Shown: piece by piece, positions 1-64,000 of the stretch
How the letters are laid out: each line of letters begins with the position of its first letter
Numbering within the stretch: position 1 is the stretch's first letter
DNA from: a virus
Lineage: Duplodnaviria > Heunggongvirae > Uroviricota > Caudoviricetes
Reading direction: 5' to 3' (one strand)
Virus record (IMG/VR): IMGVR_UViG_3300017649_000004
Length of the DNA stretch: 64,000 nucleotides
The notes under the pieces: generated by a model
Database searches by the model: none
What the model was told of the DNA's origin: nothing
The model's input: the letters and a program-made list of their open reading frames with translations, nothing else
Position numbers and translations under genes: made by a program

Positions 1-51
1 AAATGGCGTGTTAGAAGGTAAGTAAGCATTTACTTCCCTACGAGGTCAATT

Positions 52-720
52 ATGGGCGCGAAGGTCTATCTCTGTTCCTTTGATCCGGACTCGACCGATC
101 AGGACGACCCTTCCAACACGCAGCTGCTGGAACTGGACGAGTTCTCGCCGCTGGGAACGGCTCAACTCGACTTTGGTGCCAGCCCTGAGACCCACGACTG
201 CGAGATCGTGAATCTTGGTCCCGATCCGATCTGGTGGACTGTCCGCGGCGAAGAGATTGCCGATGTCACGCCGCAGATGATGCGCGGCCGCACCCGTATT
301 CTCCTGCCGGGCGAGCGCTACGCGCAGCCGGGCAAGTATGAGAACAGCCACTTCTATTTTGCGCATGAGAACCCGCGCGCCTCGACGCTGTTCCGCCATC
401 AGCCGATCAGCATTGAGGGCGACTTCCGCGTCTACGTCACCTGGTCGGGCACCGACTATGAGTGGAACGTGATCTTCCCGCAGGTCCACGCGGTCAACGC
501 GACCATCTCCTCGAGCTTCTTTGCCCTGGCGCCGGACGCTGAAGAGCCGGATGTGTGGGATATTGCCGAGCTTCCGGCCGTCACCGACTTTGCCGAAGGC
601 ACGCAGGCATGGGCCGAGCTCACCGTTTCCGATGGCGAGTTCACCAAGACCTTCAAGTCGGAAGTCTACGTCCTGCCGGCGCTGCCCGAAGGCGGTCCTG
701 AACAGGGTGGTGACGAGTGA
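52..720 (+). CDS. hypothetical protein, possibly a tail-associated structural protein
   Basis: 222-aa ORF preceded by a hairpin motif at 17-38 and immediately upstream of the tail fiber genes. No recognisable catalytic motif. Confidence 0.5.
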   Translation: MGAKVYLCSFDPDSTDQDDPSNTQLLELDEFSPLGTAQLDFGASPETHDCEIVNLGPDPIWWTVRGEEIADVTPQMMRGRTRILLPGERYAQPGKYENSHFYFAHENPRASTLFRHQPISIEGDFRVYVTWSGTDYEWNVIFPQVHAVNATISSSFFALAPDAEEPDVWDIAELPAVTDFAEGTQAWAELTVSDGEFTKTFKSEVYVLPALPEGGPEQGGDE

Positions 721-1067
721 GCTATTCCCAGTATCTACAGGGAAAGGCGATCCAGACCGGCTGTGACTGGCGGCTGAAAATCACGATCAATTCGGCCGCT
801 CTGGAGGAGTTTCCCTCTAACGCCCATTTCCTCGCGCACATTCGCGATCACGCAGATGGTCCTTTGAAGGCCGCTCTCTCCACTGAGGACGGCACCATCA
901 CGCGTATGAACTCCAAGACCATCGAGCTGATCATTCCCGCCACCGTCAGCGCCAGCTGGCAGGCGGGCACTGTCGTAATGGACGTGCTGCGCGTCGATAC
1001 CAGCACCCCGATCCACCTGGGATTTGACCTCGAAGTCCCGGTCAAGCGCACAATTACGAGACCCTAA
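717..1067 (+). CDS. hypothetical protein
   Basis: 116-aa ORF. ATGA overlap with the upstream gene, and its TAATG stop overlaps the tail fiber start. Confidence 0.45.
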   Translation: MSYSQYLQGKAIQTGCDWRLKITINSAALEEFPSNAHFLAHIRDHADGPLKAALSTEDGTITRMNSKTIELIIPATVSASWQAGTVVMDVLRVDTSTPIHLGFDLEVPVKRTITRP

Positions 1068-4000
1068 TGTCCGAAGAAGTAGTCCTTAATTTCGCCGACG
1101 ACATCAAGGTTGTGCAGCGTCACAACAAGGACGTGCATCTGGTGCTTTCGAAGGAAGGCACGCAAGGTGTCCCGGGCCTCAAAGGTGACAAGGGTGATAA
1201 AGGCGACCCTGGCGACAGCGCCTATACGGTTGCCGTGCAGAATGGCTTCAGCGGAACTGTTTCGCAGTGGCTGGACTCGCTCAATGGCAGGCCGGTCGAG
1301 ATGCGCCGCAATGGCACCGACGTTGAGTGGCGCATTCAGGGAGACAGCACCTGGGCTGCTCTGTTCCCGCTCAACGATGTGAAGGGTGACAAGGGCGACA
1401 AGGGCGACAAGGGTGATCAGGGTGACAGCGCCTACACGGTCGCTGTTCAGAACGGCTTTGTCGGCACTGTGTCGGCCTGGCTTGCGTCCCTTCACGGCAA
1501 GCCGATCGAGGTCCGGCGCAACGGCGCAAACATCGAATGGCGCATTCAGGGTGAGACGACCTGGACCGTCATGGTGCCGCTTGCGGACATCAAGGGCGAC
1601 AAGGGCGATAAGGGCGACACTGGCGCGACCCTCGAGATGCGTGACAATGGCACCTATCTCCAGTGGCGTCCGGTTGGCGCCACGACGTGGAACAACCTCG
1701 TTTCCAAGGCTGACATCAAGGGCCAGGACGCCAAGGAGCTCGAACTTCAGAAGACGACCACGCACATTCAGTGGCGGCGCGTTGGTGACGTCTGGAACAA
1801 CCTCGTCGAACTCATCGAGCTGAAGGGCGAGGACGCCGAGGAAATCGAAATTCGTCGCAGCGGCGACTACTTGCAATGGCGCCGCGGAACCGGTGCCTGG
1901 ACAAACTTTGTCGAACTGACCGACATCAAGGGCGATCCGGGCGAAGAAATCGAAATCCGCAAGACCTCTACGCACATTCAGTGGCGCCTCGGCGAAGGCG
2001 CCTGGCAGAATGTCGTTGCAATCACCGACCTTGTTGGCCCGACCGGCAACAACGCATGGACGCCGGTCATTGCGTTGCTTTCGCATGGCGAGAGCCGCGT
2101 GCAGCAGATCATCGATTGGATCGGCGGCTCGGGCGCAAAGCCGGCAACCGGCATGTATCTCGGTCCGACCGGCTACGTCACCGACATCAACGATGCGACC
2201 GACGTTCGCGGCACAGCCGGCGCTGGCTCGGGCGACATGGAAATGTTGACCTATGACCCGGATGAAGACGGTATCGTTGAGCGCGCCGATGTTGCTGACA
2301 GCGTTGCCTGGGAGGGCGTCACCGACAAGCCGTCGGCCTTCCCGCCGACCGCGCACGAACATTCGGCCAGCGAAATCAACTCGGGCACGCTCAATGCTGC
2401 TCGTATTCCGGACCTGGCAATCTCGAAGATCACCAACCTTCAGTCCGAACTCAACGGCAAGGTGAATGCTTCGCAGCTCGGCGTTCCGGGCGGCGTGGCA
2501 ACCCTCGATGAGCTGGGCAAGGTTCCCGCCGCGCAGCTTCCGAGCTACGTCGATGACGTTCTGGAAGTGGAAGACTATGAGAGCTTGCCGACGACCGGCG
2601 AGAGCGGCAAGATCTACGTGCTCGTCACGCCCTACACCTCGGGCGGTGTGACGTCCTCGCAGTTCCGCTGGACCGGCTCGAGCTATGCGCCGATCGTTGC
2701 GTCGCCTGGCTCGACCGACGCTGTGCCGGAAGGTCCGAACAACCTCTATTTTACCTATGGACGTGTTCGCTCGACGGCCCTGTCCGGCCTCTCGACCGCG
2801 ACGAACGCCGCGATTGCGGCAGGCGACACGGTTCTGAGCGCCTTTGGCAAGCTTCAGGCCCAGATCACCGCAGCCGTTAACGCGATCGCCGGCAAGGCGG
2901 ACGCTTCGCACACCCACGCAAATGCCACGACCTCGGCCCATGGCTTCATGTCGTCGACCGACAAGAGCAAGCTCGACGGGATCGAAGCAAACGCTGACGT
3001 GACTGACGCGCAGAATGTGGGCTCGTCTATTCACGGATCGACGGCCAAGACGACCCCTGTCGATGCTGATACTGTTGCGCTGATCGATAGCGCGGCCTCG
3101 AACGCCCTGAAGAAGCTGTCCTGGTCGAACATCAAGGCGACGCTCAAGACCCACTTTGACACGCTCTACGCTGGAAAGGCACACTCGCACGCCTTCGCCG
3201 ACATCACCGGCAAGCCGACGACGCTTGCTGGATACGGCATCACGGATGCGCTGGCCGGTGAGACGCACACGCACCCGATGTCGGACGTGAGCGGCCTCGA
3301 GGATGCACTTGCCGCCAAGGCACCGCTTGCCTCGCCGGCGTTCACCGGCAACCCGACTGCCCCCACTCAGTCGGCCGGCAACAATACGACCCGTATCGCA
3401 ACGACGGCGTTCGTGCAGACGGCCATTTCGAGCAAGGCCAATACCGCGTCTCCGGCTCTGACCGGCACGCCGACTGCTCCGACCGCCGCCGCCGGCACCA
3501 ATACGACGCAGATTGCAACTACGGCGTTCGTTCAGACGGAAATTGCCGGCAAGGCAAACACCTCGCACACTCATGCAATCGGCGATGTGACCGGTCTTCA
3601 GGATGCGCTGAAGGGCAGTTTCACTGATACGGCGGTTCCGACCATCACTGACCTCGATGCGTTGCGCGGCAAGGGCATCAAGTTCTTCGCCTTCGCCGAC
3701 ACTGCGACGGGCGCACCGACCGGCTTTGGTTCGAGCTATGACGCGCTTGGTCTGAGCTGGGCGTCGAACGGCCAATGCACGCAGATCACCAATATGGGTC
3801 ACACCGGCCTTGTCTGGCGTATCGACGATGCCTCGGCAAGCTCCACGGCGACCTGGACTGAATGGGCGCGCATCCTCGACTCGCTCAACTTCAGCGAGTT
3901 CGCGATGCCGATCGGGGGCACCACTGGCACCCTCACGATGAAGCGTCAGGGTAACGACGAGCTGCCGCCTCTCGTTGTCGAGAACACCAACTACGCGACG

Positions 4001-5023
4001 CGCGCCGTCATGGAGTTCAAGACGACCGGCTCGTATCCGGTTTTCATCGGTCAGGGCGATCAGGGCTATTTCGCGATCGGCAATAGCTGGGACATTCGTG
4101 ACTCTGCCAATGCTACGTTCCGCGTCCAGGCCCATACCGGCAATGTCAACACGAAGGGCACCCTGAAGGTTGACGGCAAGGCGACGTTCGCGGCCGCAAC
4201 CTCGGCTGGTGCCGGCATCAACATCGGTCAGGCCGCGCTCAACCCGAGCACGCTCGCGGACGGTGACATGTGGATCAATGGCAGCGCGCTCTATGTCCGC
4301 TGCAACGGCACGAACCGTGTTCTCGGCGCTACCGGCAATCTGTCGACCGTCTCGCAGGCGGAAGCAGAAGCAGGCACGGCAACTACGACCCGCGCCTGGA
4401 CGGCTCAGCGTGTTGCCCAGGCCATCGCAGCTCAGGCCGCTGCCAAGACACATACCCACGCGATTTCGGACATCACGAACCTCCAGACGGCGCTTGACCA
4501 GAAGGTAACTAACGACGACGCGGTGATCAAAGGTGTCCTCACGGTGAGGGAGGCCACCACCGGGGGTATTGGCGCTATTGAGCTTGGCGGTCAGTCCGGC
4601 GCGAACACGCCCTACATCGACTTCCACTGCGGCGCGACCGCCATCGACTACGACGTCCGGATCGTTGCGAGCAACGGTAACGGCACCAATGGTGGCGGCG
4701 TCCTGAACATCTCTGCGACCAGCGTGACCGCTAGCGGAAACCTTGGTGCCTATTCCGATGCTCGTCTCAAGACGAATGTTGAAACGATCGAGGACGGCCT
4801 CAGTCTCGTCTCGCAGATGCGCGGTGTCCGCTACACCCGAGATGGCAAGCGTCAGGTTGGTGTCATCGCTCAGGAAATGCAGAAGGTGCTGCCTGAAGTC
4901 GTCATTGAGGCTGACGACGAGATGAAGACCCTTGCAGTCACCTACGGCAACATCGTCGGCGTCCTGATCGAAGCGATTAAGGAGCTGAAGGCTGAGGTCG
5001 ACGAGATGAAGAGGGCAGCGTAA
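1067..5023 (+). CDS. tail fiber protein with collagen-like GDKGDKGD triplets, tandem N-terminal repeat modules, fiber repeats and a C-terminal peptidase S74 intramolecular chaperone domain
   Basis: 1318 aa. Three copies of a ~50-aa module (...SAYTVAVQNGF.GTVS.WL.SL.G.P.E.RRNG...EWRIQG..TW) flanked by (KGD)n collagen-like runs. Five or more 'L/IQWRR...W.N.V...DIKG' repeats. Duplicated 'TTRIATTAFVQT' tail-fiber repeat. C-terminus 'SDARLKTNVETIEDGLSLVSQMRGVRYTRDGKRQVGVIAQEMQKVLPEVV' matches the S74 self-cleaving chaperone (S-D-x-R-x-K motif). Confidence 0.85.
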   Translation: MSEEVVLNFADDIKVVQRHNKDVHLVLSKEGTQGVPGLKGDKGDKGDPGDSAYTVAVQNGFSGTVSQWLDSLNGRPVEMRRNGTDVEWRIQGDSTWAALFPLNDVKGDKGDKGDKGDQGDSAYTVAVQNGFVGTVSAWLASLHGKPIEVRRNGANIEWRIQGETTWTVMVPLADIKGDKGDKGDTGATLEMRDNGTYLQWRPVGATTWNNLVSKADIKGQDAKELELQKTTTHIQWRRVGDVWNNLVELIELKGEDAEEIEIRRSGDYLQWRRGTGAWTNFVELTDIKGDPGEEIEIRKTSTHIQWRLGEGAWQNVVAITDLVGPTGNNAWTPVIALLSHGESRVQQIIDWIGGSGAKPATGMYLGPTGYVTDINDATDVRGTAGAGSGDMEMLTYDPDEDGIVERADVADSVAWEGVTDKPSAFPPTAHEHSASEINSGTLNAARIPDLAISKITNLQSELNGKVNASQLGVPGGVATLDELGKVPAAQLPSYVDDVLEVEDYESLPTTGESGKIYVLVTPYTSGGVTSSQFRWTGSSYAPIVASPGSTDAVPEGPNNLYFTYGRVRSTALSGLSTATNAAIAAGDTVLSAFGKLQAQITAAVNAIAGKADASHTHANATTSAHGFMSSTDKSKLDGIEANADVTDAQNVGSSIHGSTAKTTPVDADTVALIDSAASNALKKLSWSNIKATLKTHFDTLYAGKAHSHAFADITGKPTTLAGYGITDALAGETHTHPMSDVSGLEDALAAKAPLASPAFTGNPTAPTQSAGNNTTRIATTAFVQTAISSKANTASPALTGTPTAPTAAAGTNTTQIATTAFVQTEIAGKANTSHTHAIGDVTGLQDALKGSFTDTAVPTITDLDALRGKGIKFFAFADTATGAPTGFGSSYDALGLSWASNGQCTQITNMGHTGLVWRIDDASASSTATWTEWARILDSLNFSEFAMPIGGTTGTLTMKRQGNDELPPLVVENTNYATRAVMEFKTTGSYPVFIGQGDQGYFAIGNSWDIRDSANATFRVQAHTGNVNTKGTLKVDGKATFAAATSAGAGINIGQAALNPSTLADGDMWINGSALYVRCNGTNRVLGATGNLSTVSQAEAEAGTATTTRAWTAQRVAQAIAAQAAAKTHTHAISDITNLQTALDQKVTNDDAVIKGVLTVREATTGGIGAIELGGQSGANTPYIDFHCGATAIDYDVRIVASNGNGTNGGGVLNISATSVTASGNLGAYSDARLKTNVETIEDGLSLVSQMRGVRYTRDGKRQVGVIAQEMQKVLPEVVIEADDEMKTLAVTYGNIVGVLIEAIKELKAEVDEMKRAA

Positions 5024-6093
5024 TGGCACTTCCCACTTCCGGCACCATTACGGCCGCAATGATCAATACGGAGCTGGGGCGAGCGGCCAACGCGGCGTTC
5101 AACCTGAACGATTCCGCAGTCCGCGCTCTGGCTGGGCGTCCGTCGGGCGCGATCAGTTTCTCGGATTTCTACGGCAAAGCCGCTGAGACGGTCCTCTACG
5201 CGCCGTCTAACTCGTTCGCCACCAACATCGCGGACATCTTCAATAACGCAGAGGCCGGTCTGTGGGCGTCGACCACGAAAAAGAAACGATTGATCGTCAA
5301 CCAAGCGGTCGGGCCTCTCGTCATCAACAGCGCCTTTGGTGCTGGGCTCACCATCGAGGTTACGTCGGCGGGTAGCATCAACGGTTTCGGCGGCGCAGCA
5401 AACAGCGGTGTCGGCGGAAACGCACTCAACATCACCACCGCGACAGGCATCACCCTCATCAACAACGGTGTCATCCGAGGCGGTGGCGGCGGCGGCGGTA
5501 AAGGCGGCAACGGGGGAACGGGAACGTTCAATATCTCGGAGCGGGTGCCGCCGTCAGGGGACTACCCCTACGGAACCGCGGCAGGCCAGGCTATGTGGAC
5601 TGTGCTATCGTCCTCGGAGCTCCGTTGGGATGGGGCACTTCTGGCGGGGTCGTTTGGCACTGGTGTGACGCAGATTACGGTCGGCGAGTGGACCTACCAC
5701 CGTAGCACTCTCGTTGCGACGCTACCCCCCGGCACCCTCCCGAACCAACCGTTTCCTGCCTTCAGATACGCCGTCTTTCGCACCCGCACTATCACCACGA
5801 CCTCGTCCGGAGGGGCTGGAGGCAACGGCGGTCGCGGCCAAGGCTGGGACGGCGCAGCAGCAGCCGGTGCAAACGGTGCGGCAGGCGGCACGAACGCTGG
5901 TGCGGGCGGCAAGGGCGGCAACGGCGGTGCCTATGGTAACGCAGGTGCTACCGGCGCGACCGGCGCATCGGGCAACGCTGGCGCTGGCGCGGCAGGCACG
6001 GCCGGTGGTGCCGCTGGTAAGGCAATCAACGGCTACAACCGTGTGTCCTACTCGGGATCGGGTAGTTTGCTCGGCGGAACTGCCAACACGTAA
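5023..6093 (+). CDS. glycine-rich fiber or tip protein
   Basis: 356 aa. The C-terminal third is a Gly/Ala/Asn-rich tract (GGAGGNGGRGQGWDGAAAAGANGAAGGTNAGAGGKGGNGG...). TAATG overlap with the tail fiber gene. Confidence 0.55.
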   Translation: MALPTSGTITAAMINTELGRAANAAFNLNDSAVRALAGRPSGAISFSDFYGKAAETVLYAPSNSFATNIADIFNNAEAGLWASTTKKKRLIVNQAVGPLVINSAFGAGLTIEVTSAGSINGFGGAANSGVGGNALNITTATGITLINNGVIRGGGGGGGKGGNGGTGTFNISERVPPSGDYPYGTAAGQAMWTVLSSSELRWDGALLAGSFGTGVTQITVGEWTYHRSTLVATLPPGTLPNQPFPAFRYAVFRTRTITTTSSGGAGGNGGRGQGWDGAAAAGANGAAGGTNAGAGGKGGNGGAYGNAGATGATGASGNAGAGAAGTAGGAAGKAINGYNRVSYSGSGSLLGGTANT

Positions 6094-6095
6094 TA

Positions 6096-6119
6096 ATAAG
6101 TAAGTCAGCACTTACTTCC
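6096..6119 (+). promoter_or_regulatory. intergenic GTAAGT hairpin element (hairpin-only class)
   Basis: AAGTAAGT-cagc-ACTTACTT, 60 nt upstream of the phoH start. Confidence 0.45.
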
Positions 6120-6179
6120 TTTCGGCATTTCGGGTAGATTGGGTCCAAGTGAATACCCCTCCCTTCCGGAGTTCCCGAA

Positions 6180-6932
6180 ATGCCCAAGCCCTCCAAGTCC
6201 CTCGCCCGTCAGAAGCGCCGCGAGAAGCGTGCGCTCGCCGCTGAGAAGCGCCAGATTCTTGACCAGTTCCAGAGGGACCAGGCTCCCTTCGCCCCTCGCA
6301 AGGCAAGAGTCGAACCTGTCCGGCCGCTGACGGCCGCGCAGCGTGCCTATGACGCAGCAATCCATACCGCCGATGTCGTCTTCGGCATTGGTCCGGCCGG
6401 CACCGGCAAGACCTGGTTTGCCGCCATGCGAGCTGCTGAGGCGCTCGACATGAAGGAGATCAAGAAGATCATCGTCACGCGCCCCGCCGTTGAAGCCGGC
6501 GAGTCCCTCGGCTATCTGCCGGGCGAGCTCGAGGAGAAATACGAGCCCTACTTCCGGCCCGTGCGCGATGCCTTCGAGGAGTATTTTGGCCGGGGCTACG
6601 CGGAGTATCTGATCAAGGAAGGCAAGATCGAAGCTCGTCCGCTGGCCCTTCTGCGCGGCGCGACCATCAAGGACGCCTGGCTGATCGCCGACGAAATGCA
6701 GAATGCGACCGAAGGGCAGTTCAAGATGCTCCTGTCGCGCATTGGTGAGAATGCAAAGTTCATCCTCAATGGCGATCCGAAGCAAAGCGACCTGCCGGCG
6801 GGCAAGTCTGGCCTCATCACCGTGCAGAAGAAGCTGGAGCATATCGACGGCATTCAGACCGTCCGGTTTGGTCGTGGTGACATTGTGCGCTCTGGCATCT
6901 GCCAGGCGATCGTTGAAGCGTTTGAGGGATAA
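6180..6932 (+). CDS. phoH: PhoH-like ATPase
   Basis: Walker A 'GPAGTGKTWFAAMRAAEAL' and overall PhoH-family organisation. This is a common phage auxiliary gene. Confidence 0.85.
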   Translation: MPKPSKSLARQKRREKRALAAEKRQILDQFQRDQAPFAPRKARVEPVRPLTAAQRAYDAAIHTADVVFGIGPAGTGKTWFAAMRAAEALDMKEIKKIIVTRPAVEAGESLGYLPGELEEKYEPYFRPVRDAFEEYFGRGYAEYLIKEGKIEARPLALLRGATIKDAWLIADEMQNATEGQFKMLLSRIGENAKFILNGDPKQSDLPAGKSGLITVQKKLEHIDGIQTVRFGRGDIVRSGICQAIVEAFEG

Positions 6933-6987
6933 AGAGCGCACTCCGATGTGCGCTCGTTATATGTTCGCTATCAACGAAAGTTAGCGC

Positions 6988-7719
6988 ATGACCAGCATCA
7001 TCACCGCATTCTCTACTGCTTTGGAGGCTGAGCGAACCGACACCCTGGAGAACGACTACTACTGCCAGTTCTTGGATCGGGAGATCGTCGACAGGGAGCT
7101 CGGCCTCTTCACTTCGAAATGGTTCGACTACCGGCACATGACGCCGCTTCAGGCCACCGGTGCCTATGTGGAGGCCTACAACAAGGTCTTCCGTGACATT
7201 TACGCCCGCGAGTTCGACTATGAACGGGCGCAATATATCGTCGCGCTCAATTTCGAGAGAATGCTGGCTGCGCTCCGGTTCAAGAACGACATGAAGCAGC
7301 GCCGCTACTTCGTCGGGTGCTGGCGTGGCCGGCAGATCGCAGACTATCTGTGTATGCCCTACGAGGTCTATGTGGAGCTCGCCTTCACGTTCCGGATGCG
7401 GCACTGGAAGCAGAATTTCATGCCGCAGCCCTATCACCTCTATCGCGAAGAGGATGTCGAGAAGATCATCGCTCGCTGGGAAGAGCTGAAGGAAACCCGG
7501 ATCTACACGGCTGAGCACTCCGCATACCTCGTCCAGAACTACGAGGGTGCGCGCCACCAGGACGACTACCACGAGTGGCTGTTTGTCCAGGCCGAGAAGC
7601 GCCAGGCAACGGCCGAGCACCTTGCGGATTTCATCAGGAACGACCAGCTCCCTTACGAGAAGGTTCGCTCGCGCGTCGATCCCGACTTGTTTGAGCAGGT
7701 CGACTACTTCCTGCAATAA
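6988..7719 (+). CDS. hypothetical protein
   Basis: 243-aa ORF with coding-like composition. Followed by a palindromic terminator. Confidence 0.55.
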   Translation: MTSIITAFSTALEAERTDTLENDYYCQFLDREIVDRELGLFTSKWFDYRHMTPLQATGAYVEAYNKVFRDIYAREFDYERAQYIVALNFERMLAALRFKNDMKQRRYFVGCWRGRQIADYLCMPYEVYVELAFTFRMRHWKQNFMPQPYHLYREEDVEKIIARWEELKETRIYTAEHSAYLVQNYEGARHQDDYHEWLFVQAEKRQATAEHLADFIRNDQLPYEKVRSRVDPDLFEQVDYFLQ

Positions 7720-7793
7720 CCCAAGCGAGAGCGCGCTATACGTCATAGCGCGCATTTTTCGCGTCTTATAGTGTAAGTAAGCGCATACTTAGG
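7720..7793 (+). promoter_or_regulatory. promoter-like CCCA-N10-CGCTATA box plus GTAAGTAAG-loop-ACTTA hairpin
   Basis: CCCAAG, then 10 nt, then GCGCGCTATA (also the terminator arm). CTTATA plus GTAAGTAAGCGCATACTTAGG ends 8 nt before the ATG at 7801. Confidence 0.45.
7731..7759 (+). terminator. rho-independent terminator
   Basis: Perfect palindrome GCGCGCTAT-acgtc-ATAGCGCGC followed by ATTTTTC, 12 nt after the stop of the 6988-7719 gene. Confidence 0.6.
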
Positions 7794-7800
7794 AAACGTC

Positions 7801-9123
7801 ATGTCTGAGACGGAAGCGCAATTCGAGTTCGACCCTGCATTTCAGCGCAAAATCGCTTCGCTGTTCCTGCGGGACTCGCAATTCGCGATCAAAACCAAAG
7901 ATCTGATCAAGCCGGAGTATTTCACCGAGCAGGCTGTCGGCACGATGGTTCGCGTCGTGCAGAACCACCTTCAGGTCTACAAGACGATCCCGGATCTGCG
8001 CATTCTGCCGACCGTCCTCAAGGACGAGATCACGGCCAAGCGTATTCGCACCGACCAGATCGGCGAGGTTCGCGACTTCATCAAGGAAGCCGTGTCGGCC
8101 GACCTGTCGAACCCCGATTATGTGGTCGACAAGGTGGTCACCTTCGCAAAGCGTCAGGCGATCGAGCAGGCAATGATCGAGTCCCTGCCGCTCCTCGACA
8201 AAGGTCAGTTCGACAAGATCGCCGAGATTATGAAGAAGGCGACCTCTGTCGGGCTCCTGGTCGACGATGAGGACTACGACTACTGGGCGGAAATCGAGAA
8301 CCGAACCAAGGAGCGTAAGGACTACGACGACGGCAAGGTCGTGCGCGACGGCATCACGACCGGATATTCGGGCATCGATGCGCACCTCTACCACCTCGGA
8401 TGGGGTCGCAAGGAGCTTTCGTGCATCATGGGCGCTGCGAAGGCCGGTAAGTCGATGTCCCTTGGTGACTTCGGCCGCAATGCCTCGCTCGCCGGCTACA
8501 ATGTCCTCTACATCACGCTCGAAGTCGGCAAGAAGATCATCGCCGATCGTCTCGACGCGGCAAACGCCGACACGCTCATGCGTGAGCTTATCAAGGATCA
8601 CGCGGCGGTCGATCGCGCGATCAAGGCGCTGGCAGCCAAGAACACTGGCCGCTTTCACATTCGCGAGTTCGCGTCCGGCACCTTCAAGCCGTCGGCGCTC
8701 AACCGGCTGATCGAAAGCTATCGCGCCAAGGGCATCATCTTCGACCTGATCATTGTCGACTACGCCGACATCATGGCCGCGGAGTATCGCTCGGACTCGC
8801 TCCAGGAGAACCTGCGCACGATCTACGTGGACCTTCGCGCGCTCGCCTTCGAGCACAATGTCGCGATGCTGACTGCCACGCAGACGAACCGTGAAGGCGC
8901 AAAGGCCGCGACGGCCAAGGCAACCGACGTCGGCGATGACTGGAACAAGGCACGCACGGTCGACATCCTCATCGGCATCAATGCGACTGAGGCTGAGAAG
9001 AAGGCCAATGAGGCGCGTCTGACCTGGCTGCTGTCGCGTAACACCGAAGATGGCTTCTCCCTGCGCATCAAGCAGGATCGCCAAAAGATGAAGTTTTTGA
9101 CCAAAATCCTGGGCAAAGTCTGA
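7801..9123 (+). CDS. DnaB-family replicative DNA helicase
   Basis: RecA-like C-terminal domain: Walker A 'GAAKAGKSMSLG', 'IIVDYADIM', and 'LTATQTNREGAKAA' (DnaB/T7 gp4-like motifs). Confidence 0.75.
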   Translation: MSETEAQFEFDPAFQRKIASLFLRDSQFAIKTKDLIKPEYFTEQAVGTMVRVVQNHLQVYKTIPDLRILPTVLKDEITAKRIRTDQIGEVRDFIKEAVSADLSNPDYVVDKVVTFAKRQAIEQAMIESLPLLDKGQFDKIAEIMKKATSVGLLVDDEDYDYWAEIENRTKERKDYDDGKVVRDGITTGYSGIDAHLYHLGWGRKELSCIMGAAKAGKSMSLGDFGRNASLAGYNVLYITLEVGKKIIADRLDAANADTLMRELIKDHAAVDRAIKALAAKNTGRFHIREFASGTFKPSALNRLIESYRAKGIIFDLIIVDYADIMAAEYRSDSLQENLRTIYVDLRALAFEHNVAMLTATQTNREGAKAATAKATDVGDDWNKARTVDILIGINATEAEKKANEARLTWLLSRNTEDGFSLRIKQDRQKMKFLTKILGKV

Positions 9124-10232
9124 TGGCTCGCATCACGTTCGAACAGGTTGAGGAAGAGCTTGATCTGGAGTTCTTCCTCGAGCGGGAGTCCGTCTCGTTC
9201 AAGGTCACGCGCGGCGTCAACGGCGTGCAGCTGAACATTCGCACCTGCCCGTTCTGTCACGACGCTCGCTGGCGCACTTATTTCGGCGTCGATACCGGCC
9301 GCGGAAACTGCTTCGTGTGCTCGCGCGGCTTCAACAAGGCGAGCTTCATCCACGCCTACTATGACCACCAGAGCTGGCGCGATACGTGGGTCGAGATTGA
9401 AGCGATCCTGCGCGATCAAGGCTGGCGGCCGAAGCGAAAGGCTGTCGTTGCCGTCGATCATGGTGACATTCAGCTTCCGGTATCCGATCCCCTGCCCCTC
9501 GAGGACGGTTCGAACCTCGCCTATCTCGAGCAGCGCGGCTTTTCGGGCGAGATCGCCGAGTATTTCAAGCTGCGCTGGTGTCAGTTCGGCTGGTGGCGCT
9601 ACCGGGACGAGGAAGGCAACTGGCAGAACCAGAATTTCGCCGATCGCATCATCATCCCCGTCTATGACCTCGATGGAACGCTCAAGACGTTCCAGGGCAG
9701 AGACATCACCGGCACCAGCAAGTCGAAATACCTTTTCCCGAAGGAGCTGCCCGGCACTGGCCGCTACCTGTTCAACGGTCAGAACGTCATTGCGACGGAT
9801 CACGTTGTGATGGGTGAAGGTGCGTTCGACGTTGCAGCGATCAAGGTGGCGTTCGATGAGGACGCACAGCTGCGGCACGTCGTGCCGATTGGATCGTTTG
9901 GCAAGCATCTGTCTTACGGCTCGACGCAAGGCGACGACCAGCTTGGCCGGTTCGTCCAGCTAAAGGCGCGCGGGGTCAAGTTCGTCACGCTCATGTGGGA
10001 CGGCGAGGAAAAGGCGCTGGTGGCCGCGCTCGATGCAGCAAAGCTTCTGGCCGGCATTGGCCTGACGGCGCGGATCGCGCTGCTGCCCTACGAGAAAGAC
10101 CCCAATGAAGTCACCCCGGGCGTTGTGCGTGCGGCCTTCTACAAGGCTGAGCCGTGGAGCTCTGCGCTCGATCTGAAATGGCGGATGCGTAACCCCTACA
10201 GCGAGCGGGAACGCGCGCGTCTCGGGTTGTAA
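9123..10232 (+). CDS. DNA primase (zinc ribbon plus TOPRIM)
   Basis: Zinc ribbon 'CPFCHDARW...GNCFVCSRGF'. TOPRIM-like 'VVMGEGAFDVAAI'. Translationally coupled to the helicase (TGATG). Confidence 0.75.
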   Translation: MARITFEQVEEELDLEFFLERESVSFKVTRGVNGVQLNIRTCPFCHDARWRTYFGVDTGRGNCFVCSRGFNKASFIHAYYDHQSWRDTWVEIEAILRDQGWRPKRKAVVAVDHGDIQLPVSDPLPLEDGSNLAYLEQRGFSGEIAEYFKLRWCQFGWWRYRDEEGNWQNQNFADRIIIPVYDLDGTLKTFQGRDITGTSKSKYLFPKELPGTGRYLFNGQNVIATDHVVMGEGAFDVAAIKVAFDEDAQLRHVVPIGSFGKHLSYGSTQGDDQLGRFVQLKARGVKFVTLMWDGEEKALVAALDAAKLLAGIGLTARIALLPYEKDPNEVTPGVVRAAFYKAEPWSSALDLKWRMRNPYSERERARLGL

Positions 10233-10312
10233 GTAAGAATTAACTTAATCCACGCGCTTCCAATGCGCGTCTCGCTATAACTGAAGCAAGTGCAGAGCTG
10301 AGGATCAACTAA

Positions 10313-10852
10313 GTGGCTGAATATCCTATCAAAGTCACTGCCCAATCGTTCAACCATTCGGGCGGGACGAAATCATACCACCTCATGCTGATCCGAACGG
10401 TGACTGGTAAATGCGTCATCGTTCGCCGGTGGGGCAGAGTCGGCCAGTTCGGCCAGCTGAAGGCCGAGCACTACAACACCGTCTCGTCGGCAATGGAGGC
10501 TTTTGAAAGCCTGATCGATGAGCGCCGGCGCAAGGGCTACTCCGCAGCTGGCCTGTCGGTCGAGCGCGAGGCCAAGACGCAAAACGATCTGGTCTCGGCA
10601 ATCACCCTGCCGGTGTTCTCCAAGCTTGGCCCCAAGACCATCAACCACCTCGACCCGACCTACGACACCTCGCGTATGCACGAGCCTGACGAGCCGACGC
10701 TCGATGAGGACACCTTGCGCAAGGTTCGTCAGCCGACGGCGCGCGGCATCTCCCAGGAAGAATACGAGGAAATGGTGCGCCGGCAGGAGGCAGAGCGGCT
10801 CGCGGTCGAGCGCAACCACTACGAATCCATCCCTGAATTTGGAATGTTCTGA
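10313..10852 (+). CDS. hypothetical protein with C-terminal ...IPEFGMF tail
   Basis: 179 aa with a GTG start. It ends with the shared NPxFGMF-stop motif, and its TGA overlaps the next ATG. Confidence 0.5.
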   Translation: MAEYPIKVTAQSFNHSGGTKSYHLMLIRTVTGKCVIVRRWGRVGQFGQLKAEHYNTVSSAMEAFESLIDERRRKGYSAAGLSVEREAKTQNDLVSAITLPVFSKLGPKTINHLDPTYDTSRMHEPDEPTLDEDTLRKVRQPTARGISQEEYEEMVRRQEAERLAVERNHYESIPEFGMF

Positions 10853-11409
10853 TGCGCCACTACCTGACCCTATCGAAAGCGAACCAGTTCAAGTTCGTCT
10901 GCCCGATCTTCGGCGCCGAGACCCGTTTCAGCGCCTGCGCGAAGCTGCGCGATATTGTCTATGTCGGCGGCCGCCCGCCAGTGCGCAAAGGCTGCCAGGC
11001 GTGCATCGCCTCCAGCAAGTGTCCGGCTGCGGAAGTCATTCGTCGCATCAGCTTTGGCGGCGGCGTTGCGCCTGACGATCACTGCTCCGAGACGCCGACT
11101 GTCGGCAAGCTGCGCCGTGACGTGCTTGAGCGGATCGCTCCGGTCGTCGTGCTTGAGGCGACCATGAGCAAGTATGGCGTGCCCGATGGCGAGCGCGCGC
11201 TCATTAACAGTTCGCGTGAGCGCATCGAGAAGGCGATCGCGACGGCTCCGAAGGGCGAGTTCGATTACAACTACTCGCGTCCGACGACGACCACGCGCTC
11301 TGCATCGAAGTCGACTGCGAAGGCTGCCAAGCCTGCGCCGAAATCCAGCAACGACAACATCAACCAGGCAGCTGCGACCGGCGACCTTGCTGCTGCTGTG
11401 TCTCTGTAG
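10852..11409 (+). CDS. hypothetical Cys-rich protein with C-terminal AAATGDLAAA tail
   Basis: 185 aa. It has multiple Cys residues near the N-terminus. Its C-terminus 'NQAAATGDLAAAVSL' is shared with the 30553-30903 ORF. Confidence 0.5.
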   Translation: MRHYLTLSKANQFKFVCPIFGAETRFSACAKLRDIVYVGGRPPVRKGCQACIASSKCPAAEVIRRISFGGGVAPDDHCSETPTVGKLRRDVLERIAPVVVLEATMSKYGVPDGERALINSSRERIEKAIATAPKGEFDYNYSRPTTTTRSASKSTAKAAKPAPKSSNDNINQAAATGDLAAAVSL

Positions 11410-11411
11410 GA

Positions 11412-12851
11412 GTGACCATGAGCGCCTTCGACGTAATGATGCTCATTGACCAGATCGCGGCAACTTCGTCGCGATCGGAGAAGGAGCGTCTGACCTGCGA
11501 GCTTGCCAAGTTCGAGGTCGGGCGCTTCGCCCTCAAATGGGCATACGACCCCAACATCACCTATGGCATCAACGTGAAGGCGATGCCTGAAGGCAATGGC
11601 ATGGACATCGCCTTCACCACTCCGACGATCGAGCCGCTCTTGACGAAGCTCGCAACGCGACGGCTCGCCGGCAAGGCGGCCGAGCGCGAGGTCCATGAGG
11701 TTCTCGCCGCGCTCAACGACTATTCGCGCACCCTCCTGCTGCGCATCCTGATGAAAGACCTCAAGTGCGGCATTGCCGAGTCCACGATCAATCTGGCGAT
11801 GCCTGGCCTGATCCCGGTCTTCTCCGTGATGCGCGCGCAGAAGTTCGAGGAAAAGCGCCTCAAGACCTGGCCGCAGATCATCGAGCCGAAGCTCGACGGC
11901 TACCGGTTCACCTTCCTGTGCCGCGACGGCCACGGCGGCTTCTTCACGCGCTCGGGCAAACGTGCGCCGGCGGCCGATCACCTCGTTGAGCCGATGATCG
12001 CAACGGCGCTCGCCGCCCTGCAGGTGAGCCAGAACAACACGCTTCGGTCTACGCTCAGCACTCGTCCGGGCGATCTGACGCGCTATGCTCGCGATGATCT
12101 GAATTTCATGGTCGACGGCGAAATGATGATGCCGGGCGACTTCAATGAAACGGGCGCGCTCAGGCGCAAGGACGAGCAGGCGCTGGATGCGACGTTCCAC
12201 GTCTTCGACATCATGTCCTATGCCGACTTCAACGCACCGGGCAGCTTCGCCAAGCCCTATATGGAGCGGCGCAAGCTGGTCGAGGAGTTCGTCGCAAACG
12301 CTGTGAGCGACAAGATCACCAAGACGCCCCGCTACATCATCAACTCGGTCGATGAGGCCTACGAATACTACAACAAGTTCCGCGAGCGCGGGCTTGAAGG
12401 CGCAATGGTCAAGGATCCGAACGGCTTCTACGACAAGAAGAAGTCCTACTCCTGGCTCAAGATGAAGGCCGAGGAGAGCGAGGATCTTCCGATCGTCGGC
12501 GTCTTCCAGGGCGAGCCGATGACCAAGTATGAGCACTGTCTCGGCGGCATTATCGTTCGGCGCGAGAACGGCATGAACGTCAGCGTTGGTGGCGGTTTCA
12601 CCGACCAGCAGCGCGAGGAGCTTTGGGAGCTCTGGAAGGCTGACGCAAAGGAGCTGCGCATTTTGCCCGACTGCGGCCCCAAGGGCGTCTTCGTCCAGCC
12701 GACCGAGCCGCTGACCAACGGCAAGCTCATCGGCCGCCTCGCCGAGATCCGCTACCACGAGGAGACGCCTGACGGGTCGCTGCGTCATCCGCGCTTCCTG
12801 CGCTTCCGCGACGACAAGGCGGGCGAGCTCGAGGCGAACGAGGCAGCATGA
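11412..12851 (+). CDS. ATP-dependent DNA ligase
   Basis: Adenylation motif I 'IIEPKLDGYRF' (KxDG) and a ligase-like length of 479 aa. Confidence 0.8.
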   Translation: MTMSAFDVMMLIDQIAATSSRSEKERLTCELAKFEVGRFALKWAYDPNITYGINVKAMPEGNGMDIAFTTPTIEPLLTKLATRRLAGKAAEREVHEVLAALNDYSRTLLLRILMKDLKCGIAESTINLAMPGLIPVFSVMRAQKFEEKRLKTWPQIIEPKLDGYRFTFLCRDGHGGFFTRSGKRAPAADHLVEPMIATALAALQVSQNNTLRSTLSTRPGDLTRYARDDLNFMVDGEMMMPGDFNETGALRRKDEQALDATFHVFDIMSYADFNAPGSFAKPYMERRKLVEEFVANAVSDKITKTPRYIINSVDEAYEYYNKFRERGLEGAMVKDPNGFYDKKKSYSWLKMKAEESEDLPIVGVFQGEPMTKYEHCLGGIIVRRENGMNVSVGGGFTDQQREELWELWKADAKELRILPDCGPKGVFVQPTEPLTNGKLIGRLAEIRYHEETPDGSLRHPRFLRFRDDKAGELEANEAA

Positions 12852-13090
12852 AGTTCTTCCTCGTCATCTACATCGGCACTCAGGTGGCGGGTCTGATTGA
12901 CCCCTCTCCTGTCACGCGCAACGAATGCCTGCTTCGCGAGGCAAAGCTCAACCGTGAGCTACGCGAGCTGGTCAGCCTGATTACCGCGGTGGCCGCGCCT
13001 GGCAGACTGCCGAAGGACTTTCAGTCCATCCGCGTGGTCTGCGAGTATCGCAACAAGCGTCCGGCGATCACCTACGAGCGCAAACACTAG
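12848..13090 (+). CDS. hypothetical small protein
   Basis: 80 aa with a hydrophobic N-terminus, overlapping the ligase stop. Confidence 0.4.
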   Translation: MKFFLVIYIGTQVAGLIDPSPVTRNECLLREAKLNRELRELVSLITAVAAPGRLPKDFQSIRVVCEYRNKRPAITYERKH

Positions 13091-13091
13091 C

Positions 13092-14216
13092 TCATTCGCG
13101 CCTGCGCTGCGCATAGCGGCGCAGTTCGCCCGCAAGATTGACCTTGCCCTCCCTGATCAGGCGCACCAATGCCCTGAAATAGCCGCCGGCGTTCTTGATC
13201 GGGTCCGATCCGGGCGTCGGCTGTGCCTGTAGCTGCACCACATAGACGAGCGTTGCCGCCGCGGGCAGGTGCCCAATTCGCTCGCAAGCTTCCTCCCAGC
13301 CCGACGGCGACACGCCAAATGCGCCTCTCATGCGCGCGGCGGCCGCAATCAACTCCCGATCCGAGCGCACTTCGCCGAAAAATTCCATTGCGTCAGGGCA
13401 AGTGTGGATCAAATCCGCGGCGTTCGCAGTTAGACTCGGCGGTTCGGCCCCACTAGTAGACTCATTGCCGTTGTTACAAGACTGGTCAGGGGCATATTTG
13501 TTATGGTCTTCATGACGGCCATTCTTGCCGCCACAGGCGGCATAATATCTTCCCTCGGCTTCCTCACGCAGCTGCTTCCACTCCGACCGGAACGGTTCAA
13601 CCGCGCATCCCTTGGCAGAGCGCCTGGGAGAGCGTCTGGCAAGCTCGAGGGCTCGCGCCGTCAGGTCGCTGATGTCTTCCTGCGGGAAATACTCGGCAAG
13701 CGCCCTGAGCGCTTCCTGAGCCGAACGGCGATGCACCGTCAGTTCATCGAAGGCCAGCTTCCACTCATGCTCGCGCTCGGCCTGCGCCTGCACCATCTGA
13801 CGCCACTCTTCCATGCGCGCGACGAGCGGGCCAAGGTCGAAGCCATAGGCACGAATGATCTGGCCCTGCCGTGAGCGCTGGGCAAACCGCTTGCCGTTCG
13901 GGCTGTCCTTGGTGGTGATGACGCCAAGCTCGATCAGCCGGCGAATGGCGTAGCGGATCGTGCGCTCGGGAACGCCCGTGCGCTCCACCAGGTATTCGTT
14001 CGACGGCCAGACGAGCATCCGGCCCTCAATCAGTTCACCGCCATAGACGGCGCAAAGCTGGTCGAGAATGTAGCGGCAGCCGGTATTCAGGCTGAGCGCC
14101 TTGGCGCACAGACGCGCCGCCTCAAAAAGATCCTGTTTGTCGGCTGAACTCGGCTCGACTGGTAACGGCGCAAGCGCCGCCATCGAGCGCCAACCGGTAT
14201 GTTGCGCTTTCCTCAT
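13092..14216 (-). CDS. repC: RepC-like plasmid replication initiator
   Basis: The N-terminal region 'LDQLCAVYGGELIEGRMLVWPSNEYLVERTGVPERTIRYAIRRLIELGVITTKDSPNGKRFA...AYGFDLGPL' resembles the repABC RepC N-terminal domain (the DSPNGKRYA motif). The gene is on the minus strand in an otherwise plus-strand genome. Confidence 0.6.
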   Translation of the reverse strand: MRKAQHTGWRSMAALAPLPVEPSSADKQDLFEAARLCAKALSLNTGCRYILDQLCAVYGGELIEGRMLVWPSNEYLVERTGVPERTIRYAIRRLIELGVITTKDSPNGKRFAQRSRQGQIIRAYGFDLGPLVARMEEWRQMVQAQAEREHEWKLAFDELTVHRRSAQEALRALAEYFPQEDISDLTARALELARRSPRRSAKGCAVEPFRSEWKQLREEAEGRYYAACGGKNGRHEDHNKYAPDQSCNNGNESTSGAEPPSLTANAADLIHTCPDAMEFFGEVRSDRELIAAAARMRGAFGVSPSGWEEACERIGHLPAAATLVYVVQLQAQPTPGSDPIKNAGGYFRALVRLIREGKVNLAGELRRYAQRRRE

Positions 14217-14364
14217 TTTGCTTCCCCAAATCGGGGCAAAGCTCCGCCAGTCCGGTCGCTAGCAACCGGTTGACAAATCACCTCTGATTCGGGATAACCA
14301 CCTTGGTGACGCTTTGAGATTGGTTATCTCGGTTTGCGGGTGATTATCTCGAAGAGGAATTTTG
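14217..14364. repeat. iteron-like GATAACC / GGTTATC / GATTATC repeats downstream of repC
   Basis: 'GGGATAACCACC', 'GATTGGTTATCTCGG', 'GGTGATTATCTCG'. Three copies of a TTATC-core motif in both orientations within ~70 bp. Confidence 0.4.
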
Positions 14365-14400
14365 AAAAGGCCCTGGGATTGCCGTCTCGGGGCCTTTTGC
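14365..14400. terminator. bidirectional rho-independent terminator
   Basis: AAAAGGCCC ... GGGCCTTTT stem flanked by an A-run and a T-run, placed just beyond the 3' end of the minus-strand RHH gene. Confidence 0.55.
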
Positions 14401-14406
14401 TTTGCC

Positions 14407-14676
14407 CTACATCCTTCTTCCTTCCAAGAATGCGTTCACTGCCTGCGCGACCAGCTCAGACCGGTTCTTAAAGCCACCCTGCGCTACAAACTGGTCCATG
14501 TCGCTGCGGAGTTTTTCGTTAAGCCAGACCACGATCTGTGCCTCTCCTGCTGCCTCACGGTTAAGCCGATACCTCTGTGCGGGGTTAAGTGCTCTGGTGT
14601 CCTTCGTCATAGTTCCGAATCCGAAAATCAGATCGCTCGCTAGTGATGCCCGATTCCCTCGAAAGTCGATAGCCAC
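14407..14676 (-). CDS. ribbon-helix-helix (CopG/Arc-like) transcriptional regulator
   Basis: 89 aa with a GTG start. 'IVVWLNEKLRSDMDQFVAQGGFKNRSELVAQAVNAFLEG' fits the RHH beta-alpha-alpha pattern (...NRSE..A...). Confidence 0.55.
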   Translation of the reverse strand: MAIDFRGNRASLASDLIFGFGTMTKDTRALNPAQRYRLNREAAGEAQIVVWLNEKLRSDMDQFVAQGGFKNRSELVAQAVNAFLEGRRM

Positions 14677-14870
14677 AAATTTTTAACCACAACCGCATCG
14701 ATCGTTGCACGCCACGGCTGTAGGCAGCGGCGCGGGTTCGACTCAGCGGCGCCCAGTAAGTATGCGCTAATTTACATTCCCACAAGAGCAGCGCTATATG
14801 TGAGTCACAGCGCAAGCGATTTGCGGTTAAGAGCGACAAAACGCATTCAGAGGAACGCTAAGGAACGAAT
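14677..14870. promoter_or_regulatory. divergent switch region between the RHH and XRE regulator genes
   Basis: Contains direct repeats CCACAA-N10-CCACAA, the near-palindrome TGTGA-G-TCACA, and a GCGCTATATG box, all within 194 bp. Confidence 0.45.
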
Positions 14871-15377
14871 ATGAGCGAAGCACAGGGGCGCCCCGAGAAA
14901 GACAACGAAATCGGCCGGTTCATCGAAGGACGGATGAGTCAGCTTGGCCTCACACAGCGTGAGGTTGCGGATATCGTCGGCTTTAAGAACCGCAATATGC
15001 TCTCATTCATCAAGAACGGCGACGGCAAGCTCCCACTTGAGCGCGTTGCCGGCATGGCGCGCGCGCTTAAAGTTCCAGCTTCCGAGTTGTTCGAGATGGC
15101 GCTTAGACAGCACTACTCGTCGGACACCATTGAGCTGATGAAGCAGGCGCTCACAGAGGCGTCCCTTTCAAGAGACGAGGCAGAACTCCTGGACCTGTTT
15201 CGGGTTCATGTGCCGCGCGGCAAGTTTACAGCCGACGCCCTGCGCCGGATAGCCGACGAGATGGAAAAGACTGGCAAAGACCAGGCGGTCGAAGCGGCTC
15301 GTAAGCAACTCGCCGAGGCGGCAAGGTTCGGCCGCAGGGCCGTGCCGAATGAGGAGATCGAACCCGAAGAAAGCTGA
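14871..15377 (+). CDS. HTH XRE-family (Cro/CI-type) transcriptional regulator
   Basis: 'MSQLGLTQREVADIVGFKNRNMLSFIKNGDGKLPLERVAGMARALKVPASELFEM' is a canonical XRE helix-turn-helix. It is transcribed divergently from the RHH gene. Confidence 0.7.
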   Translation: MSEAQGRPEKDNEIGRFIEGRMSQLGLTQREVADIVGFKNRNMLSFIKNGDGKLPLERVAGMARALKVPASELFEMALRQHYSSDTIELMKQALTEASLSRDEAELLDLFRVHVPRGKFTADALRRIADEMEKTGKDQAVEAARKQLAEAARFGRRAVPNEEIEPEES

Positions 15378-15473
15378 CGAATTTATCCACCCCATGCGTC
15401 GCCAGGTTATATCTGAGGCGGCGCACTTTTACGCGTCCTTGTTGATAAGGAAGCGCTTACTTAAACCAGAAGC

Positions 15474-15674
15474 ATGATGGCCCACATGACGAAGAATGCA
15501 CCTGTCCTGTTTATGTCCAATGAAGATGCACTGGAGATTGCTCAGGACATGACGGAGCTGACAATCAACCACCTTGAAGGTGTGACCGTTTATACCGGTA
15601 AGCATCAAAAACACGGCTCTTGCCACGTTATTGTCCCTGCGTTCGGCGGGTCTATGCTTCTATTCTCCTTTTGA
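15474..15674 (+). CDS. hypothetical small protein
   Basis: 66-aa ORF preceded by a hairpin-motif variant. Confidence 0.35.
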   Translation: MMAHMTKNAPVLFMSNEDALEIAQDMTELTINHLEGVTVYTGKHQKHGSCHVIVPAFGGSMLLFSF

Positions 15675-15737
15675 GCTCCAAGCGCGCTTTTTGTATCTCA
15701 AAGCGTAAGTAAACGCTTAGTTATCCGCGAGAGAGAC

Positions 15738-18086
15738 ATGAACCGTGAAATCGTAGAGCTCCGCGAAGTCATCACGAAGCTGGTGCCGCTGCTGGCTGGT
15801 CGTGGCCTCAAGGTCACGCAGCGTGGCAGCCAGGCTTACGTGAATGCTGATCCGGTCACGAAGAAGCCAGTGTCGGTCAACATTCCGAACATTTCGGACA
15901 ACGCATCGCCGGACTTCATCCGCGCGATCCAGGGCTTCATCGATCACGAAGTGGCTCATGTCCTCTACACGGACTGGAACCACTACTGCCGCGGTGCGTC
16001 TGCGGCAGATTTGAAGAAGCCGGAAGTGCAGCGCTTCATGAACACCCACAACATCGTGGAGGACACGATGATTGAGCGGCGCATGGTCGAGGACTTCCCC
16101 GGCTCAAGCCGCAATCTGTCGGACACGCGCCGCTACTTCCTTGAGCGCATCACCAAGAAGGCGCTCGAGACAGCCAAGAACGACAAGGAAGCGTTCATCT
16201 ACCTGCTCGTGCCGACCATGCGCGCGCTCGCTGGTCAGCAGGAGATGCAGGACTTCATGGATGACGGCGGCTACTGGAAGAACCCCTTCGTCAAGGGCGT
16301 GGTCGAAGGCTTGAAGCCTGACACCCTCCAGAAGCTCAAGAAGGCGCGCTCCACGATCGAGACGCTGGAGATTGCCGAAGAACTCCACGCAATTCTCTAT
16401 CCGCCGCAGCCTCCGGCACCACCCATGCCGTCGGCACCGTCCGACTGCGATGACGAGGGGCAGGACAGCGACAGCAGCTCCGGCAGCCCGAGCTCCTCGA
16501 AGAAGAGCAAGGACAAGCCCGAGAAGAAGGCTGACGAGGGTGATGGCGACGGTGAGCGCGATCACCAGGAGTCAGGCGAGGAGGGCACGTCCAAGGACAA
16601 GAAGGGCAAGAAGGACAAGTCGAAGAAGGACGACAAGTCCGACGAGGAGAAGGAGGAAGGCGCTGGCGACAAGGGCGATGACGAGGACGCCCGCGACGGC
16701 GAGGAAGACGAGGACGGCGAAGGCGGTGATGCCGGCGACGATGATGGCGAGTCTGACGCCGGTGACGAGGGCGAGGAGGAAGACGACGACAAGGGCAAAG
16801 ACAAGGGCTCTGACGGCGACGAGGAAGAAGGCGGAGACGACGAGGGCGAAGGCTCCGGCGGCGAAGGAGACGATGAGTCTGAGGACGCCGATGAAGGCGG
16901 CGATGATGAGAACGGTGAGGATGGCTCTGGAGCGCCCGGCAAGTCCGGCGACAAGGGCGGTGACTCCGACGAGGAAGGAAAGAAGAAGGCACCGGAAGTG
17001 ATCACCGAAGGTGCTGACGGTGGCGGCGTTGGTGAAATGAACGGCGACGACACCGAAAACTCTCCTGGTGGCGGCGTCAGCAACGACGAAGGTAAGAGCC
17101 TGTTCGACTTCGATGACGATGCCTTCGAAGAAGCGGACATGAGCAAGCAGATCGCGATCCTCATCTCCGACGAAGCCGTCGAAGCGATGGATCCTGCCGA
17201 ATACCTCGTCTACACGCGCGAGTTCGACCGGATCGAGCCCGTCAACGTGCCTGACAAGATGGATTCGACCTGGGTGCCGAAGATGGAAGAGGAAGTGCGT
17301 CTGACGAGCGGCCGCTTGCAGAAGGACATTGAGCGGATGCTCGCCTCGCAGTCGCACGTCATCCGCACGCCTGGTCACAAGAAGGGCAAGCTACATGCGC
17401 CTTCGCTCTATCGCGTGATGCAGGGCGATCCGCGCGTGTTCACGCAAAAGCAGGAGCATGTGTCGAAGGACACGGCAGTGACCCTTCTGTGCGACAACTC
17501 CGGCTCTATGGGCGGTGCCAAGATGAAGCTCGGCATGATTTCGTCCTACGCGCTGGCGGTCACGCTCGAACGGGTCAAGATCAGCTACGAAGTGCTCGGC
17601 TTCACCACCGGCAACTTCTCGCGCATTCCCAACTCGATCCTCGAAGCGATGCAGGACGAAGTGGCAAAGACCGGTCTGCGATACGATCGGATCGAGCCGA
17701 TCAACATGCCGATCTACAAGGACTTCGATGAGCGGCTCGATGCGCGCGTAAAGGCGAGGTTCGCTTACATGATGTTCGCGCAGCGCGGTCTGAACGGCAA
17801 CATCGACGGCGAGTCCCTCGAATATGCTGCCATGCGCCTGATGAAACGCCCTGAAAAGCGCAAGGTGATGATCGTGCTGTCTGATGGTCAGCCTGCCGGA
17901 TCCTGGCGCTCCGGGCCTCACCTCAAGACGGTGGTCGAGCGCCTCAACAAGACGGGCATCGAGACCGTCGGCATCGGCATCATGGATCGCTCCGTGGCGC
18001 GCTACTACGACAAGCATGTGGTCATCACCAAGCTCGACGACCTGCCGGGCAGCGTCATGGGCGAGTTGAAGCGCATTCTGACGTAA
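15738..18086 (+). CDS. cobT: CobT-like vWA-domain protein with a hyperacidic D/E/G-rich linker
   Basis: C-terminal vWA MIDAS motif 'LLCDNSGSMGG'. There is a ~250-aa acidic low-complexity tract in the middle. Partnered with the downstream CobS-like AAA+ gene. Confidence 0.75.
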   Translation: MNREIVELREVITKLVPLLAGRGLKVTQRGSQAYVNADPVTKKPVSVNIPNISDNASPDFIRAIQGFIDHEVAHVLYTDWNHYCRGASAADLKKPEVQRFMNTHNIVEDTMIERRMVEDFPGSSRNLSDTRRYFLERITKKALETAKNDKEAFIYLLVPTMRALAGQQEMQDFMDDGGYWKNPFVKGVVEGLKPDTLQKLKKARSTIETLEIAEELHAILYPPQPPAPPMPSAPSDCDDEGQDSDSSSGSPSSSKKSKDKPEKKADEGDGDGERDHQESGEEGTSKDKKGKKDKSKKDDKSDEEKEEGAGDKGDDEDARDGEEDEDGEGGDAGDDDGESDAGDEGEEEDDDKGKDKGSDGDEEEGGDDEGEGSGGEGDDESEDADEGGDDENGEDGSGAPGKSGDKGGDSDEEGKKKAPEVITEGADGGGVGEMNGDDTENSPGGGVSNDEGKSLFDFDDDAFEEADMSKQIAILISDEAVEAMDPAEYLVYTREFDRIEPVNVPDKMDSTWVPKMEEEVRLTSGRLQKDIERMLASQSHVIRTPGHKKGKLHAPSLYRVMQGDPRVFTQKQEHVSKDTAVTLLCDNSGSMGGAKMKLGMISSYALAVTLERVKISYEVLGFTTGNFSRIPNSILEAMQDEVAKTGLRYDRIEPINMPIYKDFDERLDARVKARFAYMMFAQRGLNGNIDGESLEYAAMRLMKRPEKRKVMIVLSDGQPAGSWRSGPHLKTVVERLNKTGIETVGIGIMDRSVARYYDKHVVITKLDDLPGSVMGELKRILT
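16440..17110 (+). repeat. GAC/GAG/GGC-rich low-complexity coding repeat (CobT acidic linker)
   Basis: Runs of gacgag/gaagac/ggcgat codons that produce long mirror ORFs on both strands. Confidence 0.6.
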
Positions 18087-18198
18087 GAAAATGTCAGTAT
18101 GGGCTTACTTTCCCTATAGACTCCCAAACTCGATGTAAGTAAGTTCTTCATTACTAGAGCGCAGACGCGAGCGCTTAGCACACAAGAGGGAATTTCAC

Positions 18199-19461
18199 AT
18201 GACGGACACTGCTCTCGTCGCCGACAACGCGTCGGCGGCCACCGCCACTGTTGCGACTCCTGATGACGGCAAGATCGTTTGCCAGCTCGATGGTGTTCGC
18301 TGCCACATCATTCAGACGCACCTGCGCGACCATCATCCGAACTACACGATCGAGGACTATATCCGCGATTATCCGGATGCTCCGCTCATGTCGCCGACGG
18401 CTCTGGCGATGAAGGAGAAGCGCGAGAAGGAGCTGGCTGCCAAGAAGGCGGCTCAGGCAGCGGCCGCACCAGCAGGTGCCCAGGCAGCGCTCGTCACTGA
18501 AAGCGTTGGCGCAGCTTCGCTCGTTGCCAAGAACGAGCTGTTCCATGAGGTCTTCGAACTCGGCAATGCGCCGGCGGCGATGAACTCGATGGGCAAGCCA
18601 ATCCCTTGCACCGTGTTCACCGGTCACGACCACCTCTCGCGCGACTATCTGGCAGAGGTCGATAAGGCCTATGTGTTCAACATCGACCTGCTCAAGAAGG
18701 TCATGGTGGGCTTGCAGCTCAACATTCCGATCTATCTGTGGGGTATGCACGGCACTGGTAAGACGACCGTGCTCGAACAGGCAGCTGCGCGCACTCGCCG
18801 GCCGTTCCTGCGCAACCAGCACACCATCAACATGCAAGAGTCCGACGTTCTCGGACAGTGGACCGTCAAGGATGGCTCCACGCAGTTCCAGCTCGGGCCG
18901 CTGCCGATGGCGATGATCCACGGCTGGGTCTACTGCGCCGACGAGTATGACTTTGCCATGCCGTCCGTGACCGCGCTCTACCAGCCGGTGCTCGAAGGCA
19001 AGCCGCTGCTGATCAAGGAAGCGCCGGCAGAGTTCCGCAAGATCGAGCCGCATCCGAACTTCCGCTTCTGCGCAACCGGCAACACGAATGGCGGCGGTGA
19101 CGAGACTGGCCTCTACCAAGGCACGCTGGTGCAGAACGCGGCGAACTACTCGCGCTTCGGCATCACCGAAGAAGTCAAATACATGGAGCCGGCGCTCGAG
19201 GAGAACGTGATTTGCGCCAAGACGCGGATCAGCAAGTCGGATGCTTCGAAGATCGTCCGGTTCGGCAACGACATTCGCAAGGCCTTCGGTGAAGGCAAGA
19301 TCAGCGCGACCGTCTCGCCGCGTGAGTTGATCTGCGCCGCTCGCCTGGGTGTCGCATTCGGCGGCAACTGGAAGATGGGCCTTGAACTTGCCTTCGGTAA
19401 CCGCCTCTCGCGCATCGATCGCAAGACCGTCGAGCAGTATCTCCAGCGGATCTTCCCGTAA
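18199..19461 (+). CDS. cobS: CobS/MoxR-like AAA+ ATPase
   Basis: Walker A 'LWGMHGTGKTTVLEQAA' and MoxR/CobS-type AAA+ organisation, sitting directly after the CobT-like gene. Confidence 0.75.
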   Translation: MTDTALVADNASAATATVATPDDGKIVCQLDGVRCHIIQTHLRDHHPNYTIEDYIRDYPDAPLMSPTALAMKEKREKELAAKKAAQAAAAPAGAQAALVTESVGAASLVAKNELFHEVFELGNAPAAMNSMGKPIPCTVFTGHDHLSRDYLAEVDKAYVFNIDLLKKVMVGLQLNIPIYLWGMHGTGKTTVLEQAAARTRRPFLRNQHTINMQESDVLGQWTVKDGSTQFQLGPLPMAMIHGWVYCADEYDFAMPSVTALYQPVLEGKPLLIKEAPAEFRKIEPHPNFRFCATGNTNGGGDETGLYQGTLVQNAANYSRFGITEEVKYMEPALEENVICAKTRISKSDASKIVRFGNDIRKAFGEGKISATVSPRELICAARLGVAFGGNWKMGLELAFGNRLSRIDRKTVEQYLQRIFP

Positions 19462-20096
19462 TGCAGCAAGTGAAATACCGCGACCCGAAGGAGTCGAAGG
19501 CGCAGATCCGCGCCTTCGCCTACAAAGTTCTGCGGCGCATTCATGCACTGGGCGGCAAGACCACCTCGCTTGAGGACGTCGAGCAGGAGCTTTGGATTGC
19601 CTGGTGCAAGGCGTGCGAAGCCTATGACGAGAAGGGCGGCGCAAGCTTCAAGACCTTCCTGCACATCGGCATGGTGCGTCACATCAACCGCTACGTGCAG
19701 AACAACTTCGAGCGCCTGCACGGTGAAACGGTTGCGCTCTCGCTCGAAGCACCGATGGGTGACGATGACGGCGCAACGCTCGCTGAGGCTGTTCCTGACA
19801 CGGCCGAGCGTCAGGACACGAAGCTGATCGAGGAAGACGTCAAGGAGCGCGTGATGCGCCGGCTGACGCCTCGGGCACGTCAGTTCGTCCAGATCCTGCA
19901 CGACCAGCCGATCGAGCTGGTCCGGGAGCTGGACAAGTTCAAAGAGAAGCAAAAGGTCGCGCGCGAAGTCGGGGTTCAGTTCTCCGCTCCGCGCCGCCTC
20001 ACCAGCTGGATGGTTTTCGATCTCATGGGCGCCAGCCGCACGGAGCGCACGGCGATCATGCGCGAAATCGAAGCCGTCACAAGAAAGTTCGCCTGA
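19461..20096 (+). CDS. sigma-70 family (ECF-like) RNA polymerase sigma factor
   Basis: Region-2-like 'ELWIAWCKACEAYDEKGGASFKTFLHIGMVRHINRYV' and region-4-like 'LTPRARQFVQILHDQP'. Overlaps the cobS stop (TAATG). Confidence 0.6.
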   Translation: MQQVKYRDPKESKAQIRAFAYKVLRRIHALGGKTTSLEDVEQELWIAWCKACEAYDEKGGASFKTFLHIGMVRHINRYVQNNFERLHGETVALSLEAPMGDDDGATLAEAVPDTAERQDTKLIEEDVKERVMRRLTPRARQFVQILHDQPIELVRELDKFKEKQKVAREVGVQFSAPRRLTSWMVFDLMGASRTERTAIMREIEAVTRKFA

Positions 20097-20108
20097 TCCG
20101 GGGTTCTG

Positions 20109-20642
20109 ATGACCAACATTCCGAAGTTTTCGCCTGGCTGTTTCGGCTCTGCGGTGACCTTCCGCAAGGATGATATGGTCTGCGGCACATGCAAGTTCGC
20201 CGAGCTGTGCGAGCCGGCTCACCTTCAAGCTGTTGCAGCGCTGCGTGAGCGTTACGGCATCGAGGCTCCGGCAGCGCGCACTCAGAAGAAGCAGGTCAAG
20301 GAAGCGCCGGCAAAGACCGTCGATCCCGCGCTGCTCGTTCTGCCGAAGAAAACGCGCGTCCTGATCGAGCGCCTCGATCGCGGTGACTTCGACATCGTGG
20401 GCAAGCTCAAGCGCGGTGAGAACCCTTTCAGCAACTCGTTCCAGTTCCTGCGCGTGGCCTGCCACCTTCTGCTGCGCATGAAGGATCCGATCGACGCAAA
20501 GCTTCTGGCGGCAGCGTTCGTCAAGGCGCTCGCCTGGCAGCAGAACACCGCCGAGGCTCACGCGCGCATGGCAATCCAGGCGCTCACCCATGTTGGTGCC
20601 GTCGACAATGTGGACGGTAGGATTTCGCTGCGGAGGATCTGA
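20109..20642 (+). CDS. hypothetical Cys-containing protein, possible anti-sigma or zinc-binding
   Basis: 177 aa. N-terminal 'CFGSAVTFRKDDMVCGTCKFAELC'. It lies directly downstream of the sigma gene. Confidence 0.45.
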   Translation: MTNIPKFSPGCFGSAVTFRKDDMVCGTCKFAELCEPAHLQAVAALRERYGIEAPAARTQKKQVKEAPAKTVDPALLVLPKKTRVLIERLDRGDFDIVGKLKRGENPFSNSFQFLRVACHLLLRMKDPIDAKLLAAAFVKALAWQQNTAEAHARMAIQALTHVGAVDNVDGRISLRRI

Positions 20643-20830
20643 TGCAGCTTTACGTCTCCTACTCCTACTCGTCCGACTTCAAGCAGGGTGTAGCCAGCAT
20701 CGGCTTCAACCACATGGGCGCACCGCGGACCTTCGACGATGTGGTGAAGCTGCGCAAGCTGATCGAGAAGGAACACCCGGCCGGCACGGTCATCGTCATC
20801 AACACCTGGCACGAACTTCCCGGAGCCTGA
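20642..20830 (+). CDS. hypothetical small protein
   Basis: 62 aa, translationally coupled by TGATG. Confidence 0.4.
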   Translation: MQLYVSYSYSSDFKQGVASIGFNHMGAPRTFDDVVKLRKLIEKEHPAGTVIVINTWHELPGA

Positions 20831-20831
20831 T

Positions 20832-23800
20832 ATGCACTCCATCCTGGCTGCGCGCACCGACTTCTCTGTCGGCGAGGCCATCCTGACCGTCGAGCAACTG
20901 GTCAAGGCGGCCGTCGAGGCAGGTGAGAAGGTCGTCGCGCTTACCGACACCATGTCGATCACCGGCATGATCGACTTCACCAATCGCGCAAAGAAGGCCG
21001 AGCTGAAGCCGATCATCGGCACCAGGCTCAGGCTCACCGACAATCCGACCTGGCGGCCGACGGGCGACGAAAAGCGCAAGAACATGCCGCGCTCCTACTA
21101 TCTGACCGTCTATGCGCGCTCGGAAGCAGGAATGCAGGCGATCTACCGGCTGCTGACGCTCGCAAACAGTGAGGTGCGCTTCTACTACGAGGCAAAGCTC
21201 GGCTTCGAGGACTTCTATGAGGAGCTCGAAAAGGTCGGGCCTGACGAGCTTGCAATCGTGCTTGGCGACAGCCAGTCCGTCCTTGAGCATCCCGATTGCG
21301 AGACGATCACGCACAAGCTCGGTCAGCTCTGCTCGGCAGTCTTTGCGCCGCTGATCCCGATCCAGACGCCCTATTTCGGCCGCCTGAACCAGATCGCTGC
21401 CGAGCTTGTCACCAAGGAGCTCGCAAAGCCGATCGTCGTGCGTCCGGCTCTCTATGCCAAGGGCGAAGCCGACACCCAGGAAGTGATGACGGCGATCGCC
21501 GAGAACCAGAAGATCACCGATCCGTGGTTCTGTATGCGCTACAACCGCGACATGCACGTCATGGGCGTGCAGGAGCTGGTCGAGCACATCAAGGTCATGG
21601 CCGATCACCTGACGAAACGCGGCACGAGCATTGGCGCCATGTTCCGCGAGGGTCTGCTCAATACGCGCGTCCTTGCCGGCCTCATCGGCTACGAGTGGAA
21701 GAAGCAGCTGCCGTCCCTGCCGAAGATGGCGGATGACGAGTTCATGGCGGTGATGAAGGCGTGCAAGGAAGGCTGGGAGAAGCGCTTCAACGACAAGGTA
21801 TTCGGCCACCGTCCGGGCGACGAGGAGCTCGAGAAGGTCTACAAGCCGCGCCTTGCCTACGAGCTGTCGGTGCTCAAGAAGCTCAACTTCTCGGGCTACT
21901 TCCTGCTGGTGCAGGACGTGGTGCAGTTTGCGAAGTCGAACGGCATCATGGTGGGCCCGGGTCGTGGCTCCGTTGGTGGATCCCTCGTTGCCTATCTGAT
22001 GGGCATTACCGAGTGCGATCCGATCCGCTTTGGCCTTCTGTTCGAGCGCTTCATCAACCCGGAACGTATCGACCTGCCTGACGCCGACCTCGACTTCATG
22101 TCCGAGCGCCGGCACGAGGTGTTCGAATATCTGCTGCGCAAGTATGGCGCCGAGCGTGTGGCCGGCGTGTCGAATTTCGGCACTCTTGGTGCGCCGTCCG
22201 CCATTCGCGACGTCGGCCGCACGACCGGCATTCCTGAGCGTGAATATTCGGTTTCGAAATACGTGCCGAAGGTTCACGGCCAGACGGTCGAGTTGAACAA
22301 GGCGCGCGAGGAAGTCCCGGAGATTGACCAGTTCGCGCAGAAATATCCGTTCCAGTGGAAGATCATGGAGCGGCTCGAAGGCACGATCCGCAACTTCAGC
22401 CAGCACGCCGCCGGTGTCGTGGTTGCCGGCTGCGATCTGGTCGAGCGCGCGGTGCTTGAAAAGCGCAAGGACGGCTATGTCGTGTGCTGGGACAAGCGCA
22501 TCGTTGAGGAGCAGGGCCTGATCAAGATGGACGTCCTGGGGCTCAACACCCTCGACGTCATCAAGCTTGCCCTCGACTATATCCGCGAGCGCACGGGCAA
22601 GGAGCCCGATCTCATGCGCATTCCGCTTGACGACCATGAGGTGCTGCAAAACTTCGCCAAGGCGAACACGACCGGCATCTTCCAGTTCGAGTCTGGCGGT
22701 ATGCGCCGTCTGCTCAAGGAGCTCGGCGCCGACGGCACGATCACCTTCGACGACATCACCGCGGCCACCGCGCTGTTCCGTCCTGGTCCGATCGAGTCCG
22801 GCATGATGGACTCCTACTATCTGCGCAAGCAGGGCAATGAGCGCGTCGATTACGACCACCCGCTTCTGGAGCCGATCCTGAAAGAGACGTTCGGCGTCAT
22901 CGTCTACCAGGAGCAGGTCATGAAGATTTCGCAGGTCATCTGCGGCTACTCCGGTGCCGACGCTGACAAGCTGCGCAAGATCATGGGCAAGAAGCTGCCG
23001 GAGGAGATGCGCAAGGAGAAGGTGAAGTTCGTTGACGGCGCAGTCAAGACGATTGGCTGCGACAGGGACTGGGCAGAAGCGCTGTTCGATAAGATCGAAG
23101 GCTTTGCCTCCTACGGCTTCAATAAGTCGCATTCCGTAGAATACACGCTCATCTCCTATCAGGCCATGTGGCTCAAGACCTACCATTCGGTCGAGTTCTA
23201 CGCGGCTGCGCTGTCGCTGCTGAAAGAGGACAAGCTGCCGGGCCTGATCCGTGACGCAAAGATGCTTGGCATCGACGTCTCGATGCCCGACATCAACATT
23301 TCGACCGACCGGTTCGAGATTGCCACCGACGTGCGCCTGGTCATTCCGCTACAGCGCATCAAGGGCCTGTCCGAGCGCGCAACGCAGGAAATCATCAATG
23401 CGCGCAAGGCCGGCGGTCCCTTCAAGGACAAGGCCGACTTCGTGTCGCGTGTCGCGCGGCGCATCGTCAACGCAAGGGTGCAGGACGCGCTTGATCGTGT
23501 GGGTGCATTTGCGCGCATCGAGCCCGGTCAGTTGCCGGCGAACGATCCGAGCCGCGTGAAGGACCAGATCGAACTTATCCCGGGTCTGATTGCCGCGCAT
23601 GTGCCGATCAATCGCGAAATGCACCGCGACAAGCTGACGAAGGAAGCGATTGGCGAGGTCATCTACGAGTATCGCGCCAATCATGGTCCCGGCAGCGGCC
23701 AGGCAGACGGAGTGCCGGTCAAGCCCTCCTTCGGCAAGGAAGCCGAGTTCGTGATCATCTCCGACGCGCCGAACGGTGAAGAGGAGCAGGTGGGCATGAT

Positions 23801-24191
23801 GGGCTGGTCGCAGTCGAATGGTGCCGTCATTGAAGCGATGGCGGAGGTCAGCTTGCAGCGCGAGCACGCCTACTGGACCTCGCTGATCAAGCGGCCGAAG
23901 CGCGGCAAGCAGGTCACGCCCGAAGAGGTCGCGACTTACCTTCCCTACCTCAAGCGTGAGCTTGAGATCCTCGAGCCGCCGATCATCGTGCTGCTCGGCT
24001 CTCAGACGGTGCGCACCTTCATTCCGGACTTCAAGGGCAAGGCCTCTGACAGTGCCGGCAAGGTCGTCTACTCGAAGGAATATGACGCCAATCTCGTCAT
24101 CGGCTTCTCGCCCGGTGAGATTTGGCATGACCCCGACAAGCAGCAGAACATGAATGAGGTGTTCGCTGCGGTTGCAACTCTGCTCGCATAG
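20832..24191 (+). CDS. dnaE: DNA polymerase III alpha subunit (DnaE-type, with N-terminal PHP domain)
   Basis: 1119 aa. 'GFNKSHSVEYTLISYQAMWLKTYHSVEFYAAALS' matches the DnaE palm/fingers signature. The N-terminal region is PHP-like. Confidence 0.85.
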   Translation: MHSILAARTDFSVGEAILTVEQLVKAAVEAGEKVVALTDTMSITGMIDFTNRAKKAELKPIIGTRLRLTDNPTWRPTGDEKRKNMPRSYYLTVYARSEAGMQAIYRLLTLANSEVRFYYEAKLGFEDFYEELEKVGPDELAIVLGDSQSVLEHPDCETITHKLGQLCSAVFAPLIPIQTPYFGRLNQIAAELVTKELAKPIVVRPALYAKGEADTQEVMTAIAENQKITDPWFCMRYNRDMHVMGVQELVEHIKVMADHLTKRGTSIGAMFREGLLNTRVLAGLIGYEWKKQLPSLPKMADDEFMAVMKACKEGWEKRFNDKVFGHRPGDEELEKVYKPRLAYELSVLKKLNFSGYFLLVQDVVQFAKSNGIMVGPGRGSVGGSLVAYLMGITECDPIRFGLLFERFINPERIDLPDADLDFMSERRHEVFEYLLRKYGAERVAGVSNFGTLGAPSAIRDVGRTTGIPEREYSVSKYVPKVHGQTVELNKAREEVPEIDQFAQKYPFQWKIMERLEGTIRNFSQHAAGVVVAGCDLVERAVLEKRKDGYVVCWDKRIVEEQGLIKMDVLGLNTLDVIKLALDYIRERTGKEPDLMRIPLDDHEVLQNFAKANTTGIFQFESGGMRRLLKELGADGTITFDDITAATALFRPGPIESGMMDSYYLRKQGNERVDYDHPLLEPILKETFGVIVYQEQVMKISQVICGYSGADADKLRKIMGKKLPEEMRKEKVKFVDGAVKTIGCDRDWAEALFDKIEGFASYGFNKSHSVEYTLISYQAMWLKTYHSVEFYAAALSLLKEDKLPGLIRDAKMLGIDVSMPDINISTDRFEIATDVRLVIPLQRIKGLSERATQEIINARKAGGPFKDKADFVSRVARRIVNARVQDALDRVGAFARIEPGQLPANDPSRVKDQIELIPGLIAAHVPINREMHRDKLTKEAIGEVIYEYRANHGPGSGQADGVPVKPSFGKEAEFVIISDAPNGEEEQVGMMGWSQSNGAVIEAMAEVSLQREHAYWTSLIKRPKRGKQVTPEEVATYLPYLKRELEILEPPIIVLLGSQTVRTFIPDFKGKASDSAGKVVYSKEYDANLVIGFSPGEIWHDPDKQQNMNEVFAAVATLLA

Positions 24192-24199
24192 GAGAAGCC

Positions 24200-24751
24200 A
24201 TGACCGACACGACCGCGGATCCCGTGAAAGAACCGACCACCTTTCAGGTGCGCGAGTTCATCGACGCCAAGAAGCTGAAGGAAGACCTGGCCTTCAATGA
24301 CCAGGACTTGACGACGGCGATGATGCAGCAGTCCTCGCTGTTCTCCTACTACGGCGTGCTGGCGGCCGAGGCTGCGCGCCAGGTGGATGTGGTCAAGCTC
24401 CTGCTCGAGAACACCGAGGCGGCGATCTACCAGCTCGAACGCAACAAGGCGGCAACCGCCGGCGAGAAGCTGACGGAGGCGATGCTTGAGAAGCGGGTAG
24501 CGCGCAACTCCCGGGTCATCGGCATGAAGAAGGCGCTCAACGAGGCAAAGCGCATCGAAGCGATCGGCAAGACGGCCGTCGAAGCCTTCCGCCACCGCCG
24601 CGACATGCTGGTGCAGATGGGCCTCATTTCGCGTGAGGAGATGAAGGGCGAGCTGCGGATCCAGGAGAAGAATATCCGCGAGAGCGCCTACGAATATCAG
24701 AAGGATTCGGTCCTCGAGCGGATGGGTCGCAAGCCTTCTGAGGACGCATAA
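24200..24751 (+). CDS. hypothetical protein
   Basis: 183 aa, predicted helical or coiled-coil. Confidence 0.5.
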   Translation: MTDTTADPVKEPTTFQVREFIDAKKLKEDLAFNDQDLTTAMMQQSSLFSYYGVLAAEAARQVDVVKLLLENTEAAIYQLERNKAATAGEKLTEAMLEKRVARNSRVIGMKKALNEAKRIEAIGKTAVEAFRHRRDMLVQMGLISREEMKGELRIQEKNIRESAYEYQKDSVLERMGRKPSEDA

Positions 24752-24757
24752 AAACGT

Positions 24758-24812
24758 GCATCCCATTTTATTTGACGCTATAAGTAAGTCAGCGCTTACT
24801 TATAGCGCATTC
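24758..24812 (+). promoter_or_regulatory. full promoter/5'-hairpin element
   Basis: GCATCCCA - N10 - CGCTATAAGTAAG - tcagcg - CTTACTTATAGCG (12-bp perfect stem), 17 nt upstream of the ATG at 24829. Confidence 0.55.
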
Positions 24813-24828
24813 GAAGGAACCTCTAACC

Positions 24829-25098
24829 ATGTCTCTTCTGGAACGCATCCTCGCCCTGTTTGGAATCGAACCGTCTATCGAGCGCATCACGCGTCCGATG
24901 GAAAAGATCGCTGCCAGGCTGGAGCGCTATGCAACTCAGCAGGAGTCGAAGGCTCAGGCTGATGAAAAGAGGGCTCGGCATCTCCTCGAGCGCTCGAACA
25001 GGGAGCTGGAACAGTCGGCGGAGGCTGCGGAGCTGGCTCAGCAATACCGGACCTTTGGTCCGCGCCGCCAGATGGCAGCTGGCATCCCGGCTGAATAA
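24829..25098 (+). CDS. hypothetical protein
   Basis: 89 aa. A hairpin promoter element lies upstream at 24758-24812. Confidence 0.45.
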   Translation: MSLLERILALFGIEPSIERITRPMEKIAARLERYATQQESKAQADEKRARHLLERSNRELEQSAEAAELAQQYRTFGPRRQMAAGIPAE

Positions 25099-25119
25099 TC
25101 CGACAGCATCCCAACACGA

Positions 25120-25214
25120 TCTAGCTATATAGCTACGTAGCTGCATAGCTAACTACGGACTTCGAAATCACCAAGCGCAAAGCACCAAAGCACTAAAGCA
25201 CGAAAGGCAAAGCA
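25120..25214 (+). promoter_or_regulatory. unusual leader of the SSB gene: TAGCTA palindrome cluster plus (AAAGCAC)5 tandem repeat
   Basis: TAGCTATATAGCTACGTAGCTGCATAGCTA (overlapping palindromes), then CAAAGCACCAAAGCACTAAAGCACGAAAGGCAAAGCA immediately before the ATG. Confidence 0.5.
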
Positions 25215-26261
25215 ATGGATTCTGCACTTCGCAAAATGGTATCGCAGGCTAAGGCCAAGTATGCCGGCAATGCTGGCAAGGCCATCAAGCCGAACGAAGG
25301 TCGCAACACCTATCGTATTCTCGCGCCGAAGAACGTTTCCTGGACTGGTCCGAACGGTGAGTTCTGGGCAGACCTTGGCGTTCACTGGATCAAGGCGGAA
25401 GAGAACGCGAAGCCGGCTGTTGTGATCGGCGACTGCGATACCGTCTACCAGCAGCCGTCGGTGATCAACACCGCCATCGAAATGGCGATCAACTCCGCCA
25501 TGGATGAGGAGAGCAAGAAGCTCTACGAAAGCTGGAAGGCGCGCAAGTCGGTGCTGCTGAACGTCATCGACCGTTCGAGCGGCAACGAGGAGATCCTCGA
25601 GCTGACCCCCTCCACCTGGGGTAAGGTTCTTGAGCTTATCGCTCTCCACCTGGACTTCGGTCAGGACATCACCGATCCGGAAAACGGCGTCGACATCATC
25701 ATCACGCGCACCGGCAAGGGTCTGAACACCAACTACGACGTCGCTGTGGCTCCGGGTAAGAGCCAGCCGGTCACTCCGGAGCAGCTCGCGCGCGCCAAGG
25801 ACTTGCAGGAGTTCATCCGCTCGAACTACTTCCGCGGTGAAGAGCAGAAGGCACTGAACGCGATCCAGCAGTTTGCCGGTATCTCGGTGCCGCGTCTTGC
25901 TGGTCCGGCAAATGCCGGCGCACTCGCTGGCCCGGCAGCAGCAACGCTTGCTCGCACTCCGACCGCTGCGCTTGCTTCGCCGAACGTTGCTGTCGCTGAC
26001 GCGGCTGTCGATGTTGAGGTTCCGACCACGGCGGCTCCCGCTGCAACTGTCTCCGCTGAGGAGCAGGCAGCTATGGATGAGGCTGCTCGTCGCCGCGAGG
26101 AGATTCTGCGTCGTCAGCAGGAAGCGGCTCGTGAACTGGAAGAGCTTGAGCGCCAGGCCGCAGCAACCGCCCAGCCGGCTGCTGCCGTTACTCCCGCATC
26201 CGCGAACGTGTCGGCCGATGATGCCGACGCAATCCTGAGGGAGCTCGAGGGTCTGGGCTAA
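25215..26261 (+). CDS. putative single-stranded DNA-binding protein (T4 gp32-like)
   Basis: 348 aa. It sits between dnaE and the FEN/recA genes. The N-terminal pattern 'KAIKPNEGRNTYRILAPKNVSWTGPNGEFWADLGVHWI' is reminiscent of the gp32 core. It has an Ala/Pro-rich linker and an acidic C-terminal tail. The 5' leader is unusual. Confidence 0.5.
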   Translation: MDSALRKMVSQAKAKYAGNAGKAIKPNEGRNTYRILAPKNVSWTGPNGEFWADLGVHWIKAEENAKPAVVIGDCDTVYQQPSVINTAIEMAINSAMDEESKKLYESWKARKSVLLNVIDRSSGNEEILELTPSTWGKVLELIALHLDFGQDITDPENGVDIIITRTGKGLNTNYDVAVAPGKSQPVTPEQLARAKDLQEFIRSNYFRGEEQKALNAIQQFAGISVPRLAGPANAGALAGPAAATLARTPTAALASPNVAVADAAVDVEVPTTAAPAATVSAEEQAAMDEAARRREEILRRQQEAARELEELERQAAATAQPAAAVTPASANVSADDADAILRELEGLG

Positions 26262-26271
26262 TCGAGAAGTA

Positions 26272-26363
26272 GTCTGACGCGTCCCCTCTCGCGTCAGACG
26301 CCCTCCGGTGTCGCGCCCGGAAGGCTAGGCGGCAGCGTGTTTCCTGTGCGCGCTGCCGCCCAT
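26272..26363 (+). terminator. two tandem GC-rich hairpins after the SSB gene
   Basis: GTCTGACGCG-tcccctct-CGCGTCAGAC and GGCGGCAGCG-N13-CGCTGCCGCC. There is no clean T-run. Confidence 0.35.
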
Positions 26364-26379
26364 TCCTTTAGGAGTTACC

Positions 26380-27327
26380 ATGTCGAAAAACTACCTGCTC
26401 ATCGACGGCAACTCGTTCGGCTACTACTACAACAACGCCAAGAAGCTCACGATCGGCAATCTGCCGGTCCAGGCGATCTTCGGCTTTCTGCGTGGTCTGC
26501 GCCAGCAGCTTGCCTTCTTCCAGCAATACACGCCGGTCGTGCTTTGGGACGGCGCTTCGTGGCGCAAGACCATGTTCGCCGAATACAAGGCCAACCGCGA
26601 CAAGGCTGATACCAAGGCAGCTCTCGCTCAGCTTCGCATGAAGGACGAGTATCAGCAGCAGGTGCCTCACATCAAAAAGGCTCTGCGCTTTCTTGGTATG
26701 CCGCAGCTGTCGGCTTTCAACATGGAAGCTGACGACCTCGGCGCAATCCTGACCGACCGCTACAGCAAGGACGGTCGCGTCATCCTGCTTACGGGTGACA
26801 AGGATTGGCTTCAGCTGGTTGGGCCGAACGTGACATGGCGCGACTTCATCAACAACCGGATGGTCACGCTCAAAAACTTCGAGGAAATGACGGGCGTTGA
26901 AACGCCTGCTCAGTTCGTCGAGGTCAAGGCACTGATGGGCGACACTGGTGACAACGTGCCGGGTGTTGGTGGCATTGGTGAGAAGGGCGCAGTCGAGTTC
27001 ATCAAGACCTACGGCTCGTTTGCCAACTTCACCAACCAGGTCATTTTCGAGAAGTCGATCGACCTGAAATCGCTGCCGAAGAAGTATCGCGACCTCGTGG
27101 AGAACGAGGAAAAGGCAATCGCCTTCGCGCGCAACATCACGCTGATGGACCTGCGCACCAAGCACCGGCCGGCGCCGATCAATCTCAATCTCGATAAGGG
27201 CGAACCTGACGCCCTCAAGTTCAAACGCTTCTGCGAGATCCTCCTCTTCAACTCCATCCTCAAGGAGTTCGATGACTGGATCCGCGTCTTTCCTGCATTC
27301 CGTGAAGAAGCCGCACTGGCGGCATAG
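26380..27327 (+). CDS. 5'-3' exonuclease / flap endonuclease (FEN, T4 RNase H-like)
   Basis: 'LIDGNSFGYYYN' and 'LTGDKDWLQLV' match the Pol I 5'-exo/FEN motifs. Confidence 0.75.
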   Translation: MSKNYLLIDGNSFGYYYNNAKKLTIGNLPVQAIFGFLRGLRQQLAFFQQYTPVVLWDGASWRKTMFAEYKANRDKADTKAALAQLRMKDEYQQQVPHIKKALRFLGMPQLSAFNMEADDLGAILTDRYSKDGRVILLTGDKDWLQLVGPNVTWRDFINNRMVTLKNFEEMTGVETPAQFVEVKALMGDTGDNVPGVGGIGEKGAVEFIKTYGSFANFTNQVIFEKSIDLKSLPKKYRDLVENEEKAIAFARNITLMDLRTKHRPAPINLNLDKGEPDALKFKRFCEILLFNSILKEFDDWIRVFPAFREEAALAA

Positions 27328-27335
27328 GAGTATCC

Positions 27336-28442
27336 ATGAGCACGCCTGACGAAATCGCAGCTGCACTCGGTGGTCTTGCCAAGCACGACGAGCAGTCGAC
27401 CGTCACCCACTTCCTCGACACCGGCTATCCGCCGCTCAACTACGCGCTCGCGTCCCGTTGGGATGGTGGTCTGCCGGTTGGTCGCATCGTTGAAATCTAC
27501 GGTCCTGAGTCCTCGGGCAAGACGGCGATCGCAACGATGGCGATGATCTCGGCGCAGAAGGCTGGCGGCTATGCCGGCTTCTCCGACCACGAACGTTCCT
27601 TCCAGCAGTATCTTGCCGAAGGCATGGGCCTTGATCCGCATCCCGGCCGCTTCCTCTATCGCAAGCCGAACACCTTCGAGGAGAGCCTGGCGCTCTGCGT
27701 CGAAGTGGCAATGACCTTGCGCGACAAGAAGCTGATCGCGCCGTCTGCTCCGATCTGTTGGGTGTTTGACTCGCTCGCCTTTATGACGCCCAACTCGGCC
27801 TTCTACGATCCCAAGACCGGCAAGCCGAAGCCGCTCGGTCAGCGTTCGATGCACGACAACACCGCTCTTGCTCGCGCGACCTCGGCCAACTTCCCGGCGT
27901 TCGCTCAGTTGTGCGACGACCTTGGTATCTGCGCGATCTTCCTCAACCAGATCCGCCTGAACATCGGCATCGTCTACGGCAATCCTGAAACGACGCCGGG
28001 CGGCAAGACGCCGAAATACGTGTTCTCGACTCGTATCTCGCTCGGCGCGACCAAGGTGCAGAAGGGCAAGGGTTCCGAGGCAGAAGTCATGGGCACGGAG
28101 ATCACCGCGCGCATGGTCAAGAACAAGGTCGCCCGTCCGTTCCAGACGGCAACCTTCCGCCTCGACTACACCGACGAAGGCCAGGCCCGCTTCAACTTCC
28201 ACCGCTCGATGATCGAGTTCCTGAAGGAAGAGAAGATCCTCAAGGAGTCTGCCGGCTGGATTGAGTGGGAAGGCAAGAAGTATTACGCCTCTGTTCTGGC
28301 CGACAAGCTGATGAATGAGCCGGATGGCTACGACAAGCTGAAGGCTCTGCTGCCGTCGTCTTACGAGCCGCCGGTTGTTGCCGAAGCTGATGTGTCGGCG
28401 ATCACCGGAGACGCAGACGCAGCGCTTCCCGCAGCAGCATAA
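27336..28442 (+). CDS. recA: RecA/UvsX-family recombinase
   Basis: Walker A 'EIYGPESSGKTAIA' and overall RecA architecture. Confidence 0.8.
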   Translation: MSTPDEIAAALGGLAKHDEQSTVTHFLDTGYPPLNYALASRWDGGLPVGRIVEIYGPESSGKTAIATMAMISAQKAGGYAGFSDHERSFQQYLAEGMGLDPHPGRFLYRKPNTFEESLALCVEVAMTLRDKKLIAPSAPICWVFDSLAFMTPNSAFYDPKTGKPKPLGQRSMHDNTALARATSANFPAFAQLCDDLGICAIFLNQIRLNIGIVYGNPETTPGGKTPKYVFSTRISLGATKVQKGKGSEAEVMGTEITARMVKNKVARPFQTATFRLDYTDEGQARFNFHRSMIEFLKEEKILKESAGWIEWEGKKYYASVLADKLMNEPDGYDKLKALLPSSYEPPVVAEADVSAITGDADAALPAAA

Positions 28443-28497
28443 CCCGCGTCCCCCTTCCCGTTCTGCTATATGTCTACTTGGACTGTAACAGAACGGG

Positions 28498-29022
28498 ATG
28501 CGGATGAAGGTTATCTCAATCTCACAGCCCTTCGCGACGTTGGTCGTGAAGGGCTACAAGGTCTTTGAAACGCGTAGTTGGCCGGCGCCGGCGTCGATCA
28601 TTGGCGAGACACTTGGCATTGCCTCGACCAAGACCGTTCGACCCGATGCGCGCGCCCATGCCGAGGATCCCGAGTTCGCCCAATTCTATGAGCGGCTCGG
28701 GCTGCCGGCATTGGACGAGCTCGTATGCGGACACCTGCTTGGCACCGTCACCGTCGACTCCTGCGAACTGATGACGGAGGAGTTCCTCGAGGACGTTTCG
28801 CGCGAGGAGAAAGCATATGGCTGGTGGCAGCTGGGTTTCTACGGCTGGAGGCTTACGCATCCGCGTGAGCTGAAGGTTCCTATCGCCATCCGCGGAGCGC
28901 AGGGCATCTACACTTGGAATGGAATGATCCCGAGTGAGGAAGAAGAAGCAGCCCAAACTCAAGCCGACCAGGCTCGTTCGCAACGGCCGCAGGATATACG
29001 GCGGCATCTACACGTTGTCTGA
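28498..29022 (+). CDS. ASCH-domain protein
   Basis: N-terminal 'MKVISISQPFATLVVKGYKVFETRSWPAP' plus '...YGWRLTHPRELKVPIAIRGAQGIYTW' (PUA-like ASCH fold). Its last ~30 codons overlap the next ORF, so the 3' end is uncertain. Confidence 0.5.
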   Translation: MRMKVISISQPFATLVVKGYKVFETRSWPAPASIIGETLGIASTKTVRPDARAHAEDPEFAQFYERLGLPALDELVCGHLLGTVTVDSCELMTEEFLEDVSREEKAYGWWQLGFYGWRLTHPRELKVPIAIRGAQGIYTWNGMIPSEEEEAAQTQADQARSQRPQDIRRHLHVV

Positions 29023-29344
29023 TGGTCGCGAGGTCTATCTCGCATGGCGCAAGCAGTCCGAGGTCTATCGCTCCAGCGAAAAGACCATTTCGGACGCGGT
29101 AGCGGCAGACAAGGCAGCATGGGCGATCGATGACGACACGCTGCGCAACCTTGCAACCGAAGGCATCGAGATCGTAGGCGTCCTGGTGCGCGATACCCTG
29201 GACGTCTACATCACCCACATCTCCAACTTCTTCGACACCGCCAAGGCCAAGATCATGAATTATGAGAGCCGTGGCGGTGCCTTGCAGCGCTACCTGCCCT
29301 TCAAATTCTTCGCCGTGAAAACGGGAGCAGCGAAGGTCAAGTAA
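28934..29344 (+). CDS. hypothetical basic protein
   Basis: 136 aa with a GTG start located 88 nt inside the ASCH ORF in another frame. Good coding composition. Confidence 0.4.
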   Translation: MRKKKQPKLKPTRLVRNGRRIYGGIYTLSDGREVYLAWRKQSEVYRSSEKTISDAVAADKAAWAIDDDTLRNLATEGIEIVGVLVRDTLDVYITHISNFFDTAKAKIMNYESRGGALQRYLPFKFFAVKTGAAKVK

Positions 29345-29354
29345 ACCCTTCTGC

Positions 29355-29400
29355 GACCCAAACGCTCGCGCGCTATAAGTGATCAGTCAGCACTTACTAA
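29355..29400 (+). promoter_or_regulatory. full promoter/5'-hairpin element
   Basis: GACCCA - N10 - CGCTATAAGTG - atcagtcag - CACTTAC, upstream of sbcD. Confidence 0.5.
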
Positions 29401-29413
29401 CGGACAATCAGAC

Positions 29414-30496
29414 ATGAAAGCAGGCATTGCCTCCGATCTGCACTGTCATGCGTGGACCATGTTCTCGCGCACCAATGCAGATGGCGTGAACTCGCGCCTT
29501 CGCTACACCCTTAATGAGCTGTCGCGCGCTGCAAACACCGTTCTGGCGGCCGGCGGCGACTGTCTCGTCATTTCCGGCGACATTTTCCATACGCGCGGCG
29601 TGCTTGATCCCGAAGTGCTCAATCCGACGCGCGCAACGATCCGGGAAATCCTCGAGAGCGGCGTTTCGATCTATGCGATCCCCGGCAATCACGACCTCAA
29701 GTCGAAGGACACGGACGAGCTGTCCTCTGCGATCCAAAATCTGACGCAGGAGACGATCGAGGGCGCAACCTTCCGCATCTTCAATCGCGTCGGCGCCATC
29801 CGGCATGGTCCCTTCACCTTCGGCTTCGTTCCCTGGCGCTGGACGACCGAGGCGCTGCTTGAGGATCTGGTGGAGCTGTTCAAGCGCCCGGATGCGTCAA
29901 AGATGGACGTGTTCATCCATGCTGGCATTGACGGCGTGCTCTCGGGAATGCCGGCGCATGGCCTGACCGACGCACAGCTGGCAGCCTTCGGCTTCCGCCA
30001 CGTCTTTGCCGGCCACTACCACAACCATCACGACTTCAAGAACGGCGTCATCTCCGTCGGCGCTTCGACACATCAGACGTGGGGCGATGTCGGCACACGC
30101 GCCGGCTTCCTGCTGCTCGATGCAGACGGCACCGTCACCTTCAACGACACGAAGGCGCCGAAGTTCATCGACCTGACCGGCAAGGATGAGCTGGAGATGG
30201 AGCTGGAGTGCCAGGGCAATTTCGTGCGCTTCCGCGGACCTGCAATGACGCAGGACCAGATCAAGGACTTGCGCGAGCAGTTCTACGCCTGGGGCGCTCT
30301 TGGCGTGTCCATCGAAGTGCCGAAGGCGGTTGTGACCGCGCGCACCACTGCGCCGGCAAAGGGTCTAACGCTTGAGCAGTCGGTCGAAAAGTTCATTGCG
30401 GAGTCCGATCCGCATCCGACGCTGACGGCCGATCAGATCACCAAGCGGGCGCTTGAGACGCTCGCGGCTTCCCGCATCGTCTACGAAGAAGCCTGA
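29414..30496 (+). CDS. sbcD: SbcD/Mre11-family nuclease
   Basis: Calcineurin-like phosphoesterase motifs 'GDIFHTRG' and 'IPGNHD'. Confidence 0.75.
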   Translation: MKAGIASDLHCHAWTMFSRTNADGVNSRLRYTLNELSRAANTVLAAGGDCLVISGDIFHTRGVLDPEVLNPTRATIREILESGVSIYAIPGNHDLKSKDTDELSSAIQNLTQETIEGATFRIFNRVGAIRHGPFTFGFVPWRWTTEALLEDLVELFKRPDASKMDVFIHAGIDGVLSGMPAHGLTDAQLAAFGFRHVFAGHYHNHHDFKNGVISVGASTHQTWGDVGTRAGFLLLDADGTVTFNDTKAPKFIDLTGKDELEMELECQGNFVRFRGPAMTQDQIKDLREQFYAWGALGVSIEVPKAVVTARTTAPAKGLTLEQSVEKFIAESDPHPTLTADQITKRALETLAASRIVYEEA

Positions 30497-30552
30497 CGAT
30501 CGCCAATCGCAGCAATGTTATTGTGAGAGAACAATAACTTAGAAGGTCGCTC

Positions 30553-30903
30553 ATGCTTTATAACGTGTATTTCACGACCCGGCAGATCGTCACGAGTTAC
30601 GACGCGACGGGCAAGAAGATCGGCGAAGTGGAGAATGCAATTCTCCACTCGCTGACGGCTTTGCCGCTGTCGACGGCGCTTCAATACAAGGATCTCGGGA
30701 ACTTCCGGATCGAGCGCTACGTGGCGGAGCAGAGGCGCTGGAGCGGCGGCGACAAGTCCAAACACCACCGTTTCGAGCCGACGACGCGCGGCATGAAGAA
30801 GGGCGAGACCCTTCGCGGCGCCGGCACATCGACCAAGCATCGCACCTCCATCGCCGAAGCGGCCGCAACCGGCGACCTGGCAGCAGCAATCAACGGGAAA
30901 TGA
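30553..30903 (+). CDS. hypothetical protein with C-terminal AAATGDLAAA tail
   Basis: 116 aa. Its C-terminus 'IAEAAATGDLAAAINGK' is shared with the 10852-11409 ORF. Confidence 0.45.
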   Translation: MLYNVYFTTRQIVTSYDATGKKIGEVENAILHSLTALPLSTALQYKDLGNFRIERYVAEQRRWSGGDKSKHHRFEPTTRGMKKGETLRGAGTSTKHRTSIAEAAATGDLAAAINGK

Positions 30904-30907
30904 CCGG

Positions 30908-32845
30908 ATGAAGTTCGGCAAGCTCACTATCGAAAATTTCCTCGCCATCTCGAGCGCGGAAGTGAACCTCGCAGATCGGGGCCTGGTAGGCATCCAGGGT
31001 GTCAATCACCTGGACTCGTCCGCCTCGTCAAACGGCTCCGGTAAATCCTCGATCGCCGACGCCCTGTGCTGGTGTTGGTTTGGCGTCACGGCGCGTGGGT
31101 CGTCCGGCGACGAGGTAATCAATGACGAGGCGGGCAAGAATTGCCGTGTGGTCTCGGTGCTCGAGGACGGGCATCTGACCTACACTGCCACGCGCCACCG
31201 CAAGCACAAGACGGGCAAGAACACCTTCACGCTCACGGTCCATGATGGCCTGACCGAAACGGACCTGACGAAAGGCACCGACAAGCTCACGCAAGAGGTT
31301 GCCGGCCAGATCCTCGGCTGTTCGCTCGACGTGTTCGTGGGCTCGATCTACGCCGGCCAGGAAAAGATGCCTGACCTGCCGTCGATGACGGACAAGCAGC
31401 TGAAGGTGCTGATCGAGGAAGCAGCCGGCGTCACCGTCCTCGAGGGCGCTTACCAGAAGGCACGGGAAAACACGAATGAGGCGGCAAAGAAGGTCGTGAC
31501 GCTGGAGGCGAGCGTTCAGTCGATCAGCGACAAGATCGCTTGGGTCGACGGACAGATCGAGGACCAGAAGAAGGCTGCCGCTGCCTGGAAGAAGAACCAG
31601 GCAGACGAAATTGATCGCAAGAAGGCCGAGGCTGCGGCAGTCGTCCCGGTGCTCAAGAAGTATCAGGAAGACATCGCCGCGATGCAGGCTCTCAAGCTGG
31701 AGCATCAGATCACCGCGGTTGATGCCAGGATCGCGGCGGTCAAATCGGAGAATGACGAGCTTGCCCGCCTTGAGCGCGAGCTGGCCGACGCCGCGTCCCA
31801 ACTGGCCCTAAAGCAGAAGGCGCTCAGTGACGCTGTTCACCGGCAGGGAGTCTACAAGGCAGAAGTCGCGACGGTCGAGCACAAGATTGGCTGTCCGTGC
31901 GGCGAGTGCGGCAGACCGTTGACGGAGAAGGAGCTCGAGGGCGTCAAGAAAGCGGCAACCGACAAGCTCGACACGCAGACGAAGGAGGTCGGCCGGATCG
32001 ATGCAGAGGTCAAGGAAGCGCTTGACCGGGTAACGCGCGCAGAGAAGGCGCGCAACGACTTCAAGGCGACGATGACCGACATCAGCGCGGCAACGGCTGA
32101 ACGTGCGCGCCTGGGCTCCGAGCTTGCCAACTACAACGAGCTTTTGCGTCAGCAGGCGGCAAGTGTCGCACAGGCAAAGGCACTGCGTGACAAGATCGCC
32201 GAGCTTTCTGCGGCCGCAAATCCGCATGAGGCGACGATCGTCAAGCTCACCGAGGAACGCGACAAGCTGAAGGTGCAGCTTGACGGCGAGGAGAAGAAGC
32301 TCAAGGCGGCGCGCGACGAGGTTGAGCTTGAGAATGCGGTGGTCAAGGTCTTCGGACCTGCCGGCGTGCGAACGCGCATCCTCGATGAAGTCACGCCCTT
32401 CCTCAACGCGCAGACCTCCAAGTATCTGTCGACGCTCTCCGACGGCAACATCGACGCGACCTGGACGACGCTGACGAAGAACAGCAAGGGCGACCTGAGG
32501 GAGAAGTTCTCCATCGACGTGTCGAACGCGACCGGCGGCAAAATCTTCAAGGCGCTCTCCGGCGGCGAGAAGCGCAAGGTGCGCATTGCGGCCGCGCTTG
32601 CCCTGCAGGATCTGGTTGCAACCCGCGCCACCAAGCCGATCGACCTGTTCATCGGTGACGAGATCGATGATGCGCTCGATCCGGCTGGCCTTGAGCGCCT
32701 GACGGTCATTCTCGAGGAGAAGGCGCGCGAGCGTGGCTCGGTGTTCGTCATCTCCCACAACGAGCTGCGGGATCACATCAAGCAGGTGTTGCTGGTTGAG
32801 AAGATGCCCGACAAGACCACGAAGGTCACGGAGACTGTGCTGTGA
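30908..32845 (+). CDS. sbcC: SbcC/Rad50-family ATPase
   Basis: N-terminal 'FGKLTIENFLAIS...LVGIQGVNHLDSSASSNGSGKSS' (Walker A), a long coiled coil with zinc hook 'CPCGECGRP', and C-terminal signature/D-loop 'LSGGEKRKVRIAAALA...LFIGDEIDDALD'. Confidence 0.75.
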   Translation: MKFGKLTIENFLAISSAEVNLADRGLVGIQGVNHLDSSASSNGSGKSSIADALCWCWFGVTARGSSGDEVINDEAGKNCRVVSVLEDGHLTYTATRHRKHKTGKNTFTLTVHDGLTETDLTKGTDKLTQEVAGQILGCSLDVFVGSIYAGQEKMPDLPSMTDKQLKVLIEEAAGVTVLEGAYQKARENTNEAAKKVVTLEASVQSISDKIAWVDGQIEDQKKAAAAWKKNQADEIDRKKAEAAAVVPVLKKYQEDIAAMQALKLEHQITAVDARIAAVKSENDELARLERELADAASQLALKQKALSDAVHRQGVYKAEVATVEHKIGCPCGECGRPLTEKELEGVKKAATDKLDTQTKEVGRIDAEVKEALDRVTRAEKARNDFKATMTDISAATAERARLGSELANYNELLRQQAASVAQAKALRDKIAELSAAANPHEATIVKLTEERDKLKVQLDGEEKKLKAARDEVELENAVVKVFGPAGVRTRILDEVTPFLNAQTSKYLSTLSDGNIDATWTTLTKNSKGDLREKFSIDVSNATGGKIFKALSGGEKRKVRIAAALALQDLVATRATKPIDLFIGDEIDDALDPAGLERLTVILEEKARERGSVFVISHNELRDHIKQVLLVEKMPDKTTKVTETVL

Positions 32846-33048
32846 ATGCGCTCGACATTGCAGGGGTGACGATCCTTTGGGTCGTCATCACCTCCCTTCT
32901 TTGTTGCGCGGTGTTTTGGTGGTGCAGCGAGCACGGCGAGGACCGTGACACTCCGGGAAGCATGTTCAGGGCAACTGCCCTGGCGCTCCTCGTTGGCGCC
33001 ATTTCGCTGCTCTGTTTTGTTCTGTTCCTCGGCGTCGTGCTGTTTTAG
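32842..33048 (+). CDS. small membrane protein
   Basis: 68 aa with two hydrophobic helices. Confidence 0.45.
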   Translation: MNALDIAGVTILWVVITSLLCCAVFWWCSEHGEDRDTPGSMFRATALALLVGAISLLCFVLFLGVVLF

Positions 33049-33072
33049 CCCGCCGATCCCGCGAGGTTCCTT

Positions 33073-33396
33073 TTGACCAAGAATGAGTTGCTGCTGGTGC
33101 AGCTGATGGAAGAGTGCAGCGAGGTTGCAAAGCGCTGCTCGAAGGCGCTGCGTTTCGGTCTGGACGAGGTTCAGCCTGGTCACTTCGACACCAATGCAAA
33201 GCGCATCCGTGACGAACTGCACGACGTCATCAGCACGGCCCTGGTCCTTCAGTCGGAAGGACTTTTGGAGGACATCCTGCCGGACGGCGAGACGGTGACG
33301 TCGCGTGCGCATCGCATCGCCCGCTTTGCCGAATATTCGCGCAAGCGGGGCTGTTTGATTGAGGATGCAACCCCTTTGATTCAGCGCTATATGTAA
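33073..33396 (+). CDS. MazG-like NTP pyrophosphohydrolase (putative)
   Basis: All-alpha, 107 aa. The E-E-x-x-E ... E-x-x-D spacing ('LMEECSEVAKR ... IRDELHDVIS') fits the MazG/HisE catalytic motif. Confidence 0.45.
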   Translation: MTKNELLLVQLMEECSEVAKRCSKALRFGLDEVQPGHFDTNAKRIRDELHDVISTALVLQSEGLLEDILPDGETVTSRAHRIARFAEYSRKRGCLIEDATPLIQRYM

Positions 33397-33410
33397 GTAA
33401 GAACTTACGG
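33369..33410 (+). promoter_or_regulatory. full promoter/5'-hairpin element
   Basis: AACCCC - N10 - CGCTATATGTAAGTAAG - aa - CTTAC. It overlaps the upstream stop codon. Confidence 0.5.
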
Positions 33411-33426
33411 ACGAGGGCTATATATC

Positions 33427-33906
33427 GTGGCAAGACGAAAAGTGACCCTGACTGAAGAGGAACGCAAACTTCGCGAGGAGATCGGCTCGCAGATCGTAGA
33501 GAAGCTCAAGGAGCAGTCCTTCGAGTGCGAGAGCCTCTACAAAGCGACCGTCAAGTATGGCGAGGAGGAAGGCAACCGCTTTCGCAAGAAGGAGATCATC
33601 CCGGGCTGGGAGTTCTTCCTGTCCTACCACTATCTCGGCGCGGCCGGTCAGATGATCTTCGGCCTCATGCCGGAGGATGACCAGGAATACGAGTTCGTGG
33701 AGATGAACGCCAAGGAGCTCGACCAGGTATTCCCGCTCATGGGCTCCAAGATCGCCGAGACCTTTGGCGTGAAGGGCGAGAAGCTGCCGGAAGTGATCGA
33801 AAACGTCATCGCCAAGCATGTTGAGGATCAGCTGATGGCTGCGGCGCGCGAGCGTGAAGCAGCGATCGCCGCCTATGAGGACAATCCTGAGTTTGGAATG
33901 TTCTGA
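33427..33906 (+). CDS. hypothetical protein with C-terminal ...NPEFGMF tail
   Basis: 159 aa with a GTG start. It ends 'YEDNPEFGMF' and its TGA overlaps the next ATG. Confidence 0.5.
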   Translation: MARRKVTLTEEERKLREEIGSQIVEKLKEQSFECESLYKATVKYGEEEGNRFRKKEIIPGWEFFLSYHYLGAAGQMIFGLMPEDDQEYEFVEMNAKELDQVFPLMGSKIAETFGVKGEKLPEVIENVIAKHVEDQLMAAAREREAAIAAYEDNPEFGMF

Positions 33907-34217
33907 TGAACGATCTGACGGAAACTGAGCAGAAATACCTGCGCGTGTTCGTCCGGGAGCTCATGTCGCTTTACTCGAACCCGAGCAACGCGGCGGCGGC
34001 GGTGCTCGAGGCAGATAGCCGCAAGGCGGACATCTGGCACCTCCAGGGAAAGCTCCAGGAGGCCTTCACACGTCTCAGGAACCTCGAAATGTCACCGCCG
34101 GTGCCCGATGCGCATTTGCACATGCGTTTCGAGAAGCTGGCGGAAGAGGTCAGAGGCGAAATCACTGCGGTTTCCAACCGCGTCAACGAACTCATTCCCG
34201 GTTACGGAGCATTCTAA
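33906..34217 (+). CDS. hypothetical protein
   Basis: 103 aa. The C-terminus 'IPGYGAF' is a degenerate version of the FGMF tail. Confidence 0.45.
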   Translation: MNDLTETEQKYLRVFVRELMSLYSNPSNAAAAVLEADSRKADIWHLQGKLQEAFTRLRNLEMSPPVPDAHLHMRFEKLAEEVRGEITAVSNRVNELIPGYGAF

Positions 34218-34795
34218 TGGCTAAGATCCGTGTTGCAGGACTCGACGGATCCAAACGCAACTTCGGGGTCGCAATCATGGAGATTGATACGCGAACCCTC
34301 GAAGCAGAGGTTGTCGACCTCATCCTGATCAAGACGGAGAAGGAAAAGTCCAAGCAGGTGCGCAAGTCCTCGGACAATTTCCGCAGCGCCTGCCAGATCG
34401 CCGAGGAGCTGCCCAAGGCACTCAAGGGCGTGACCTCGATCTTCATTGAAGTGCCGAGCGGCGGCCAGTCCTATGACGCAGTGCTGGGCTTTGGCATCGT
34501 CATCGGGCTCTACGCATCGATTGAGCGTATGCTGGGCATCCCGGCTGTCGAGGTTGCCCCGAGTGAAACCAAGCTCGCGGCCGTCGGCACGAAAACCGCC
34601 TCGAAGCAGGAAATGATCGAGTGGGCATTCGAGAAGTTCCCGAACGCGCCCTGGCGCACCCGCAAGCTCAAGGGCGAGACGGTGCCGACCCTCGACAACG
34701 AACACCTCGCTGATGCCGTGGCGATCGTCCACGCCGGCATGAAGACGCCAGCCTTCCGTCAGACGCTCGCGATCCTCACTGCCGCAGCGGCGTGA
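34217..34795 (+). CDS. RuvC-like Holliday junction resolvase
   Basis: RNase H-fold acidic residues in RuvC order: 'VAGLDGSKRNFGVAI', 'IFIEVPSG', and 'DNEHLADAVAIVHAG'. Confidence 0.65.
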   Translation: MAKIRVAGLDGSKRNFGVAIMEIDTRTLEAEVVDLILIKTEKEKSKQVRKSSDNFRSACQIAEELPKALKGVTSIFIEVPSGGQSYDAVLGFGIVIGLYASIERMLGIPAVEVAPSETKLAAVGTKTASKQEMIEWAFEKFPNAPWRTRKLKGETVPTLDNEHLADAVAIVHAGMKTPAFRQTLAILTAAAA

Positions 34796-34810
34796 TTTTC
34801 ATTTGTCAAG

Positions 34811-34835
34811 TCTAGTAAGTAAGCACTTACTTTCG
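34811..34835 (+). promoter_or_regulatory. GTAAGT hairpin element (hairpin-only class)
   Basis: GTAAGT-aagc-ACTTAC, upstream of nrdB. It is preceded by TTGTCAAG. Confidence 0.45.
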
Positions 34836-34890
34836 TAGGATGAGGATTCCCGCCTTGGGAATCCCTTTCAGATCATCACCCGAGTGACCA

Positions 34891-35856
34891 ATGCTGTTTG
34901 AAAAACAAGTGGCGCGTAAGCCCGACCTGTATCCCTGGAGCCGTCCCTACATCGAAGCCATGCACGAAGGCTTCTGGACTGTGAAAAAGTTCACGTTCGA
35001 CTCCGACAAGAACGATTTTGAGCTGAATCTGACCGACCAGGAGCGTGTGATGGTTACGCGCTGCCTGGCTGCAATTGCGCAGATCGAGGTCAAGGTGAAG
35101 GAGTTTTGGGCGCGCCTCGGCCAGAACCTGCCGCACCCGTCCATGTCCGACCTCGGCATTACGATGGCAAACATCGAGGTCATCCATAACCAGGCATATG
35201 AGCGTCTGCTCGAAGTCCTCGGGCTTGAGAACGTGTTCGAGGAGAACATGAGCGTTCCGGCGATTGCCGGCCGCGTGGGCTACCTCACGAAGCACATGGA
35301 GAAGGTCTACGGCGACGACAAGAAGCAGTATATCTACTCACTGGTCCTCTTCACGCTGTTCGTGGAGAACGTCAGCCTGTTCTCGCAGTTCTATCTGCTC
35401 CTGTGGCTGAACCGGAACAAGAACGTCCTCAAGGACACCGCCCAGCAGGTCAAATACACCCGCAACGAGGAGCTCCTGCACGCTCAGGCGGGCATGAAGA
35501 TCATCAACACGCTTCGGGAGGAATATCCGGAGCTGTTCGATGACGACCTCAAGCGCAAGATCGTCCATGAGTGCCACGTCGCCCTCGACGCCGAAAGCCA
35601 GCTGATCAACTGGATGGTTGGCGACTATGCCGGCGAGGAGTTCTCGGCTGCAATTCTCAAGACCTATGTCGCGATGCGCCTCAATGAGAGCCTCGAGGGC
35701 ATTGGTTACGAGCCGATCTTCGTAATCGACCCCGAACACGAACGCCAGACCTTCTGGATGAGCGTCGGCCTCTACGCCCCGCCCAAGGTCGACTTCTTCC
35801 ATTCCGAACCCACGGCTTACACGCAAGCAGACGCGCCAGATGAGGATGATTTTTAA
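34891..35856 (+). CDS. nrdB: ribonucleotide reductase small (beta) subunit
   Basis: Ferritin-like di-iron E...H pairs ('IEVIHNQAYERL', 'EELLHAQAGM') and a typical length of 321 aa. Located immediately upstream of nrdA. Confidence 0.7.
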   Translation: MLFEKQVARKPDLYPWSRPYIEAMHEGFWTVKKFTFDSDKNDFELNLTDQERVMVTRCLAAIAQIEVKVKEFWARLGQNLPHPSMSDLGITMANIEVIHNQAYERLLEVLGLENVFEENMSVPAIAGRVGYLTKHMEKVYGDDKKQYIYSLVLFTLFVENVSLFSQFYLLLWLNRNKNVLKDTAQQVKYTRNEELLHAQAGMKIINTLREEYPELFDDDLKRKIVHECHVALDAESQLINWMVGDYAGEEFSAAILKTYVAMRLNESLEGIGYEPIFVIDPEHERQTFWMSVGLYAPPKVDFFHSEPTAYTQADAPDEDDF

Positions 35857-37535
35857 TGCGCCCTGACTACCACTACCTCAACGCCATCTCGCTAAAGACG
35901 CTCTCGCGCGGCTACTTGAATGGCACGTTCCTTGACCACGAGCTGAAGGACGCGGCGATCGACCGCGTTAACTACCTCGTCACGCACGCCGAAGAGATCC
36001 TCGGCTTTGAGCTTCCGACCATGCGCCTTGCTGTGCGCCGCGGCTGGCTGTCGCCGGCATCGCCGGTCTGGTCGAATTTCGGCACCGAGCGCGGCCTGCC
36101 TATCTCGTGCAACGGCTCGTTCATGGACGATGACATGGACTCCATTCTCTGGAAGGTCGCAGAGATTGGCATGATGACCAAGGAAGGCGCTGGAACGTCC
36201 TGCTATATGGGCAAACTGCGCGGCTTTGGCTCCAACATTTCCGGTGGCGGCACGTCTCAGGGGCCGAAGCACTTTGCCCGTCTGATCCAGGAGCACCTGC
36301 AGGTCGTCAGTCAGTCGAACGTCCGCCGCGGTAACGGCGCCGTCTACATTGACGTCGACCATCCGGACATCGAACGCTGGCTCAAGATCCGCTCCATCAC
36401 CGGCGGTGTGCATGATGAAATCCAGCACCTTTCGTTTGGCGTCTGTATCTCGTCGGCCTGGATGAAGGAGATGCTTGCCGAGGCCAAGGGCGGCCCGAAG
36501 CGCCAGCTGATGGCGAAGATCCGCAATAAGCGCCGCGAGACCGGCTATCCGTTCATCATCTTCACGGACAACGCCAACGATCAGGCGCCGCAGGTGCTCA
36601 AGGACAAGGGTCTGCGCATTTGGGCGTCGAACCTGTGCACCGAGATCATGCTGCCGTCCTCGCCGAACGAGAGCTTCGTGTGTGACCTGTCCTCGGCGAA
36701 CCTGCTCCACTATGACGAGTGGAAGGGCACGCCGTTTGTCCGCGAGCTGATCTACTTCCTCGATGCGGTGATGACCGAATACATCGAGAAGACCGCAAAG
36801 AACCGCCTGCTTGCAGATGCGCACCGTTTCGCTGTTCGCTGGCGCGCGCTGGGTCTTGGCACGCTGGGCTACCACTCGCTCTTGCAGTCCAAGGGTATCG
36901 CGTTCGAGAGCGAGGAAGCGCGCGAGCTTAACATCGAGGTTCATCGCCACATTCAGCAGGAAGCGGACGCCGCGTCCCGCTACCTGGCCGATGTGTTCGG
37001 CGAGCCGGAAGGCATGATCGGCACCGGCTACCGCAACCTGACCCGTTGCGCGATCGCCCCGACGACCAGCTCCTCGATCATCTGTGGTCAGGTCTCGCAG
37101 TCGATTGAGCCGTGGGACTCGAACATTTTCGAGAACGACAATGCCAAGGGCGTTTTCGTTCAGAAGAACGCTCACCTTGAGGAGCTCCTCGAAAGCCTCG
37201 GCAAGAACACGAACGAAACCTGGGCGTCGATCGCCAAGGCCGGCGGCTCGGTGCAGCACCTTGACTTCCTGACGGATCATCAGAAGGCGGTCTTTAAGAC
37301 CTTCGCCGAGATCGACCAGAAGGAGATCATCATTCAGGCAGCCGACCGGCAGAGGTTCATCGACCAGGGCCAGAGCCTCAATATCAAGCTCCCGCCGGAA
37401 GCGACGATGAAGGAAGATGTGGACCTGATCGTGCTGGCTTGGGAGCTTGGGTTGAAGTCCCTCTACTATCGCAAGGGTCTCAACAAGGCTCAGGAAATGG
37501 CCCGTCAGAATGAGTGTTTGGCTTGCCAGGCATGA
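35856..37535 (+). CDS. nrdA: ribonucleotide reductase large (alpha) subunit, short form lacking the ATP cone
   Basis: Active-site 'SNLCTEI' (NxCxE). Also 'SPVWSNFGTERGLPISC' and 'RRGNGAVYIDVDHPDIERWL'. Confidence 0.8.
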   Translation: MRPDYHYLNAISLKTLSRGYLNGTFLDHELKDAAIDRVNYLVTHAEEILGFELPTMRLAVRRGWLSPASPVWSNFGTERGLPISCNGSFMDDDMDSILWKVAEIGMMTKEGAGTSCYMGKLRGFGSNISGGGTSQGPKHFARLIQEHLQVVSQSNVRRGNGAVYIDVDHPDIERWLKIRSITGGVHDEIQHLSFGVCISSAWMKEMLAEAKGGPKRQLMAKIRNKRRETGYPFIIFTDNANDQAPQVLKDKGLRIWASNLCTEIMLPSSPNESFVCDLSSANLLHYDEWKGTPFVRELIYFLDAVMTEYIEKTAKNRLLADAHRFAVRWRALGLGTLGYHSLLQSKGIAFESEEARELNIEVHRHIQQEADAASRYLADVFGEPEGMIGTGYRNLTRCAIAPTTSSSIICGQVSQSIEPWDSNIFENDNAKGVFVQKNAHLEELLESLGKNTNETWASIAKAGGSVQHLDFLTDHQKAVFKTFAEIDQKEIIIQAADRQRFIDQGQSLNIKLPPEATMKEDVDLIVLAWELGLKSLYYRKGLNKAQEMARQNECLACQA

Positions 37536-37743
37536 GGTTTCACCGCCACGACAAAGTGTCTCCGGAGGAGCGCTTTTGGGCCAAGGTTGAGAAAGGGGGG
37601 CCAGCACCGATTGCTGGCCCTGGAAGGCAACCAAGGACGGGCGCGGCTACGGAATGTTCGCGATAGGAAAGCTCGCGGCGCGTTTCGGGCTCAGTGAAAG
37701 TCACGCGAGCCGTGTGTCTCGCGGTTTGAGAAGGGAATAGCAA

Positions 37744-37980
37744 ATGCACTTTAAGGTCATCACCAAGCCTGGCTGCCCCTACTGCGACCAGGCGAAGGCC
37801 CTGATTAAGATGAAGGGTCACACCTATGAGGAAGACCGGCGCGACACGCCGGCAGGGCTTGATGCCTTCGTTCAGGAAGGCTTCCGCACCTTCCCGCAGA
37901 TCTTCGTTGGCGAGAAGCTGATCGGCGGCTTCGACCAGTTGAAGGTCTACTTCGCAGCGATGCCGGACGACGACTTCTAA
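37744..37980 (+). CDS. glutaredoxin
   Basis: 78 aa with CPYC active site 'KPGCPYCDQAKALI'. Confidence 0.7.
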   Translation: MHFKVITKPGCPYCDQAKALIKMKGHTYEEDRRDTPAGLDAFVQEGFRTFPQIFVGEKLIGGFDQLKVYFAAMPDDDF

Positions 37981-37988
37981 GTCCCGCT

Positions 37989-38048
37989 GCATCCCAAGTC
38001 GCTGCGCGCTATATCGTAAGTATATGCTTACTAGCGCGTAGCGCACAG
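37989..38048 (+). promoter_or_regulatory. full promoter/5'-hairpin element (copy 1 of a duplicated ~60-nt leader)
   Basis: GCATCCCAAGTCGCTGCGCGCTATATCGTAAGTATATGCTTACTAGCGCGTAGCGCACAGGAGGATCAATG. Confidence 0.55.
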
Positions 38049-38056
38049 GAGGATCA

Positions 38057-38239
38057 ATGATCACGTCCGCCTACGAGTATCAGCCCGAGCAGCCGGTCAC
38101 CAAGCAGCAGTTCGAGCTGATTGCGGCAGCGATCAAGGCCGACAATGACAACAAGGTCGGTGAGGACATTGGTCTGGAGCACGTCGACTGCGGCGCCGGT
38201 GCCTGCCCGATCGATTTCGCAGACAAGAAGGTGGCATGA
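38057..38239 (+). CDS. hypothetical small protein
   Basis: 60 aa, preceded by a ~60-nt leader that is duplicated upstream of the 38539 ORF. Confidence 0.4.
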   Translation: MITSAYEYQPEQPVTKQQFELIAAAIKADNDNKVGEDIGLEHVDCGAGACPIDFADKKVA

Positions 38240-38460
38240 TGTGGAAGATTTACACCGCTGAGTGGTGCGGCTGGTGCAAGAAGGTCAAGGCAGCCCTTGC
38301 CCTTCGCGGCATCGACTTCGAAGAGGCAGACGTCGAAAAGGACATGACGGCTCGCGCTGAGTTCCAGGCCGCCGGTCACAAGACCCTGCCGCAAATCTAC
38401 CACAACGGACGTCACATCGGCGGGCACGACCAGACGCTGGTCTATCTCGAAACGCTGTAA
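38236..38460 (+). CDS. NrdH-like glutaredoxin-like protein
   Basis: 74 aa with 'WCGWCKKVKAALA' (CxxC) in a thioredoxin-fold context, next to the nrd genes. Confidence 0.6.
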   Translation: MMWKIYTAEWCGWCKKVKAALALRGIDFEEADVEKDMTARAEFQAAGHKTLPQIYHNGRHIGGHDQTLVYLETL

Positions 38461-38470
38461 CGTTCCATCT

Positions 38471-38527
38471 GCATCCCAAGTCGCTGCGCGCTATATCGTA
38501 AGTATCTACTTACTAGCGCGCAGCGCA
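38471..38527 (+). promoter_or_regulatory. full promoter/5'-hairpin element (copy 2 of the duplicated leader)
   Basis: Near-identical to 37989-38048 (GCATCCCAAGTCGCTGCGCGCTATATCGTAAGTATCTACTTACTAGCGCGCAGCGCAAAGGAGGATGAATG). Confidence 0.55.
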
Positions 38528-38538
38528 AAGGAGGATGA

Positions 38539-38742
38539 ATGCGCATCTCGTCTCAACCGACGAACAGGCATGAAAACAGCAGGCTCAAGTCGCTTGCGGG
38601 GCTCATCCAGTCCCTGAGCTACTCGGAGATGAAGCAGTTCTCGCAAAAACTGACGAGCGCCTACGAGGACAGCGAAGTCGCAATGCCCGAGGCACTTCTC
38701 GCCGTTTCTGCGGACATTCTGCACGATGCGTCTTGTGTCTGA
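38539..38742 (+). CDS. hypothetical small protein
   Basis: 67 aa. A possible 42-aa TM peptide ORF (38733-38859) follows before thyX. Confidence 0.35.
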   Translation: MRISSQPTNRHENSRLKSLAGLIQSLSYSEMKQFSQKLTSAYEDSEVAMPEALLAVSADILHDASCV

Positions 38743-38856
38743 CCTCATCGCCTTTGCCGTGCTCGCCCTGAGCATCGGCATCGTGCTCGGCGTGACGGTC
38801 GACATGTTCATGCTCCCCGACACCCATCCGCGATACGCACAAAGCTGGAGCTTTCA

Positions 38857-39867
38857 TTGAGCAAGAACCAGATGTTTGCCCGCGTCGTGCTTGCCAGCAA
38901 GGCCACGACCGGCGCACCGCCCCTGATCTCCGTTCACATGCGCTATCCGCGCATCATCCACGGCGAGCTGATGACGCACCGCGTCTTTAGCCGAAATGCC
39001 CGTTCTTCGCGCGCCGTGCCGGTCAGGACCATGCTGAACGAGGTCACGACCAAGCCGTTCGTGCCGTGGCACTGGGGCAAGAACCAGAAGGGTATGCAGG
39101 GCGCAGGCGACCACAATGCGCCGGTGGAGCTTGAGGCTGAGGTCGATACGGGTATCGGTCAGTTCCCTCTTCCTAAAGACCACACGCGCGAAGAGGCATG
39201 GCTGTGGGCGCGCGACCAGGCTGTCGCAGCGGCCGAGGCGTTCATGGACGCCGGCTACCACAAGCAACTCGTGAACCGCCTGCTGGAGCCTTTCTCCTTC
39301 ATCGACACGCTGGTCACCTCGACCTCCTGGGCGAACTTCTTCCATCTTCGCCGGCACAAGGATGCAGAGCCTCACTTCCAGGATCTGGCCGAGCTGGTGT
39401 TTGAGGCGATCGAGAACGCCGAGTTCCAGACCCTTGGGGTTGGCGAGTGGCACCTGCCTTACGTTAACGACGCAGATTGGAAGCAGGCGGGCGATTTCGT
39501 GCACAAGAACGGCAACGGCGTTGTCACGCATGAGGCCGTTCTGGAGGTTCTCAAGAAGATCTCCGCAGCCCGTTGCGCTCGCATCTCCTATGCGCCGTTC
39601 GACGGCAATCCGAGCTACGAGCGGGAGCTTGAGCGCTTCGAGCATCTGATCAATTCGGAGCGTATGCACGCCTCGCCGGTCGAGCATCAGGCAACGCCGG
39701 ACACCCTGTCGCACTATGAGCTGACCAGCGTCGACCTGAACACCGGTCATGAGAGCCTGGTGAGCTCCGGCACGGGCTACGACAACCAGCACCTGCACGG
39801 CAACCTCGACGGCTGGGTCCAGTGGCGCAAGACCTTCCCCGACGAAGCTCTGCGAGACGCCGCATGA
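38857..39867 (+). CDS. thyX: flavin-dependent thymidylate synthase ThyX
   Basis: ThyX signature 'ELMTHRVFSRNARSSRA' (RHRxxSxxxxSxR-like). The start is ambiguous between TTG at 38857 and ATG at 38872. Confidence 0.75.
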   Translation: MSKNQMFARVVLASKATTGAPPLISVHMRYPRIIHGELMTHRVFSRNARSSRAVPVRTMLNEVTTKPFVPWHWGKNQKGMQGAGDHNAPVELEAEVDTGIGQFPLPKDHTREEAWLWARDQAVAAAEAFMDAGYHKQLVNRLLEPFSFIDTLVTSTSWANFFHLRRHKDAEPHFQDLAELVFEAIENAEFQTLGVGEWHLPYVNDADWKQAGDFVHKNGNGVVTHEAVLEVLKKISAARCARISYAPFDGNPSYERELERFEHLINSERMHASPVEHQATPDTLSHYELTSVDLNTGHESLVSSGTGYDNQHLHGNLDGWVQWRKTFPDEALRDAA

Positions 39868-40061
39868 GTGAACCGACTGCCGGAATCCTCCAGGTCATCG
39901 AGGTCATCAACAGCGACACTCTGGAGCCGGGCTTCTACTGGCGCGGCGAGGAGGAACTCGTTGGCCCCTACCCGACGCAGGAAGCAGCGATTGAAGGCGC
40001 TCGGGAGGCTGTTCAGGACGCGCTCGAGGAAGCGGTCCGCAATTTGTTTGAAGGAAAATGA
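39864..40061 (+). CDS. hypothetical acidic small protein
   Basis: 65 aa. ATGA overlap with thyX. Confidence 0.4.
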   Translation: MSEPTAGILQVIEVINSDTLEPGFYWRGEEELVGPYPTQEAAIEGAREAVQDALEEAVRNLFEGK

Positions 40062-40516
40062 CGATGGGAAACACTGTGAACGTCAAGTTCAAGAAGCTGC
40101 ATCCGCAGGCAAAGATTCCGACCTATGGCTCGGCGGATGCGGCCGGCTGCGACCTTTATGCTGCATTCGATGGTGATCCGATCGCTGTGGCTGGTGGCTC
40201 GACCGTGACCATTGACTGCGGCTTTGCGATGGAGTTGCCGGCGGGATACGAGGCTCAGGTTCGGCCGCGCTCCGGCCTTGCTGCCAAGCACCAGCTCACC
40301 GTCCTCAACACGCCGGGCACCATCGATGCTGACTACCGCGGCGAAGTGAAGGTCATCCTGCACAACGCAGGTGAGCGCACCTACTACGTCAATCCCGGCG
40401 ATCGCATCGCGCAGATGGTCATTCAGCCGGTCTGGCGTGCCGAGTTCGAGGAAGTGGAGGAGCTTTCCGACACTGTTCGTGGCACTGGCGGCTTTGGATC
40501 GACGGGGACGAACTAA
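40058..40516 (+). CDS. dut: dUTPase (trimeric dUTP diphosphatase)
   Basis: Motifs 'GSADAAGCDLYA', 'RPRSGLAAKH', 'GTIDADYRGEV', and a C-terminal 'RGTGGFGSTG'. Confidence 0.8.
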   Translation: MTMGNTVNVKFKKLHPQAKIPTYGSADAAGCDLYAAFDGDPIAVAGGSTVTIDCGFAMELPAGYEAQVRPRSGLAAKHQLTVLNTPGTIDADYRGEVKVILHNAGERTYYVNPGDRIAQMVIQPVWRAEFEEVEELSDTVRGTGGFGSTGTN

Positions 40517-41136
40517 TGCTTTTCGGCATTGTAGGCTCGTCGGGAGTGGGCAAAACCACTCTCGCCAAGGCCCTCGCTGAAAACCTCGGCATTCACTACA
40601 TCGACGGATCGATCACGAAGCTCGGCAAGGAGCTGGGCTACGATCCGGTCGCTCCGCTCGGTCTGAGCCAGCGCATTGCCCTTCAGTATGGTCTGCTCAA
40701 GGCGCACATGGACCTGATCGAGCAGGCGCCGCGTCCCGCGATCATCGACCGGACGCCGGTCGACATGGTAGGCTACATGCTTTGCGAGTTCGACATGCAC
40801 TCGAGCCTGATCCTTTCGGACAAGGAGCTTGAGCTGGCCGACCAGTATGTCGACCTGTGCAAGCAGGCGGTGAATGCCCGCTACGATACCGTGTTCCTTC
40901 TATCGCGCCTGCCCACCTATGAGGAGGCAGACACGCGCCCAAAGCTCAACCCGGCCTATCAGCGGCACAGCCATCTGGTGATGACCGGCGTCTTCCGGGA
41001 GCTCAACGACTGCGTGAATACGGTCTACGTCAACACGACGAACCTGGAAGAGCGGATCAGCGCCGTGGAGGACATCATCGTCCGCCGCCTCGATGAGATC
41101 GAGGAATTGAAAAAGTCCTCGCTCCACATTCACTAA
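40516..41136 (+). CDS. P-loop deoxynucleoside monophosphate kinase-like protein
   Basis: Walker A 'FGIVGSSGVGKTTLAKALAE' and a kinase-like length of 206 aa in the nucleotide-metabolism block. Confidence 0.55.
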   Translation: MLFGIVGSSGVGKTTLAKALAENLGIHYIDGSITKLGKELGYDPVAPLGLSQRIALQYGLLKAHMDLIEQAPRPAIIDRTPVDMVGYMLCEFDMHSSLILSDKELELADQYVDLCKQAVNARYDTVFLLSRLPTYEEADTRPKLNPAYQRHSHLVMTGVFRELNDCVNTVYVNTTNLEERISAVEDIIVRRLDEIEELKKSSLHIH

Positions 41137-41143
41137 ACCGCGC

Positions 41144-41200
41144 GCATCCCAAGCGCGCATTGCTATAACTCTAGTCGTAAGTCAGCGCTTACTAGCAGCG
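41144..41200 (+). promoter_or_regulatory. full promoter/5'-hairpin element
   Basis: GCATCCCA - N10 - TGCTATAA ... GTAAGT-cagcgc-TTACTAG. Confidence 0.5.
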
Positions 41201-41217
41201 CAGAGAAAGAGGAAAAC

Positions 41218-41703
41218 ATGACGAAAATCTCTCTCAACTCGGTCCAGGCTGAGGTCGAAAAGGAAGCGGAAGAGCGCCTGGTGCAGTTTGAGCAGGAGCG
41301 CCTGAAGCTGGAAGCGCTAAACGCGCTGGAGCTGGTGCGCCAGGTCAAGAGCGTCGTCGAGGACGCTGAGAAGGCAGCTGACCTGCTGCGCACGGCTCGC
41401 GACGATCTTGAGGATCATCTTGCCGTGCTCAAGCAGCAGCTTCGCGTCGTCAAGGACGTTCGCCGCTCCGGGAAGCGCCTCCTCGAGCGCGTTGCGGAAG
41501 TCGCTGATGCCGAAATGCCGATCGAGGAGTTTGTGGCGATGAACTCCGACCTTTCGGAATACGTCGAGGACGCCCGTAACGATCTGGATGACGCCCACGA
41601 GAATCTGATGGCGGACATTATCGCCCGCACCGGCGACCTCGATCCGGTCAATGCCAAGCAGTGCCCGTGTCCGGCTTGCATCGAGAACCGGCTCGCCGCC
41701 TAG
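41218..41703 (+). CDS. hypothetical coiled-coil protein
   Basis: 161 aa, helical and E/L/A-rich, with a C-terminal 'CPCPAC'. Confidence 0.5.
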   Translation: MTKISLNSVQAEVEKEAEERLVQFEQERLKLEALNALELVRQVKSVVEDAEKAADLLRTARDDLEDHLAVLKQQLRVVKDVRRSGKRLLERVAEVADAEMPIEEFVAMNSDLSEYVEDARNDLDDAHENLMADIIARTGDLDPVNAKQCPCPACIENRLAA

Positions 41704-41721
41704 TTCCGGTTCTCAATGCCA

Positions 41722-41751
41722 GGCGGGGCTCACGTAGCCCCGCCTTTTTTT
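41722..41751 (+). terminator. rho-independent terminator
   Basis: GGCGGGGCT-cacgt-AGCCCCGCC stem followed by TTTTTTT, 19 nt after the stop at 41703. Confidence 0.75.
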
Positions 41752-41782
41752 CATGTCGTGAGCGCGCATGTTCCTGCCGCGC

Positions 41783-41824
41783 TCCATTCTGATGCTCGCT
41801 ATAAGTAAGCACATACTTATTCAG
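41783..41824 (+). promoter_or_regulatory. full promoter/5'-hairpin element
   Basis: CTCCA - N10 - CGCTATAAGTA - agcaca - TACTTAT, upstream of the GHKL gene. Confidence 0.5.
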
Positions 41825-41850
41825 AGGCGCGACACATACAGAGGGTCAAC

Positions 41851-44274
41851 ATGCAGGTCACGCAGCTATCTGACCTCGACACGCACGTCGTTATTGGCGG
41901 CGGCGAGGCCAAGTCATTCCGTATTGCCGAGACGCCAGAGTTCTACACAGTGCTGTCGTCCACGCTCTATCGCGACAAGATGCTTGCGGTAGTGCGCGAA
42001 ATCATCTGCAACGCCTGGGACGCGCACATCGTCGCCGGCAAGACGGATCTGCCGATCGACATTACGGTCGATGAGAATGAGTTCGTCGTGCGCGACTACG
42101 GCCCCGGTATTCCGCACGAAAAGGTCGGCGACGTCTACTGCGTCTACGGCGGCACGACCAAGGTTGCTGACGAGAACCAGAACGGCGGCTTTGGCCTCGG
42201 CTCGAAGGCTCCTTTCGCCTACAATGACCACTTCACCGTTTCCAGCGCGCACGGCGGCAAACTTGGCGTCTACGCTATCTCGCGCGGCGGCATGGAGACG
42301 AACGGCACGCCCGACTATCGTCTGATGCAGATGGTCGACTGCGGCCAGACCGGCGTCACTGTCTCGATTCCCCTGCTTGAGCCGGGCGATCGCGACAAGT
42401 TCATTAGCCTCATCAACCGTGTCTGCCGCAATGGCGGCATCAAGGCTCAGATCAACGGCCGCCCGATCAAGGTCTTCGACTACACCAACGCGCGCAAGCT
42501 TGGCTTCTGCGTTGCCGGTCGCGGCTACGAGCTGAAAGAAAGCCGCGTCTACGTGCTTTACGGCACGGTGCTCTATCCGCTCACGACGACCGATCAGGAT
42601 TTGATGCGCCTTGTCCAAGCGTGCGGCGACCTTCTTCGCGATACCGGCACGCTGATCCTGTGCGCAGAGCCTAACTCGATCGGCGTTACGCCCTCCCGCG
42701 AGTCCCTCAGCTACACCGCGCGCACTACGGAGTATCTGACCAGGCGCCTCACGCGCGCCTACCGGCGCATCCTTGCCGAGCAGCGCCGTCAGATTAAGCC
42801 GGTGTGGGCGAAGTTTGTGCGCGCGAAGTTCACGCCCTTCAGCGGCGGCTCCTTGTGCGACGCCTACCACAAGCTGCTCAACTTCAATCCCAGCGTAGCG
42901 GACGAGAACGCCTTCCGCGACACGCTCGAGGACATCGGCCGCAGCTCCTCCGTCTACTGCATCAACAGCCTCCTTCAGAACAAGACCAGGGAGGCGTGTC
43001 TGGTGCTGAAGGCAGCACACCCGGATCTTCGCCGGCCGCTGCGCCGAATGGCCTACATTCGCGGCGAGCGCGGCTACCGCAATGTGTTTGGCGAGCATGT
43101 GCCGGCGATTTCGAAGCTGCGCCATGACACGCGTCTGATGATGCGCGTTGCCGCCAAGGCGGGTCTGCTGCGCCAGATGTATATGGCGCACAACGAGGGC
43201 ACGCCTGGCTTGCGCCTGACCTTCAACAAATACTGCACCGACGCGCTCGACTTCGTGCAGAAGGTCAATCCGACACTGTTCGTCGGCTTCTCGCAGCGCG
43301 ACGTTGGCGCGCAGATCAAGGCCGAAGGCCAGGAGCGCGTCAAAGGCTGGGCCTCCGCCGAAGCTGTGGTCGCAATCATTCTGCGCCGCAACCAGCACAA
43401 GAAGCTCGAGGAGATCCGCAAGCTCGCTGCGCACTACGGCATCAAGCTCCATGAGTGCAGGATCACCAAGCCGCCCAAGCGTGAGCCGAAGAAGAAGGAA
43501 CCGAAGTTCTACGACCTTGAGAAATATACGAAAACTCTCGCACTCGGGGAGCCGACACTGGAAAGCGCACCCTTCTTCGTGCGCTCGCGCCGCTCGCAAT
43601 ACGAGCATCAGCTCCTGACGCCGATCACCCGGGCGTTCGAGTTCCTGAAGCGCAAGTTTGGCACGATCGCGATTGCGACCGATGCGAAGGACGAGGCGGC
43701 ACTCAAGGCGCAAGGCGCTCGCGACATCATCGAAGTGATGATGGACGAGCTGAAGGTCGGCATCGACAAACGCGAATGGCAGTTTGTCCACGCGACCAAG
43801 GCAGGCTGGCATTTCAGGGGTTCGAATTACTACTGCCCGTCCGGAATCATGATGGGCGCGATGCTGGCAAGCATCCGCGTTGCCGCCGAGTTCGCGCCGC
43901 AGAAGATGAAGCTGACGGATTCGCTTCTGAACGCCCAGGCCGTGCTCAAGACCCTCTCGGAATACGCCAACTGGCTGAGCAACCGCGGCAGTTCCGCCAA
44001 GGTCAGGGAGAACATCGAAGTGTTGCTCAATCAGCTGACGCAGAACGCAAAGAGGAACTTCAAGGGCCAGGGCTATCACCCCGACACGTTCGACGAGGAA
44101 TGGTCGTTCCTCGCCATCTTTGGCGGCTGCCCTTCTATCCGCACTGAAGAGGACGCCCAGGTCTTCATCGAGACGGTTCGCTTCCTCAAGCGCCGGCACG
44201 AACGCCAGCAGGCGCGCGAAGCTGCAAACACCAACACCGAAACAGCAACTGACTCCGGAAAGGAAGCCGCATGA
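41851..44274 (+). CDS. GHKL-family (Bergerat-fold) ATPase domain protein of unknown function
   Basis: 807 aa. N-box 'VREIICNAWDAH', G1 'VVRDYGPGIP', G2 'GGFGLGSKAPFAY' in canonical order and spacing. The remaining ~600 aa are unassigned. Confidence 0.6.
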   Translation: MQVTQLSDLDTHVVIGGGEAKSFRIAETPEFYTVLSSTLYRDKMLAVVREIICNAWDAHIVAGKTDLPIDITVDENEFVVRDYGPGIPHEKVGDVYCVYGGTTKVADENQNGGFGLGSKAPFAYNDHFTVSSAHGGKLGVYAISRGGMETNGTPDYRLMQMVDCGQTGVTVSIPLLEPGDRDKFISLINRVCRNGGIKAQINGRPIKVFDYTNARKLGFCVAGRGYELKESRVYVLYGTVLYPLTTTDQDLMRLVQACGDLLRDTGTLILCAEPNSIGVTPSRESLSYTARTTEYLTRRLTRAYRRILAEQRRQIKPVWAKFVRAKFTPFSGGSLCDAYHKLLNFNPSVADENAFRDTLEDIGRSSSVYCINSLLQNKTREACLVLKAAHPDLRRPLRRMAYIRGERGYRNVFGEHVPAISKLRHDTRLMMRVAAKAGLLRQMYMAHNEGTPGLRLTFNKYCTDALDFVQKVNPTLFVGFSQRDVGAQIKAEGQERVKGWASAEAVVAIILRRNQHKKLEEIRKLAAHYGIKLHECRITKPPKREPKKKEPKFYDLEKYTKTLALGEPTLESAPFFVRSRRSQYEHQLLTPITRAFEFLKRKFGTIAIATDAKDEAALKAQGARDIIEVMMDELKVGIDKREWQFVHATKAGWHFRGSNYYCPSGIMMGAMLASIRVAAEFAPQKMKLTDSLLNAQAVLKTLSEYANWLSNRGSSAKVRENIEVLLNQLTQNAKRNFKGQGYHPDTFDEEWSFLAIFGGCPSIRTEEDAQVFIETVRFLKRRHERQQAREAANTNTETATDSGKEAA

Positions 44275-45587
44275 ACATCGTTCGCGTAGTCTCCGCCATC
44301 ACCGCCAGGGGCGGCGTGACGCTCTATCTTGCTGACGGCAGGACGATCAACCTGCCGGCGCGCTCCTATCGCACCGAAGCAATCATGCGCGAGATTGCCT
44401 GCCCGCTCGCCGAGCGCAAGCAGCCGGAAATCGACCTCGACCTCTACTCCATCGAGGCGCGCATCGAGAACAGGACCGGTGGTTTCGTCTCGTTCCTCAA
44501 GCGCAAGTGGAAGGACTTTGCCGCTATGTTTGGCGGCAAGGCGCCTGACGGCGCCACGCCGGAGGCAGACACGCTGGTTGCTGTCGTCAACGGCGTCGAA
44601 ATCCCGGGCATGGAGAAGATCGAGCGGCAGCTCGAACATGCGGCCTATAAGGACTGCGTTGGCCTTCAGAAGTTCCTGGGGCGCCTGTCCACGGTGATCA
44701 ACGAGCGTGGGCACACGGTGCAGGAGCTGCTCGACTTCCTGTCCAAAGGCGACCTTCCGATCGCTGATGACGGCATGATCGTCGCCTACAAGTCGCTGGT
44801 GCGCGAGGGTGACCACTATCTCGACTGTCACTCGCGCTCGGTGCGCCAGCGCGTCGGCTCGCTTGTGCGCATGGACGTCAACATGGTCGATCCGAACCGG
44901 CGCATTGAGTGTTCGCACGGTCTGCATGTCGGCCGCCGTGACTATATGGGCCAGTTCAGCGGTGACGTGATGACCCTGATCCTGATTGACCCGGCAGACG
45001 TCGTTGCCGTGCCGCTCAAGGATCCGAGCAAGATGCGTGTGCGCGCCTATCAGATCGTCGGCGAGCTGACTGAGGAAGGCCGGCAGCTGATCCGTCAGAA
45101 CAAGCCGATGACGAGCGTTGAGGCTGACGCCAAGCTTCTTGCCTCTGTGCTGCGCGGCGAGCGCGTCCCGGTCATCGAGACTGTCGACATCGGCAAGAAC
45201 GGCATGGTGATCGACATTCGGGAGGAAAAGCCTGCTGTAGTGCCGGTCGTTGAAGAAAAGGCCCATGCGCTCGATGACTCCGGCGAGAAGGCTGAGGAGC
45301 TTGTTGCGAATGTGCGCGAGACGGTCAAGGAGGTCGTCGAGCAGCAGAATGCGGCAGCGGCCGAAGTGACCACCGAGAACGTGTCCGCGGATCCCGCAAA
45401 GCCCGAGAAGGCTGCAAAGCCGAAGTCGAAGAAGCCGAAGAAGGGCAGCTACGATCACATTCCGGAGAAGTGGCGCCAGGCTTACATCGACGTGACCACC
45501 GGCAAGATGAGCCAGCGCGAGGCGGAAAAGGTTTACCGCATCTCCGCCAAGAAGCTGCGCGCGCTCATCCGCGAAAACGCCAAGTAA
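44271..45587 (+). CDS. hypothetical protein with Lys-rich C-terminus
   Basis: 438 aa. ATGA overlap with the GHKL gene. The C-terminal region is 'KPEKAAKPKSKKPKKGSYDHIPEKWRQAY...'. Confidence 0.55.
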   Translation: MNIVRVVSAITARGGVTLYLADGRTINLPARSYRTEAIMREIACPLAERKQPEIDLDLYSIEARIENRTGGFVSFLKRKWKDFAAMFGGKAPDGATPEADTLVAVVNGVEIPGMEKIERQLEHAAYKDCVGLQKFLGRLSTVINERGHTVQELLDFLSKGDLPIADDGMIVAYKSLVREGDHYLDCHSRSVRQRVGSLVRMDVNMVDPNRRIECSHGLHVGRRDYMGQFSGDVMTLILIDPADVVAVPLKDPSKMRVRAYQIVGELTEEGRQLIRQNKPMTSVEADAKLLASVLRGERVPVIETVDIGKNGMVIDIREEKPAVVPVVEEKAHALDDSGEKAEELVANVRETVKEVVEQQNAAAAEVTTENVSADPAKPEKAAKPKSKKPKKGSYDHIPEKWRQAYIDVTTGKMSQREAEKVYRISAKKLRALIRENAK

Positions 45588-45656
45588 CACCCACAACATG
45601 ACCATCACTTGCTGACTTAAAGTGTCAGCAAGTGATTACTTACAGGAGACAAAGAC

Positions 45657-45854
45657 ATGCGTTTTCTTGACAGCATCCTTGACTTCGTGTGGTCGATCGC
45701 CTGCTTCGCGCTCGCAATCTCGATCCCTTGCTCATGGGTCACGCACGTCATCCGCTGCATTCTTGACGAGTCCTGGATCCTGCTGATCCTCGGCGCCATC
45801 GTCTTCCCGATCGGCTGTGTCCACGGTTTCGGCGTCTGGCTGGGGATCTTCTGA
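45657..45854 (+). CDS. small membrane protein
   Basis: 65 aa with two hydrophobic segments. Preceded by an 11-bp-stem hairpin (45606-45634) followed by ACTTAC. Confidence 0.4.
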   Translation: MRFLDSILDFVWSIACFALAISIPCSWVTHVIRCILDESWILLILGAIVFPIGCVHGFGVWLGIF

Positions 45855-46001
45855 TGGCGAGCTCAGACTCTACTACGCTCGCCTTCCTCGCGAAGTCGTT
45901 TGGTGTGGCCGTTCTGATTTCGGCTGTGATTGCGCTGTTCGTAGCGGCCGTCCTTGTGACGGTCGCGCCATGCCCACCCTCGTCCTTCTGAGGAGAGTTC
46001 T

Positions 46002-46643
46002 ATGAGTGACCGCAAGAGCCACTTCATGTTCACGGCCAGCGGCCAGAAATACTGGCCGATGGAGCCGCGCAGCGAGGAGGTTGACATCGAGGTGATCGCG
46101 CATCACCTCGCCAACCAGTGCCGCTACAATGGCGCAACGCGTCATCCGAAGTTCCCGCGCCGGATCTTCTATTCGGTCGCTGAGCACTCGGTCTATGTCG
46201 CCCACTACATCGAGCACGATCTCGGTCAGCCGCAGTTCGCGCTTGAAGGTCTGCTGCATGATGCAGCCGAAGCCTACATTGGCGACCTCATTCGCCCGCT
46301 CAAATACGACGATGCCTTCCGTGAGCCGTTCTTGCGGGTGGAGCAGCGCAACGAGGTTCGGATCGCCACGCGTTTCGGATTGCAGTATCCGTTCCCGCAA
46401 GCCGTGCGCCTGGCGGACGAGGCTGTGACGGCCGCCGAGGTTCAGCAGATCATCGCTGAGACGCCGGGCGAGGACTTCAAGACCGGCTATCTGCACGATG
46501 CGGCGACCACCGCGCCGGTCAAGATCGCGATGCACCCTCCGTTCGAAGCCAAGAACCTCTTTATGAACACGTTCCGCCGGCTGATGCTGGAGCGCAGCAA
46601 GTTCCGCGCAGTCCCGCAGTCGCTTGCGCTATATTGTAAGTAA
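46002..46643 (+). CDS. HD-domain phosphohydrolase (YfbR-like 5'-deoxynucleotidase)
   Basis: 'IAHHLANQCRYNG', 'VAEHSVYVA', and 'LLHDAAEAYIGD' form the H...HD...D metal-binding set. Confidence 0.65.
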   Translation: MSDRKSHFMFTASGQKYWPMEPRSEEVDIEVIAHHLANQCRYNGATRHPKFPRRIFYSVAEHSVYVAHYIEHDLGQPQFALEGLLHDAAEAYIGDLIRPLKYDDAFREPFLRVEQRNEVRIATRFGLQYPFPQAVRLADEAVTAAEVQQIIAETPGEDFKTGYLHDAATTAPVKIAMHPPFEAKNLFMNTFRRLMLERSKFRAVPQSLALYCK

Positions 46644-46657
46644 GGACATACTAGCGA
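46611..46657 (+). promoter_or_regulatory. full promoter/5'-hairpin element
   Basis: GTCCCG - N10 - CGCTATATTGTAAGTAAGGACATACTAGCG. It overlaps the stop of the HD gene. Confidence 0.45.
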
Positions 46658-46664
46658 GACGCAA

Positions 46665-46904
46665 ATGACCGACGCGGACAACTGGCCGACATTCGCTGAG
46701 GAGCTCGGCAGGAAGACCTCTTCCGAGCTTGAGAAATGGACGGTCGCCTACGAGGCGGGAAAGATCACCTTACGGGAGTTCTACCTGATCGTGAGCACCC
46801 TCTACGACGCGACCAGTGGCCTGGCGCCGAGGGACATCAGCAACCTGCTCGCGGACGTCCATCAGTTCCTGCGAGTGAAGGCGAAAAGGAAGAAAGCCGC
46901 TTGA
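46665..46904 (+). CDS. hypothetical small protein
   Basis: 79-aa ORF. Confidence 0.4.
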   Translation: MTDADNWPTFAEELGRKTSSELEKWTVAYEAGKITLREFYLIVSTLYDATSGLAPRDISNLLADVHQFLRVKAKRKKAA

Positions 46905-46912
46905 GAAAGCAA

Positions 46913-47170
46913 ATGTGGTTGGTGTGCGACGAGTGCCACACCGAGGTGATGATCAGCCGCCTGACGCGAAACTGCATTGAAGCGCCCTGCCCTGCCTGTG
47001 GCGCGTCAATGCTGTCGGAGGACGATTACAAGATCGCGAAGAAGGCAATGCGCTGGAACAGCGTCGCAAACTGGCTCGGCAAGCTTGCGGGGCTCTTCCG
47101 GCAAGTCGAGACGGTTCAGATACACACGCACGTCAAGGACGGGCAGGTTTCGCGGAGGATCCTGTCGTGA
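46913..47170 (+). CDS. zinc-ribbon small protein
   Basis: 85 aa from an internal ATG: 'MWLVCDECHTEV...APCPACGAS' (CxxC...CxxC). Confidence 0.4.
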   Translation: MWLVCDECHTEVMISRLTRNCIEAPCPACGASMLSEDDYKIAKKAMRWNSVANWLGKLAGLFRQVETVQIHTHVKDGQVSRRILS

Positions 47171-47706
47171 GCAAGTTCCCGAAGGATCGCTGGATCATCG
47201 ACGCAATCAAGCGCGGCTACATCATTCCGCGTGAAGACGGTTCGATCCTTCGGGCGATCTCGGCCGATAAGAACGGCAACGTTGATCGCTCGAAGGGCTA
47301 CCGGCTCGTCACGCAGCAGATCCACAAGAAGTCCGGCCGGGTCTATTTCAATTTGAGCTGGAGGGGCTTCACCAAGTCCGTGCTGGTCAACCGGGTGATT
47401 GCTCTGCGCTTCCACCCGAACCCCCTCAACTTGCCGCAGGTGAACCACGTCGATGGCAACAAGGAGAACAACGCGGCCAGCAATCTCGAATGGTCGAGCG
47501 GCTCCGACAACGAGAAGCACGCTCACCGCACGGGGCTCAAGACCGGTCGCGGTTCTGCAAATTCGAACGCCAAGCTGACGGCAGATGACGTTCTGTGGAT
47601 CCGAAACAATCCGTCGGTCCCTGACGCCGAGTGCGCCGCGAAGTTTGGCGTGTCGCGTTCGACCATCATCAATATCCGCAAGGGCAAGACCTGGACGCAT
47701 CTTTAA
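47167..47706 (+). CDS. HNH homing endonuclease (HNH_3/AP2-type)
   Basis: 'VNHVDGNKENNAASNLEWSSGSDNEKHAHRTG' matches the HNH_3 motif. C-terminal 'AKFGVSRSTIINIRKGKTW' is HTH-like. GTG start overlapping the upstream stop. Confidence 0.7.
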   Translation: MSKFPKDRWIIDAIKRGYIIPREDGSILRAISADKNGNVDRSKGYRLVTQQIHKKSGRVYFNLSWRGFTKSVLVNRVIALRFHPNPLNLPQVNHVDGNKENNAASNLEWSSGSDNEKHAHRTGLKTGRGSANSNAKLTADDVLWIRNNPSVPDAECAAKFGVSRSTIINIRKGKTWTHL

Positions 47707-47716
47707 GGAGGCGACA

Positions 47717-48076
47717 ATGCCTGAACGTCAGGGAGAAATCTTCGTCTTTGGCTCGAACCAGGCCGGCGTCCATGGCGCCGGTGCAGCCAAATATGCGCGC
47801 GAGCGCCACGGTGCCGTCATGGGCCAGGGTGAAGGCTTGCAAGGCACAAGCTACGCCATTCCCACCAAGGACTGGACCATTCGCACACTGCCGCTCGACA
47901 TCATCCGCATCTTTGTCGACCGCTTCCTCGACTTCGCGCGAGAGCATCCGGAGATGTCCTTCTACGTGACGCCGATCGGATGCGGACTGGCGGGCTACAA
48001 GCGCGCCGACATCGAGCCGCTGTTCAAGGACATGCCGGCCAACTGCCGCTTTGCGGAGACGTGGGACGATCACTGA
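47717..48076 (+). CDS. hypothetical protein
   Basis: 119 aa from ATG with RBS AAGGAGG. Motif 'IFVFGSNQAGVHGAGAAKYA' is unassigned. Confidence 0.45.
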   Translation: MPERQGEIFVFGSNQAGVHGAGAAKYARERHGAVMGQGEGLQGTSYAIPTKDWTIRTLPLDIIRIFVDRFLDFAREHPEMSFYVTPIGCGLAGYKRADIEPLFKDMPANCRFAETWDDH

Positions 48077-48176
48077 TGGCTCGTGGCCCTGACCGGTTCA
48101 TCAACGCTGTGTGGGCCGCTCAGGGCTGCGCCGGCATCGCTTTATGTTTGCATTGGATCTTCACGGAGTTCTTTGG

Positions 48177-48740
48177 ATGATCGTCGCGAAAATCGACATC
48201 GAAACGACCGGGCTTCTGGCGCCGGATCATCGCATCATTGAGGTCTATACGAGCCTCTACAAGAACCGGAAGAAGGCGTTCGTCTACGACCAGCGGATTG
48301 ATCCGCAGCGCTCGATTTCCGCGGAAGCGCAGCGTGTTCATGGCATTGCCTACACCGATCTGCTCGGCAAGCCGACCTGGGATACCGTGGGCCCGGTCCT
48401 CTACAAAGTCCTCGAGCGCGCCGACCTGTATGTGTGGCACAACGGCGACGAGTTCGACGGTCCTTTCCTCGATATGGAGTTCAAGCGCATCGGGCTGCCG
48501 GGCCTGCCTAAGCGGCCGTCGATCGACACCATGGCGGAAGGTCTCTGGGCGACCCACAACGGCAAGAAGCCGAAGCTTGCCGAACTCTGCTTCGCCTGCG
48601 GCGTGCCGTATGACCCGGCAAAAGCACACGCAGCCTCCTATGACGTTGAGGTCATGGCCGAGTGCTTCTACCGCGGAGTCGAGTGGGGTTTCTTCAAGCT
48701 CCCGGAAGTAGCGAGCGAGGAAATGCGCCTCGCCGCTTGA
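48177..48740 (+). CDS. DnaQ-like DEDDh 3'-5' exonuclease
   Basis: Exo I 'IDIETTGL', Exo II 'YVWHNGDEFDGPFL', Exo III 'ASYDVEVMAECF'. Start taken at the internal ATG of ORF 48111-48740. Confidence 0.7.
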   Translation: MIVAKIDIETTGLLAPDHRIIEVYTSLYKNRKKAFVYDQRIDPQRSISAEAQRVHGIAYTDLLGKPTWDTVGPVLYKVLERADLYVWHNGDEFDGPFLDMEFKRIGLPGLPKRPSIDTMAEGLWATHNGKKPKLAELCFACGVPYDPAKAHAASYDVEVMAECFYRGVEWGFFKLPEVASEEMRLAA

Positions 48741-48833
48741 GCTCCCTGCCGCTCTCCAAGAATTGCTGCTGTATAAGTAAAACATAAGCAATTCAAAGCG
48801 TTAACGACGCAAGTGCGAACACAGGAGAGCATC

Positions 48834-49661
48834 ATGCAGGACGTAACAGCAATCAACACCGACGTCGCAGCGACGATGGAAAGCATCGACATGGCACTGG
48901 CTGATCTTGACCTCGAGAATGATGAGGTCGTCGAGGAGCTCGACGCGGCGCTCGAGGATCTGGAGGCGATCGCGGAAGAAGAAGCCGTGGTTGAAGAGCC
49001 GGAGGTTGTCGAGGAGCAGGAAGTCGAAGCAGCTGCCGAGGAGTCCACGCTGACCGCTGCGGCGATCGATGACGACCTGCTCGCGGATCTCGACCTGGAG
49101 CTTGCTCGCACCGAAGCCTACAACGCCCAGGAGTCGGCGCCGATCGCCTCTGAGGAGGAGCAGGAAGCCATCAAGGCCAAGGGCGCTGCTCGCGCCAAGA
49201 AGGCATCGAGCGGATCGAGCACGCCTCGCGCAGCAACGCCGCGCACGCCGCGCGACATTAACGCGGTGCCGGCAGAGGTCTTCGTTCTGAACGGCGACGT
49301 TGCTGCGATGGACGATGCGGCCAAGGATGCTGCGAAAGCTGCAACGATGGCGCTGCTGCCCAAGCAGGTGAAGGTCGCTGAGAAGTTCGAGAACCTTCTC
49401 ATGTCGCTCGCCGCCGGCAAGCTTCCCTCGCGCTACACGGTCGTCGCTTACAAGGCGCTCGCCGCGCGCAAGACGCTGACCTCCGCTGATCTGGTCGGCG
49501 CATACAAGGCAGAAGGTCTGAAGGAAGGCACTGCGCGCTCGCAGTCCGGTCAGATGATGAACCTCTTCTCGACCTTGCAGATCGCTGACCGCTCCGGTCA
49601 GACGCTGACGCTGCGCGAGGACTCGAACCTCGCTGCTCGCCTTAACGCACTGCTGAGCTAA
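48834..49661 (+). CDS. hypothetical protein with acidic N-terminus
   Basis: 276 aa from ATG with RBS AGGAGAG. D/E-rich N-terminal third, Ala-rich C-terminus. Confidence 0.5.
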   Translation: MQDVTAINTDVAATMESIDMALADLDLENDEVVEELDAALEDLEAIAEEEAVVEEPEVVEEQEVEAAAEESTLTAAAIDDDLLADLDLELARTEAYNAQESAPIASEEEQEAIKAKGAARAKKASSGSSTPRAATPRTPRDINAVPAEVFVLNGDVAAMDDAAKDAAKAATMALLPKQVKVAEKFENLLMSLAAGKLPSRYTVVAYKALAARKTLTSADLVGAYKAEGLKEGTARSQSGQMMNLFSTLQIADRSGQTLTLREDSNLAARLNALLS

Positions 49662-49676
49662 CGTCACCGCTCGCAG

Positions 49677-49713
49677 TGCAGCAGCTAGAGCCGTGGCCCC
49701 GGCTCTAGCTGCA
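49677..49713 (+). terminator. 13-bp-stem hairpin, possible terminator or processing site
   Basis: GCAGCTAGAGCCG-tggcc-CGGCTCTAGCTGC directly after the stop at 49661. No T-run. It is followed by a GCATCC box. Confidence 0.4.
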
Positions 49714-49757
49714 TCCGCTTCAACATCCGCTATATGGTAAGTAGCGACATACTTATG
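49710..49757 (+). promoter_or_regulatory. full promoter/5'-hairpin element
   Basis: GCATCCGC - N9 - CGCTATATGGTAAGTA - gcgaca - TACTTATGG. Confidence 0.5.
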
Positions 49758-49765
49758 GAGAGAAC

Positions 49766-50425
49766 ATGCCGCTCTGGAAGGTAAAGCGGGGGCGCGACGC
49801 CTACGCTATCGAGGAAACTATTGTCGAGGCTGAAAGCGCCGAGCAAGCCGAGCAAATTGCCACAGATCGCGACAATCGCGACGTGGTGAAGTGGGCCGAC
49901 ACCGGCGAGGTCGTCACCTTCGACGACACGCGCCTCTTCGACGGCGAGACCGTCAAGGTGGAGGATGACGAGGACGCGCTGCTGCTCGAAGCTAGAACCC
50001 TGCTGCTTTCGCCGCGTGAGGCTGCGACCCTGTTCGCGTCCATGCAGCACTACGCGGATGAGGGCTTTGATGAGCGCCACAATCGCCCCGATCGCGTCAA
50101 CTTCTTCGCGACGAGCAACGGCATGTTCCGGGCGCTTGAGCGCGACGAGGTTTACATGCTGCTGGGCAAGCTTTCGAGGTTCTTCAGCCTCAAGCTGCGC
50201 ATGGAAACGCCCGTGGATCCCGCAGCTGCCAATTTCCACACCATCACCGTGAGCCGCGAGGAGCACTCGACCATCCTCGCCGCGCTGCGCATGTGGATCG
50301 ACAACCTGATGCGCGGGCCCGACTACTTCAGCGATGCGCTGCTCGAAATAGCCACCAATGGCGACAAGCACGACTTGCTTGCCCCGGAAGCCATTGATGC
50401 GCTTTGTGAGAGGGTCAACGTCTGA
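49766..50425 (+). CDS. hypothetical protein
   Basis: 219-aa ORF preceded by a full promoter/hairpin element. Confidence 0.5.
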   Translation: MPLWKVKRGRDAYAIEETIVEAESAEQAEQIATDRDNRDVVKWADTGEVVTFDDTRLFDGETVKVEDDEDALLLEARTLLLSPREAATLFASMQHYADEGFDERHNRPDRVNFFATSNGMFRALERDEVYMLLGKLSRFFSLKLRMETPVDPAAANFHTITVSREEHSTILAALRMWIDNLMRGPDYFSDALLEIATNGDKHDLLAPEAIDALCERVNV

Positions 50426-50568
50426 TGCTGACCGACGCCACCGCTACCCTCCCCGCCGAGGAGGTTTCCGTCGAACCCAAGGAGACCGAGCACCATCCGG
50501 TCTTCCGCGACTTCATTCATGTCGGCTCGATCGACAAGTTCGCCTGATTTTTACCCAAGAGAGTAAGT

Positions 50569-50817
50569 ATGCACTTCCTGATTTCTGCCGTCACCGAGAC
50601 TGCAACTGACTGGTTGCTGCGCATCAAGGAGACGCTGCGCTGGCTCGCCGATGGAGGCTCCGACCGGGCGCTCCGGCAGTCCATCAGCGATAACCTGCCC
50701 GACCTCAGCACCTACCAGGTCGCGCTAATCCTCGGCGTTCTCGCGCTCGCCTGGGCGTTCTACGCCTGCCTGTTCCTGCACCCGGAAGACGAGCGCCGTG
50801 ATCGAGATATTTACTGA
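50569..50817 (+). CDS. small membrane protein
   Basis: 82 aa. Its start codon lies inside the loop of an AAGT-atgc-ACTT hairpin. Confidence 0.4.
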   Translation: MHFLISAVTETATDWLLRIKETLRWLADGGSDRALRQSISDNLPDLSTYQVALILGVLALAWAFYACLFLHPEDERRDRDIY

Positions 50818-51244
50818 CGGCGGCTGCCGGCCGAACCCGGGCGTCGGCGCATGGGCTGCGATCCTGCTGTGGAAGGGGCACATGCGTGAGCTGACCGGCT
50901 CGGAGCGTGGGACGACCAACAACCGGATGGAGATGATGGCCGTCATCAAGGGGCTCGGCGCGATCAAGAAGCCGAACCAGAAGATCACCGTCTACACCGA
51001 CAGCAAATACGTCCAGCAGGGCATCACTTCCTGGATCAAGAAGTGGAAGAAGAACGGCTGGAAGACCACACAGAACACGCCGGTCAAGAACGAGGATCTC
51101 TGGAAGAAGATGGATCGGCTCCTCGGTGAGCATGACGTCACCTTCCGGTGGATCAAGGGCCACAACGACAACCCGCTCAATGAGCGCGCCGACGCGCTCT
51201 GCACCCAATCGATCAACCGTGAATATGGAGGCGTCTATGTCTGA
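50798..51244 (+). CDS. rnhA: ribonuclease HI
   Basis: 'IEIFTDGGCRPNPGVGAWAAIL', 'RMEMMAVIKGL', 'VYTDSKYV', and 'NERADALC' form the canonical RNase H D-E-D-D set. Confidence 0.85.
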   Translation: MIEIFTDGGCRPNPGVGAWAAILLWKGHMRELTGSERGTTNNRMEMMAVIKGLGAIKKPNQKITVYTDSKYVQQGITSWIKKWKKNGWKTTQNTPVKNEDLWKKMDRLLGEHDVTFRWIKGHNDNPLNERADALCTQSINREYGGVYV

Positions 51245-51437
51245 GGCGGTCGAGCCGATCAGAAGCATCTCCTTCATCCCCGGAACGAGTCGCGTTCGCA
51301 TTCGTTGGCGTAACGGCTTCAACCGCGAGCAGCGCATTGCCTTCCTCGAACAGCTGAAGGTTCAGGTTCGCAATGAGCTGGTCGTGGAGAAGATGCAGAG
51401 CTACCTGGAGGAGCCGGAAATGGCCCTCTCCCCGTAA
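51237..51437 (+). CDS. hypothetical small protein
   Basis: 66 aa. ATG overlaps the rnhA stop (ATGTCTGA). Confidence 0.4.
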   Translation: MSEAVEPIRSISFIPGTSRVRIRWRNGFNREQRIAFLEQLKVQVRNELVVEKMQSYLEEPEMALSP

Positions 51438-51664
51438 ACCTGCACGACTTTGTTGGCTGTTCCTTTGCAGGAATAGCAGAGCTCCTGGCACTTGGAGCTG
51501 CACAGAAGGCGCGCAACCTCATCACGCGTCGGCTTCTTCGAGGCAGTCAGGAGCTTGAGCCCCACGAACATGGCCGTTTGGGGCGACAGGACGGTGTTCT
51601 TACGCGCGTTCGCGCGGGCAAGAAGCGCCTCACCAAGCTCAGCTTCGGTCCACGTCCTGGTCAT
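51401..51664 (-). CDS. hypothetical Cys-containing protein (minus strand)
   Basis: 87 aa with high GC3. C-terminal 'LLCSSKCQELCYSCKG'. It fills a + strand gap between 51437 and 51703. The RBS is weak. Confidence 0.3.
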   Translation of the reverse strand: MTRTWTEAELGEALLARANARKNTVLSPQTAMFVGLKLLTASKKPTRDEVARLLCSSKCQELCYSCKGTANKVVQVYGERAISGSSR

Positions 51665-51702
51665 GTTCCTATTTCGTTCTCATTTGGACAGGAGTCAAGC
51701 GT

Positions 51703-51906
51703 ATGTCCGACATGACCGAGTTCGAAAAAGCCAAGCGCCGGGAAACCCTCGAGGAATGCGCATCCATGATCCAGGACTTCCTGAACGATCTGGTGACCGA
51801 GGCGGCGGATCCCGACATCGAATCCTATGAGGACGTCGATCCGCAGCTGAGCCGGCTGCACAGCGAGATCCTGGGTCTGCTGAAGGAAACTGACACCAAG
51901 CACTGA
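51703..51906 (+). CDS. hypothetical acidic small protein
   Basis: 67-aa ORF. Confidence 0.35.
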   Translation: MSDMTEFEKAKRRETLEECASMIQDFLNDLVTEAADPDIESYEDVDPQLSRLHSEILGLLKETDTKH

Positions 51907-51964
51907 AACCTGCCGCAGTCCAACTGCGCGCTCGCTATAGATAAAACGCAATAAATTCAATACG

Positions 51965-52366
51965 TTGAGCGAAAGAACCGCTTCAACGAGGAGGGAAGCT
52001 TTGCCCGAATTTCAGAAGTTCGCGCGCGCGGTGAAGGCGCGCTTTGATCAGATGTCCAAGCATGAGCTTTACGTGGTGGACGTCGACGACCTCTTCGACA
52101 AGTATCTGGCCGCCTTCCCGGAAGGCACCAATCCCATCTACCGCGTGCGCACCTATCACGACGGCTCCTACGACAAGCACTTCATCCGTGCCGTGGGTAA
52201 TGTAGTGTCGATCGCCGACGGTAAGGTTTCCACGCTGTGGGATCTGAAGGGACTGCCTTACCCGTATGACGTCGTTGCCAAGCGCCTCGACCTGGAGGAA
52301 GATGACGGCGGGCCTTGCCTCTGGATTAAGGCAAGAAACGCCTATCCCGGCACCCGCGGGCAGTAG
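51965..52366 (+). CDS. hypothetical protein
   Basis: ORF with a non-ATG start. TTG at 52001 with RBS GGAGGG is an alternative start. Confidence 0.4.
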   Translation: MSERTASTRREALPEFQKFARAVKARFDQMSKHELYVVDVDDLFDKYLAAFPEGTNPIYRVRTYHDGSYDKHFIRAVGNVVSIADGKVSTLWDLKGLPYPYDVVAKRLDLEEDDGGPCLWIKARNAYPGTRGQ

Positions 52367-52414
52367 AATCTTGTTTAATCACCACCAAACAAGCTAACAG
52401 AGAAATATAGCACA

Positions 52415-53365
52415 GTGCTCAAACAGTTTGCCCTAGATTACCAGTCGCATGCGTTCCGCTCCACGAGGGCGATACATGCCGACTGTTTCGAGTGGCTGGG
52501 TCGCATTCCCGCAGACAGCCTCCACGCCATTGTGACCGACCCGCCCTATGGAGTGAAGGAATACGATTTCGATCAATTGGAGAAGAAGGATAACGGCAAC
52601 GGCGGCATATGGCGCATCCCGCCCTCCTTTGATGGTCATATACGGTCGCCCCTCCCGCGATTCACAGCCCTCGATAAGAAAGAGCGTGAAGCCATTGACC
52701 GCTTCTTCTTTGAGTGGGGCAAACAGGTCATTCATGCCCTTCGGCCCGGCGGGCATGTATTTCTCGCCAGCAATTCATTTTTGTCGCAGCTGGTGTTCAG
52801 TGCTCTAGTGCGCAGTGGGCTTGAGTTTCGCGGGGAGTTCATCCGGCTAGTGCGCACCCTTCGAGGAGGGGACCGCCCAAAGAACGCTGAGGAGGAGTTC
52901 CCGGATGTGTGCTCCATGCCGCGAGGCTGCTACGAACCGTGGGGCATTTTCCGCAAGCCGATCCCGACAAAGATGACTGTCGCCGAGTGCCTGCGCACGT
53001 ATCAGACCGGCGGGCTGCGTCGTCTCGCTGATGGCAACCCTTTTGCGGATGTCGTGCTCAGTGAGCGGACGCCGAAACGCGAACGTGAGATTGCGAACCA
53101 CCCAAGCATCAAACCGCAATCGCTGATGCGCCAGATCGTTCGCGCAGCCCTCCCTTTGGGTGAGGGCGTGATTGCCGATCCATTCATGGGCTCTGGCTCC
53201 ACCGTGGCAGCAGCGGAGGCACTAGGGCTACATTGCGTGGGCGTAGAGCGGTATCGGGACTATTACGACATGGCTGTCGAAGCAGTGCCGCAACTCGCTC
53301 GCGTCGATGTTCGATCCTTTGCCCACAAGGAAGTGGAGCTGGAATCGCAGCTCCATCTCCTCTGA
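52415..53365 (+). CDS. DNA methyltransferase (beta-class N6-adenine/N4-cytosine)
   Basis: Motif IV 'IVTDPPYGV' precedes motif I 'ADPFMGSGSTVAAAEALG'. No hairpin promoter element lies upstream. Confidence 0.8.
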   Translation: MLKQFALDYQSHAFRSTRAIHADCFEWLGRIPADSLHAIVTDPPYGVKEYDFDQLEKKDNGNGGIWRIPPSFDGHIRSPLPRFTALDKKEREAIDRFFFEWGKQVIHALRPGGHVFLASNSFLSQLVFSALVRSGLEFRGEFIRLVRTLRGGDRPKNAEEEFPDVCSMPRGCYEPWGIFRKPIPTKMTVAECLRTYQTGGLRRLADGNPFADVVLSERTPKREREIANHPSIKPQSLMRQIVRAALPLGEGVIADPFMGSGSTVAAAEALGLHCVGVERYRDYYDMAVEAVPQLARVDVRSFAHKEVELESQLHLL

Positions 53366-54037
53366 CTACAACGGCAAGCCTGGCGCGTTGTAGATCCAGT
53401 TCGCCATCATCTTCTCGTAGCCGGAGTTGGTCACGCTTGCCGTGATCGTTCTCCGGCTAGTTTCGGACCGCCCGGCGAACTTCCAATCCTCTTTGGTCAA
53501 TTGTGCGCCCACAACGCGGAGGAACCGGAAAGGCATGGGTGGCACCCCGTTCGCCTCATCAACCGCTCGGTTGCCGTCGAACATGATCACCATCAACCAG
53601 CAATCCTCCGCGTTGTGCCCTTGCCACGACTTGAGGTAGCGAGAGGCCTTAACCTCGATACCTTCGTTGCAGTATTGCATCGAATCGTTAGGGAACCGTC
53701 CAGCTGGAAGAAGGTCTGGGTGCCCGTTGTGGTAACGATTCTTGACGATGCCCGGGGAGTGTTTGGGCAGATTCGCGGTCATGAACTCGCCCACAATGCT
53801 GCTAAAGTTCGCGGGCATCAGCATTGTCTCTAAACGAGGTGATGCGTTCTCATGCAGCCGAACATTAACCATCTGCATGAAGCCGATGAAATCGTTCATC
53901 GCCGCGCAGATGTGTTCGATCGTCACGCCGTAAGGGATAACCGCATTTGGGTTGAAGTGCTCGATCTTTACCGGCTCAGGGTTGCAGGCTTGGAATTCTA
54001 GTTGTTCTTCTGGTGTCATCCGCTCCGCTTGCTCCAC
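53366..54037 (-). CDS. candidate type II restriction endonuclease (PD-(D/E)xK)
   Basis: 223-aa minus-strand gene convergent with and abutting the MTase. It has a PD...ExK arrangement ('HPDLLPAGRFPNDSMQYCNEGIEVK'). Confidence 0.45.
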   Translation of the reverse strand: MEQAERMTPEEQLEFQACNPEPVKIEHFNPNAVIPYGVTIEHICAAMNDFIGFMQMVNVRLHENASPRLETMLMPANFSSIVGEFMTANLPKHSPGIVKNRYHNGHPDLLPAGRFPNDSMQYCNEGIEVKASRYLKSWQGHNAEDCWLMVIMFDGNRAVDEANGVPPMPFRFLRVVGAQLTKEDWKFAGRSETSRRTITASVTNSGYEKMMANWIYNAPGLPL

Positions 54038-54094
54038 AAGTTATTACAACACTGTGATGCTAGCGGTGAACAAGACAACGTGCCAGAGGGATGA

Positions 54095-54325
54095 GTTGCG
54101 CCCAGATCGCTTGCGCTGGCGAGGGAGAAGGCCGACGCGATCCGCGAGAAGCTGGCGCGGGGAGAAGACCCGAGAGCAGAAAAGAAGCCGGCCCGCATCG
54201 TCACCTTCGCCGACTGCATGATCGACTTCCACCGGCACTTTGCGGCGTCTCGCGAGAGGGCGCTCGCCCGGCTTGAGGAGATCAGGCGGCAGATGCAGGA
54301 GGAGGAAGAGGACGAAGCCGCGTAA
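54095..54325 (+). pseudogene. tyrosine-integrase N-terminal fragment (remnant)
   Basis: A start-less frame translates to '...AREKADAIREKLARGEDPRAEKKPARIVTFADCMIDFHRHF...', resembling the integrase arm-linker region ('ARERRDEARKLLAEGIDPSEARKAEK...TFGEVAEEW' type). No catalytic domain follows. Confidence 0.35.
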
Positions 54326-54337
54326 CTTCCTCACGCA

Positions 54338-54383
54338 GCCCAAATATGTGCGCGCTATACAGTAAGTATCAGCTTACTTACGG
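54338..54383 (+). promoter_or_regulatory. full promoter/5'-hairpin element
   Basis: GCCCA - N10 - CGCTATACAGTAAGTA - tcagct - TACTTAC. Confidence 0.5.
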
Positions 54384-54394
54384 AGTGTAACACG

Positions 54395-54523
54395 ATGAAG
54401 GATCCGCTCGAGCCGCACATCAACCAGGACGGCACCGCGTTCAATGGCAACCACGCCGTGATCGCGGTGTCCGCCCTGATCGCAGTTCTCGCCGGTATCG
54501 GCGCAATCGTCAGCTTGTTCTGA
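54395..54523 (+). CDS. small TM peptide
   Basis: 42 aa, 'MKDPLEPHINQDGTAFNGNHAVIAVSALIAVLAGIGAIVSLF'. Preceded by a full promoter/hairpin element. Confidence 0.35.
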   Translation: MKDPLEPHINQDGTAFNGNHAVIAVSALIAVLAGIGAIVSLF

Positions 54524-54535
54524 CAGGAGGTCAAA

Positions 54536-54652
54536 TGGGTCTGCTGACCGTCATCGGAGGCCTGGTAGTCGCCGGTCTCATCGTTCTCGGCGCTTACACC
54601 GCCGCAAATCGCATCACCAATTCCAGCCCGAAGCGCAGAAAGGGAAACTAGG
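54536..54652 (+). CDS. small TM peptide
   Basis: 38 aa, 'MGLLTVIGGLVVAGLIVLGAYTAANRITNSSPKRRKGN'. RBS CAGGAGG. Confidence 0.35.
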
Positions 54653-54653
54653 C

Positions 54654-55502
54654 ATGTCCATCAGGGGTGTTATCGGCCTGATCGGTCTCTTCTTCGTCGT
54701 CGCCATCCTCGGTGGCTCGTTCTACCAGGTTGACGAAGGTCACCGCGGTATCATTCTGCGCAATGGCGCGCTCGTCGGCGTTGCCGATCCTGGCCTTCAC
54801 ATGAAGATGCCGTTCGTGGACGAGGTTCGCAGCATGAGCGTCCAGTCGCACGCCCTGGAGCTCAAGAACGAGCCTGCCTACTCCGCCGATCGCCAGCAGG
54901 CGGACATCACCTTGTCGGTGAACTACGCTCCGCTGCCGAGCGAGGTCGCTTCGATCTTCAAGTCCTTCGGCGGTATCGAAGGCATGGAGGCGCGTGAGTT
55001 GCAGCGCCAGCTCAAGCAGGAGCTCAAGACGGTCTTTGGCCGCTACACGGCTGATACGGCGATCCGCGAGCGCGCGAAGCTCCACGCTGACATTGCCGAA
55101 GCCCTTGGCAACATCGGCCGTGGCTACATTCGCGTCGAAGGCATGAACATCGAGAACATCGACTTCTCGAAGGTCGTCGAAAAGGCAGCTGAGGATCGCG
55201 CCGTCGCTGAAATGGGTGTTGCGACCAAGCGCCAGGAACTCGAACGCGAGAAGGTCCAGGCTGAAATTCAGGTCACGCAGGCTCAGGCGCGAGCTGACTC
55301 CGAATATGCAGTCGCCGAAGCAGCAGCGAAGGCAATTCGTGTGAAAGGTGAAGCTGAAGCCCACGCCATTCGCGAACGCGGTAAGGCTCTGCGCGAGAAC
55401 CCTGAGCTGGTTGGTCTGATCACCGCGGAGAAGTGGAACGGCGCACTGCCGCAGCAGATGGTCCCGGGTAGCGCAGTGCCGTTCGTCAGTCTGAACAAAT
55501 AA
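54654..55502 (+). CDS. SPFH/band-7 (prohibitin/HflC-like) membrane protein
   Basis: N-terminal TM helix followed by 'FYQVDEGHRGIILRNGALVGVADPGLHMKMPFVDEVRSMSVQ' (SPFH core), then a coiled-coil C-terminus. Confidence 0.75.
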   Translation: MSIRGVIGLIGLFFVVAILGGSFYQVDEGHRGIILRNGALVGVADPGLHMKMPFVDEVRSMSVQSHALELKNEPAYSADRQQADITLSVNYAPLPSEVASIFKSFGGIEGMEARELQRQLKQELKTVFGRYTADTAIRERAKLHADIAEALGNIGRGYIRVEGMNIENIDFSKVVEKAAEDRAVAEMGVATKRQELEREKVQAEIQVTQAQARADSEYAVAEAAAKAIRVKGEAEAHAIRERGKALRENPELVGLITAEKWNGALPQQMVPGSAVPFVSLNK

Positions 55503-55659
55503 TCGTCCTCCCAAGACGAAGCGAAAGGGGCGGCGCATCTGCGTCGCCCCTCTTTTTGTTATCCGCCGGCTCCCATGGGCAGAACATTCCGCTCGCGTTC
55601 CTGCCGACTTCCAAGTGTTCGAGTGCGATTATCTTTGCATCAGCACAAAGGAGCACCGA

Positions 55660-55956
55660 ATGTATTTCTTCTATCCTCCGCACAGCGAGAACAAAGGCGC
55701 GCAGATCAACATTTGGAAATGGAACGGCACGAAGCAATACCTCAAGCACTACGATCAGATGCTCTACCTTCATTTCGTCCTGAAAAATCCTCGGGCGAGT
55801 GAGCAGGAAAAGAGGATCGCCAGGCACGAGATCGGCATCGCCGAAAAGAAGCTCGCCTTCTGGACCCGTCACCCGAACTTTGATGAGCAGGAGGCACAGA
55901 AGGGCGCGGAAAAGCTCAAGAAGATGTGGTTAAGCGGCGAGCGTGTCGTCGCTTAG
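55660..55956 (+). CDS. hypothetical protein
   Basis: 98 aa from ATG with RBS AAAGGAG. Confidence 0.4.
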   Translation: MYFFYPPHSENKGAQINIWKWNGTKQYLKHYDQMLYLHFVLKNPRASEQEKRIARHEIGIAEKKLAFWTRHPNFDEQEAQKGAEKLKKMWLSGERVVA

Positions 55957-56145
55957 AGGGTCGCTATAAGCGTCGGTCCCGAAGAACAGGGCCTCGACCG
56001 CCAGCTGCGCGAAGTCCGTGGAGCCTTCCTGAAGGAAGGTTTCACGGTCGAAGCTGTGGCCGGCGTTGACGCAGAACTCCTCGATGGAGTCCAGAATGAA
56101 ATCCTGCAATCGCTCCGCGACTGCCAAAAACTCGCTCCTGGTCAT
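55930..56145 (-). CDS. hypothetical small protein (minus strand)
   Basis: 71 aa, occupying a + strand gap. Plausible RBS AGGAA. Confidence 0.3.
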   Translation of the reverse strand: MTRSEFLAVAERLQDFILDSIEEFCVNAGHSFDRETFLQEGSTDFAQLAVEALFFGTDAYSDPLSDDTLAA

Positions 56146-56369
56146 TTGTGTTCCTGTTTTGTTCTCTCCGGAATAAATTCCTAGCTGCTTCGCTCGGCGC
56201 CGGCAACAGGATTCTCGACCCGCTCACAACCCGCGTCAGACCCAAGCTGACGCGCGCTATAAGTGACATGTGAGTAAGACGAGCAAAGGAGATAGCTAGA
56301 CGATTACATAGCTAGATAGCTATATCATGCTCCGATCTTCCGTTTCTGAAATTGCCTGGGAGCATGATG

Positions 56370-56525
56370 ATGACCAAAACAAACCCTGTAGCAAAAGCTC
56401 TCGCGAACCGTGCGCTGCATCAGCGCAAAGTCAAGCCGCGCAAGGGGCGCGGGAGCTACACCCGCAAGAACCAGAAAATCCCGGATGTTCCAGCCTGGTC
56501 GCGCATCGAGCCGCCGCCAGGATAG
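56370..56525 (+). CDS. small basic ORF with ArfA-like motif (tentative)
   Basis: About 52 aa, 'MTKTNPVAKALANRALHQRKVKPRKGRGSYTRKNQ...'. The KGRGSY-RK stretch recalls the ArfA ribosome-rescue motif. Confidence 0.2.
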   Translation: MTKTNPVAKALANRALHQRKVKPRKGRGSYTRKNQKIPDVPAWSRIEPPPG

Positions 56526-56538
56526 AAAGGCCTACCCC

Positions 56539-56802
56539 ATGATCGAGGCGTTAGCGATCACGGTCACAGTTTTAATGGCGGACGCAAAGCCCCAGGACGA
56601 CGCGCGCATCGTGCCATTCCGAGTCATGCCTCTGGAAGAATGCCACGATTGGCAGCGCCGTCAGCGCAGTCATCCGAAGGAGACAGTCGACCGGACGACC
56701 TTCAGGAAGGTTGAAGCCGTCTACTACGAGTGCCTGACCGTTGGTCCGGAGCTTCAGACCTTGGTGGGTATATCGGCTGGAATGATGTCGGCTCCGAAGT
56801 AG
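56539..56802 (+). CDS. hypothetical protein
   Basis: 87 aa from the internal ATG of ORF 56410-56802. Confidence 0.4.
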   Translation: MIEALAITVTVLMADAKPQDDARIVPFRVMPLEECHDWQRRQRSHPKETVDRTTFRKVEAVYYECLTVGPELQTLVGISAGMMSAPK

Positions 56803-57002
56803 TGAGCCGCTCTGGCGAACTCGTCCAGGTCGAAGCATACCGTCGCCTGGAGCTTAAATGCGTCGAACTTAATCCCCCGCTGCGTGAAGTGCCCTTCTAC
56901 GCTATTCCAAATGGTCCGCTCGAGGGAGCGAACCTCCTCATCAAATCGCTCTCTGTCCATCTTGTGGAACTCAGTGTCCCGGAGTTTTGGTATCAAGGAC
57001 AT
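56754..57002 (-). CDS. hypothetical protein (minus strand)
   Basis: 82 aa with a coherent sequence. It converges on the 56539 ORF. Confidence 0.35.
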   Translation of the reverse strand: MSLIPKLRDTEFHKMDRERFDEEVRSLERTIWNSVEGHFTQRGIKFDAFKLQATVCFDLDEFARAAHYFGADIIPADIPTKV

Positions 57003-57163
57003 GCCCTATACCGAGCGTAAATTCACCTTGCAAGCATCCCCGAGCCGCAAATTTTGGCTTATGGCGAACATTGTTTTTTCCGAGTTAACATAATGATTTA
57101 ACTGGCATTACCTAATATTTCACGGTATGTCTGAGCCGAGCCCTGCAAGGCGGGAGAAACGCA

Positions 57164-57490
57164 GTGGGAAGACGCGTAAATATCTTTACGGCCCTCACCA
57201 AATCCAGACCGAAACGAGACAATCTAGTGGAGCCGGGAGACGTAGCTCTCCTGCTGAAAAGCGACGGTTCCACGGAAGTGCTTACATTCGGTTATGACAC
57301 TTCCAGATTGGAGCAGCCGGATTATCTGCTGACGGAGATGGACCGTTTCATGATGAAACAGGGCGAGATAATCTTCGCGCTCGCCGTGGCAGCCAACAGC
57401 CCCAAGATCATGGATCAGCTAATCGCCTGGGCCGCGGATCCCGAGGTTGTCGACTTCGCCACGCTCCACGCCATGCAAAAGAGACACTGA
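57164..57490 (+). CDS. hypothetical protein
   Basis: 108-aa ORF. Confidence 0.45.
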   Translation: MGRRVNIFTALTKSRPKRDNLVEPGDVALLLKSDGSTEVLTFGYDTSRLEQPDYLLTEMDRFMMKQGEIIFALAVAANSPKIMDQLIAWAADPEVVDFATLHAMQKRH

Positions 57491-57497
57491 CCACGGC

Positions 57498-57758
57498 ATG
57501 AACAGACTGAGGCTTGAATTTGCGACCCTCGGGTTCCTCTCGGAGATGCGCAAACAGTTCGCCTTGCTGCACCCCGACAAGGAATGCCCGATCGGCAGCT
57601 TCGAGGAATACTCCCCGGAGCAGCGGTCTGCCCTGATGGCGGCCGTCCAAAAGGCGATCAAGTTCGGCGCCGACGAAAGTGACGCCCTCTTCATCCAGTG
57701 GCGCCAGCGCCGGGAAGAGCAAGCCGCGCAATCTTCCGACAGCAGTCCACTACAGTAG
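57498..57758 (+). CDS. hypothetical protein
   Basis: 86 aa from an internal ATG. Confidence 0.4.
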   Translation: MNRLRLEFATLGFLSEMRKQFALLHPDKECPIGSFEEYSPEQRSALMAAVQKAIKFGADESDALFIQWRQRREEQAAQSSDSSPLQ

Positions 57759-57803
57759 TCGCTATAACGTAAGTATGCACTTATTGACGGAGCATACTTA
57801 TGG
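57744..57803 (+). promoter_or_regulatory. full promoter/5'-hairpin element
   Basis: AGTCCA - N10 - CGCTATAACGTAAGTATGCACTTA ... AGCATACTTATGG. The start codon is inside the distal arm. Confidence 0.45.
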
Positions 57804-58087
57804 TGCTGGAAATGCTACTCGCGACGGCAATCGCGCACGACAAGCTCGGGCTCGATATGCGCGCTACGCGTGACGGAACAAACGAACCAACCGTGCGCCT
57901 GTGGGCGCGCGAGGGCGGCGTCAAATTCACGCTGGCTGAACTCTCCGAAAGCCAGCTCAACGCGATGATCACCGAGGCAAAGCAGGGCCTGAAGCCGACA
58001 GTGCCCGAGCCGGTCACGCGCGTTCCTGTAGATCCGCAGGTCACCACCTATCAGCGTCCTCGGCCGCATCTGACGGTGGTGCAATGA
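57800..58087 (+). CDS. hypothetical protein
   Basis: 95 aa. Its ATG is embedded in the downstream arm of the promoter/hairpin element. Confidence 0.45.
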   Translation: MVLEMLLATAIAHDKLGLDMRATRDGTNEPTVRLWAREGGVKFTLAELSESQLNAMITEAKQGLKPTVPEPVTRVPVDPQVTTYQRPRPHLTVVQ

Positions 58088-58290
58088 AAGTCCTCTACCA
58101 GAAGCTCAAGCAGGTCGCCGACAAGGAGGAGCGCCCCTACAAGGTGGGAATCGAGGTTGTGACCGGCTCATACCTTGAGGGCCAGGTCGTTGCGGCCGAC
58201 AGCTACCACCTGCATCTGATCAGCGATGACTACCACTGGTTCCTCAATTGGGATCACATCGTGGGGCTGACGATCAAATGGACGGCCTGA
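58084..58290 (+). CDS. hypothetical small protein
   Basis: 68 aa, ATGA overlap. Confidence 0.4.
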   Translation: MKVLYQKLKQVADKEERPYKVGIEVVTGSYLEGQVVAADSYHLHLISDDYHWFLNWDHIVGLTIKWTA

Positions 58291-58712
58291 CGATCACCGG
58301 AGGCGACGAGCAGCTCCACGAGGTCTTGAAAGCGATCCTCGGCGGCAATCGGCGCAGTGCCCGTGTTAGCGGATACAGTCCCGATGGCTGTTGGATCGAC
58401 GAATACACGACGACCCTGCGGCCGATGCCAAAGGTCTACGCGACCTTCACCGACGAGCGTGTGCCCGACGTGATGGTCCAGATCGTGGACGGCAACATCG
58501 AGCATCCCCGGTTCAAGCCTGTGAAGAGCCGGAAGGGCGAAACCCTGCGATTTCAGACGCCCTACCAGGTCAAGGTGAACGAGAAGGTGCTGCCCAAGGT
58601 CTACATGACACTGCGGGGAGCATCGAACAACGCCAAGACGATCCTTCGGGAACACGTCGAGGCATACATCAGGGAGAACATCGCCAACAATCCGACCTTC
58701 GGAATGTTCTGA
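58278..58712 (+). CDS. hypothetical protein with C-terminal ...NPTFGMF tail
   Basis: 144 aa from ATG at 58278. Ends 'IANNPTFGMF'. Confidence 0.5.
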   Translation: MDGLTITGGDEQLHEVLKAILGGNRRSARVSGYSPDGCWIDEYTTTLRPMPKVYATFTDERVPDVMVQIVDGNIEHPRFKPVKSRKGETLRFQTPYQVKVNEKVLPKVYMTLRGASNNAKTILREHVEAYIRENIANNPTFGMF

Positions 58713-58743
58713 GCCCGGCGGACGGCGAGCAATCGCCGAGCTC

Positions 58744-58796
58744 GGCCCACGCTTTCGCTCGTTATAACGTGTAAGTAAGCGCATACTAAGGAGGGT
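58744..58796 (+). promoter_or_regulatory. full promoter/5'-hairpin element
   Basis: GGCCCA - N10 - CGTTATAACGTGTAAGTAAGCGCATACTAAGGAGG. Confidence 0.45.
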
Positions 58797-58799
58797 GCT

Positions 58800-58991
58800 A
58801 TGCAACCGCCGAAGAACGTTTTGGATTACCTCGCTGATTGTGCTGAACAGGCAGGCGAGGCCTTTCCGGGCGAGATTAAAGCCCGACTCTGGAATCCCGG
58901 CGCCCACGGTCCTTCATCGACCACAGCGCTGATCGTAGGGCTTGTCGATGGGCGTGACGTGAAGATCACCGCTGAGGTGATGCTGTCATGA
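58800..58991 (+). CDS. hypothetical small protein
   Basis: 63 aa, RBS AAGGAGGG. Confidence 0.4.
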   Translation: MQPPKNVLDYLADCAEQAGEAFPGEIKARLWNPGAHGPSSTTALIVGLVDGRDVKITAEVMLS

Positions 58992-59236
58992 GCACCAACA
59001 AGCGCCGTCGCGAAATCATGGCTTTCGCGAAAACCCTTTGTCCTGACGCTCGTATGGAAATGTCAGGCGACAACCATCTGCGCGTCATCTTTACCGGGCC
59101 GCTCGGGACCAGGAAGGTTCACCTGTCCCTGACCCCATCGGACCATCGTGACGCCAAGAACAGCCGACGCGACATGCTCCGCGCTGCGCGCACCGTCGGT
59201 CTCATCCCCGCGAACGACTCCAGAAAGGAGGGCTGA
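58988..59236 (+). CDS. hypothetical small protein
   Basis: 82 aa, ATGA overlap. Confidence 0.4.
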   Translation: MSTNKRRREIMAFAKTLCPDARMEMSGDNHLRVIFTGPLGTRKVHLSLTPSDHRDAKNSRRDMLRAARTVGLIPANDSRKEG

Positions 59237-59237
59237 C

Positions 59238-59786
59238 ATGAAGAAGGTCGTTCAGGAGGCACGCAAATTTGCCAAGGCACATCACAAGGAACAGCGGCGT
59301 CCCTACACGGGACGCCCTTACGTCGAGCATCTGAAGGGTGTCGCTGGCATCGTAAGCAAGGTTCCAGGTGCAACGCCGCAGATGATCGCTGCGGCCTGGC
59401 TGCACGATGTGGTGGAGGACACGCCCGTCGATTTCGATGAGGTCTACTCACGCTTCGGTTATGAGGTGGGCGAGCTTGTCGATGCCCTGACCAACTACAC
59501 GAACAAGGACCGGCAGAACGCCTTCGAGCTGAATTGCATCCGGCTCGAAATGTCACCGGCGGCCGCACAGACCATCAAGTGCGCCGACATCCTGCACAAC
59601 GTCTCCGACATCATCGCTGTCGCGCCACGGGGTAAAGCGCTGTCTTACGTCGGCGAGAAGCTGTCGGTTCTTTCCAGGCTCAACTCCGCGGATCCCGATC
59701 TGCGCGCAAGGGCGATCGAGGCCTGTCTTGCCGTCCAGCTCGAGGACGCGCTCGAGGAGCCGGCAGCAATGAGGATGGCCGCATGA
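59238..59786 (+). CDS. small alarmone hydrolase, RelA/SpoT-type HD domain ((p)ppGpp hydrolase-like)
   Basis: 'AHHKEQRRPYTGRPYVEHLKGVAGIV...AAWLHDVVEDTPVDFDEV...FGYEVGELVDALT' matches the SpoT/Mesh1 HD signature HxxxxR...PY..H...LHDxxEDT...FG.eV..LVd. Single-domain, 182 aa. Confidence 0.7.
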   Translation: MKKVVQEARKFAKAHHKEQRRPYTGRPYVEHLKGVAGIVSKVPGATPQMIAAAWLHDVVEDTPVDFDEVYSRFGYEVGELVDALTNYTNKDRQNAFELNCIRLEMSPAAAQTIKCADILHNVSDIIAVAPRGKALSYVGEKLSVLSRLNSADPDLRARAIEACLAVQLEDALEEPAAMRMAA

Positions 59787-60097
59787 CGTTCCGCACCTCA
59801 GTCGCCTGCTTCGACATGAACGACCCGCTGAGCAAGTGCATCGCCGAATACTCCGCCATGATGCGCGGCGCCGGCCCAGGCACGGAGCTCTGCACCCAGT
59901 TGCGCGACCAGATGATGAACGATCCGCTGGTCGTCGCCAACGCCGAGGAGCTGCTCCAGATGATCCCGCGCAACGGCGATCAGGTCGACATAATCATGCG
60001 CGTTGCCTGCAAGCGCGTTCTTGCCCGCACCGCTGCTCAAGAGAAGAAGCAATCCCTCGCGCACCTTCAGACGAACCCGCTGTTCGGAATGTTCTGA
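59783..60097 (+). CDS. hypothetical protein with C-terminal ...NPLFGMF tail
   Basis: 104 aa. Ends 'LQTNPLFGMF'. Confidence 0.5.
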   Translation: MTFRTSVACFDMNDPLSKCIAEYSAMMRGAGPGTELCTQLRDQMMNDPLVVANAEELLQMIPRNGDQVDIIMRVACKRVLARTAAQEKKQSLAHLQTNPLFGMF

Positions 60098-60169
60098 AAG
60101 CGCTGTCCCCTGCGTAAGCCCATATTTTTCAATGCTAAATTCTACACAGTGAGAACAGGAGTAGTCTTG

Positions 60170-60547
60170 GTGAATATCGAGAACATCAATCGGCTGATCG
60201 CCGCGCTCCGCTCGCCAAAAGGTGTGGGATTTAACCTGGGAACCTACGTGGGGGAGCAAACCGACAAATTGCCTGACCAGACAGGCAACAACCTTCCGTA
60301 TGTGGCGTGCCTGGCTGGTCACGCTTTCATGCTGCACACGGGAATGCCGCCTGGCGACGCAAAAGAGGTCGATCCAGACACCATTGAGGAAGCCGCTGTG
60401 GCGTTCCTCGGTGTCTCCCGCCGCCAGGGCTGGGAGCTGTTCTTCGACCTCCCGGATGAGGTCGTGCTTGAAACAATCACCGTCGACCAGGCGGTCGCCA
60501 CGCTGGAGCGGCTGAAGGCGACTGGCGAAGTCCGCTGGGAGCTCTGA
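60170..60547 (+). CDS. hypothetical protein
   Basis: About 125 aa with a GTG start and RBS AGGAG. Confidence 0.45.
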   Translation: MNIENINRLIAALRSPKGVGFNLGTYVGEQTDKLPDQTGNNLPYVACLAGHAFMLHTGMPPGDAKEVDPDTIEEAAVAFLGVSRRQGWELFFDLPDEVVLETITVDQAVATLERLKATGEVRWEL

Positions 60548-60548
60548 A

Positions 60549-60791
60549 ATGGAACTCAATCGCGAACCGATGCGAGCCGAAACGCTCGCCAAGCTCATCG
60601 AGTATCTGACCGCCTGCATGGAGGTAGGCTGGGAAGGCAGCGACACTGCGGATGACGTGGAAGTCTGCACCATCTCCAACATGATCGAGGCGCCAGGTCT
60701 CGACGGCATCAACGCCGGCATTCGCATTGGTCTCGTGGATGAGACGGGCAAGCGCCGCACGGTCGAGCTGCTCGCGCGCGAGATCCTCTGA
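60549..60791 (+). CDS. hypothetical small protein
   Basis: 80-aa ORF. Confidence 0.4.
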   Translation: MELNREPMRAETLAKLIEYLTACMEVGWEGSDTADDVEVCTISNMIEAPGLDGINAGIRIGLVDETGKRRTVELLAREIL

Positions 60792-60884
60792 ATGTGCCTC
60801 TCACGCCCCTCAGAGAACCCTGCCGCGCTCCAAAGCGTGTCGTGAGACTCTCAATTCATCGAAAATCACTGAAGCGAGCATCAC

Positions 60885-61730
60885 ATGCCCAACCACGTCA
60901 CCCACCGTCTGATCATCACCGCGCCGTCCAAGGAGGCGCTGGACAATTTCATCGTGTCGGTCGCGTCTAAGGACGAAAACGACTTCTCCGCGTTCTGCTT
61001 CGAGACACTGGTCCCGACGCCGATCTGCATCCAGGAGTCCGAGTCCTCGAGCGACGTTGAGGTCGGTCTTGCTCTGCTCGATCGGCTCGACTGCTCCGAC
61101 AGGATGTTTGGCGCGAAGACGCTTGACGAGTTCGTCGCCCAGTATCTCAGCTATTCGTGGGTCCAGTCCGCGGGCGTCACCAACAAGGACGAGCTGCTCG
61201 ATTTCCTGCGCAAGCGACATCCGGAAGCTGAGGCGAAAGCCATGCACGCCATCAAGTGTAAGGAGGAGACCGGACACGCCGATTGGTATTCCTGGCGCAT
61301 CCAGAATTGGGGCACCAAGTGGAATGCCTATTCGGTCGATCTTGAGCGCACCGACGACACCACTGTCGAGTTGAAATTCGACACCGCCTGGTCGACGCCG
61401 GAGCCGATCTTTGCGGCGATCGCCGAGAAGTTCCCGGATCTTCGCATCATCGGCGCCTGCTTCGATGAAGGCTGGAACTTCGCGTGCGGCATCAAGATCG
61501 GCGACGGCGATTGTGTGATCCTCGATGCACCGAACGATCACATGGACCAGCTCTATGCGTTCGTCTACGGCGCATGGCCGGAGCATGATGACGAGGACGA
61601 GGCGCAGCTGATCGAGCACGACGAACTGCCGACGCCGGCACGGATCCTCGAGGATCTGACCAAGGCTAAGGAAGCGAAGAAAGCCGCAGTCGTAGCCGCG
61701 GCGAAGGAAGTCGCAGTCGCAGCGCAGTAG
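60885..61730 (+). CDS. hypothetical protein with WGTKWN motif
   Basis: 281 aa. 'WYSWRIQNWGTKWNAYSVDL...FDTAWSTPEPIFAAIAEKFPDL' is reminiscent of the Api92/DUF1281-like family. Confidence 0.45.
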   Translation: MPNHVTHRLIITAPSKEALDNFIVSVASKDENDFSAFCFETLVPTPICIQESESSSDVEVGLALLDRLDCSDRMFGAKTLDEFVAQYLSYSWVQSAGVTNKDELLDFLRKRHPEAEAKAMHAIKCKEETGHADWYSWRIQNWGTKWNAYSVDLERTDDTTVELKFDTAWSTPEPIFAAIAEKFPDLRIIGACFDEGWNFACGIKIGDGDCVILDAPNDHMDQLYAFVYGAWPEHDDEDEAQLIEHDELPTPARILEDLTKAKEAKKAAVVAAAKEVAVAAQ

Positions 61731-61834
61731 GGCGCCGCGTCCCGCGAAGGCCGTCTCCTTTCGAGGAGGCGGCTTTTCTTTTGGCCGAACGAATCCCACG
61801 GTCGCCCGTTCTACCGGCTGTTGGAGTCGGTTCG

Positions 61835-62152
61835 ATGAGTAATCAGTGGTGGTCGCGTCCCGTCCACGTCGCCGTGAGCAACGGCACCTCGGTGGTGGTC
61901 AATAACAACCGCCTTGCCGCGGAAATGCTCCTGAAATGGCCGCTGGAAGGCTCAGAGAAGGCCGCCTGGGCCCGGCGCGCTACCCTGCGCTCCATGGAAC
62001 GTCCTGACGATCCTGGGCCTCTCCTGTCGGCGCAAATGTGGTTCGAAGCGGCCGCCGAGGAGGCAGGGCTGCGCATGGACCCGCCACCGCCCTCCATGGC
62101 ACCCAAGACATTCAAGACACCGGTTTGGCGACGGCGGAAATCTCGCCATTAA
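61835..62152 (+). CDS. hypothetical protein
   Basis: 105 aa from an internal ATG with RBS GGAG. Confidence 0.35.
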   Translation: MSNQWWSRPVHVAVSNGTSVVVNNNRLAAEMLLKWPLEGSEKAAWARRATLRSMERPDDPGPLLSAQMWFEAAAEEAGLRMDPPPPSMAPKTFKTPVWRRRKSRH

Positions 62153-62946
62153 TCCCCAAAAGCGCACCGTTCGTTTGCGCCACCCAATGAACGATAACCT
62201 TCCATTATCGTGCATTATCCCGGCCGCGCTCCAAATCGCGCTCTGATAGATCAGAAGCATGAGAAGCGCGCACGACGCGCGAAGCGAGATGAGCGAGGGG
62301 AGAACGGACATGAGCCGTCATTTATGAATTGGAGGGTGGCTACCTCCGTAACAATAGCCCGGTCAAGAACCGTTACACATACGGAGGGAGCTCCTTCATA
62401 AGAGGCAGGCGCGTCGGGACGGTGTTGAGAAACCGGCGGCCAGGAGCTCTCCCGCCTGTCACCGCGCCCGTCAGGGGTAGTCTCGGTGAAATTTCATCAA
62501 GGGCTCGGCATTGCGCCGACCAGAAACCGCTTGAGTGCTCACAATCCCCACGGTGAGCTGGCGGAGAGCTCGGCTTGCATAGGCAGGTCGTTCGTCCCGA
62601 CCGGCGCCGTGGTGATCAATGACCACTCGTGCCGCTCCGCGGAGCTTGCTAAGGTGCAAACAGATTCGAGGGCAGAAGCAGCCGCGCCGTGCCAGCCGGC
62701 GCACCGGGAGGATGAGCCAACCCGGCTGAGGCAAAACAGGCTTTGCCCTCGAACTGGAGGTGACGCCATGTGGTTCTTTCCATTTAGCGCCGCCCTGGAG
62801 ATACGAAAAACCCGGAGCGGCTGGCTAGTGCGACTCCGGGTCAATTTCGTAATCTAGGAAACGAGGGGCAGGTTCGCGCCTGCTCCTCACTCCGGGAATA
62901 TGACCTCTCTCCCCTCCCCTTTCAAGTCCTGAATACGTTCCGTCCG

Positions 62947-62990
62947 ACATCCAACTTCTCGCTCGCTATAAGTAAATCATTACTAACAGC
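62947..62990 (+). promoter_or_regulatory. full promoter/5'-hairpin element
   Basis: ACATCCA - N10 - CGCTATAAGTAA - atca - TTACTAAC. Confidence 0.45.
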
Positions 62991-63009
62991 AACGCGCGAG
63001 CAAGCGACG

Positions 63010-63387
63010 ATGAACACTCAGGTCCAGATTTCCCTTCACGCAGACTGCGCACTCGACAGCAGCCGCTATCACGTCCGCGCAGTCCTTCCGCGCATCCTCG
63101 AGCGCGAATTTCTCAAGATCATCCGTGGTCACGGCCACATGACCGGCGACCTCAACGGTCTGCGCGTCGAGTTCTATGACGCCGACTATGAAGGCGAGGA
63201 AATCGCTTTCGGCTACGGCTGCATCAATCAGGACGTCTCCTTCAGCCTGAAGCCTGGTCAGGAAGCCCTGGTCATTGACCTGTCGATCAGCAAGGGACTC
63301 GACCATGCCGCCGGCGAGCTGCCGGACTGCTTCTGGTGCGAACCTGCAATGATCATGCGCCGTCTCCTCGGCGCCATTCAGCACTGA
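63010..63387 (+). CDS. hypothetical protein
   Basis: 125-aa ORF preceded by a promoter/hairpin element. Confidence 0.45.
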   Translation: MNTQVQISLHADCALDSSRYHVRAVLPRILEREFLKIIRGHGHMTGDLNGLRVEFYDADYEGEEIAFGYGCINQDVSFSLKPGQEALVIDLSISKGLDHAAGELPDCFWCEPAMIMRRLLGAIQH

Positions 63388-63398
63388 TGGAGGGCACA

Positions 63399-63683
63399 AT
63401 GACCGACTTCCTGCGCAAGCTCATCACCGACGCCGTGGCGGCCGGCTTCACCCTCGACGTCAACCATGAGGGCGAGACGGACTACCTCGGGACCAACCCC
63501 GATGAAGCCTACAAGGCGGCGACGGCGTGCGACTGCATGTGGATCAACCTCATCGCCGCCGACGGCAAGGTCACGGGCTACGCGCTCGTCATCAACGGGC
63601 TCAACGACGACGAGGTGATCGCCGACTACTCCGGTCAGTGGCTCGATGAATGGTGGAACCGGAACATAGGGAGCAACCTGTGA
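63399..63683 (+). CDS. hypothetical small protein
   Basis: 94 aa from ATG with RBS GGAGGG. Confidence 0.4.
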   Translation: MTDFLRKLITDAVAAGFTLDVNHEGETDYLGTNPDEAYKAATACDCMWINLIAADGKVTGYALVINGLNDDEVIADYSGQWLDEWWNRNIGSNL

Positions 63684-64000
63684 TGGACATTTTCTCCAAG
63701 GTGAAGGTCGACGAGGCGCTCAGACCTTACGTGTGCCTCTCGACCGACAAGCTGGCCGAGCTGATCCGCGAATGTGCCCGCTCAACCGATCCTGCCGACG
63801 CCATGTCGAAACGGCTCGAGGAGATCGGCCGCAACAGGCGTCAGGCGATCGAGGAGAACAAGGAGGTTCGCAAGCGAGAGGATAAGGCGTTCTTCGAGAA
63901 CTACACCCGCTGGCCTGGCTCCTACTGCTGCGTGAAGGAGCAGCCATGGCTTCCAGGGCAGACGCGCAGGTTCGGCACCGTCTACCTGGACGAGTTTCAA
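63683..64000 (+). CDS. hypothetical protein (partial, continues beyond the window)
   Basis: ATG at 63683 overlapping the upstream TGA. The frame is open to the window end. Confidence 0.4.
   Translation, partial: MDIFSKVKVDEALRPYVCLSTDKLAELIRECARSTDPADAMSKRLEEIGRNRRQAIEENKEVRKREDKAFFENYTRWPGSYCCVKEQPWLPGQTRRFGTVYLDEFQ

Follow-up and report, generated by a model that had tools for sequence, protein, structure and literature searches.

Phage-plasmids carry genes back and forth between phages and plasmids, and the rhizobial ones have barely been studied. The viral DNA analysed here (IMG/VR record IMGVR_UViG_3300017649_000004; a stretch of 64,000 nucleotides, hereafter the window) raises the question of what a plasmid-type initiator is doing on the minus strand of a phage replication cluster, and how its expression might be controlled. 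We propose that the locus serves a large, siphovirus-like phage-plasmid of the RHEph10/pLM21S1 lineage as its plasmid-type replication module, composed of a small ribbon-helix-helix (RHH) gene, an antisense RNA (ctRNA) gene, and repC, a reading to which we assign a probability of about 0.8. The identity of RepC, synteny with relatives found as plasmids and as phages, and conserved, covarying ctRNA elements are established here.

A RepC initiator among phage replication genes

The coding features of the locus are:

13092–14216, minus strand: repC, replication initiator of the alphaproteobacterial RepC family (374 aa)
14407–14610, minus strand: small, probable ribbon-helix-helix protein (67 aa), encoded ahead of repC in the same orientation
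14871–15377, plus strand: XRE-family HTH regulator (168 aa), which opens the rightward array

The largest of these ORFs is a genuine RepC. The initial annotation had named it a RepC-like initiator from the signature KDSPNGKRFAQRS, which is indeed present in the minus-strand ORF, and profile searches bear this out decisively. Its product matched both Pfam domain models above their cut-offs, namely RP-C (8.3e-43, 146.6 bits against 24.4) and RP-C_C (2.9e-16, 60 bits against 32.6), as well as the NCBIfam equivalog NF040974 RepABC_RepC (216.5 bits against 150), which covered residues 21–362. It also matched phrog_22671, annotated as a replication protein (3e-91). The protein was 61–63% identical to the RepC of RHEph10, B1VFA, and pLM21S1, and its nearest counterpart (72% identity) was found on a contig of Chelativorans composti. 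A look-up of the exact protein gave no match. The layout is not that of a repAB-linked operon: the ORF upstream of repC is the one encoding the 67-aa RHH protein.

The repC gene is placed amid replication genes, with DnaB, primase, and ligase on one side and DnaE, SSB, and RecA on the other. The replisome reported by the initial annotation is thus present (DnaB, primase, ligase, DnaE, and a gp32-like SSB). No second initiator-like gene was found among the window ORFs scanned, and the winged-helix region of RepC gave weaker matches to phage PHROGs annotated as "replication initiation O-like". These observations would also suit a RepC that acts mainly as a lytic origin-binding initiator in the manner of lambda O, recruiting the phage DnaB, primase, and DnaE. 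In that case the phage would in effect be virulent, and nothing on a plasmid prophage state could be concluded from the plasmid descent of repC.

Relatives occur as phages and as circular plasmids

The window is syntenic with the Rhizobium phages RHEph10, B1VFA, and V1VFA-S and with the 115–120 kb circular plasmids pLM21S1 and pRlX6. Plaque-forming phages and resident circular plasmids share the order repC, RHH, XRE, small ORF, CobT-like gene, AAA ATPase, sigma factor, and dnaE, which we found in 10 isolated Rhizobium phages in addition to pLM21S1 (117.5 kb) and pRlX6 (119 kb). Members of the RHEph10/pLM21S1 group, whose genomes measure 115–122 kb, resemble the window beyond these limits as well: ligase precedes repC and RHH (both on the minus strand) and the plus-strand XRE gene, the CobT-like protein is of the vWA type, and the shared order runs onward from DnaE to RNR and SPFH. 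Related RepC proteins are also encoded on 115–117 kb plasmids of Pararhizobium, Shinella, and Methylobacterium. Most of these plasmids match the window dnaE and its neighbours, while the Shinella plasmid matches, at the DNA level, only an 82-nt stretch of the ligase gene.

The window is a diverged member of this group, with no nucleotide match above about 76%. It differs from its relatives in carrying a methylase island with an integrase-arm remnant, and parA/parB do not lie within it. Since its closest RepC (72%) resides on a Chelativorans contig, its host probably belongs to a genus other than Rhizobium.

The idea that a RepC in a phage denotes a phage-plasmid, put forward by the initial annotation, is right but already published. 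The RHEph10/pLM21S1 lineage was described as RepC phage-plasmids in 2015, 2017, 2021, and 2025 (PMC4447125, PMC5537653, PMC7969092, PMC12509600). pLM21S1 was reported as a plasmid-like prophage with RepC-like replication, no integrase, and 83 genes in common with RHEph10 (PMC4447125), and was later termed a "known P-P" (PMC7969092). B1VFA and V1VFA-S bear parA, parB, and repC, and are 93–94.5% identical to plasmid pRlX6 (PMC12509600). What stood of the claim is the lifestyle itself, to which RepC and the occurrence of relatives as phages and as circular plasmids point.

In addition to its replication genes, the window carries RNR and a tail fibre with an S74 chaperone domain; head and packaging genes lie outside it. 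The full record of pLM21S1 contains terminase, capsid, and tail genes, and synteny with this plasmid suggests that the window likewise derives from a replicon uniting a phage gene set with plasmid replication genes. An extrachromosomal state is seen in the relatives, as pLM21S1 and pRlX6 are circular plasmid records, and parA/parB are present in pLM21S1, B1VFA, and V1VFA-S. A regex search of all frames of the window found no ParA-type Walker A motif; the parA of pLM21S1 is some 70 kb away from its repC. The integrase fragment at 54095–54325, cited earlier as support for extrachromosomal maintenance, does exist as a remnant (Arm-DNA-bind_3, E 1.5e-5, 25.5 bits, just below the 27-bit cut-off, profile positions 55–81 of 83), but is superfluous to the argument, as the relatives have no integrase at all (PMC4447125). 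This remnant adjoins the inserted methylase island.

How do these data bear on a mainly lytic role of RepC? Ten relatives were isolated as plaque-forming phages, mitomycin C failed to induce pLM21S1 (PMC4447125), and no single isolate is known to pass through the whole cycle from plasmid to virion (PMC4447125, PMC12509600). On the other hand, near-identical genomes reside as circular plasmids (pRlX6 next to B1VFA and V1VFA-S, and pLM21S1 as another case), and the same cassette serves ordinary plasmids. Moreover, the antisense-RNA copy control predicted below, together with the parA/parB of the relatives, is a hallmark of low-copy plasmids and not of runaway lytic replication. Lytic and plasmid roles can also coexist. 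We therefore consider a mainly lytic initiator unlikely and retain the phage-plasmid replicon as the preferred reading.

A predicted antisense RNA gene in the repC leader

The initial annotation placed iteron-like TTATC repeats and a bidirectional terminator downstream of repC. Their true position is upstream, within the 5′ leader of the gene, where the alignment of relatives revealed the following elements:

14234–14269, minus strand: proximal leader of repC, a near-invariant box and a hairpin (alignment of 10 relatives)
14270–14298, plus strand: predicted ctRNA promoter, TTGACA-N17-GATAAC, with an AATCA-N4-TGATT dyad (14276–14289) in the spacer
14305–14404, plus strand: predicted ctRNA of about 95–100 nt (ends estimated), stem-loop 1 and intrinsic terminator, antisense to the RHH-repC intercistronic leader

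Closest to the gene, the box at 14234–14248 reads GGCGGAGCTTTGCCC on the repC strand of the window and GGCGAAGCTTTGCCC in the relatives. It is preceded by a hairpin (14252–14269) that varies in sequence and retains its pairing across the 10 aligned relatives. The minimum free energy fold of the leader contains this hairpin with 7 bp, and it was also called as a palindrome in the window. By analogy, it may act as the stem-loop element of p42d does.

Within the predicted ctRNA promoter, TTGACA never varies and GATAA(C) recurs in 19 of 20 aligned loci; L023 departs from it with GAAAAC. The full motif TTGACA-N17-GATAAC occurs once in the 64 kb window, against 0.00 expected. The sole conserved TTATC falls within the -10 of this promoter, on the strand opposite repC. 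A simple promoter scan of 12800–15800 found no sigma-70-type site; it missed this one because the -10 GATAAC lacks the canonical final T that the scan rule demands. As the AATCA-N4-TGATT dyad sits in the spacer, the block could instead, or also, be a protein-binding site.

The predicted ctRNA folds into two hairpins (MFE -43.2 kcal/mol, z = -5.2). The second is a G+C-rich terminator hairpin (14365–14398) with A/T runs on both sides, followed on the plus strand by TTTTGCTTTG. Its helix is 93% paired on the ctRNA strand. For the repC-sense strand the figure is 76%, and 10 of 10 sequences have a mismatch at one and the same position. Hence, what had been called a bidirectional terminator is a good intrinsic terminator on the plus strand only, where it ends the predicted ctRNA. 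A covariance model of the ctRNA returned one full-length match per locus in 12 independent loci, with RepC identity as low as 46%, every match being antisense and directly upstream of repC. In the alignment 92.9% of the cells were paired and 11 pairs showed double-sided changes, a covariation score equalled by none of 500 shuffles. The terminator hairpin changes through strand-specific G.U wobbles and compensatory substitutions, which points to an RNA transcribed from the strand opposite repC as the target of selection. Collectively, conservation and covariation of the predicted antisense promoter, stem-loop, and terminator extend over 20 loci, and the comparative sequence data explain TTATC and hairpin better as parts of an antisense RNA gene, the one in its promoter and the other as its terminator. 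Stem-loop 1 of the window is longer through a 20-nt tandem duplication. The Rfam family ctRNA_p42d was unmatched, with a cmscan of 13000–15500 at E ≤ 10 yielding three chance-level matches to unrelated families.

Precedents for control by a ctRNA are the repABC plasmids and the solo "repC family", as summarised in PMC10194956, citing Izquierdo 2005. The traits that define the latter, a repC unlinked to repAB and a ctRNA nested antisense in its leader, are found here at the level of sequence and of comparative prediction.

The candidate origin lies within repC

The same comparison bears on the position of the origin:

13380–13560, strand not applicable: candidate oriV, an A+T-enriched dip within repC, 656–836 nt into the gene

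The relatives retain a single one of the three TTATC copies; the other two belong to the 20-nt tandem duplication, which is specific to the window. Apart from this two-copy tandem, neither the repeats of the window nor the alignment of the relatives contained conserved reiterated repeats beside repC. In p42d, the origin lies within repC, and iterons and DnaA boxes are absent (PMC3155836). We rejected an iteron-driven origin because the repeats are unconserved and this RepC system works without iterons. The A+T-rich region of p42d occupies repC positions 450–850, and silent mutations that raise its GC content at 658–822 abolish replication (PMC3155836). In the window, GC content drops to 0.51–0.53 within the dip, from 0.62–0.69 in its flanks, and an equivalent dip (GC 0.47–0.51) lies about 650–750 nt into the repC of three relatives (L015, pLM21S1, and RHEph10). 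By its p42d-equivalent position, this dip is the likely oriV.

The probable RHH gene belongs to the replicon

Alignment with nine homologues of 64–68 aa places the start of the RHH gene at ATG 14610 (67 aa) rather than at GTG 14676 (89 aa). As a result, the divergent region facing the XRE gene, previously given as 194 bp, measures 260 bp. The assignment of the protein to the RHH family held in part: its domain matches are coherent, but all are weak. No Pfam RHH domain was matched, the RHH N-terminus of NikR matched the protein with E 0.004, and a profile of 10 homologues searched against the PDB returned RHH domains only (NikR, ParD, and HicB; E 0.005–0.6). An AF2 monomer (pLDDT 82.7) consisted of two helices and no strand, which is uninformative since the RHH strand arises solely in the dimer. 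Its best Foldseek match was the RHH domain of ParD (rmsd 0.7 Å over 32 columns; weak, E 2.4). Homologues are annotated as RHH in RefSeq.

Just upstream of the RHH start lies a conserved non-coding block:

14637–14656, minus strand: GAATCGGGCATCACTAGCGA (repC strand), candidate RHH-repC promoter or operator

This block is nearly invariant in seven relatives and also present in the Chelativorans locus, and may serve the RHH-repC unit as promoter or operator. The spacing of candidate promoter hexamers is inconsistent between the window and L015.

The RHH-repC pair was also found on the non-phage plasmids pRLb1 and pSM51_Rh08, with a decayed copy on pRlX2, and among plasmids the RHH homologues are confined to 12 records bearing this RepC subclade. 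The RHH gene thus accompanies repC even on non-phage plasmids where no XRE gene adjoins it, and is part of the replicon rather than of a phage-specific switch.

The XRE gene and the divergent region

The plus-strand XRE-family HTH assignment was upheld by a Pfam HTH_3 match above the gathering score (2.4e-8, 34.3 bits against 23) and by phrog_8, "transcriptional regulator" (6e-11). Positional orthologues with 32–35% identity occur in all phage and phage-plasmid relatives, compared with which the window protein carries a C-terminal extension. No XRE gene stands beside the RHH-repC cassette of the non-phage plasmid pRLb1. The XRE gene is thus a conserved phage-side neighbour of the replicon. A peptidase S24 domain, the mark of LexA/CI-type SOS-cleavable regulators, was absent from the protein at E ≤ 1, consistent with the reported failure of mitomycin C to induce pLM21S1. 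The gene is preceded by:

14757–14809, plus strand: XRE-side promoter region, with a GTAAGTATGCGCTAATTTAC dyad overlapping the -35, TTTACA (14771–14776)-N17-CTATAT (14794–14799), then TGTGAGTCACA (14799–14809)

The motif TTTACA-N17-CTATA(T/G) and an upstream GTAAGTATGC block are common to the window and its closest relative, L015, and CTATA(T/A) is kept in all relatives. The RHH-XRE intergenic region of the window is shorter than in its relatives and does not contain a block conserved in Rhizobium phages. Two operator candidates of the initial annotation fared less well. The TGTGAGTCACA palindrome is unique in the window (0.05 expected) but absent from the relatives; we dropped it as a conserved operator and keep it as a window-specific candidate at the predicted +1 of the XRE promoter. 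CCACAA forms a local cluster of three copies (14673, 14687, and 14780), yet its count across the window is at chance level (22 against 21.3 expected) and the copies are not kept in relatives, so it was rejected.

Along the lines of the switch proposed by the initial annotation, the two regulators might form a lambda-like bistable lysogeny switch, with RHH as the maintenance repressor; the conserved leader elements would then be protein-binding sites (iterons, operators, or a DnaA box) beside a plain bidirectional terminator. We regard this as less likely still than a mainly lytic initiator: all phage-type relatives retain the divergent layout together with a conserved promoter-like box and dyads next to the XRE gene, and the conserved TTATCCCGA, in the same block as the conserved AATCA-N4-TGATT dyad, resembles a DnaA box by eye (7 of 9 positions), but RHH, leader, and repC occur together where no XRE adjoins, one TTATC copy alone is conserved, p42d-type origins lack iterons and DnaA boxes, the wobbles and compensatory changes point to an RNA opposite repC, and the CCACAA and TGTGAGTCACA motifs are unconserved.

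A model for replication control

Under the phage-plasmid reading, repC is probably transcribed from the RHH promoter, because the approximately 55 nt that separate its start codon from the ctRNA promoter contain no recognisable promoter. Transcription would pass through the leader, where C.A mismatches and a short T-run would weaken termination at the post-RHH hairpin on the repC-sense strand and allow read-through. Pairing of the ctRNA with the leader would curb the synthesis of RepC and so determine copy number and incompatibility, the mode of control known from repABC and solo "repC family" plasmids, and RepC would fire an origin in the A+T-rich stretch of its own gene. The RHH protein probably autoregulates the RHH-repC promoter, filling the place of RepA/RepB in repABC operons. 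Meanwhile, the XRE protein would be the phage-side regulator heading the rightward array (CobT-like, AAA ATPase, sigma factor, DnaE, and others). Lytic development and plasmid maintenance could thus be coupled through this pair of divergent units.

More tentatively, RHH, ctRNA, and repC might form a distinct three-part copy-control cassette, with an RHH autorepressor instead of RepA/RepB that may also act on the AATCA-N4-TGATT dyad within the ctRNA promoter. In phage-plasmids the cassette would be set back-to-back with an XRE-led lytic operon so that a single divergent region would decide between maintenance and lytic growth. Such a cassette might move between phage-plasmids and large conjugative rhizobial plasmids across several families of Hyphomicrobiales. 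We see this broader proposal as possible but doubtful. The families named for the cassette are Rhizobiaceae, Phyllobacteriaceae, Methylobacteriaceae, and Xanthobacteraceae.

Comparison with known replication systems

The RHEph10/pLM21S1 group shares the same predicted ctRNA elements with the window. Among plasmids outside this lineage, a close parallel is the solo "repC family" plasmid pRmeGR4a of S. meliloti, in which repC is likewise unlinked to repA/repB and an antisense RNA gene with an intrinsic terminator is nested in the repC leader; this small RNA is a negative regulator and an incompatibility determinant, according to the summary of Izquierdo et al. 2005 given in PMC10194956. The window differs in its phage context, in that its RNA is predicted, and in the conserved RHH gene before the leader, probably the promoter source.

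The repABC operons of R. etli p42d and the Ti plasmids also encode a RepC with both Pfam domains that scores above the RepABC_RepC cut-off, have a ctRNA (predicted here) encoded antisense in the gap between repC and the preceding gene, and lack iterons. The A+T-rich candidate oriV lies within repC at comparable positions (450–850 nt in p42d, 656–836 nt in the window). In contrast, the 67-aa RHH gene of the window stands in place of upstream repA/repB, ctRNA_p42d is unmatched, and the partition genes of its relatives form a separate parA module some 70 kb away.

The classical phage-plasmids P1, N15, and SSU5 resemble the lineage in being tailed-phage genomes maintained as low-copy extrachromosomal replicons with plasmid-type replication and partition. 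Their replication proteins are unrelated to RepC (RepA of P1, RepA of N15, and a RepA-type protein in SSU5). P1 uses iteron control, whereas the element in the window has RepC and a predicted ctRNA, with Alphaproteobacteria as hosts.

Implications for rhizobial phage-plasmids

The central idea of RepC phage-plasmids is already in the literature, and the gain is incremental in that respect. The window adds a divergent member to this group, with a host that is probably not Rhizobium. The comparative map of replication control, comprising a predicted antisense RNA, a linked RHH gene, and a candidate origin within repC, is concrete and testable, and is absent from the published genome announcements. 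Because the cassette also occurs on ordinary conjugative plasmids of Rhizobium, resident plasmids and infecting phages are predicted to be incompatible and to exchange modules, a point of relevance to rhizobial inoculant strains.

A RepC replicon in a phage genome

The minus-strand ORF at 13092-14216 (374 aa), in which KDSPNGKRFAQRS is present, is unambiguously RepC. The HMM search proposed in the initial annotation matched both domain models (Pfam RP-C, E = 8.3e-43; RP-C_C, E = 2.9e-16), and the NCBIfam RepABC_RepC equivalog, at 216.5 bits, exceeded its cut-off of 150. The protein also matched PHROG 22671 'replication protein' (3e-91). Searches of phage and plasmid collections returned no close nucleotide match, the best reaching ~70-76% over conserved genes. 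The closest RepC (72% identity) is encoded on a Chelativorans composti contig. The window RepC shares 61-63% identity with its counterparts in ten siphophages of Rhizobium, 115-122 kb in size (named members: RHEph10, B1VFA, V1VFA-S, RHph_X66, N1_10, N1_15, N2_6, Y2_11 and Y2_17), and is equally similar to those of the circular plasmids pLM21S1 (Sinorhizobium sp. LM21, 117.5 kb) and pRlX6 (R. beringeri, 119 kb). The window, RHEph10, B1VFA and pLM21S1 share the same gene order around repC:

First half: DnaB, primase, WGR protein, ligase, repC (-), RHH (-)
Second half: XRE (+), small ORF, CobT-like vWA protein, AAA ATPase, sigma factor, DnaE

Together, the RepC matches and the synteny with both phages and plasmids support the view that this phage carries a RepC plasmid replicon, as first proposed from the sequence alone, and hence belongs with the phage-plasmids. 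pLM21S1 was described as a 'plasmid-like prophage' with RepC-like replication, a partition module and no integrase; it has 83 genes in common with RHEph10, mitomycin C does not induce it, and the pair was proposed as archetypes of a new group (Dziewit et al. 2015, PMC4447125). It was later named a phage-plasmid homologous to RHEph10 (Decewicz et al. 2017, PMC5537653; Pfeifer et al. 2021, PMC7969092). Phages B1VFA and V1VFA-S, called possible prophage-plasmids, show 93-94.5% identity to plasmid pRlX6 and encode parA, parB and repC together with a DNA-binding regulator (Gunathilake et al. 2025, PMC12509600). As the lineage has already been published as phage-plasmids, the central inference of the initial annotation is correct yet not new. 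The window adds a divergent member to the RHEph10/pLM21S1 lineage. A phage-plasmid lifestyle is supported for it by sequence comparison, the plasmid form being known from relatives; no ParA motif was found within the 64-kb window.

RepC replicons have neither iterons nor DnaA boxes, and the origin of the R. etli repABC plasmid p42d is an A+T-rich part of repC itself (positions 450-850), where replication is lost when silent mutations at 658-822 raise the GC content (PMC3155836). In the window, GC content within repC reaches its minimum of 0.51-0.53, against 0.62-0.69, at 656-836 nt into the gene, and an equivalent dip occurs in repC of the Chelativorans locus, pLM21S1 and RHEph10. Because the dip is common to relatives and lies at a position like that of the p42d origin, it is the best candidate for oriV.

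The probable RHH gene

The small minus-strand ORF lies where it had been placed and ends at 14407. When it is aligned with nine homologues (64-68 aa), its start moves from GTG 14676 to ATG 14610, giving a protein of 67 aa, so that the divergent intergenic region measures 260 bp instead of 194 bp. The ORF had no match in Pfam and matched the NikR RHH N-terminus at E = 0.004. A ten-homologue profile searched against PDB had matches limited to the RHH domains of NikR, ParD and HicB (E = 0.005-0.6), and RefSeq annotates the homologues as RHH. The AlphaFold monomer has two helices and no strand, with the ParD RHH domain as top fold match (E = 2.4). The case for an RHH fold is thus coherent but weak.

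Among plasmids, homologues were confined to 12 records, in essence the ones with this RepC subclade. The RHH-leader-repC unit is found on large conventional plasmids of Rhizobium: on pRLb1 (261 kb), beside ACC deaminase and RiPP genes and with no XRE ORF nearby, and on pSM51_Rh08, while pRlX2 holds a decayed copy consisting of RHH and a truncated RepC. This presence on ordinary plasmids, tied to one RepC subclade, indicates that RHH belongs to the replicon, where it is most plausibly the transcriptional autoregulator in place of RepA/RepB.

A predicted antisense RNA in the repC leader

The repeats and terminator initially described as downstream of repC actually lie upstream of it, in the leader that separates the RHH stop (14407) from the repC start (14216). 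When the leaders of ten relatives were aligned, three conserved blocks emerged:

14365-14398 (+, antisense to repC): block 1, hairpin directly after the RHH stop, then TTTTGCTTT
14270-14298 (+): block 2, nearly invariant over 32 nt, promoter-like GTTGACA-N17-GATAAC directed away from repC, towards the terminator
14252-14269: block 3 hairpin, variable in sequence with pairing kept, between the promoter and the repC ribosome-binding site
After the block 3 hairpin: near-invariant box, GGCGGAGCTTTGCCC in the window and GGCGAAGCTTTGCCC in relatives

The block 1 hairpin is real, but it is better explained as a one-way terminator than as the bidirectional one it was taken for, being predicted to work well in the direction opposite to repC and poorly in the sense direction. 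On the plus strand it has 14-15 uninterrupted pairs, including invariant U.G wobbles; read in the repC sense, these wobbles turn into C.A mismatches, with only a short T-run. In plain MAFFT alignments of the relatives, pairing in the helix amounts to 93.3% on the antisense strand, which shows four compensatory pairs, and to 76% on the sense strand, where two positions fail to pair, in 10/10 and 9/10 sequences respectively. The GTTGACA-N17-GATAAC pattern of block 2 occurs once in the 64 kb.

The predicted plus-strand countertranscript (ctRNA, ~14305-14404) consists of a stem-loop and the terminator (-43.2 kcal/mol, z = -5.2). Its two-hairpin shape is present in every relative, and stem-loop 1 covaries. 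We built a covariance model from ten sequences and searched it over 22 sources, in which 12 loci were outside the training set. Each locus yielded exactly one full-length match, always antisense to repC and ending 40-60 nt upstream of its start, and matches were obtained even where RepC identity falls to 46-48% (E = 1e-10 to 1e-24). The sole full-length match in the window is at 14260-14412 (+). In a 20-sequence alignment fitted to the model, a bias favouring structure from which the MAFFT-based strand asymmetry is separate, 92.9% of cells are paired (98.8% in the terminator) and 11 of 20 pairs show double-sided changes. None of 500 column shuffles reached the observed covariation, and pairing fell to 33-56% in slid controls. 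A scan of the module gave no match to the Rfam repABC ctRNA model, and the predicted ctRNA is therefore an analogue by architecture, outside that recognised RNA family.

A 20-nt tandem duplication in the window (14310-14349, copies 75% identical) lengthens stem-loop 1 to ~17 bp. The closest relative, Chelativorans (locus L015, 5860-5925), likewise has a long stem at this place, one that contains GGTTATCC; in the Rhizobium phages the stem measures 5-8 bp. This difference in length may reflect diverging incompatibility specificity.

The predicted layout matches the repB-ctRNA-repC order of repABC operons (gene, antisense RNA gene, repC) and that of the solo 'repC family' replicon pRmeGR4a, whose leader contains an antisense RNA gene ending in an intrinsic terminator. 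In both, according to PMC10194956, the ctRNA down-regulates repC and determines incompatibility. The ~55 nt that separate the repC start from the ctRNA promoter show no plausible repC promoter, and the hairpin is a poor sense terminator; repC would therefore be transcribed from the RHH promoter by read-through of the leader. By analogy with repABC operons and pRmeGR4a, the predicted ctRNA would limit repC expression and set incompatibility.

RepC may also, or mainly, be the initiator of lytic replication, as its position among replisome genes and the plaque formation of relatives would suggest; on the other hand, the predicted antisense copy control argues that plasmid maintenance is a genuine function, as do the resident plasmid forms and the par genes that relatives carry.

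The spacer of the predicted ctRNA promoter contains a dyad, AATCA-N4-TGATT (14276-14289), kept in 18 of the 20 aligned loci, and its conserved arms and variable centre are the pattern expected for the site of a dimeric DNA-binding protein. Several relatives have an ATCAC-N8-10-GTGAT dyad upstream of the RHH start, and RHH (or RepC) might bind at both putative sites. Because of its internal dyad, the block could be a protein-binding site instead of a promoter, but if no RNA is made, a hairpin that covaries in a strand-specific way is difficult to account for. Iterons, the original reading of the TTATC repeats, are rejected, as only one of the three copies is conserved (the complement of the block 2 -10 box), the other two lie in the window-only tandem duplication, and RepC replicons do without iterons. 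We thus propose that the iteron, terminator and operator details be replaced by a predicted RHH-ctRNA-repC cassette with an internal candidate origin.

The XRE gene and the divergent region

The plus-strand gene at 14871-15377 is an HTH regulator, as annotated (HTH_3 above the gathering score). It is the first of a long rightward gene array, and every phage-type relative retains it at the same place, with 32-35% sequence identity. A Pfam search found no S24 peptidase domain in the protein, which fits the absence of mitomycin C induction in pLM21S1. Conserved features of the divergent region are:

14771-14799: XRE-side promoter-like TTTACA-N17-CTATAT
Overlapping the -35 of that promoter: dyad
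14637-14656: GAATCGGGCATCACTAGCGA block adjoining the RHH start

The operator elements first proposed here fared less well. The CCACAA direct repeats number 22 in the window against 21.3 expected, so their clustering is merely local, and they are not conserved. The TGTGAGTCACA dyad (14799-14809) does stand out, occurring once in the window with 0.05 expected, but is not conserved in relatives; it coincides with the predicted +1 of the XRE promoter and may be an operator particular to this lineage. A switch between maintenance and lytic growth across the RHH-XRE region is plausible.

Other genes of the window

The integrase fragment at 54095-54325 is a real Arm-DNA-bind_3 remnant (E = 1.5e-5, just below cut-off, covering the last 27 of 83 profile positions). 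Immediately before it are an N6/N4 DNA methylase (52415-53365, +; Pfam 4e-22) and, directly adjoining this, a convergent 223-aa ORF (53366-54037, -) with no family match, which may be a restriction enzyme. Together the three look more like the remains of a small island that had inserted than like evidence on the phage's own ability to integrate, for which the fragment was initially used.

The XRE gene is followed by a CobT-like vWA protein (15738-18086) with an extremely acidic, low-complexity middle of ~300 residues, a MoxR/CbbQ-type AAA ATPase (18199-19461) and a sigma-70 region-2 protein (19461-20096). This trio, conserved throughout the group and annotated as 'cobalamin biosynthesis', is more likely a chaperone/ATPase pair and a phage sigma factor. 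Just upstream of the replication genes are a 1318-aa tail fibre protein (1067-5023), which combines phage tail repeats with an S74 intramolecular chaperone domain at its C terminus, and a PhoH-like ATPase (6180-6932).

Distribution and implications

More distant RepC relatives (~40% identity) are encoded by plasmids of Pararhizobium (NZ_CP119570, 115.7 kb), Shinella (NZ_CP132310, 117.5 kb) and Methylobacterium (NZ_CP006993 and NZ_CP090351, ~117 kb). All except that of Shinella, which shares only an 82-nt ligase stretch, match the window dnaE, AAA ATPase or sigma factor at the DNA level. The same holds for Ancylobacter NZ_FMTP01000010 (114 kb, 48% RepC identity), which is also an IMG/VR viral genome, and IMG/VR contains further genomes of ~120 kb. 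With RepC replicons of ~115-120 kb in other families of Hyphomicrobiales, the phage-plasmid group seems much wider than its cited Rhizobium/Sinorhizobium members.

The RHH-ctRNA-repC cassette, sometimes as a truncated relic, is also carried by mostly conjugative R. leguminosarum/R. beringeri plasmids of 150-320 kb that have other RepC copies (CP090118, NZ_CP140874, NZ_CP140864, NZ_CP050102/096/107/112 and NZ_CP053444). The control logic of this cassette is known from repC and repABC replicons, and it had not been spelled out before for these phages. Its occurrence on conventional plasmids suggests that they exchange replication modules with phage-plasmids, and that incompatibility between the two is possible.

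Follow-up and report, generated by a model that had tools for sequence, protein, structure and literature searches.

A TAGCTA box array and an open AAGCAC repeat leader precede the gene of a gp32-type single-stranded DNA-binding protein in a clade of phage-plasmid-like siphophages

To our knowledge, autogenous translational control of an SSB (a protein that binds single-stranded DNA) by way of an unstructured leader with repeats has been demonstrated by experiment only in T4-type phages. In the T4 gene 32 operator, about 28 nt form a folded element, and beyond it lie more than 40 nt of RNA that is less structured and holds several UUAAA/UAAA repeats and the ribosome binding site (RBS); both parts are required for repression, and the repeats are thought to add specificity (PMC535899, PMC3014915). 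RB49 keeps the leader repeats without the pseudoknot (PMC535899). The T4 gene 32 leader reads TTAAT TAAAT TAAAT TAAAAAGGAAATAAAA ATG at its end, and its last 50 nt have a minimum free energy (MFE) of −3.7. Short DNA boxes read by ribbon-helix-helix (RHH) proteins are known from the metbox arrays of MetJ and from the omega heptads of pSM19035. ParG, a comparable case, recognises degenerate 4-bp boxes set apart by regular 4-bp spacers, in either direct or inverted orientation; a single dimer occupies each box, and the protein represses the operon that encodes it (PMC3130281). In the phage-plasmid N15, dispersed Sop partition sites are reported to influence phage gene expression (Ravin, Rech & Lane 2008, cited in PMC11652158). 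Rhizobium siphophages of the V1VFA-S/RHEph10 type are also phage-plasmid-like, with parA, parB and repC; their genome announcement is silent on promoters and leaders (PMC12509600).

We analysed the leader of an SSB gene in a 64,000-nt stretch of viral DNA (IMG/VR record IMGVR_UViG_3300017649_000004), the whole of which is called the window below. The gene lies on the plus strand at 25215-26261 and encodes 348 aa. A first-pass annotation had named it a gp32-like SSB, and the family searches bore this out: the ORF scored 31.2 bits against Pfam PF08804 (curated cutoff 26.8, E 2.9e-7) and matched PHROG 1192 'single strand DNA binding protein' at 3e-44. The clade profile aligned with T4 gp32 in hhalign at a probability of 71.8% (E 3.5e-5, 187 columns). 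The top match in the PDB profile search was 1GPC, a weak one (E 0.13); similarity to T4 gp32 was not significant in BLASTP, and a single-sequence AlphaFold2 model was unusable (pLDDT 48). In the alignment His57 and Cys74 correspond to His64 and Cys77 of T4 gp32. The second Cys pair of the His-Cys3 Zn(II) site was absent from the SSB clade in this alignment; the nickie and BUCTxx99 homologs do have it. The acidic C-terminal tip DxDD[IL]Lx[ED]L aligns with that of T4 gp32, and the N-terminal segment ..AQAKAKYAGNAG resembles the T4 cooperativity segment ..AQMAKLNGNKG; a LAST motif, (K/R)3(S/T)2, was not evident in the alignment. Similarity to T4 gp32 at the sequence level is remote.

The SSB gene is part of a conserved replication cluster comprising a DnaE-like polymerase, two small genes, SSB, a 5'-3' exonuclease and RecA/UvsX. 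Its leader, 25099-25214, is intergenic and extends from the stop codon of the ORF at 24829-25098 to the SSB ATG at 25215. A GC-rich, terminator-like hairpin with a weak T-run follows the SSB stop codon at 26328-26360 on the plus strand, which suggests a monocistronic unit if the hairpin acts as a terminator. A sigma factor of the sigma-70 family is encoded in the window at 19479-20078.

The leader has the order …GCATCCCA acacgatc TAGCTA ta TAGCTA cg TAGCTG ca TAGCTA actacggacttcgaaatcac CAAGCGC AAAGCAC c AAAGCAC t AAAGCAC g AAAGGCA AAGCA ATG. At least 14 strongly conserved copies of a phage promoter, roughly gCATCCCA-N10/11-GCTATAAGT, are found in the window, usually with a GTAAG…CTTAC hairpin downstream and sometimes with ACGGAC after it. 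The first-pass annotation held that the SSB gene lacks this standard hairpin promoter element, which turned out to be incorrect, since both promoter boxes are present on the plus strand. The upstream box GCATCCCA (25106-25113) aligns with the TCCCA/ACCCA box of 11 window promoters and also precedes SSB in relatives, and the −10-like box GCTATATAG (25124-25132; consensus GCTATAAGT) is overlapped by the first two TAGCTA boxes. The resulting form, GCATCCCA-N10-GCTATA, matches at least 11 standard promoters in position. Only the downstream GTAAG/CTTAC hairpin is replaced: the TAGCTA boxes take its place, and ACGGAC then follows. With a position weight matrix (PWM) trained without the SSB site, the SSB promoter scored 8.5 bits, within the top 0.03% of positions, and canonical copies scored 22-32 bits. 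Its score being far below canonical, the promoter has in this genome been overwritten in part by the boxes; in relatives it is fully canonical. From the usual 7-nt distance after the −10 box, the start site was placed at about 25137-25139; a start near 25137 would give an mRNA leader of about 78 nt. Sites from an E. coli-type sigma-70 scan were rejected as the SSB promoter, being weak and without a match to the phage's own promoter.

The boxes constitute an array of four 6-bp palindromes in an 8-bp register at 25122-25151, assigned to neither strand, with TAGCTA at 25122, 25130 and 25146 and TAGCTG at 25138. A second array at 56293-56322, likewise without a strand, has four slots in the same 8-bp register, the second of them degenerate; it lies 28 nt downstream of a standard promoter box (56256-56264) and is syntenic with the V1VFA-S array at 1443. 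All six TAGCTA sites of the window fall within these two arrays, and none of 200 Markov-1 simulations of 64 kb gave three copies within 32 nt.

Downstream of the boxes, three exact AAAGCAC units are located on the plus strand at 25179, 25187 and 25195 (25179-25201). They had been described as a perfect (AAAGCAC)5 repeat; the exact copies number three and are separated by one variable base (C, T or G), which gives a period of 8, not 7. TRF called 25178-25206 with period 8, 3.6 copies and 90% matches. Degenerate units flank the exact ones: CAAGCGC at 25172-25178, AAAGGCA at 25203-25209 and AAGCA at 25210-25214. The Shine-Dalgarno sequence (SD) GAAAGG, at 25202-25207 on the plus strand, lies inside the degenerate unit AAAGGCA, and the AAGCA unit stands between SD and ATG. 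The order of unit or units, SD-unit, unit and ATG is also present in relatives. The whole A/C-rich 5'UTR tract at 25157-25214 (plus strand) is unstructured, embeds the SD and ends at the AUG, and we propose it as a translational control region.

The AAAGCAC cluster is not a chance event, as 0 of 200 Markov-1 simulations (64 kb) gave three copies within 24 nt. A single AAAGCAC/AAGCAC cluster was found in the window and a single one in the 118-kb V1VFA-S genome, each at the SSB leader. Thus the uniqueness within the window asserted earlier held for the AAAGCAC cluster and failed for the TAGCTA cluster, of which 56293-56322 is a second instance; the repeat-bearing leader ahead of the SSB gene was itself real and non-random, while the earlier statements on copy number, period, uniqueness and promoter needed correction. 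In IMG/VR, 75 of the 80 matches listed for the AAGCAC×3 pattern were unrelated microsatellites or coding repeats, so that beyond the clade the motif carries no general significance; among the matches listed, none outside the clade was linked to SSB. Since the cluster occurs solely at SSB and the repeats elsewhere are unrelated, it is a cis-element that belongs to SSB alone and to this clade alone.

The phage is related to the Rhizobium siphophages V1VFA-S, B1VFA and RHph_X66, whose SSBs are about 61% identical to the one described here; RHEph10, RHph_N1_10 and Y2_11 are more distant, at about 50%. Twelve lineages were compared, made up of Rhizobium phage-plasmid-like siphophages and IMG/VR contigs with SSBs 50-69% identical. 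An equivalent repeat before SSB, which the first-pass annotation had suggested looking for in related phages, was found in all 12. Standard promoter, boxes, AAGCAC-type units, SD and ATG follow each other in the same order in every lineage (12/12). The leaders carry three to four hexamers at period 8, with a partial exception in lineage L011, and two to six (A)AAGCA(C) units, with the SD embedded among the units and usually one more unit before the ATG. Within the last 60 nt before the SSB ATG, AAGCA occurs 2-5 times per lineage against 0.07 expected. The spacing of the units was 7 nt, 8 nt or irregular up to about 16 nt.

This variable spacing fits reading as single-stranded RNA better than phased binding to double-stranded DNA. 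It bears on the idea that the repeat is an element of the DNA itself, either as iterons, an origin or unwinding element or a factor site, or else a neutral slippage microsatellite. A tandem repeat beside a promoter might be expected there, and T4 origins do consist of a promoter and a downstream unwinding element. However, spacings from 7 to about 16 nt are incompatible with phased double-stranded binding, the tract is merely 54% A+T, for which reason an origin or unwinding element was rejected, and its strand-asymmetric composition is conserved. A slipping microsatellite would agree poorly with a copy number that is stable among close relatives, with an SD embedded in the units and with a core conserved across lineages whose SSBs are about 50% identical. 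We regard a DNA-level or neutral origin of the repeat as highly improbable, and it is likely that the AAGCAC tract acts on translation at the RNA level.

The boxes have a different distribution from the repeat. In V1VFA-S, TAGCTA was observed 24 times against 6.0 expected, and only one of the six period-8 arrays is at SSB. Another abuts the start of the gene for a 215-aa ParA, and an 87-aa ORF comes after parA. In RHEph10 the hexamer is replaced by TAGCGA/TCGCTA at 5/5 arrays, in direct and inverted orientation and with the register unchanged, and similar degenerate boxes precede parA. In each of three genomes (the window, V1VFA-S and RHEph10), pairs of boxes lying within 40 nt of each other had spacings of 8, 16 or 24 nt and no others. 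In nine more relatives, all IMG/VR contigs, ATAGCTA/ATAG boxes in register run into the parA ATG. Some arrays lie upstream of promoters and some behind genes, and at parA they are on the opposite strand. The operator-like character that the first-pass annotation gave to the palindromes was therefore supported, and their specificity to SSB was not, the motif being genome-wide with arrays at parA; nor were there three overlapping palindromes at SSB, where four boxes stand at period 8. A regulon shared by SSB and ArfA was considered and rejected, as the ArfA-like ORF behind the second array has no homolog in V1VFA-S or RHEph10.

The 8-bp register and, in relatives, the location of an array directly upstream of an operon of parA and a small RHH gene are those of a ParG-type array. 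RHEph10 gp091, encoded downstream of parA, matched ParG (1P94) over the RHH domain with E 0.0017 as its sole match. V1VFAS_046 is a homolog of gp091 at 32% identity, and had no match of its own in Pfam, NCBIfam or PDB. The putative DNA-reading beta-strand has only two states, MTFNMP in 10/10 phages of the TAGCTA type and LNFKVD in RHEph10. Neither parA nor a ParG-like gene is present in the 64-kb window, so the reader protein for this genome is one that we infer. The boxes occur genome-wide, stand upstream of parA and switch to TAGCGA in RHEph10, which together indicate that they are probably a ParG-type operator. Judged from these sequence patterns, we favour a protein operator on balance, and the odds that its reader is specifically the ParG-like protein appear about even.

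Alternatively, the boxes may act as RNA, as a 5' hairpin for mRNA stability or RNase III-type processing in place of the GTAAG/CTTAC hairpin. The array is placed exactly where other promoters have their hairpin, with the same ACGGAC behind it, and a 5' hairpin is predicted in every SSB leader; for the full array of the window it reaches −13.2 kcal/mol (z −2.0). In L011 one box is kept and most are swapped for an unrelated hairpin. Five of six variant units in the arrays of SSB leaders are A-to-G changes (TAGCTG four times, TGGCTA once) and thus G.U-compatible, which is weak evidence. However, the part of the array after the inferred start site gives only −3.9 kcal/mol (z −0.6) in the window. 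A hairpin requires neither one and the same hexamer across a genome nor a genome-wide switch to TAGCGA as in RHEph10, and would hardly account for arrays that precede promoters, follow genes or, at parA, occupy the opposite strand, or for a register of 8 bp that is kept even with an unrelated middle unit. A purpose as RNA hairpin is therefore unlikely to be what the boxes are for, though the two roles are compatible and not exclusive.

The tract itself was confirmed as an unstructured CA-rich leader, as had been claimed. The segment 25157-25217 has an MFE of −3.2 kcal/mol against −6.9±2.2 for its own dinucleotide shuffles (z +1.67). As 197 of 200 shuffles folded at least as well, the order of the bases, beyond their composition, avoids structure. 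With 25 A, 14 C, 9 G and 2 T, the stretch 25165-25214 is among the least-structured 0.6% of 50-nt segments in the window. The first 108 nt of the predicted SSB transcript, whose MFE of −16.0 compares with −34.7±6.4 in window segments, fall within the least-structured 0.3%. Among real gene leaders in the window, that of SSB is the least structured, the most A-rich and the most T-poor. It is also long, at about 82 nt after the −10 box compared with 33-47 nt for other genes with standard promoters. From the inferred start site, a 5' hairpin formed by the boxes and a mostly open tract to the AUG were predicted in every lineage, with 41-70 nt between hairpin and ATG. A search of the leader against Rfam gave no family match.

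Such a tract might be a pure translational enhancer or ribosome standby site that loads 30S subunits without any feedback from SSB. For the tract, this is the foremost competing explanation, given that CA-rich single strands can enhance translation potently: single-stranded CA tails and CA-rich or ACA elements strongly boost initiation (PMC5934652, PMC3879156). The extreme lack of structure and the stoichiometric amounts in which SSB is needed are in keeping with it. The AAAG of each unit resembles the start of the local SD GAAAGG, and the rhizobial 16S tail, which we take to be ...CCUCCUUUCU, may be complementary to the AAAG and SD units. In two Stenotrophomonas phages the gp32-like SSB is preceded by an open, CA-rich leader (MFE −2.5) that lacks repeats. 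On the other hand, the standby effect saturates at 16-18 nt (PMC5934652), while the tract is 41-70 nt in all lineages. In the two complete genomes no such cluster occurs at other genes, among them presumably highly expressed ones. In versions with period 8 the ACA/CA pattern is not conserved, and what is conserved is a specific AAGCA core instead of mere composition. An enhancer without feedback is on this evidence somewhat unlikely to be the whole function of the tract.

It is also conceivable that another factor recognises the tract at the RNA level, such as a GU-rich small RNA of host or phage, a RegA-like repressor or Rho, which would end transcription early at times of low translation. 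Having 14 C to 9 G and being unstructured, the tract resembles rut sites, in which C exceeds G and structure is absent. CA-rich enhancers are classic targets of small RNAs (PMC3879156). However, no complementary GTGCTT cluster was found elsewhere in the window or in V1VFA-S, by which a trans-encoded phage antisense RNA was rejected, and the leader holds no Rfam family. A regulator for a single gene would moreover be less parsimonious than the nucleic-acid-binding product of the SSB gene itself. Recognition by a further factor therefore seems very unlikely. An Hfq (ARN)n reading of the tract was also discarded, as the triplet phase is not maintained.

We thus propose a composite element, with a probability of about 0.45, in which a ParG-type operator on the promoter is combined with an open repeat tract that serves both as ribosome-loading site and as autogenous SSB lattice. 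That both modules are functional cis-elements is very likely. In the first module, which works on DNA, the four boxes overlap the −10 box and the presumed start site of SSB's own standard promoter and would be recognised by a small ParG-type RHH protein encoded beside parA outside the window. With a dimer on each box, the array would be coated and RNA polymerase kept out, which would tie SSB transcription to the plasmid-like or partition state. Once transcribed, the palindromes would form the 5' hairpin of the SSB mRNA. The second module works on RNA and is specific to SSB. Its structure-free A/C-rich tract of about 60 nt, from the hairpin across the SD to the AUG, would load ribosomes efficiently, as suits a protein required in stoichiometric amounts. 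Once free SSB is in excess over its ssDNA substrate, it would bind cooperatively along the open tract and cover the RBS, an autogenous translational repression like that of T4 gene 32.

That SSB itself is the repressor of its own leader is suggested by this analogy, and we hold it to be plausible at somewhat less than even odds. The binding of gp32 is largely sequence-independent, so lattice binding by itself does not account for a conserved AAGCA core. The site size of gp32 is about 7 nt. In a more elaborate version, each AAAGCAC unit would seat one SSB monomer and the ParG-like RHH protein would double as a global regulator that silences SSB, giving a two-layer switch with an independently evolved, sequence-tuned T4-like operator; this version we find unlikely.

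What is new here is that an unrelated phage clade has a leader in the style of gene 32, built on a new repeat, together with a ParG-type box array. The design of the leader is T4-like and its repeat wholly different, and it is conserved in a clade of unrelated siphophages of GC-rich hosts. Pseudomonas and Stenotrophomonas phages also have repeat-bearing or open leaders before their gp32-like genes. In Nickievirus, the SSB leader starts from a long, conserved hairpin, after which come two to five TCGACA units and then the SD; the SSB leader of Bacillus SP-10 had nothing comparable. The same design in this clade and analogous leaders elsewhere suggest that leader-encoded control of SSB dosage is recurrent. 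The SSB leader offers a simple system in which enhancer and operator function can be separated and a testable case of self-regulation outside T4-like phages. A network of ParG-type boxes that extends to the promoter of a replication gene allows a concrete hypothesis on the way in which phage-plasmids may coordinate partition with lytic genes; if true, regulation of SSB by a partition protein would couple plasmid maintenance to the silencing of replication genes. In the poorly annotated genomes of this clade, annotation can further use the repeat, the boxes and the standard promoter as landmarks.

Unlike the N15 system, which involves type Ia SopAB and 16-bp palindromes, the boxes described here have an 8-bp register and would belong with a type Ib ParA/ParG-like pair; the likeness would be in partition-protein sites that are scattered over a phage-plasmid genome and affect its gene expression, here that of SSB. 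Like O_F/parH of TP228 ParG, they are short, degenerate, direct or inverted, in an 8-bp register, in arrays of two to five or more units, and located upstream of a small parA and an RHH gene, a likeness read from sequence. Unlike those of TP228, they are 6-bp TAGCTA palindromes (or ATAG half-boxes) instead of ACTC, and the short arrays are dispersed over a phage genome of about 120 kb, including the promoter of a replication gene. The tract resembles C/A-rich enhancers and standby tails in that C/A-rich, single-stranded RNA surrounds the RBS and immediately precedes it (PMC5934652, PMC3879156); unlike them, it is much longer than needed, has a defined unit of 7-8 nt instead of CA or ACA, and occurs at one gene per genome. 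Differences from T4 gene 32 are found in the repeat, which is AAAGCAC, A/C-rich and of period 7-8 here, and UUAAA, A/U-rich and of period 5 in T4. Instead of the T4 pseudoknot, the 5' element is a predicted hairpin, with no match in Rfam, of palindromic boxes that are also found away from SSB. The leader belongs to a siphophage with phage-plasmid features that infects a GC-rich alpha-proteobacterium, and its SSB, gp32-type by sequence, is no more than a remote relative in which half of the Zn site is missing. As in the T4 operator, several short repeats overlap the RBS (three exact and three degenerate units in the window, and repeats in the 12 lineages), and an unstructured region of more than 40 nt adjoins the fold (58-61 nt in the window). 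As in gene 32 of T4 and RB69, a gp32-type SSB gene has its own promoter, a 5' fold, and then an open tract of short repeats that leads into the SD and AUG.

At least 14 near-identical copies of the phage's own conserved promoter were found in the window, on the plus strand without exception. The family follows the pattern gCATCCCA-N10/11-GCTATAAGT, with GCTATA boxes starting at positions 7735, 10274, 14793, 24777, 28465, 29372, 33386, 38008, 38490, 41162, 41798, 51934, 56256 and 62965. Downstream of most of these promoters lies a GTAAG…CTTAC hairpin, and ACGGAC follows some of them. A phage sigma gene of the sigma-70 family is located at 19479-20078.

Individual copies showed features of their own. 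The −10 box of the promoter at 24777-24809, upstream of an ORF at 24829-25098, is located within a perfect 12-bp inverted repeat (GCTATAAGTAAG tcagcg CTTACTTATAGC) and can therefore be read on the minus strand as well, where no gene was apparent. The promoter-plus-hairpin copies at 38008 and 38490 are a nearly identical pair spaced by about 480 bp. Their shared sequence, GCTGCATCCCAAGTCGCTGCGCGCTATATCG taagtat…cttactagcgcg, suggests a local duplication.

Downstream of the second TAGCTA array (56293-56322), a small plus-strand ORF (MMMTKTNPVAKALANRALHQRKVKPRKGRGSYTRKNQK…) was located at 56364-56525. Its product resembles the alternative ribosome-rescue factor ArfA (Pfam PF03889, 24.4 bits, slightly below the cutoff of 25.5), and a homolog was absent from V1VFA-S and RHEph10, the related Rhizobium siphophages. 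In V1VFA-S, a perfect array of three TAGCTA boxes lies directly 3' of the last head/neck gene (46746-46768), preceded by a GC hairpin and followed by a T-run in a terminator-like placement, which shows that gene ends are a further location of these boxes.

Other repeats were also observed. A long T-poor coding stretch at 16480-16998 contains 9-nt repeats (AAGGACAAG and similar) and presumably encodes a Lys/Asp/Glu-rich low-complexity protein segment. A perfect (AAAGCAC)5 repeat followed by aaaattATG, as found on the minus strand of the unrelated AT-rich giant-virus MAG contig GVMAG-S-1101169-93 (~5996-6030 in oriented coordinates), is probably a coincidental microsatellite.

Repeat-bearing leaders precede gp32-like SSB genes in Nickievirus too. 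The leaders of Pseudomonas phage nickie (370-519) and of the Nickievirus loci L130, L131 and L132 contain a conserved long hairpin and then 2-5 TCGACA units upstream of the SD, arranged with a period of 8 in nickie.

Follow-up and report, generated by a model that had tools for sequence, protein, structure and literature searches.

A divergent rIIA/rIIB gene pair, probably a counter-defence module, in a phage related to Rhizobium phages

Two adjacent plus-strand genes in the window (the whole 64,000-nt stretch of viral DNA that was analysed) encode, as judged from sequence and profile comparison, a divergent homologue of rIIA and a homologue of rIIB. Taken as a whole, the locus is best explained as an rIIA/rIIB module that probably acts in counter-defence against Rex-like abortive infection and would be required only conditionally, by analogy with related systems. 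The first product had been flagged from the sequence alone as an unknown GHKL protein. Because it belongs to an rIIA/rIIB counter-defence pair, it is to be annotated as rII and not as a new enzyme class. These observations refine published views and are not a discovery. The module is a recognisable, known one and does not represent a novel type of ATPase. Through this pair, the rII family now reaches an unsequenced clade of phages that have ~60% G+C and are related to Rhizobium phages. The coding features of the locus are listed below.

41840-45, + strand: ribosome-binding site of rIIA, AGAGGG
41851..44274, + strand: rIIA homologue, 807 aa, ATG start
41851..42384, + strand: conserved N-terminal strap and Bergerat ATP-binding domain (RIIA residues 1-~178)
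42385..42810, + strand: transducer-like second domain (RIIA residues ~179-320)
42811..44271, + strand: clade-restricted, fast-evolving C-terminal half (RIIA residues 321-807)
44260-66, + strand: ribosome-binding site of rIIB, AAGGAAG
44271..45587, + strand: rIIB homologue, 438 aa, ATG start
44649..45074, + strand: RIIB conserved core (residues ~127-268)
45375..45464, + strand: RIIB Lys-rich disordered linker (residues 369-398, pLDDT 51-54)
45465..45581, + strand: RIIB C-terminal three-helix HTH domain (residues 399-437)

ORFs around the locus were called by a codon-position GC criterion. The coordinates and lengths of the two genes agree exactly with those of the sequence-only reading, as does the overlap of the rIIB start with the rIIA stop (ATGA at 44271-44274), through which rIIA and rIIB are translationally coupled. 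Both ATG starts are supported by N-terminal conservation, M1 being nearly invariant across the RIIA and RIIB homologue alignments.

The function of the 807-aa protein had been called unknown, a description that gives way to membership in a recognisable family. RIIA matches phrog_2979 (RIIA, E=1.8e-112) and phrog_612 (T4 type, E=1.8e-70), is 30% identical to Tequatrovirus RB10 rIIA by BLASTP (E=6e-32), and aligns to T4-type rIIA in hhalign at 99.9% (E=4e-36). By tblastn, 2562 phage records were matched, mostly annotated rIIA, and both genes are so annotated in N4-like phages and in the Rhizobium phages closest to this one. A Foldseek search with the RIIA model, proposed earlier as a check, was run and matched many viral RIIA proteins. 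The suggestion that the protein might prove to be a diverged known enzyme was right in spirit, except that the family in question is that of rIIA instead of GyrB.

The N-box, G1 and G2 motifs that first pointed to a GHKL ATPase were confirmed, and all four Bergerat motifs were found: motif I (E50/N54/D57), motif II (D82-G84-G86), motif III (G112-G117) and motif IV (T167-G168). Among 119 homologues, E50, N54 and D57 are conserved at 90% or more, and D82, G84, G86, G112-G117, G168 and R283 are invariant. Pfam HATPase_c_3 scores above cut-off. By its architecture, RIIA is predicted to be a GHL-type ATPase in which every catalytic and nucleotide-binding motif is preserved. In residues 1-40, strong conservation goes together with low confidence in the monomer model, a discrepancy that hints at a possible ATP-dependent N-terminal dimerisation. 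The sequence-only reading had recognised no TOPRIM/GyrB, MutL or histidine-kinase features after ~130 aa; residues ~180-320 probably correspond to the transducer-like domain of GyrB/MutL/Hsp90/MORC-type ATPases and carry an invariant P281-S-R283-E-S-L-S motif common to T4 rIIA.

The C-terminal half of RIIA is built of alpha/beta units and a helical bundle, with a Lys-rich loop at 536-552. It matches no Pfam family, and an exhaustive phmmer search of 1.84 billion proteins returned only 24 representatives, all from the same clade; each occupies the corresponding place in an RIIA-like protein, with no other domain context. A structure search of this half against the PDB gave only generic helical repeats, and the RIIA sequence had no significant match among PDB chains (best, a histidine kinase, E=0.07). 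A usable observation is that the conserved part of rIIA makes up a full GHL module whose active site is intact. The remainder is clade-specific.

A competing account would make RIIA a diverged topo VI-B/GyrB-like, MutL-like or Hsp90-like protein, with RIIB as its catalytic or client-binding partner. The best structural matches of RIIA are DNA-acting GHL ATPases, and the set compared included Hsp90/TRAP1, MORC2/3, SMCHD1, the ATPase domains of type IIA/IIB topoisomerases and the MutL N-terminal domain. These matches are, however, limited to the ATPase module at 12-18% identity, and membership of RIIA in the topoisomerase, MutL, Hsp90 and histidine-kinase families was rejected. Domain searches of RIIA found no TOPRIM, winged-helix/5Y-CAP, CW or coiled-coil domain and neither of the C-terminal domains of MutL and Hsp90, nor a DHp domain with a phospho-acceptor His beside the catalytic domain, in line with the earlier statement that TOPRIM/GyrB, MutL and histidine-kinase features are absent. 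When RIIA was considered as a type II topoisomerase B subunit, no Pfam, PHROG or NCBIfam match fell outside residues 34-151. The NCBIfam topo VI-B equivalog scored 22.7 bits against a cut-off of 274, and residues 44-133 drew only far-sub-threshold topo VI-B, sacsin and Hsp90 matches from NCBIfam. RIIB has no topoisomerase match: neither a topoisomerase A subunit, the partner with a 5Y-CAP/winged-helix domain, nor any solved structure is related to it. The RIIA profiles score ~100 orders of magnitude better, and we consider this account highly improbable. Of the earlier description "MORC/Hsp90-like or topo-VI-B-like", the resemblance of the ATPase module stands and family membership does not; the likeness to GHL ATPases is better read as functional analogy.

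The 438-aa product is, on sequence evidence, an rIIB homologue. It matches phrog_2886 (RIIB, E=1.1e-103), carries PF26926 (Phage_T4_rIIB) in the precomputed annotation of an identical protein, is 34% identical to RB10 rIIB by BLASTP (E=5e-20), and aligns to T4-type rIIB in hhalign at 99.5% (E=6.2e-23). The Pfam copy searched, which is without the PF26926 model, gave no family for RIIB, and only sub-threshold ARID and HTH_psq matches for RIIB and the RIIA C-terminal half. No PDB chain was matched by the RIIB sequence, and its conserved core has no relative among solved structures. Within that core, the motifs D185-x-H187-S and C214-S215-x-G217-L-H219 are invariant or near-invariant. The "Lys tail" ascribed to this protein is in fact a disordered linker (nine Lys in residues 369-400) preceding a folded HTH domain. 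An HTH associated with the rIIB core is a feature of the family, and here it is C-terminal.

The supposed partnership of the two genes is supported by comparison. Among 80 related viral loci, 76 have rIIB directly 3' of rIIA and the other four are contig ends; ATGA or short-gap junctions recur. Fused RIIA-RIIB proteins also exist: phrog_609 matches both RIIA 12-174 and RIIB 117-271, and RB43 Q56C47 (1049 aa) joins the RIIA ATPase module to the RIIB core, keeping the gene order found here, as one polypeptide in place of two translationally coupled genes. The setting in a replication/nucleotide module was likewise confirmed, with ThyX/dUTPase/kinase genes on one side of the pair and HD-phosphohydrolase/exonuclease genes on the other, as in B1VFA and LUZ7. 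A PADLOC search gave no matches. A small membrane ORF (45657-45854) lies 3' of rIIB; it was rejected as a conserved third component, with one homologue (L006) among the 80 loci. Unrelated small membrane ORFs are found 3' of rIIB in LUZ7-like phages.

Comparison with known rII systems separates a shared core from lineage-specific parts. In T4-type phages, rIIA and rIIB are likewise same-strand neighbours with an HTH attached to rIIB. Against RB10, RIIA 14-302 aligns to 10-296 (30-32% identity, with motifs I-IV and PSRE(S/A)LS) and RIIB 127-268 to 169-309 (31-34% identity, with the DxHS and CSxGLHV motifs). The proteins are 807 and 438 aa here, compared with 725 aa (rIIA) and 312 aa (rIIB) in RB10. 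The HTH of T4-type rIIB is N-terminal (HTH_7, E=5.6e-5), whereas here it is C-terminal, after an extra ~130 aa and the Lys-rich linker. The full-profile hhalign ends at residue 302, and the C-terminal ~500 aa of RIIA have no detectable sequence homology to the T4-type protein; the C-terminal halves compared as profiles, against a thin 7-sequence T4-type profile, gave 0.6% (E=0.09). Foldseek aligned RIIA with T4-type rIIA over the full length at low TM (0.36-0.5). An rIIA made of a GHKL domain and a variable C-terminus, with a counter-defence role, has been described (PMC7824862). With this region highly variable in the literature, homology over it does not strictly define an rIIA. Since the C-terminal 60% of RIIA lacks detectable homology to T4 rIIA, its specificity may differ.

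The Schitoviridae proteins N4 gp33/gp34 and LUZ7 rIIA-like/rIIB-like are 38-45% identical over the N-terminal ~300 aa of RIIA and the RIIB core. Their genes overlap or abut within a replication/nucleotide module, as here, but the RIIA C-terminal halves differ from that of this phage, which resembles the N4-like phages in neither size nor gene content. The phages nearest to it have genomes of ~110-120 kb and infect Rhizobium and related alphaproteobacteria. B1VFA gp002 is homologous over RIIA 1-807 (33% identity, E=6e-130) and gp003 is 40% identical to RIIB; full-length homologues are also found in RHph_N1_15, RHph_Y2_11 and RHEph10. These Rhizobium phages share the synteny of rIIA, rIIB, small ORFs, HD phosphohydrolase and HNH endonuclease, with identities to their rIIA/rIIB of no more than 39-40%. 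No phage record in the tblastn search covered 80% or more of RIIA, and the only known occurrences of the exact protein are on metagenome contigs, the longest of them 82.5 kb.

By analogy with these systems, conditionally required counter-defence is the most likely role of the pair here. In T4, MM02, EdH4, SUSP1 and N4, rII knock-downs lost plating only on RexAB hosts, and lambda RexAB is counteracted by each of these five divergent rII modules (PMC11879866). Transposon data from T4 agree with a need for rII on RexAB hosts (10.1101/2025.11.20.689424). From homology, the pair would act as one unit that is dispensable on naive hosts and would keep infection going in cells with Rex-type abortive-infection systems. 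On its own, RIIB is toxic to E. coli, and it can itself set off a CARD-gasdermin defence (PMC10312443), which suggests that anti-defence is not its only contact with immunity.

How such a module might work can be sketched speculatively from its anatomy. The RIIA dimer would close on ATP binding, as in Hsp90, MORC, MutL and GyrB; the RIIB HTH would tether it to DNA; and the complex would remodel or mask a replication or DNA-protein intermediate, or a membrane effect, that is sensed by the defence. The clamp-on-DNA step is one that we purely infer. In a more specific form, rII would be a DNA clamp like MORC, MutL or topo VI-B, driven by ATP and working on phage DNA or replication intermediates; it would hide a signal from RexA-like DNA-binding sensors of abortive infection, with the invariant Asp/His/Cys-Ser/His residues of the rIIB core as a catalytic or metal site. 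We regard this form as possible, if somewhat doubtful. It is suggested by a catalytically intact two-domain GHL ATPase that always occurs with an rIIB core, which in turn is always near an HTH (N-fused, C-fused or in a neighbouring ORF), and, if true, would explain in concrete terms how a locus that has been a puzzle for 70 years works.

Alternatively, the rII pair could be mainly a DNA-bound regulator of transcription or replication. The HTH would make RIIB a transcription factor, RIIA would work on phage DNA as a MORC/MutL-like clamp driven by ATP, and Rex protection would be a side effect. The HTH is constant with the rIIB core, being C-terminal here, N-terminal in T4-type phages and a separate HTH-like ORF of ~100 aa 3' of rIIB in 28 of 73 related loci, largely N4-like. 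The DNA-acting nature of the best structural matches of RIIA and the position of the pair within the replication/nucleotide module of both this phage and LUZ7 point the same way, as do the classification of rIIB as a specific transcription factor (PMC7824862) and the description of RexA as a DNA-binding protein (PMC11077077). However, five phages can do without their rII genes when Rex is absent (PMC11879866), and rII is not known to have a DNA-binding or transcription phenotype. We judge regulation as the main role to be unlikely, although it overlaps partly with counter-defence and is compatible with it. A further usable observation is that an HTH accompanies the rIIB core at a place that shifts between lineages. 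The GHL module, the clade-specific remainder and the mobile HTH position are testable handles on rII mechanism.

Control of lysis timing by the pair, as a "lysis inhibitor", is very unlikely. Both proteins bear that name among PHROG and RefSeq products, T4 r mutants were historically defined by rapid lysis, and the small membrane ORF lies 3' of rIIB. The name is nevertheless historical: the rapid-lysis phenotype of T4 rII is host-dependent, and lysis inhibition runs via other genes. No transmembrane segment and no match to a holin or antiholin was found in RIIA or RIIB, and the small membrane ORF is kept in only one of 80 related loci.

The pair, read as a counter-defence module, is flanked by its own putative transcription signals.

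41721..41752, + strand: intrinsic-terminator-like hairpin and T-run, closing the upstream transcription unit (161-aa coiled-coil ORF)
41784..41805, + strand: phage-specific promoter-like bipartite motif CCA-N10-CGCTATAAG, 46 nt 5' of the rIIA ATG
41801..41820, + strand: 7-bp inverted repeat ATAAGTA-N6-TACTTAT, directly 3' of the -10-like element
45604..45636, + strand: perfect 13-bp hairpin without T-run, 17 nt 3' of the rIIB stop

The terminator and promoter element that the sequence-only reading had placed before the pair were both recovered. The hairpin at 41721-41745 has a 10-bp stem with 8 G-C pairs and a loop of 5, followed by TTTTTTT (dG -21 kcal/mol, z -4.0; equally good folds in 0 of 200 shuffles). 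The promoter element is of a phage-specific kind: with up to one mismatch allowed, the window has 13 sites of CCA-N10-CGCTATAAG, every one of them intergenic and on the + strand, against an expected 0.26 +/- 0.46. A sigma-70 consensus scan of 40400-46800 found no promoter, and the motif itself has no sigma-70 consensus match. The same promoter-like layout is present 5' of rIIA in Rhizobium phage B1VFA. The pair would be transcribed from its own copy of a putative promoter element common to the replication/nucleotide-metabolism region. Flank alignment and folding placed the inverted repeat at most copies of the motif, and a duplicated 78-nt cassette shows the same layout of motif and repeat; we infer that the repeat at 41801..41820 could be an operator or a 5' hairpin. 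Downstream of the pair, the hairpin at 45604..45636 folds strongly (dG -21.3 kcal/mol, z -6.6; 0 of 200 shuffles as good). It was not called by the terminator scan, and it is possibly an operon-end or RNA-stability element.

The gene pair encoding the 807-aa and 438-aa proteins is a divergent new member of the long-known and widely annotated rIIA/rIIB family. The two reading frames were recovered by ORF listing at exactly the coordinates of the sequence-only reading, with the start of rIIB overlapping the stop of rIIA (ATGA):

41851..44274, + strand: rIIA, 807 aa
44271..45587, + strand: rIIB, 438 aa

Both genes have purine-rich ribosome-binding sites (AGAGGG at 41840-45 for rIIA, AAGGAAG at 44260-66 for rIIB), and N-terminal conservation among homologues supports both start codons. 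The three GHKL motifs reported near the N-terminus of RIIA (residues 50-58, 82-88 and 112-122) are real. Pfam HATPase_c_3 matches above the gathering threshold (E=1.6e-7), and among 119 homologues D82, G84, G86 and G112-G117 are invariant while E50, N54 and D57 are kept in at least 90%, thus the motifs are no chance matches. RIIA has E50 as catalytic Glu and N54 as Mg-binding Asn, along with the DxGxG motif, the Gly-rich lid and motif IV (TGVTV, 167-171). A diverged topoisomerase, MutL or Hsp90 was rejected: similarity, at 12-18% identity, does not extend past the ATPase module, family-specific domains are lacking, and curated equivalog scores are far under their cut-offs.

The sequence-only reading was therefore right about the fold class and, as described below, about the partner, but its "unknown function" was wrong. 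RIIA matches the PHROG RIIA profile phrog_2979 (E=1.8e-112) and the T4-type family phrog_612 (E=1.8e-70), and RIIB matches phrog_2886 (RIIB, E=1.1e-103). Direct BLASTP matches to the T4-type proteins of Tequatrovirus RB10 were found for both RIIA (30% identity, residues 16-316, E=6e-32) and RIIB (34% identity, residues 150-271, E=5e-20), and profile comparison with T4-type proteins gave 99.9% (E=4e-36) and 99.5% (E=6.2e-23), respectively. Pfam PF26926 (Phage_T4_rIIB) is precomputed on an identical 438-aa protein, and tblastn with the RIIA N-terminal module found relatives in 2562 phage records, the majority annotated rIIA. The two proteins are almost certainly rIIA and rIIB. The closest full-length relatives are gp002/gp003 of Rhizobium phage B1VFA (33% identity for RIIA, 40% for RIIB) and the proteins of other Rhizobium phages of ~115-120 kb, whose genes carry the annotation "rIIA/rIIB protector from prophage-induced early lysis"; exact matches to the two proteins come solely from metagenome contigs of at most 82.5 kb.

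Among 80 viral contigs encoding a RIIA relative, an rIIB homologue lies directly downstream on the same strand in 76, and the remaining four end before any downstream gene is visible. Natural RIIA-RIIB fusions exist: the N-terminus of phrog_609 (1055 positions) matches RIIA 12-174 and its C-terminus RIIB 117-271, and Foldseek matched a 1049-aa "RIIA-RIIB" protein of phage RB43. Adjacency and fusions bear out the downstream gene as the partner.

The second domain of RIIA carries an invariant PSRE motif (281-284), also found in T4 rIIA. The C-terminal half (residues 321-807) is well folded in the predicted model and looks clade-specific, because it has no Pfam family, no convincing PDB match and no homology with T4-type C-terminal halves that hhalign could detect (probability 0.6%), and because a search of 1.84 billion proteins yielded only 24 representatives, all of them in the same place within RIIA-like proteins. 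Residues 1-40 (41851-41970) are among the most conserved of the family, yet their pLDDT in the monomer model is 49-73. This combination suggests an inter-chain contact, in which the segment would pack against another chain, as does, e.g., the N-terminal strap of GHL ATPases.

RIIB is confidently modelled (mean pLDDT 89.9) as a beta-rich N-terminal domain, a conserved core (~127-268), a long helix, a disordered Lys-rich linker (369-398) and a three-helix bundle (399-437, pLDDT ~97). The supposed Lys tail is thus a linker ahead of the bundle. Invariant or near-invariant core residues are D185, H187, C214, S215, G217, H219, K254 and R256. In T4-type rIIB the HTH is N-terminal (HTH_7, residues 7-44, E=5.6e-5). 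Of the 73 related loci with enough sequence, 28, largely N4-like, carry a separate HTH-like ORF of ~100-130 aa after rIIB (L023, L026, L031, L039, L041, L043, L045, L047, L049, L052, L056, L060, L061 and others), with weak Pfam support (HTH_38, HTH_23, E about 0.002-0.003). This ORF may correspond to the HTH fused to rIIB elsewhere, split off as a separate gene. Given these two arrangements and the C-terminal bundle here, the HTH always accompanies the rIIB core but changes its position. The separate ORF has the conserved signature ...RLNSxGLSLxTIAxxLGCHPTT...PADTRRxFME.

The window encodes a tail fibre, DnaB-like helicase, primase, ligase, large DNA polymerase, exonuclease, UvsX-like recombinase, SbcC-like protein, ribonucleotide reductase, ThyX, dUTPase and a kinase-like P-loop protein. 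The rII pair follows the last three and precedes an HD phosphohydrolase, an HNH endonuclease and a DnaQ-like exonuclease, a placement shared with B1VFA and the N4-like phage LUZ7. Further neighbours are:

41218-41703, + strand: 161-aa predicted coiled-coil protein with C-terminal CPCPAC, just upstream of the terminator
45657-45854, + strand: 65-aa strongly hydrophobic ORF directly past rIIB, with a good ribosome-binding site
47167-47706, + strand: HNH_3 homing-endonuclease-like ORF, a few genes downstream of rIIB

The 161-aa protein has no family match except weak coiled-coil ones, and the place corresponding to 47167-47706 is taken by an HNH endonuclease in B1VFA. The 65-aa ORF likely forms two or three membrane helices and has one positional homologue, at related locus L006 (58% identity, E=1e-12). 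LUZ7-like phages (L038, L040, L048, L054, L065, L066) have unrelated 74-aa membrane ORFs in the same position.

T4 rIIA and rIIB are needed only on lambda RexAB hosts and are otherwise dispensable, and rII knock-down in T4, MM02, EdH4, SUSP1 and N4, whose rII modules are divergent (<40% identity), makes each specifically RexAB-sensitive (PMC11879866). T4 transposon data agree with this dependence (10.1101/2025.11.20.689424). RIIB alone is toxic on expression and suffices to trigger CARD-gasdermin defence (PMC10312443), and RexA binds DNA (PMC11077077). By homology, the pair here is probably a conditionally required counter-defence against Rex-like abortive infection in an alphaproteobacterial host. 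A primary role as DNA-bound regulator or replication factor, with rIIB as a transcription factor (PMC7824862), fits the HTH of RIIB and the location of the pair, but is hard to reconcile with the non-essentiality of rII genes. The product name "lysis inhibitor" is historical, and no membrane or holin-like feature supports it. For counter-defence, the anatomy offers a speculative and rather unlikely clamp on DNA, in which ATP would drive closure of a RIIA dimer, the RIIB HTH would tether the complex to DNA, and the complex would act on a DNA-protein intermediate sensed by the defence. These results hold no surprise for the phage specialist; the gain is modest, namely a complete GHL module with intact active site, an apparently clade-restricted C-terminal half of RIIA, an rIIB HTH that changes position and a promoter-like element used phage-wide.

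The intergenic elements are as follows:

41721-41745, then T7: terminator hairpin upstream of rIIA, 10-bp stem with 8 G-C pairs, dG -21 kcal/mol, z -4.0
7721, 10260, 14779, 24763, 29358, 33372, 37994, 38476, 41784, 49715, 56242, 57747, 62951, all + strand: sites of the promoter-like motif
41801-41820: inverted repeat, with equivalents at, e.g., 24785, 33394, 38017, 38499, 49738 and 57769, and at 483-500 of related locus L002
45604-45636: perfect 13-bp hairpin 17 nt past the rIIB stop, dG -21.3 kcal/mol, z -6.6

The terminator proposed before the pair is real. A sigma-70 scan detected no promoter; the spacer before rIIA nonetheless holds a phage-wide bipartite promoter-like motif, CCA-N10-CGCTATAAG, at 41784-41805. 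Thirteen copies occur in the window against 0.26 expected by chance, all intergenic and upstream of the + strand genes they point at. With ORFs, motifs, terminator and bipartite motif all recovered, the anatomy of the sequence-only reading is confirmed. The consensus is (GCAyC)CCA-N10-CGCTATAWG, in which 13 nt separate the end of the upstream box from TATAAG, differing from sigma-70 -35 spacing; the -10 part resembles the alphaproteobacterial CTATAT box. The distantly related B1VFA has the same layout before its rIIA. The hairpin past rIIB lacks a T-run and thus was not called a terminator.

Directly past the -10-like box, most motif copies have an inverted repeat (GTAAGTA-N3-9-TACTTAC), also kept upstream of rIIA in B1VFA. 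Possible roles of this repeat are as operator for a phage regulator or, on transcripts, as a 5' hairpin. A cassette of 78 nt, made up of upstream box, CGCTATAT, inverted repeat, AGGAGGA and ATG, occurs twice, at 37982-38059 and 38464-38541 (482 nt apart, 91% identity), and a small ORF follows each copy (38057-38239 and 38539-38742). At 24776-24807, in the gap from ORF 24200-24751 to ORF 24829-25098, a palindromic stretch (CGCTATAAGTAAGTCAGCGCTTACTTATAGCG) contains CGCTATAAG twice, once on each strand, with the copies facing each other.

In the replication region, two adjoining genes look like a CobT/CobS-like pair:

15738-18086, + strand: 782-aa protein with matches to phrog_1576 and to a CobT-like family
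18199-19461, + strand: 420-aa protein with matches to an ATPase family and to one labelled "porphyrin biosynthesis"
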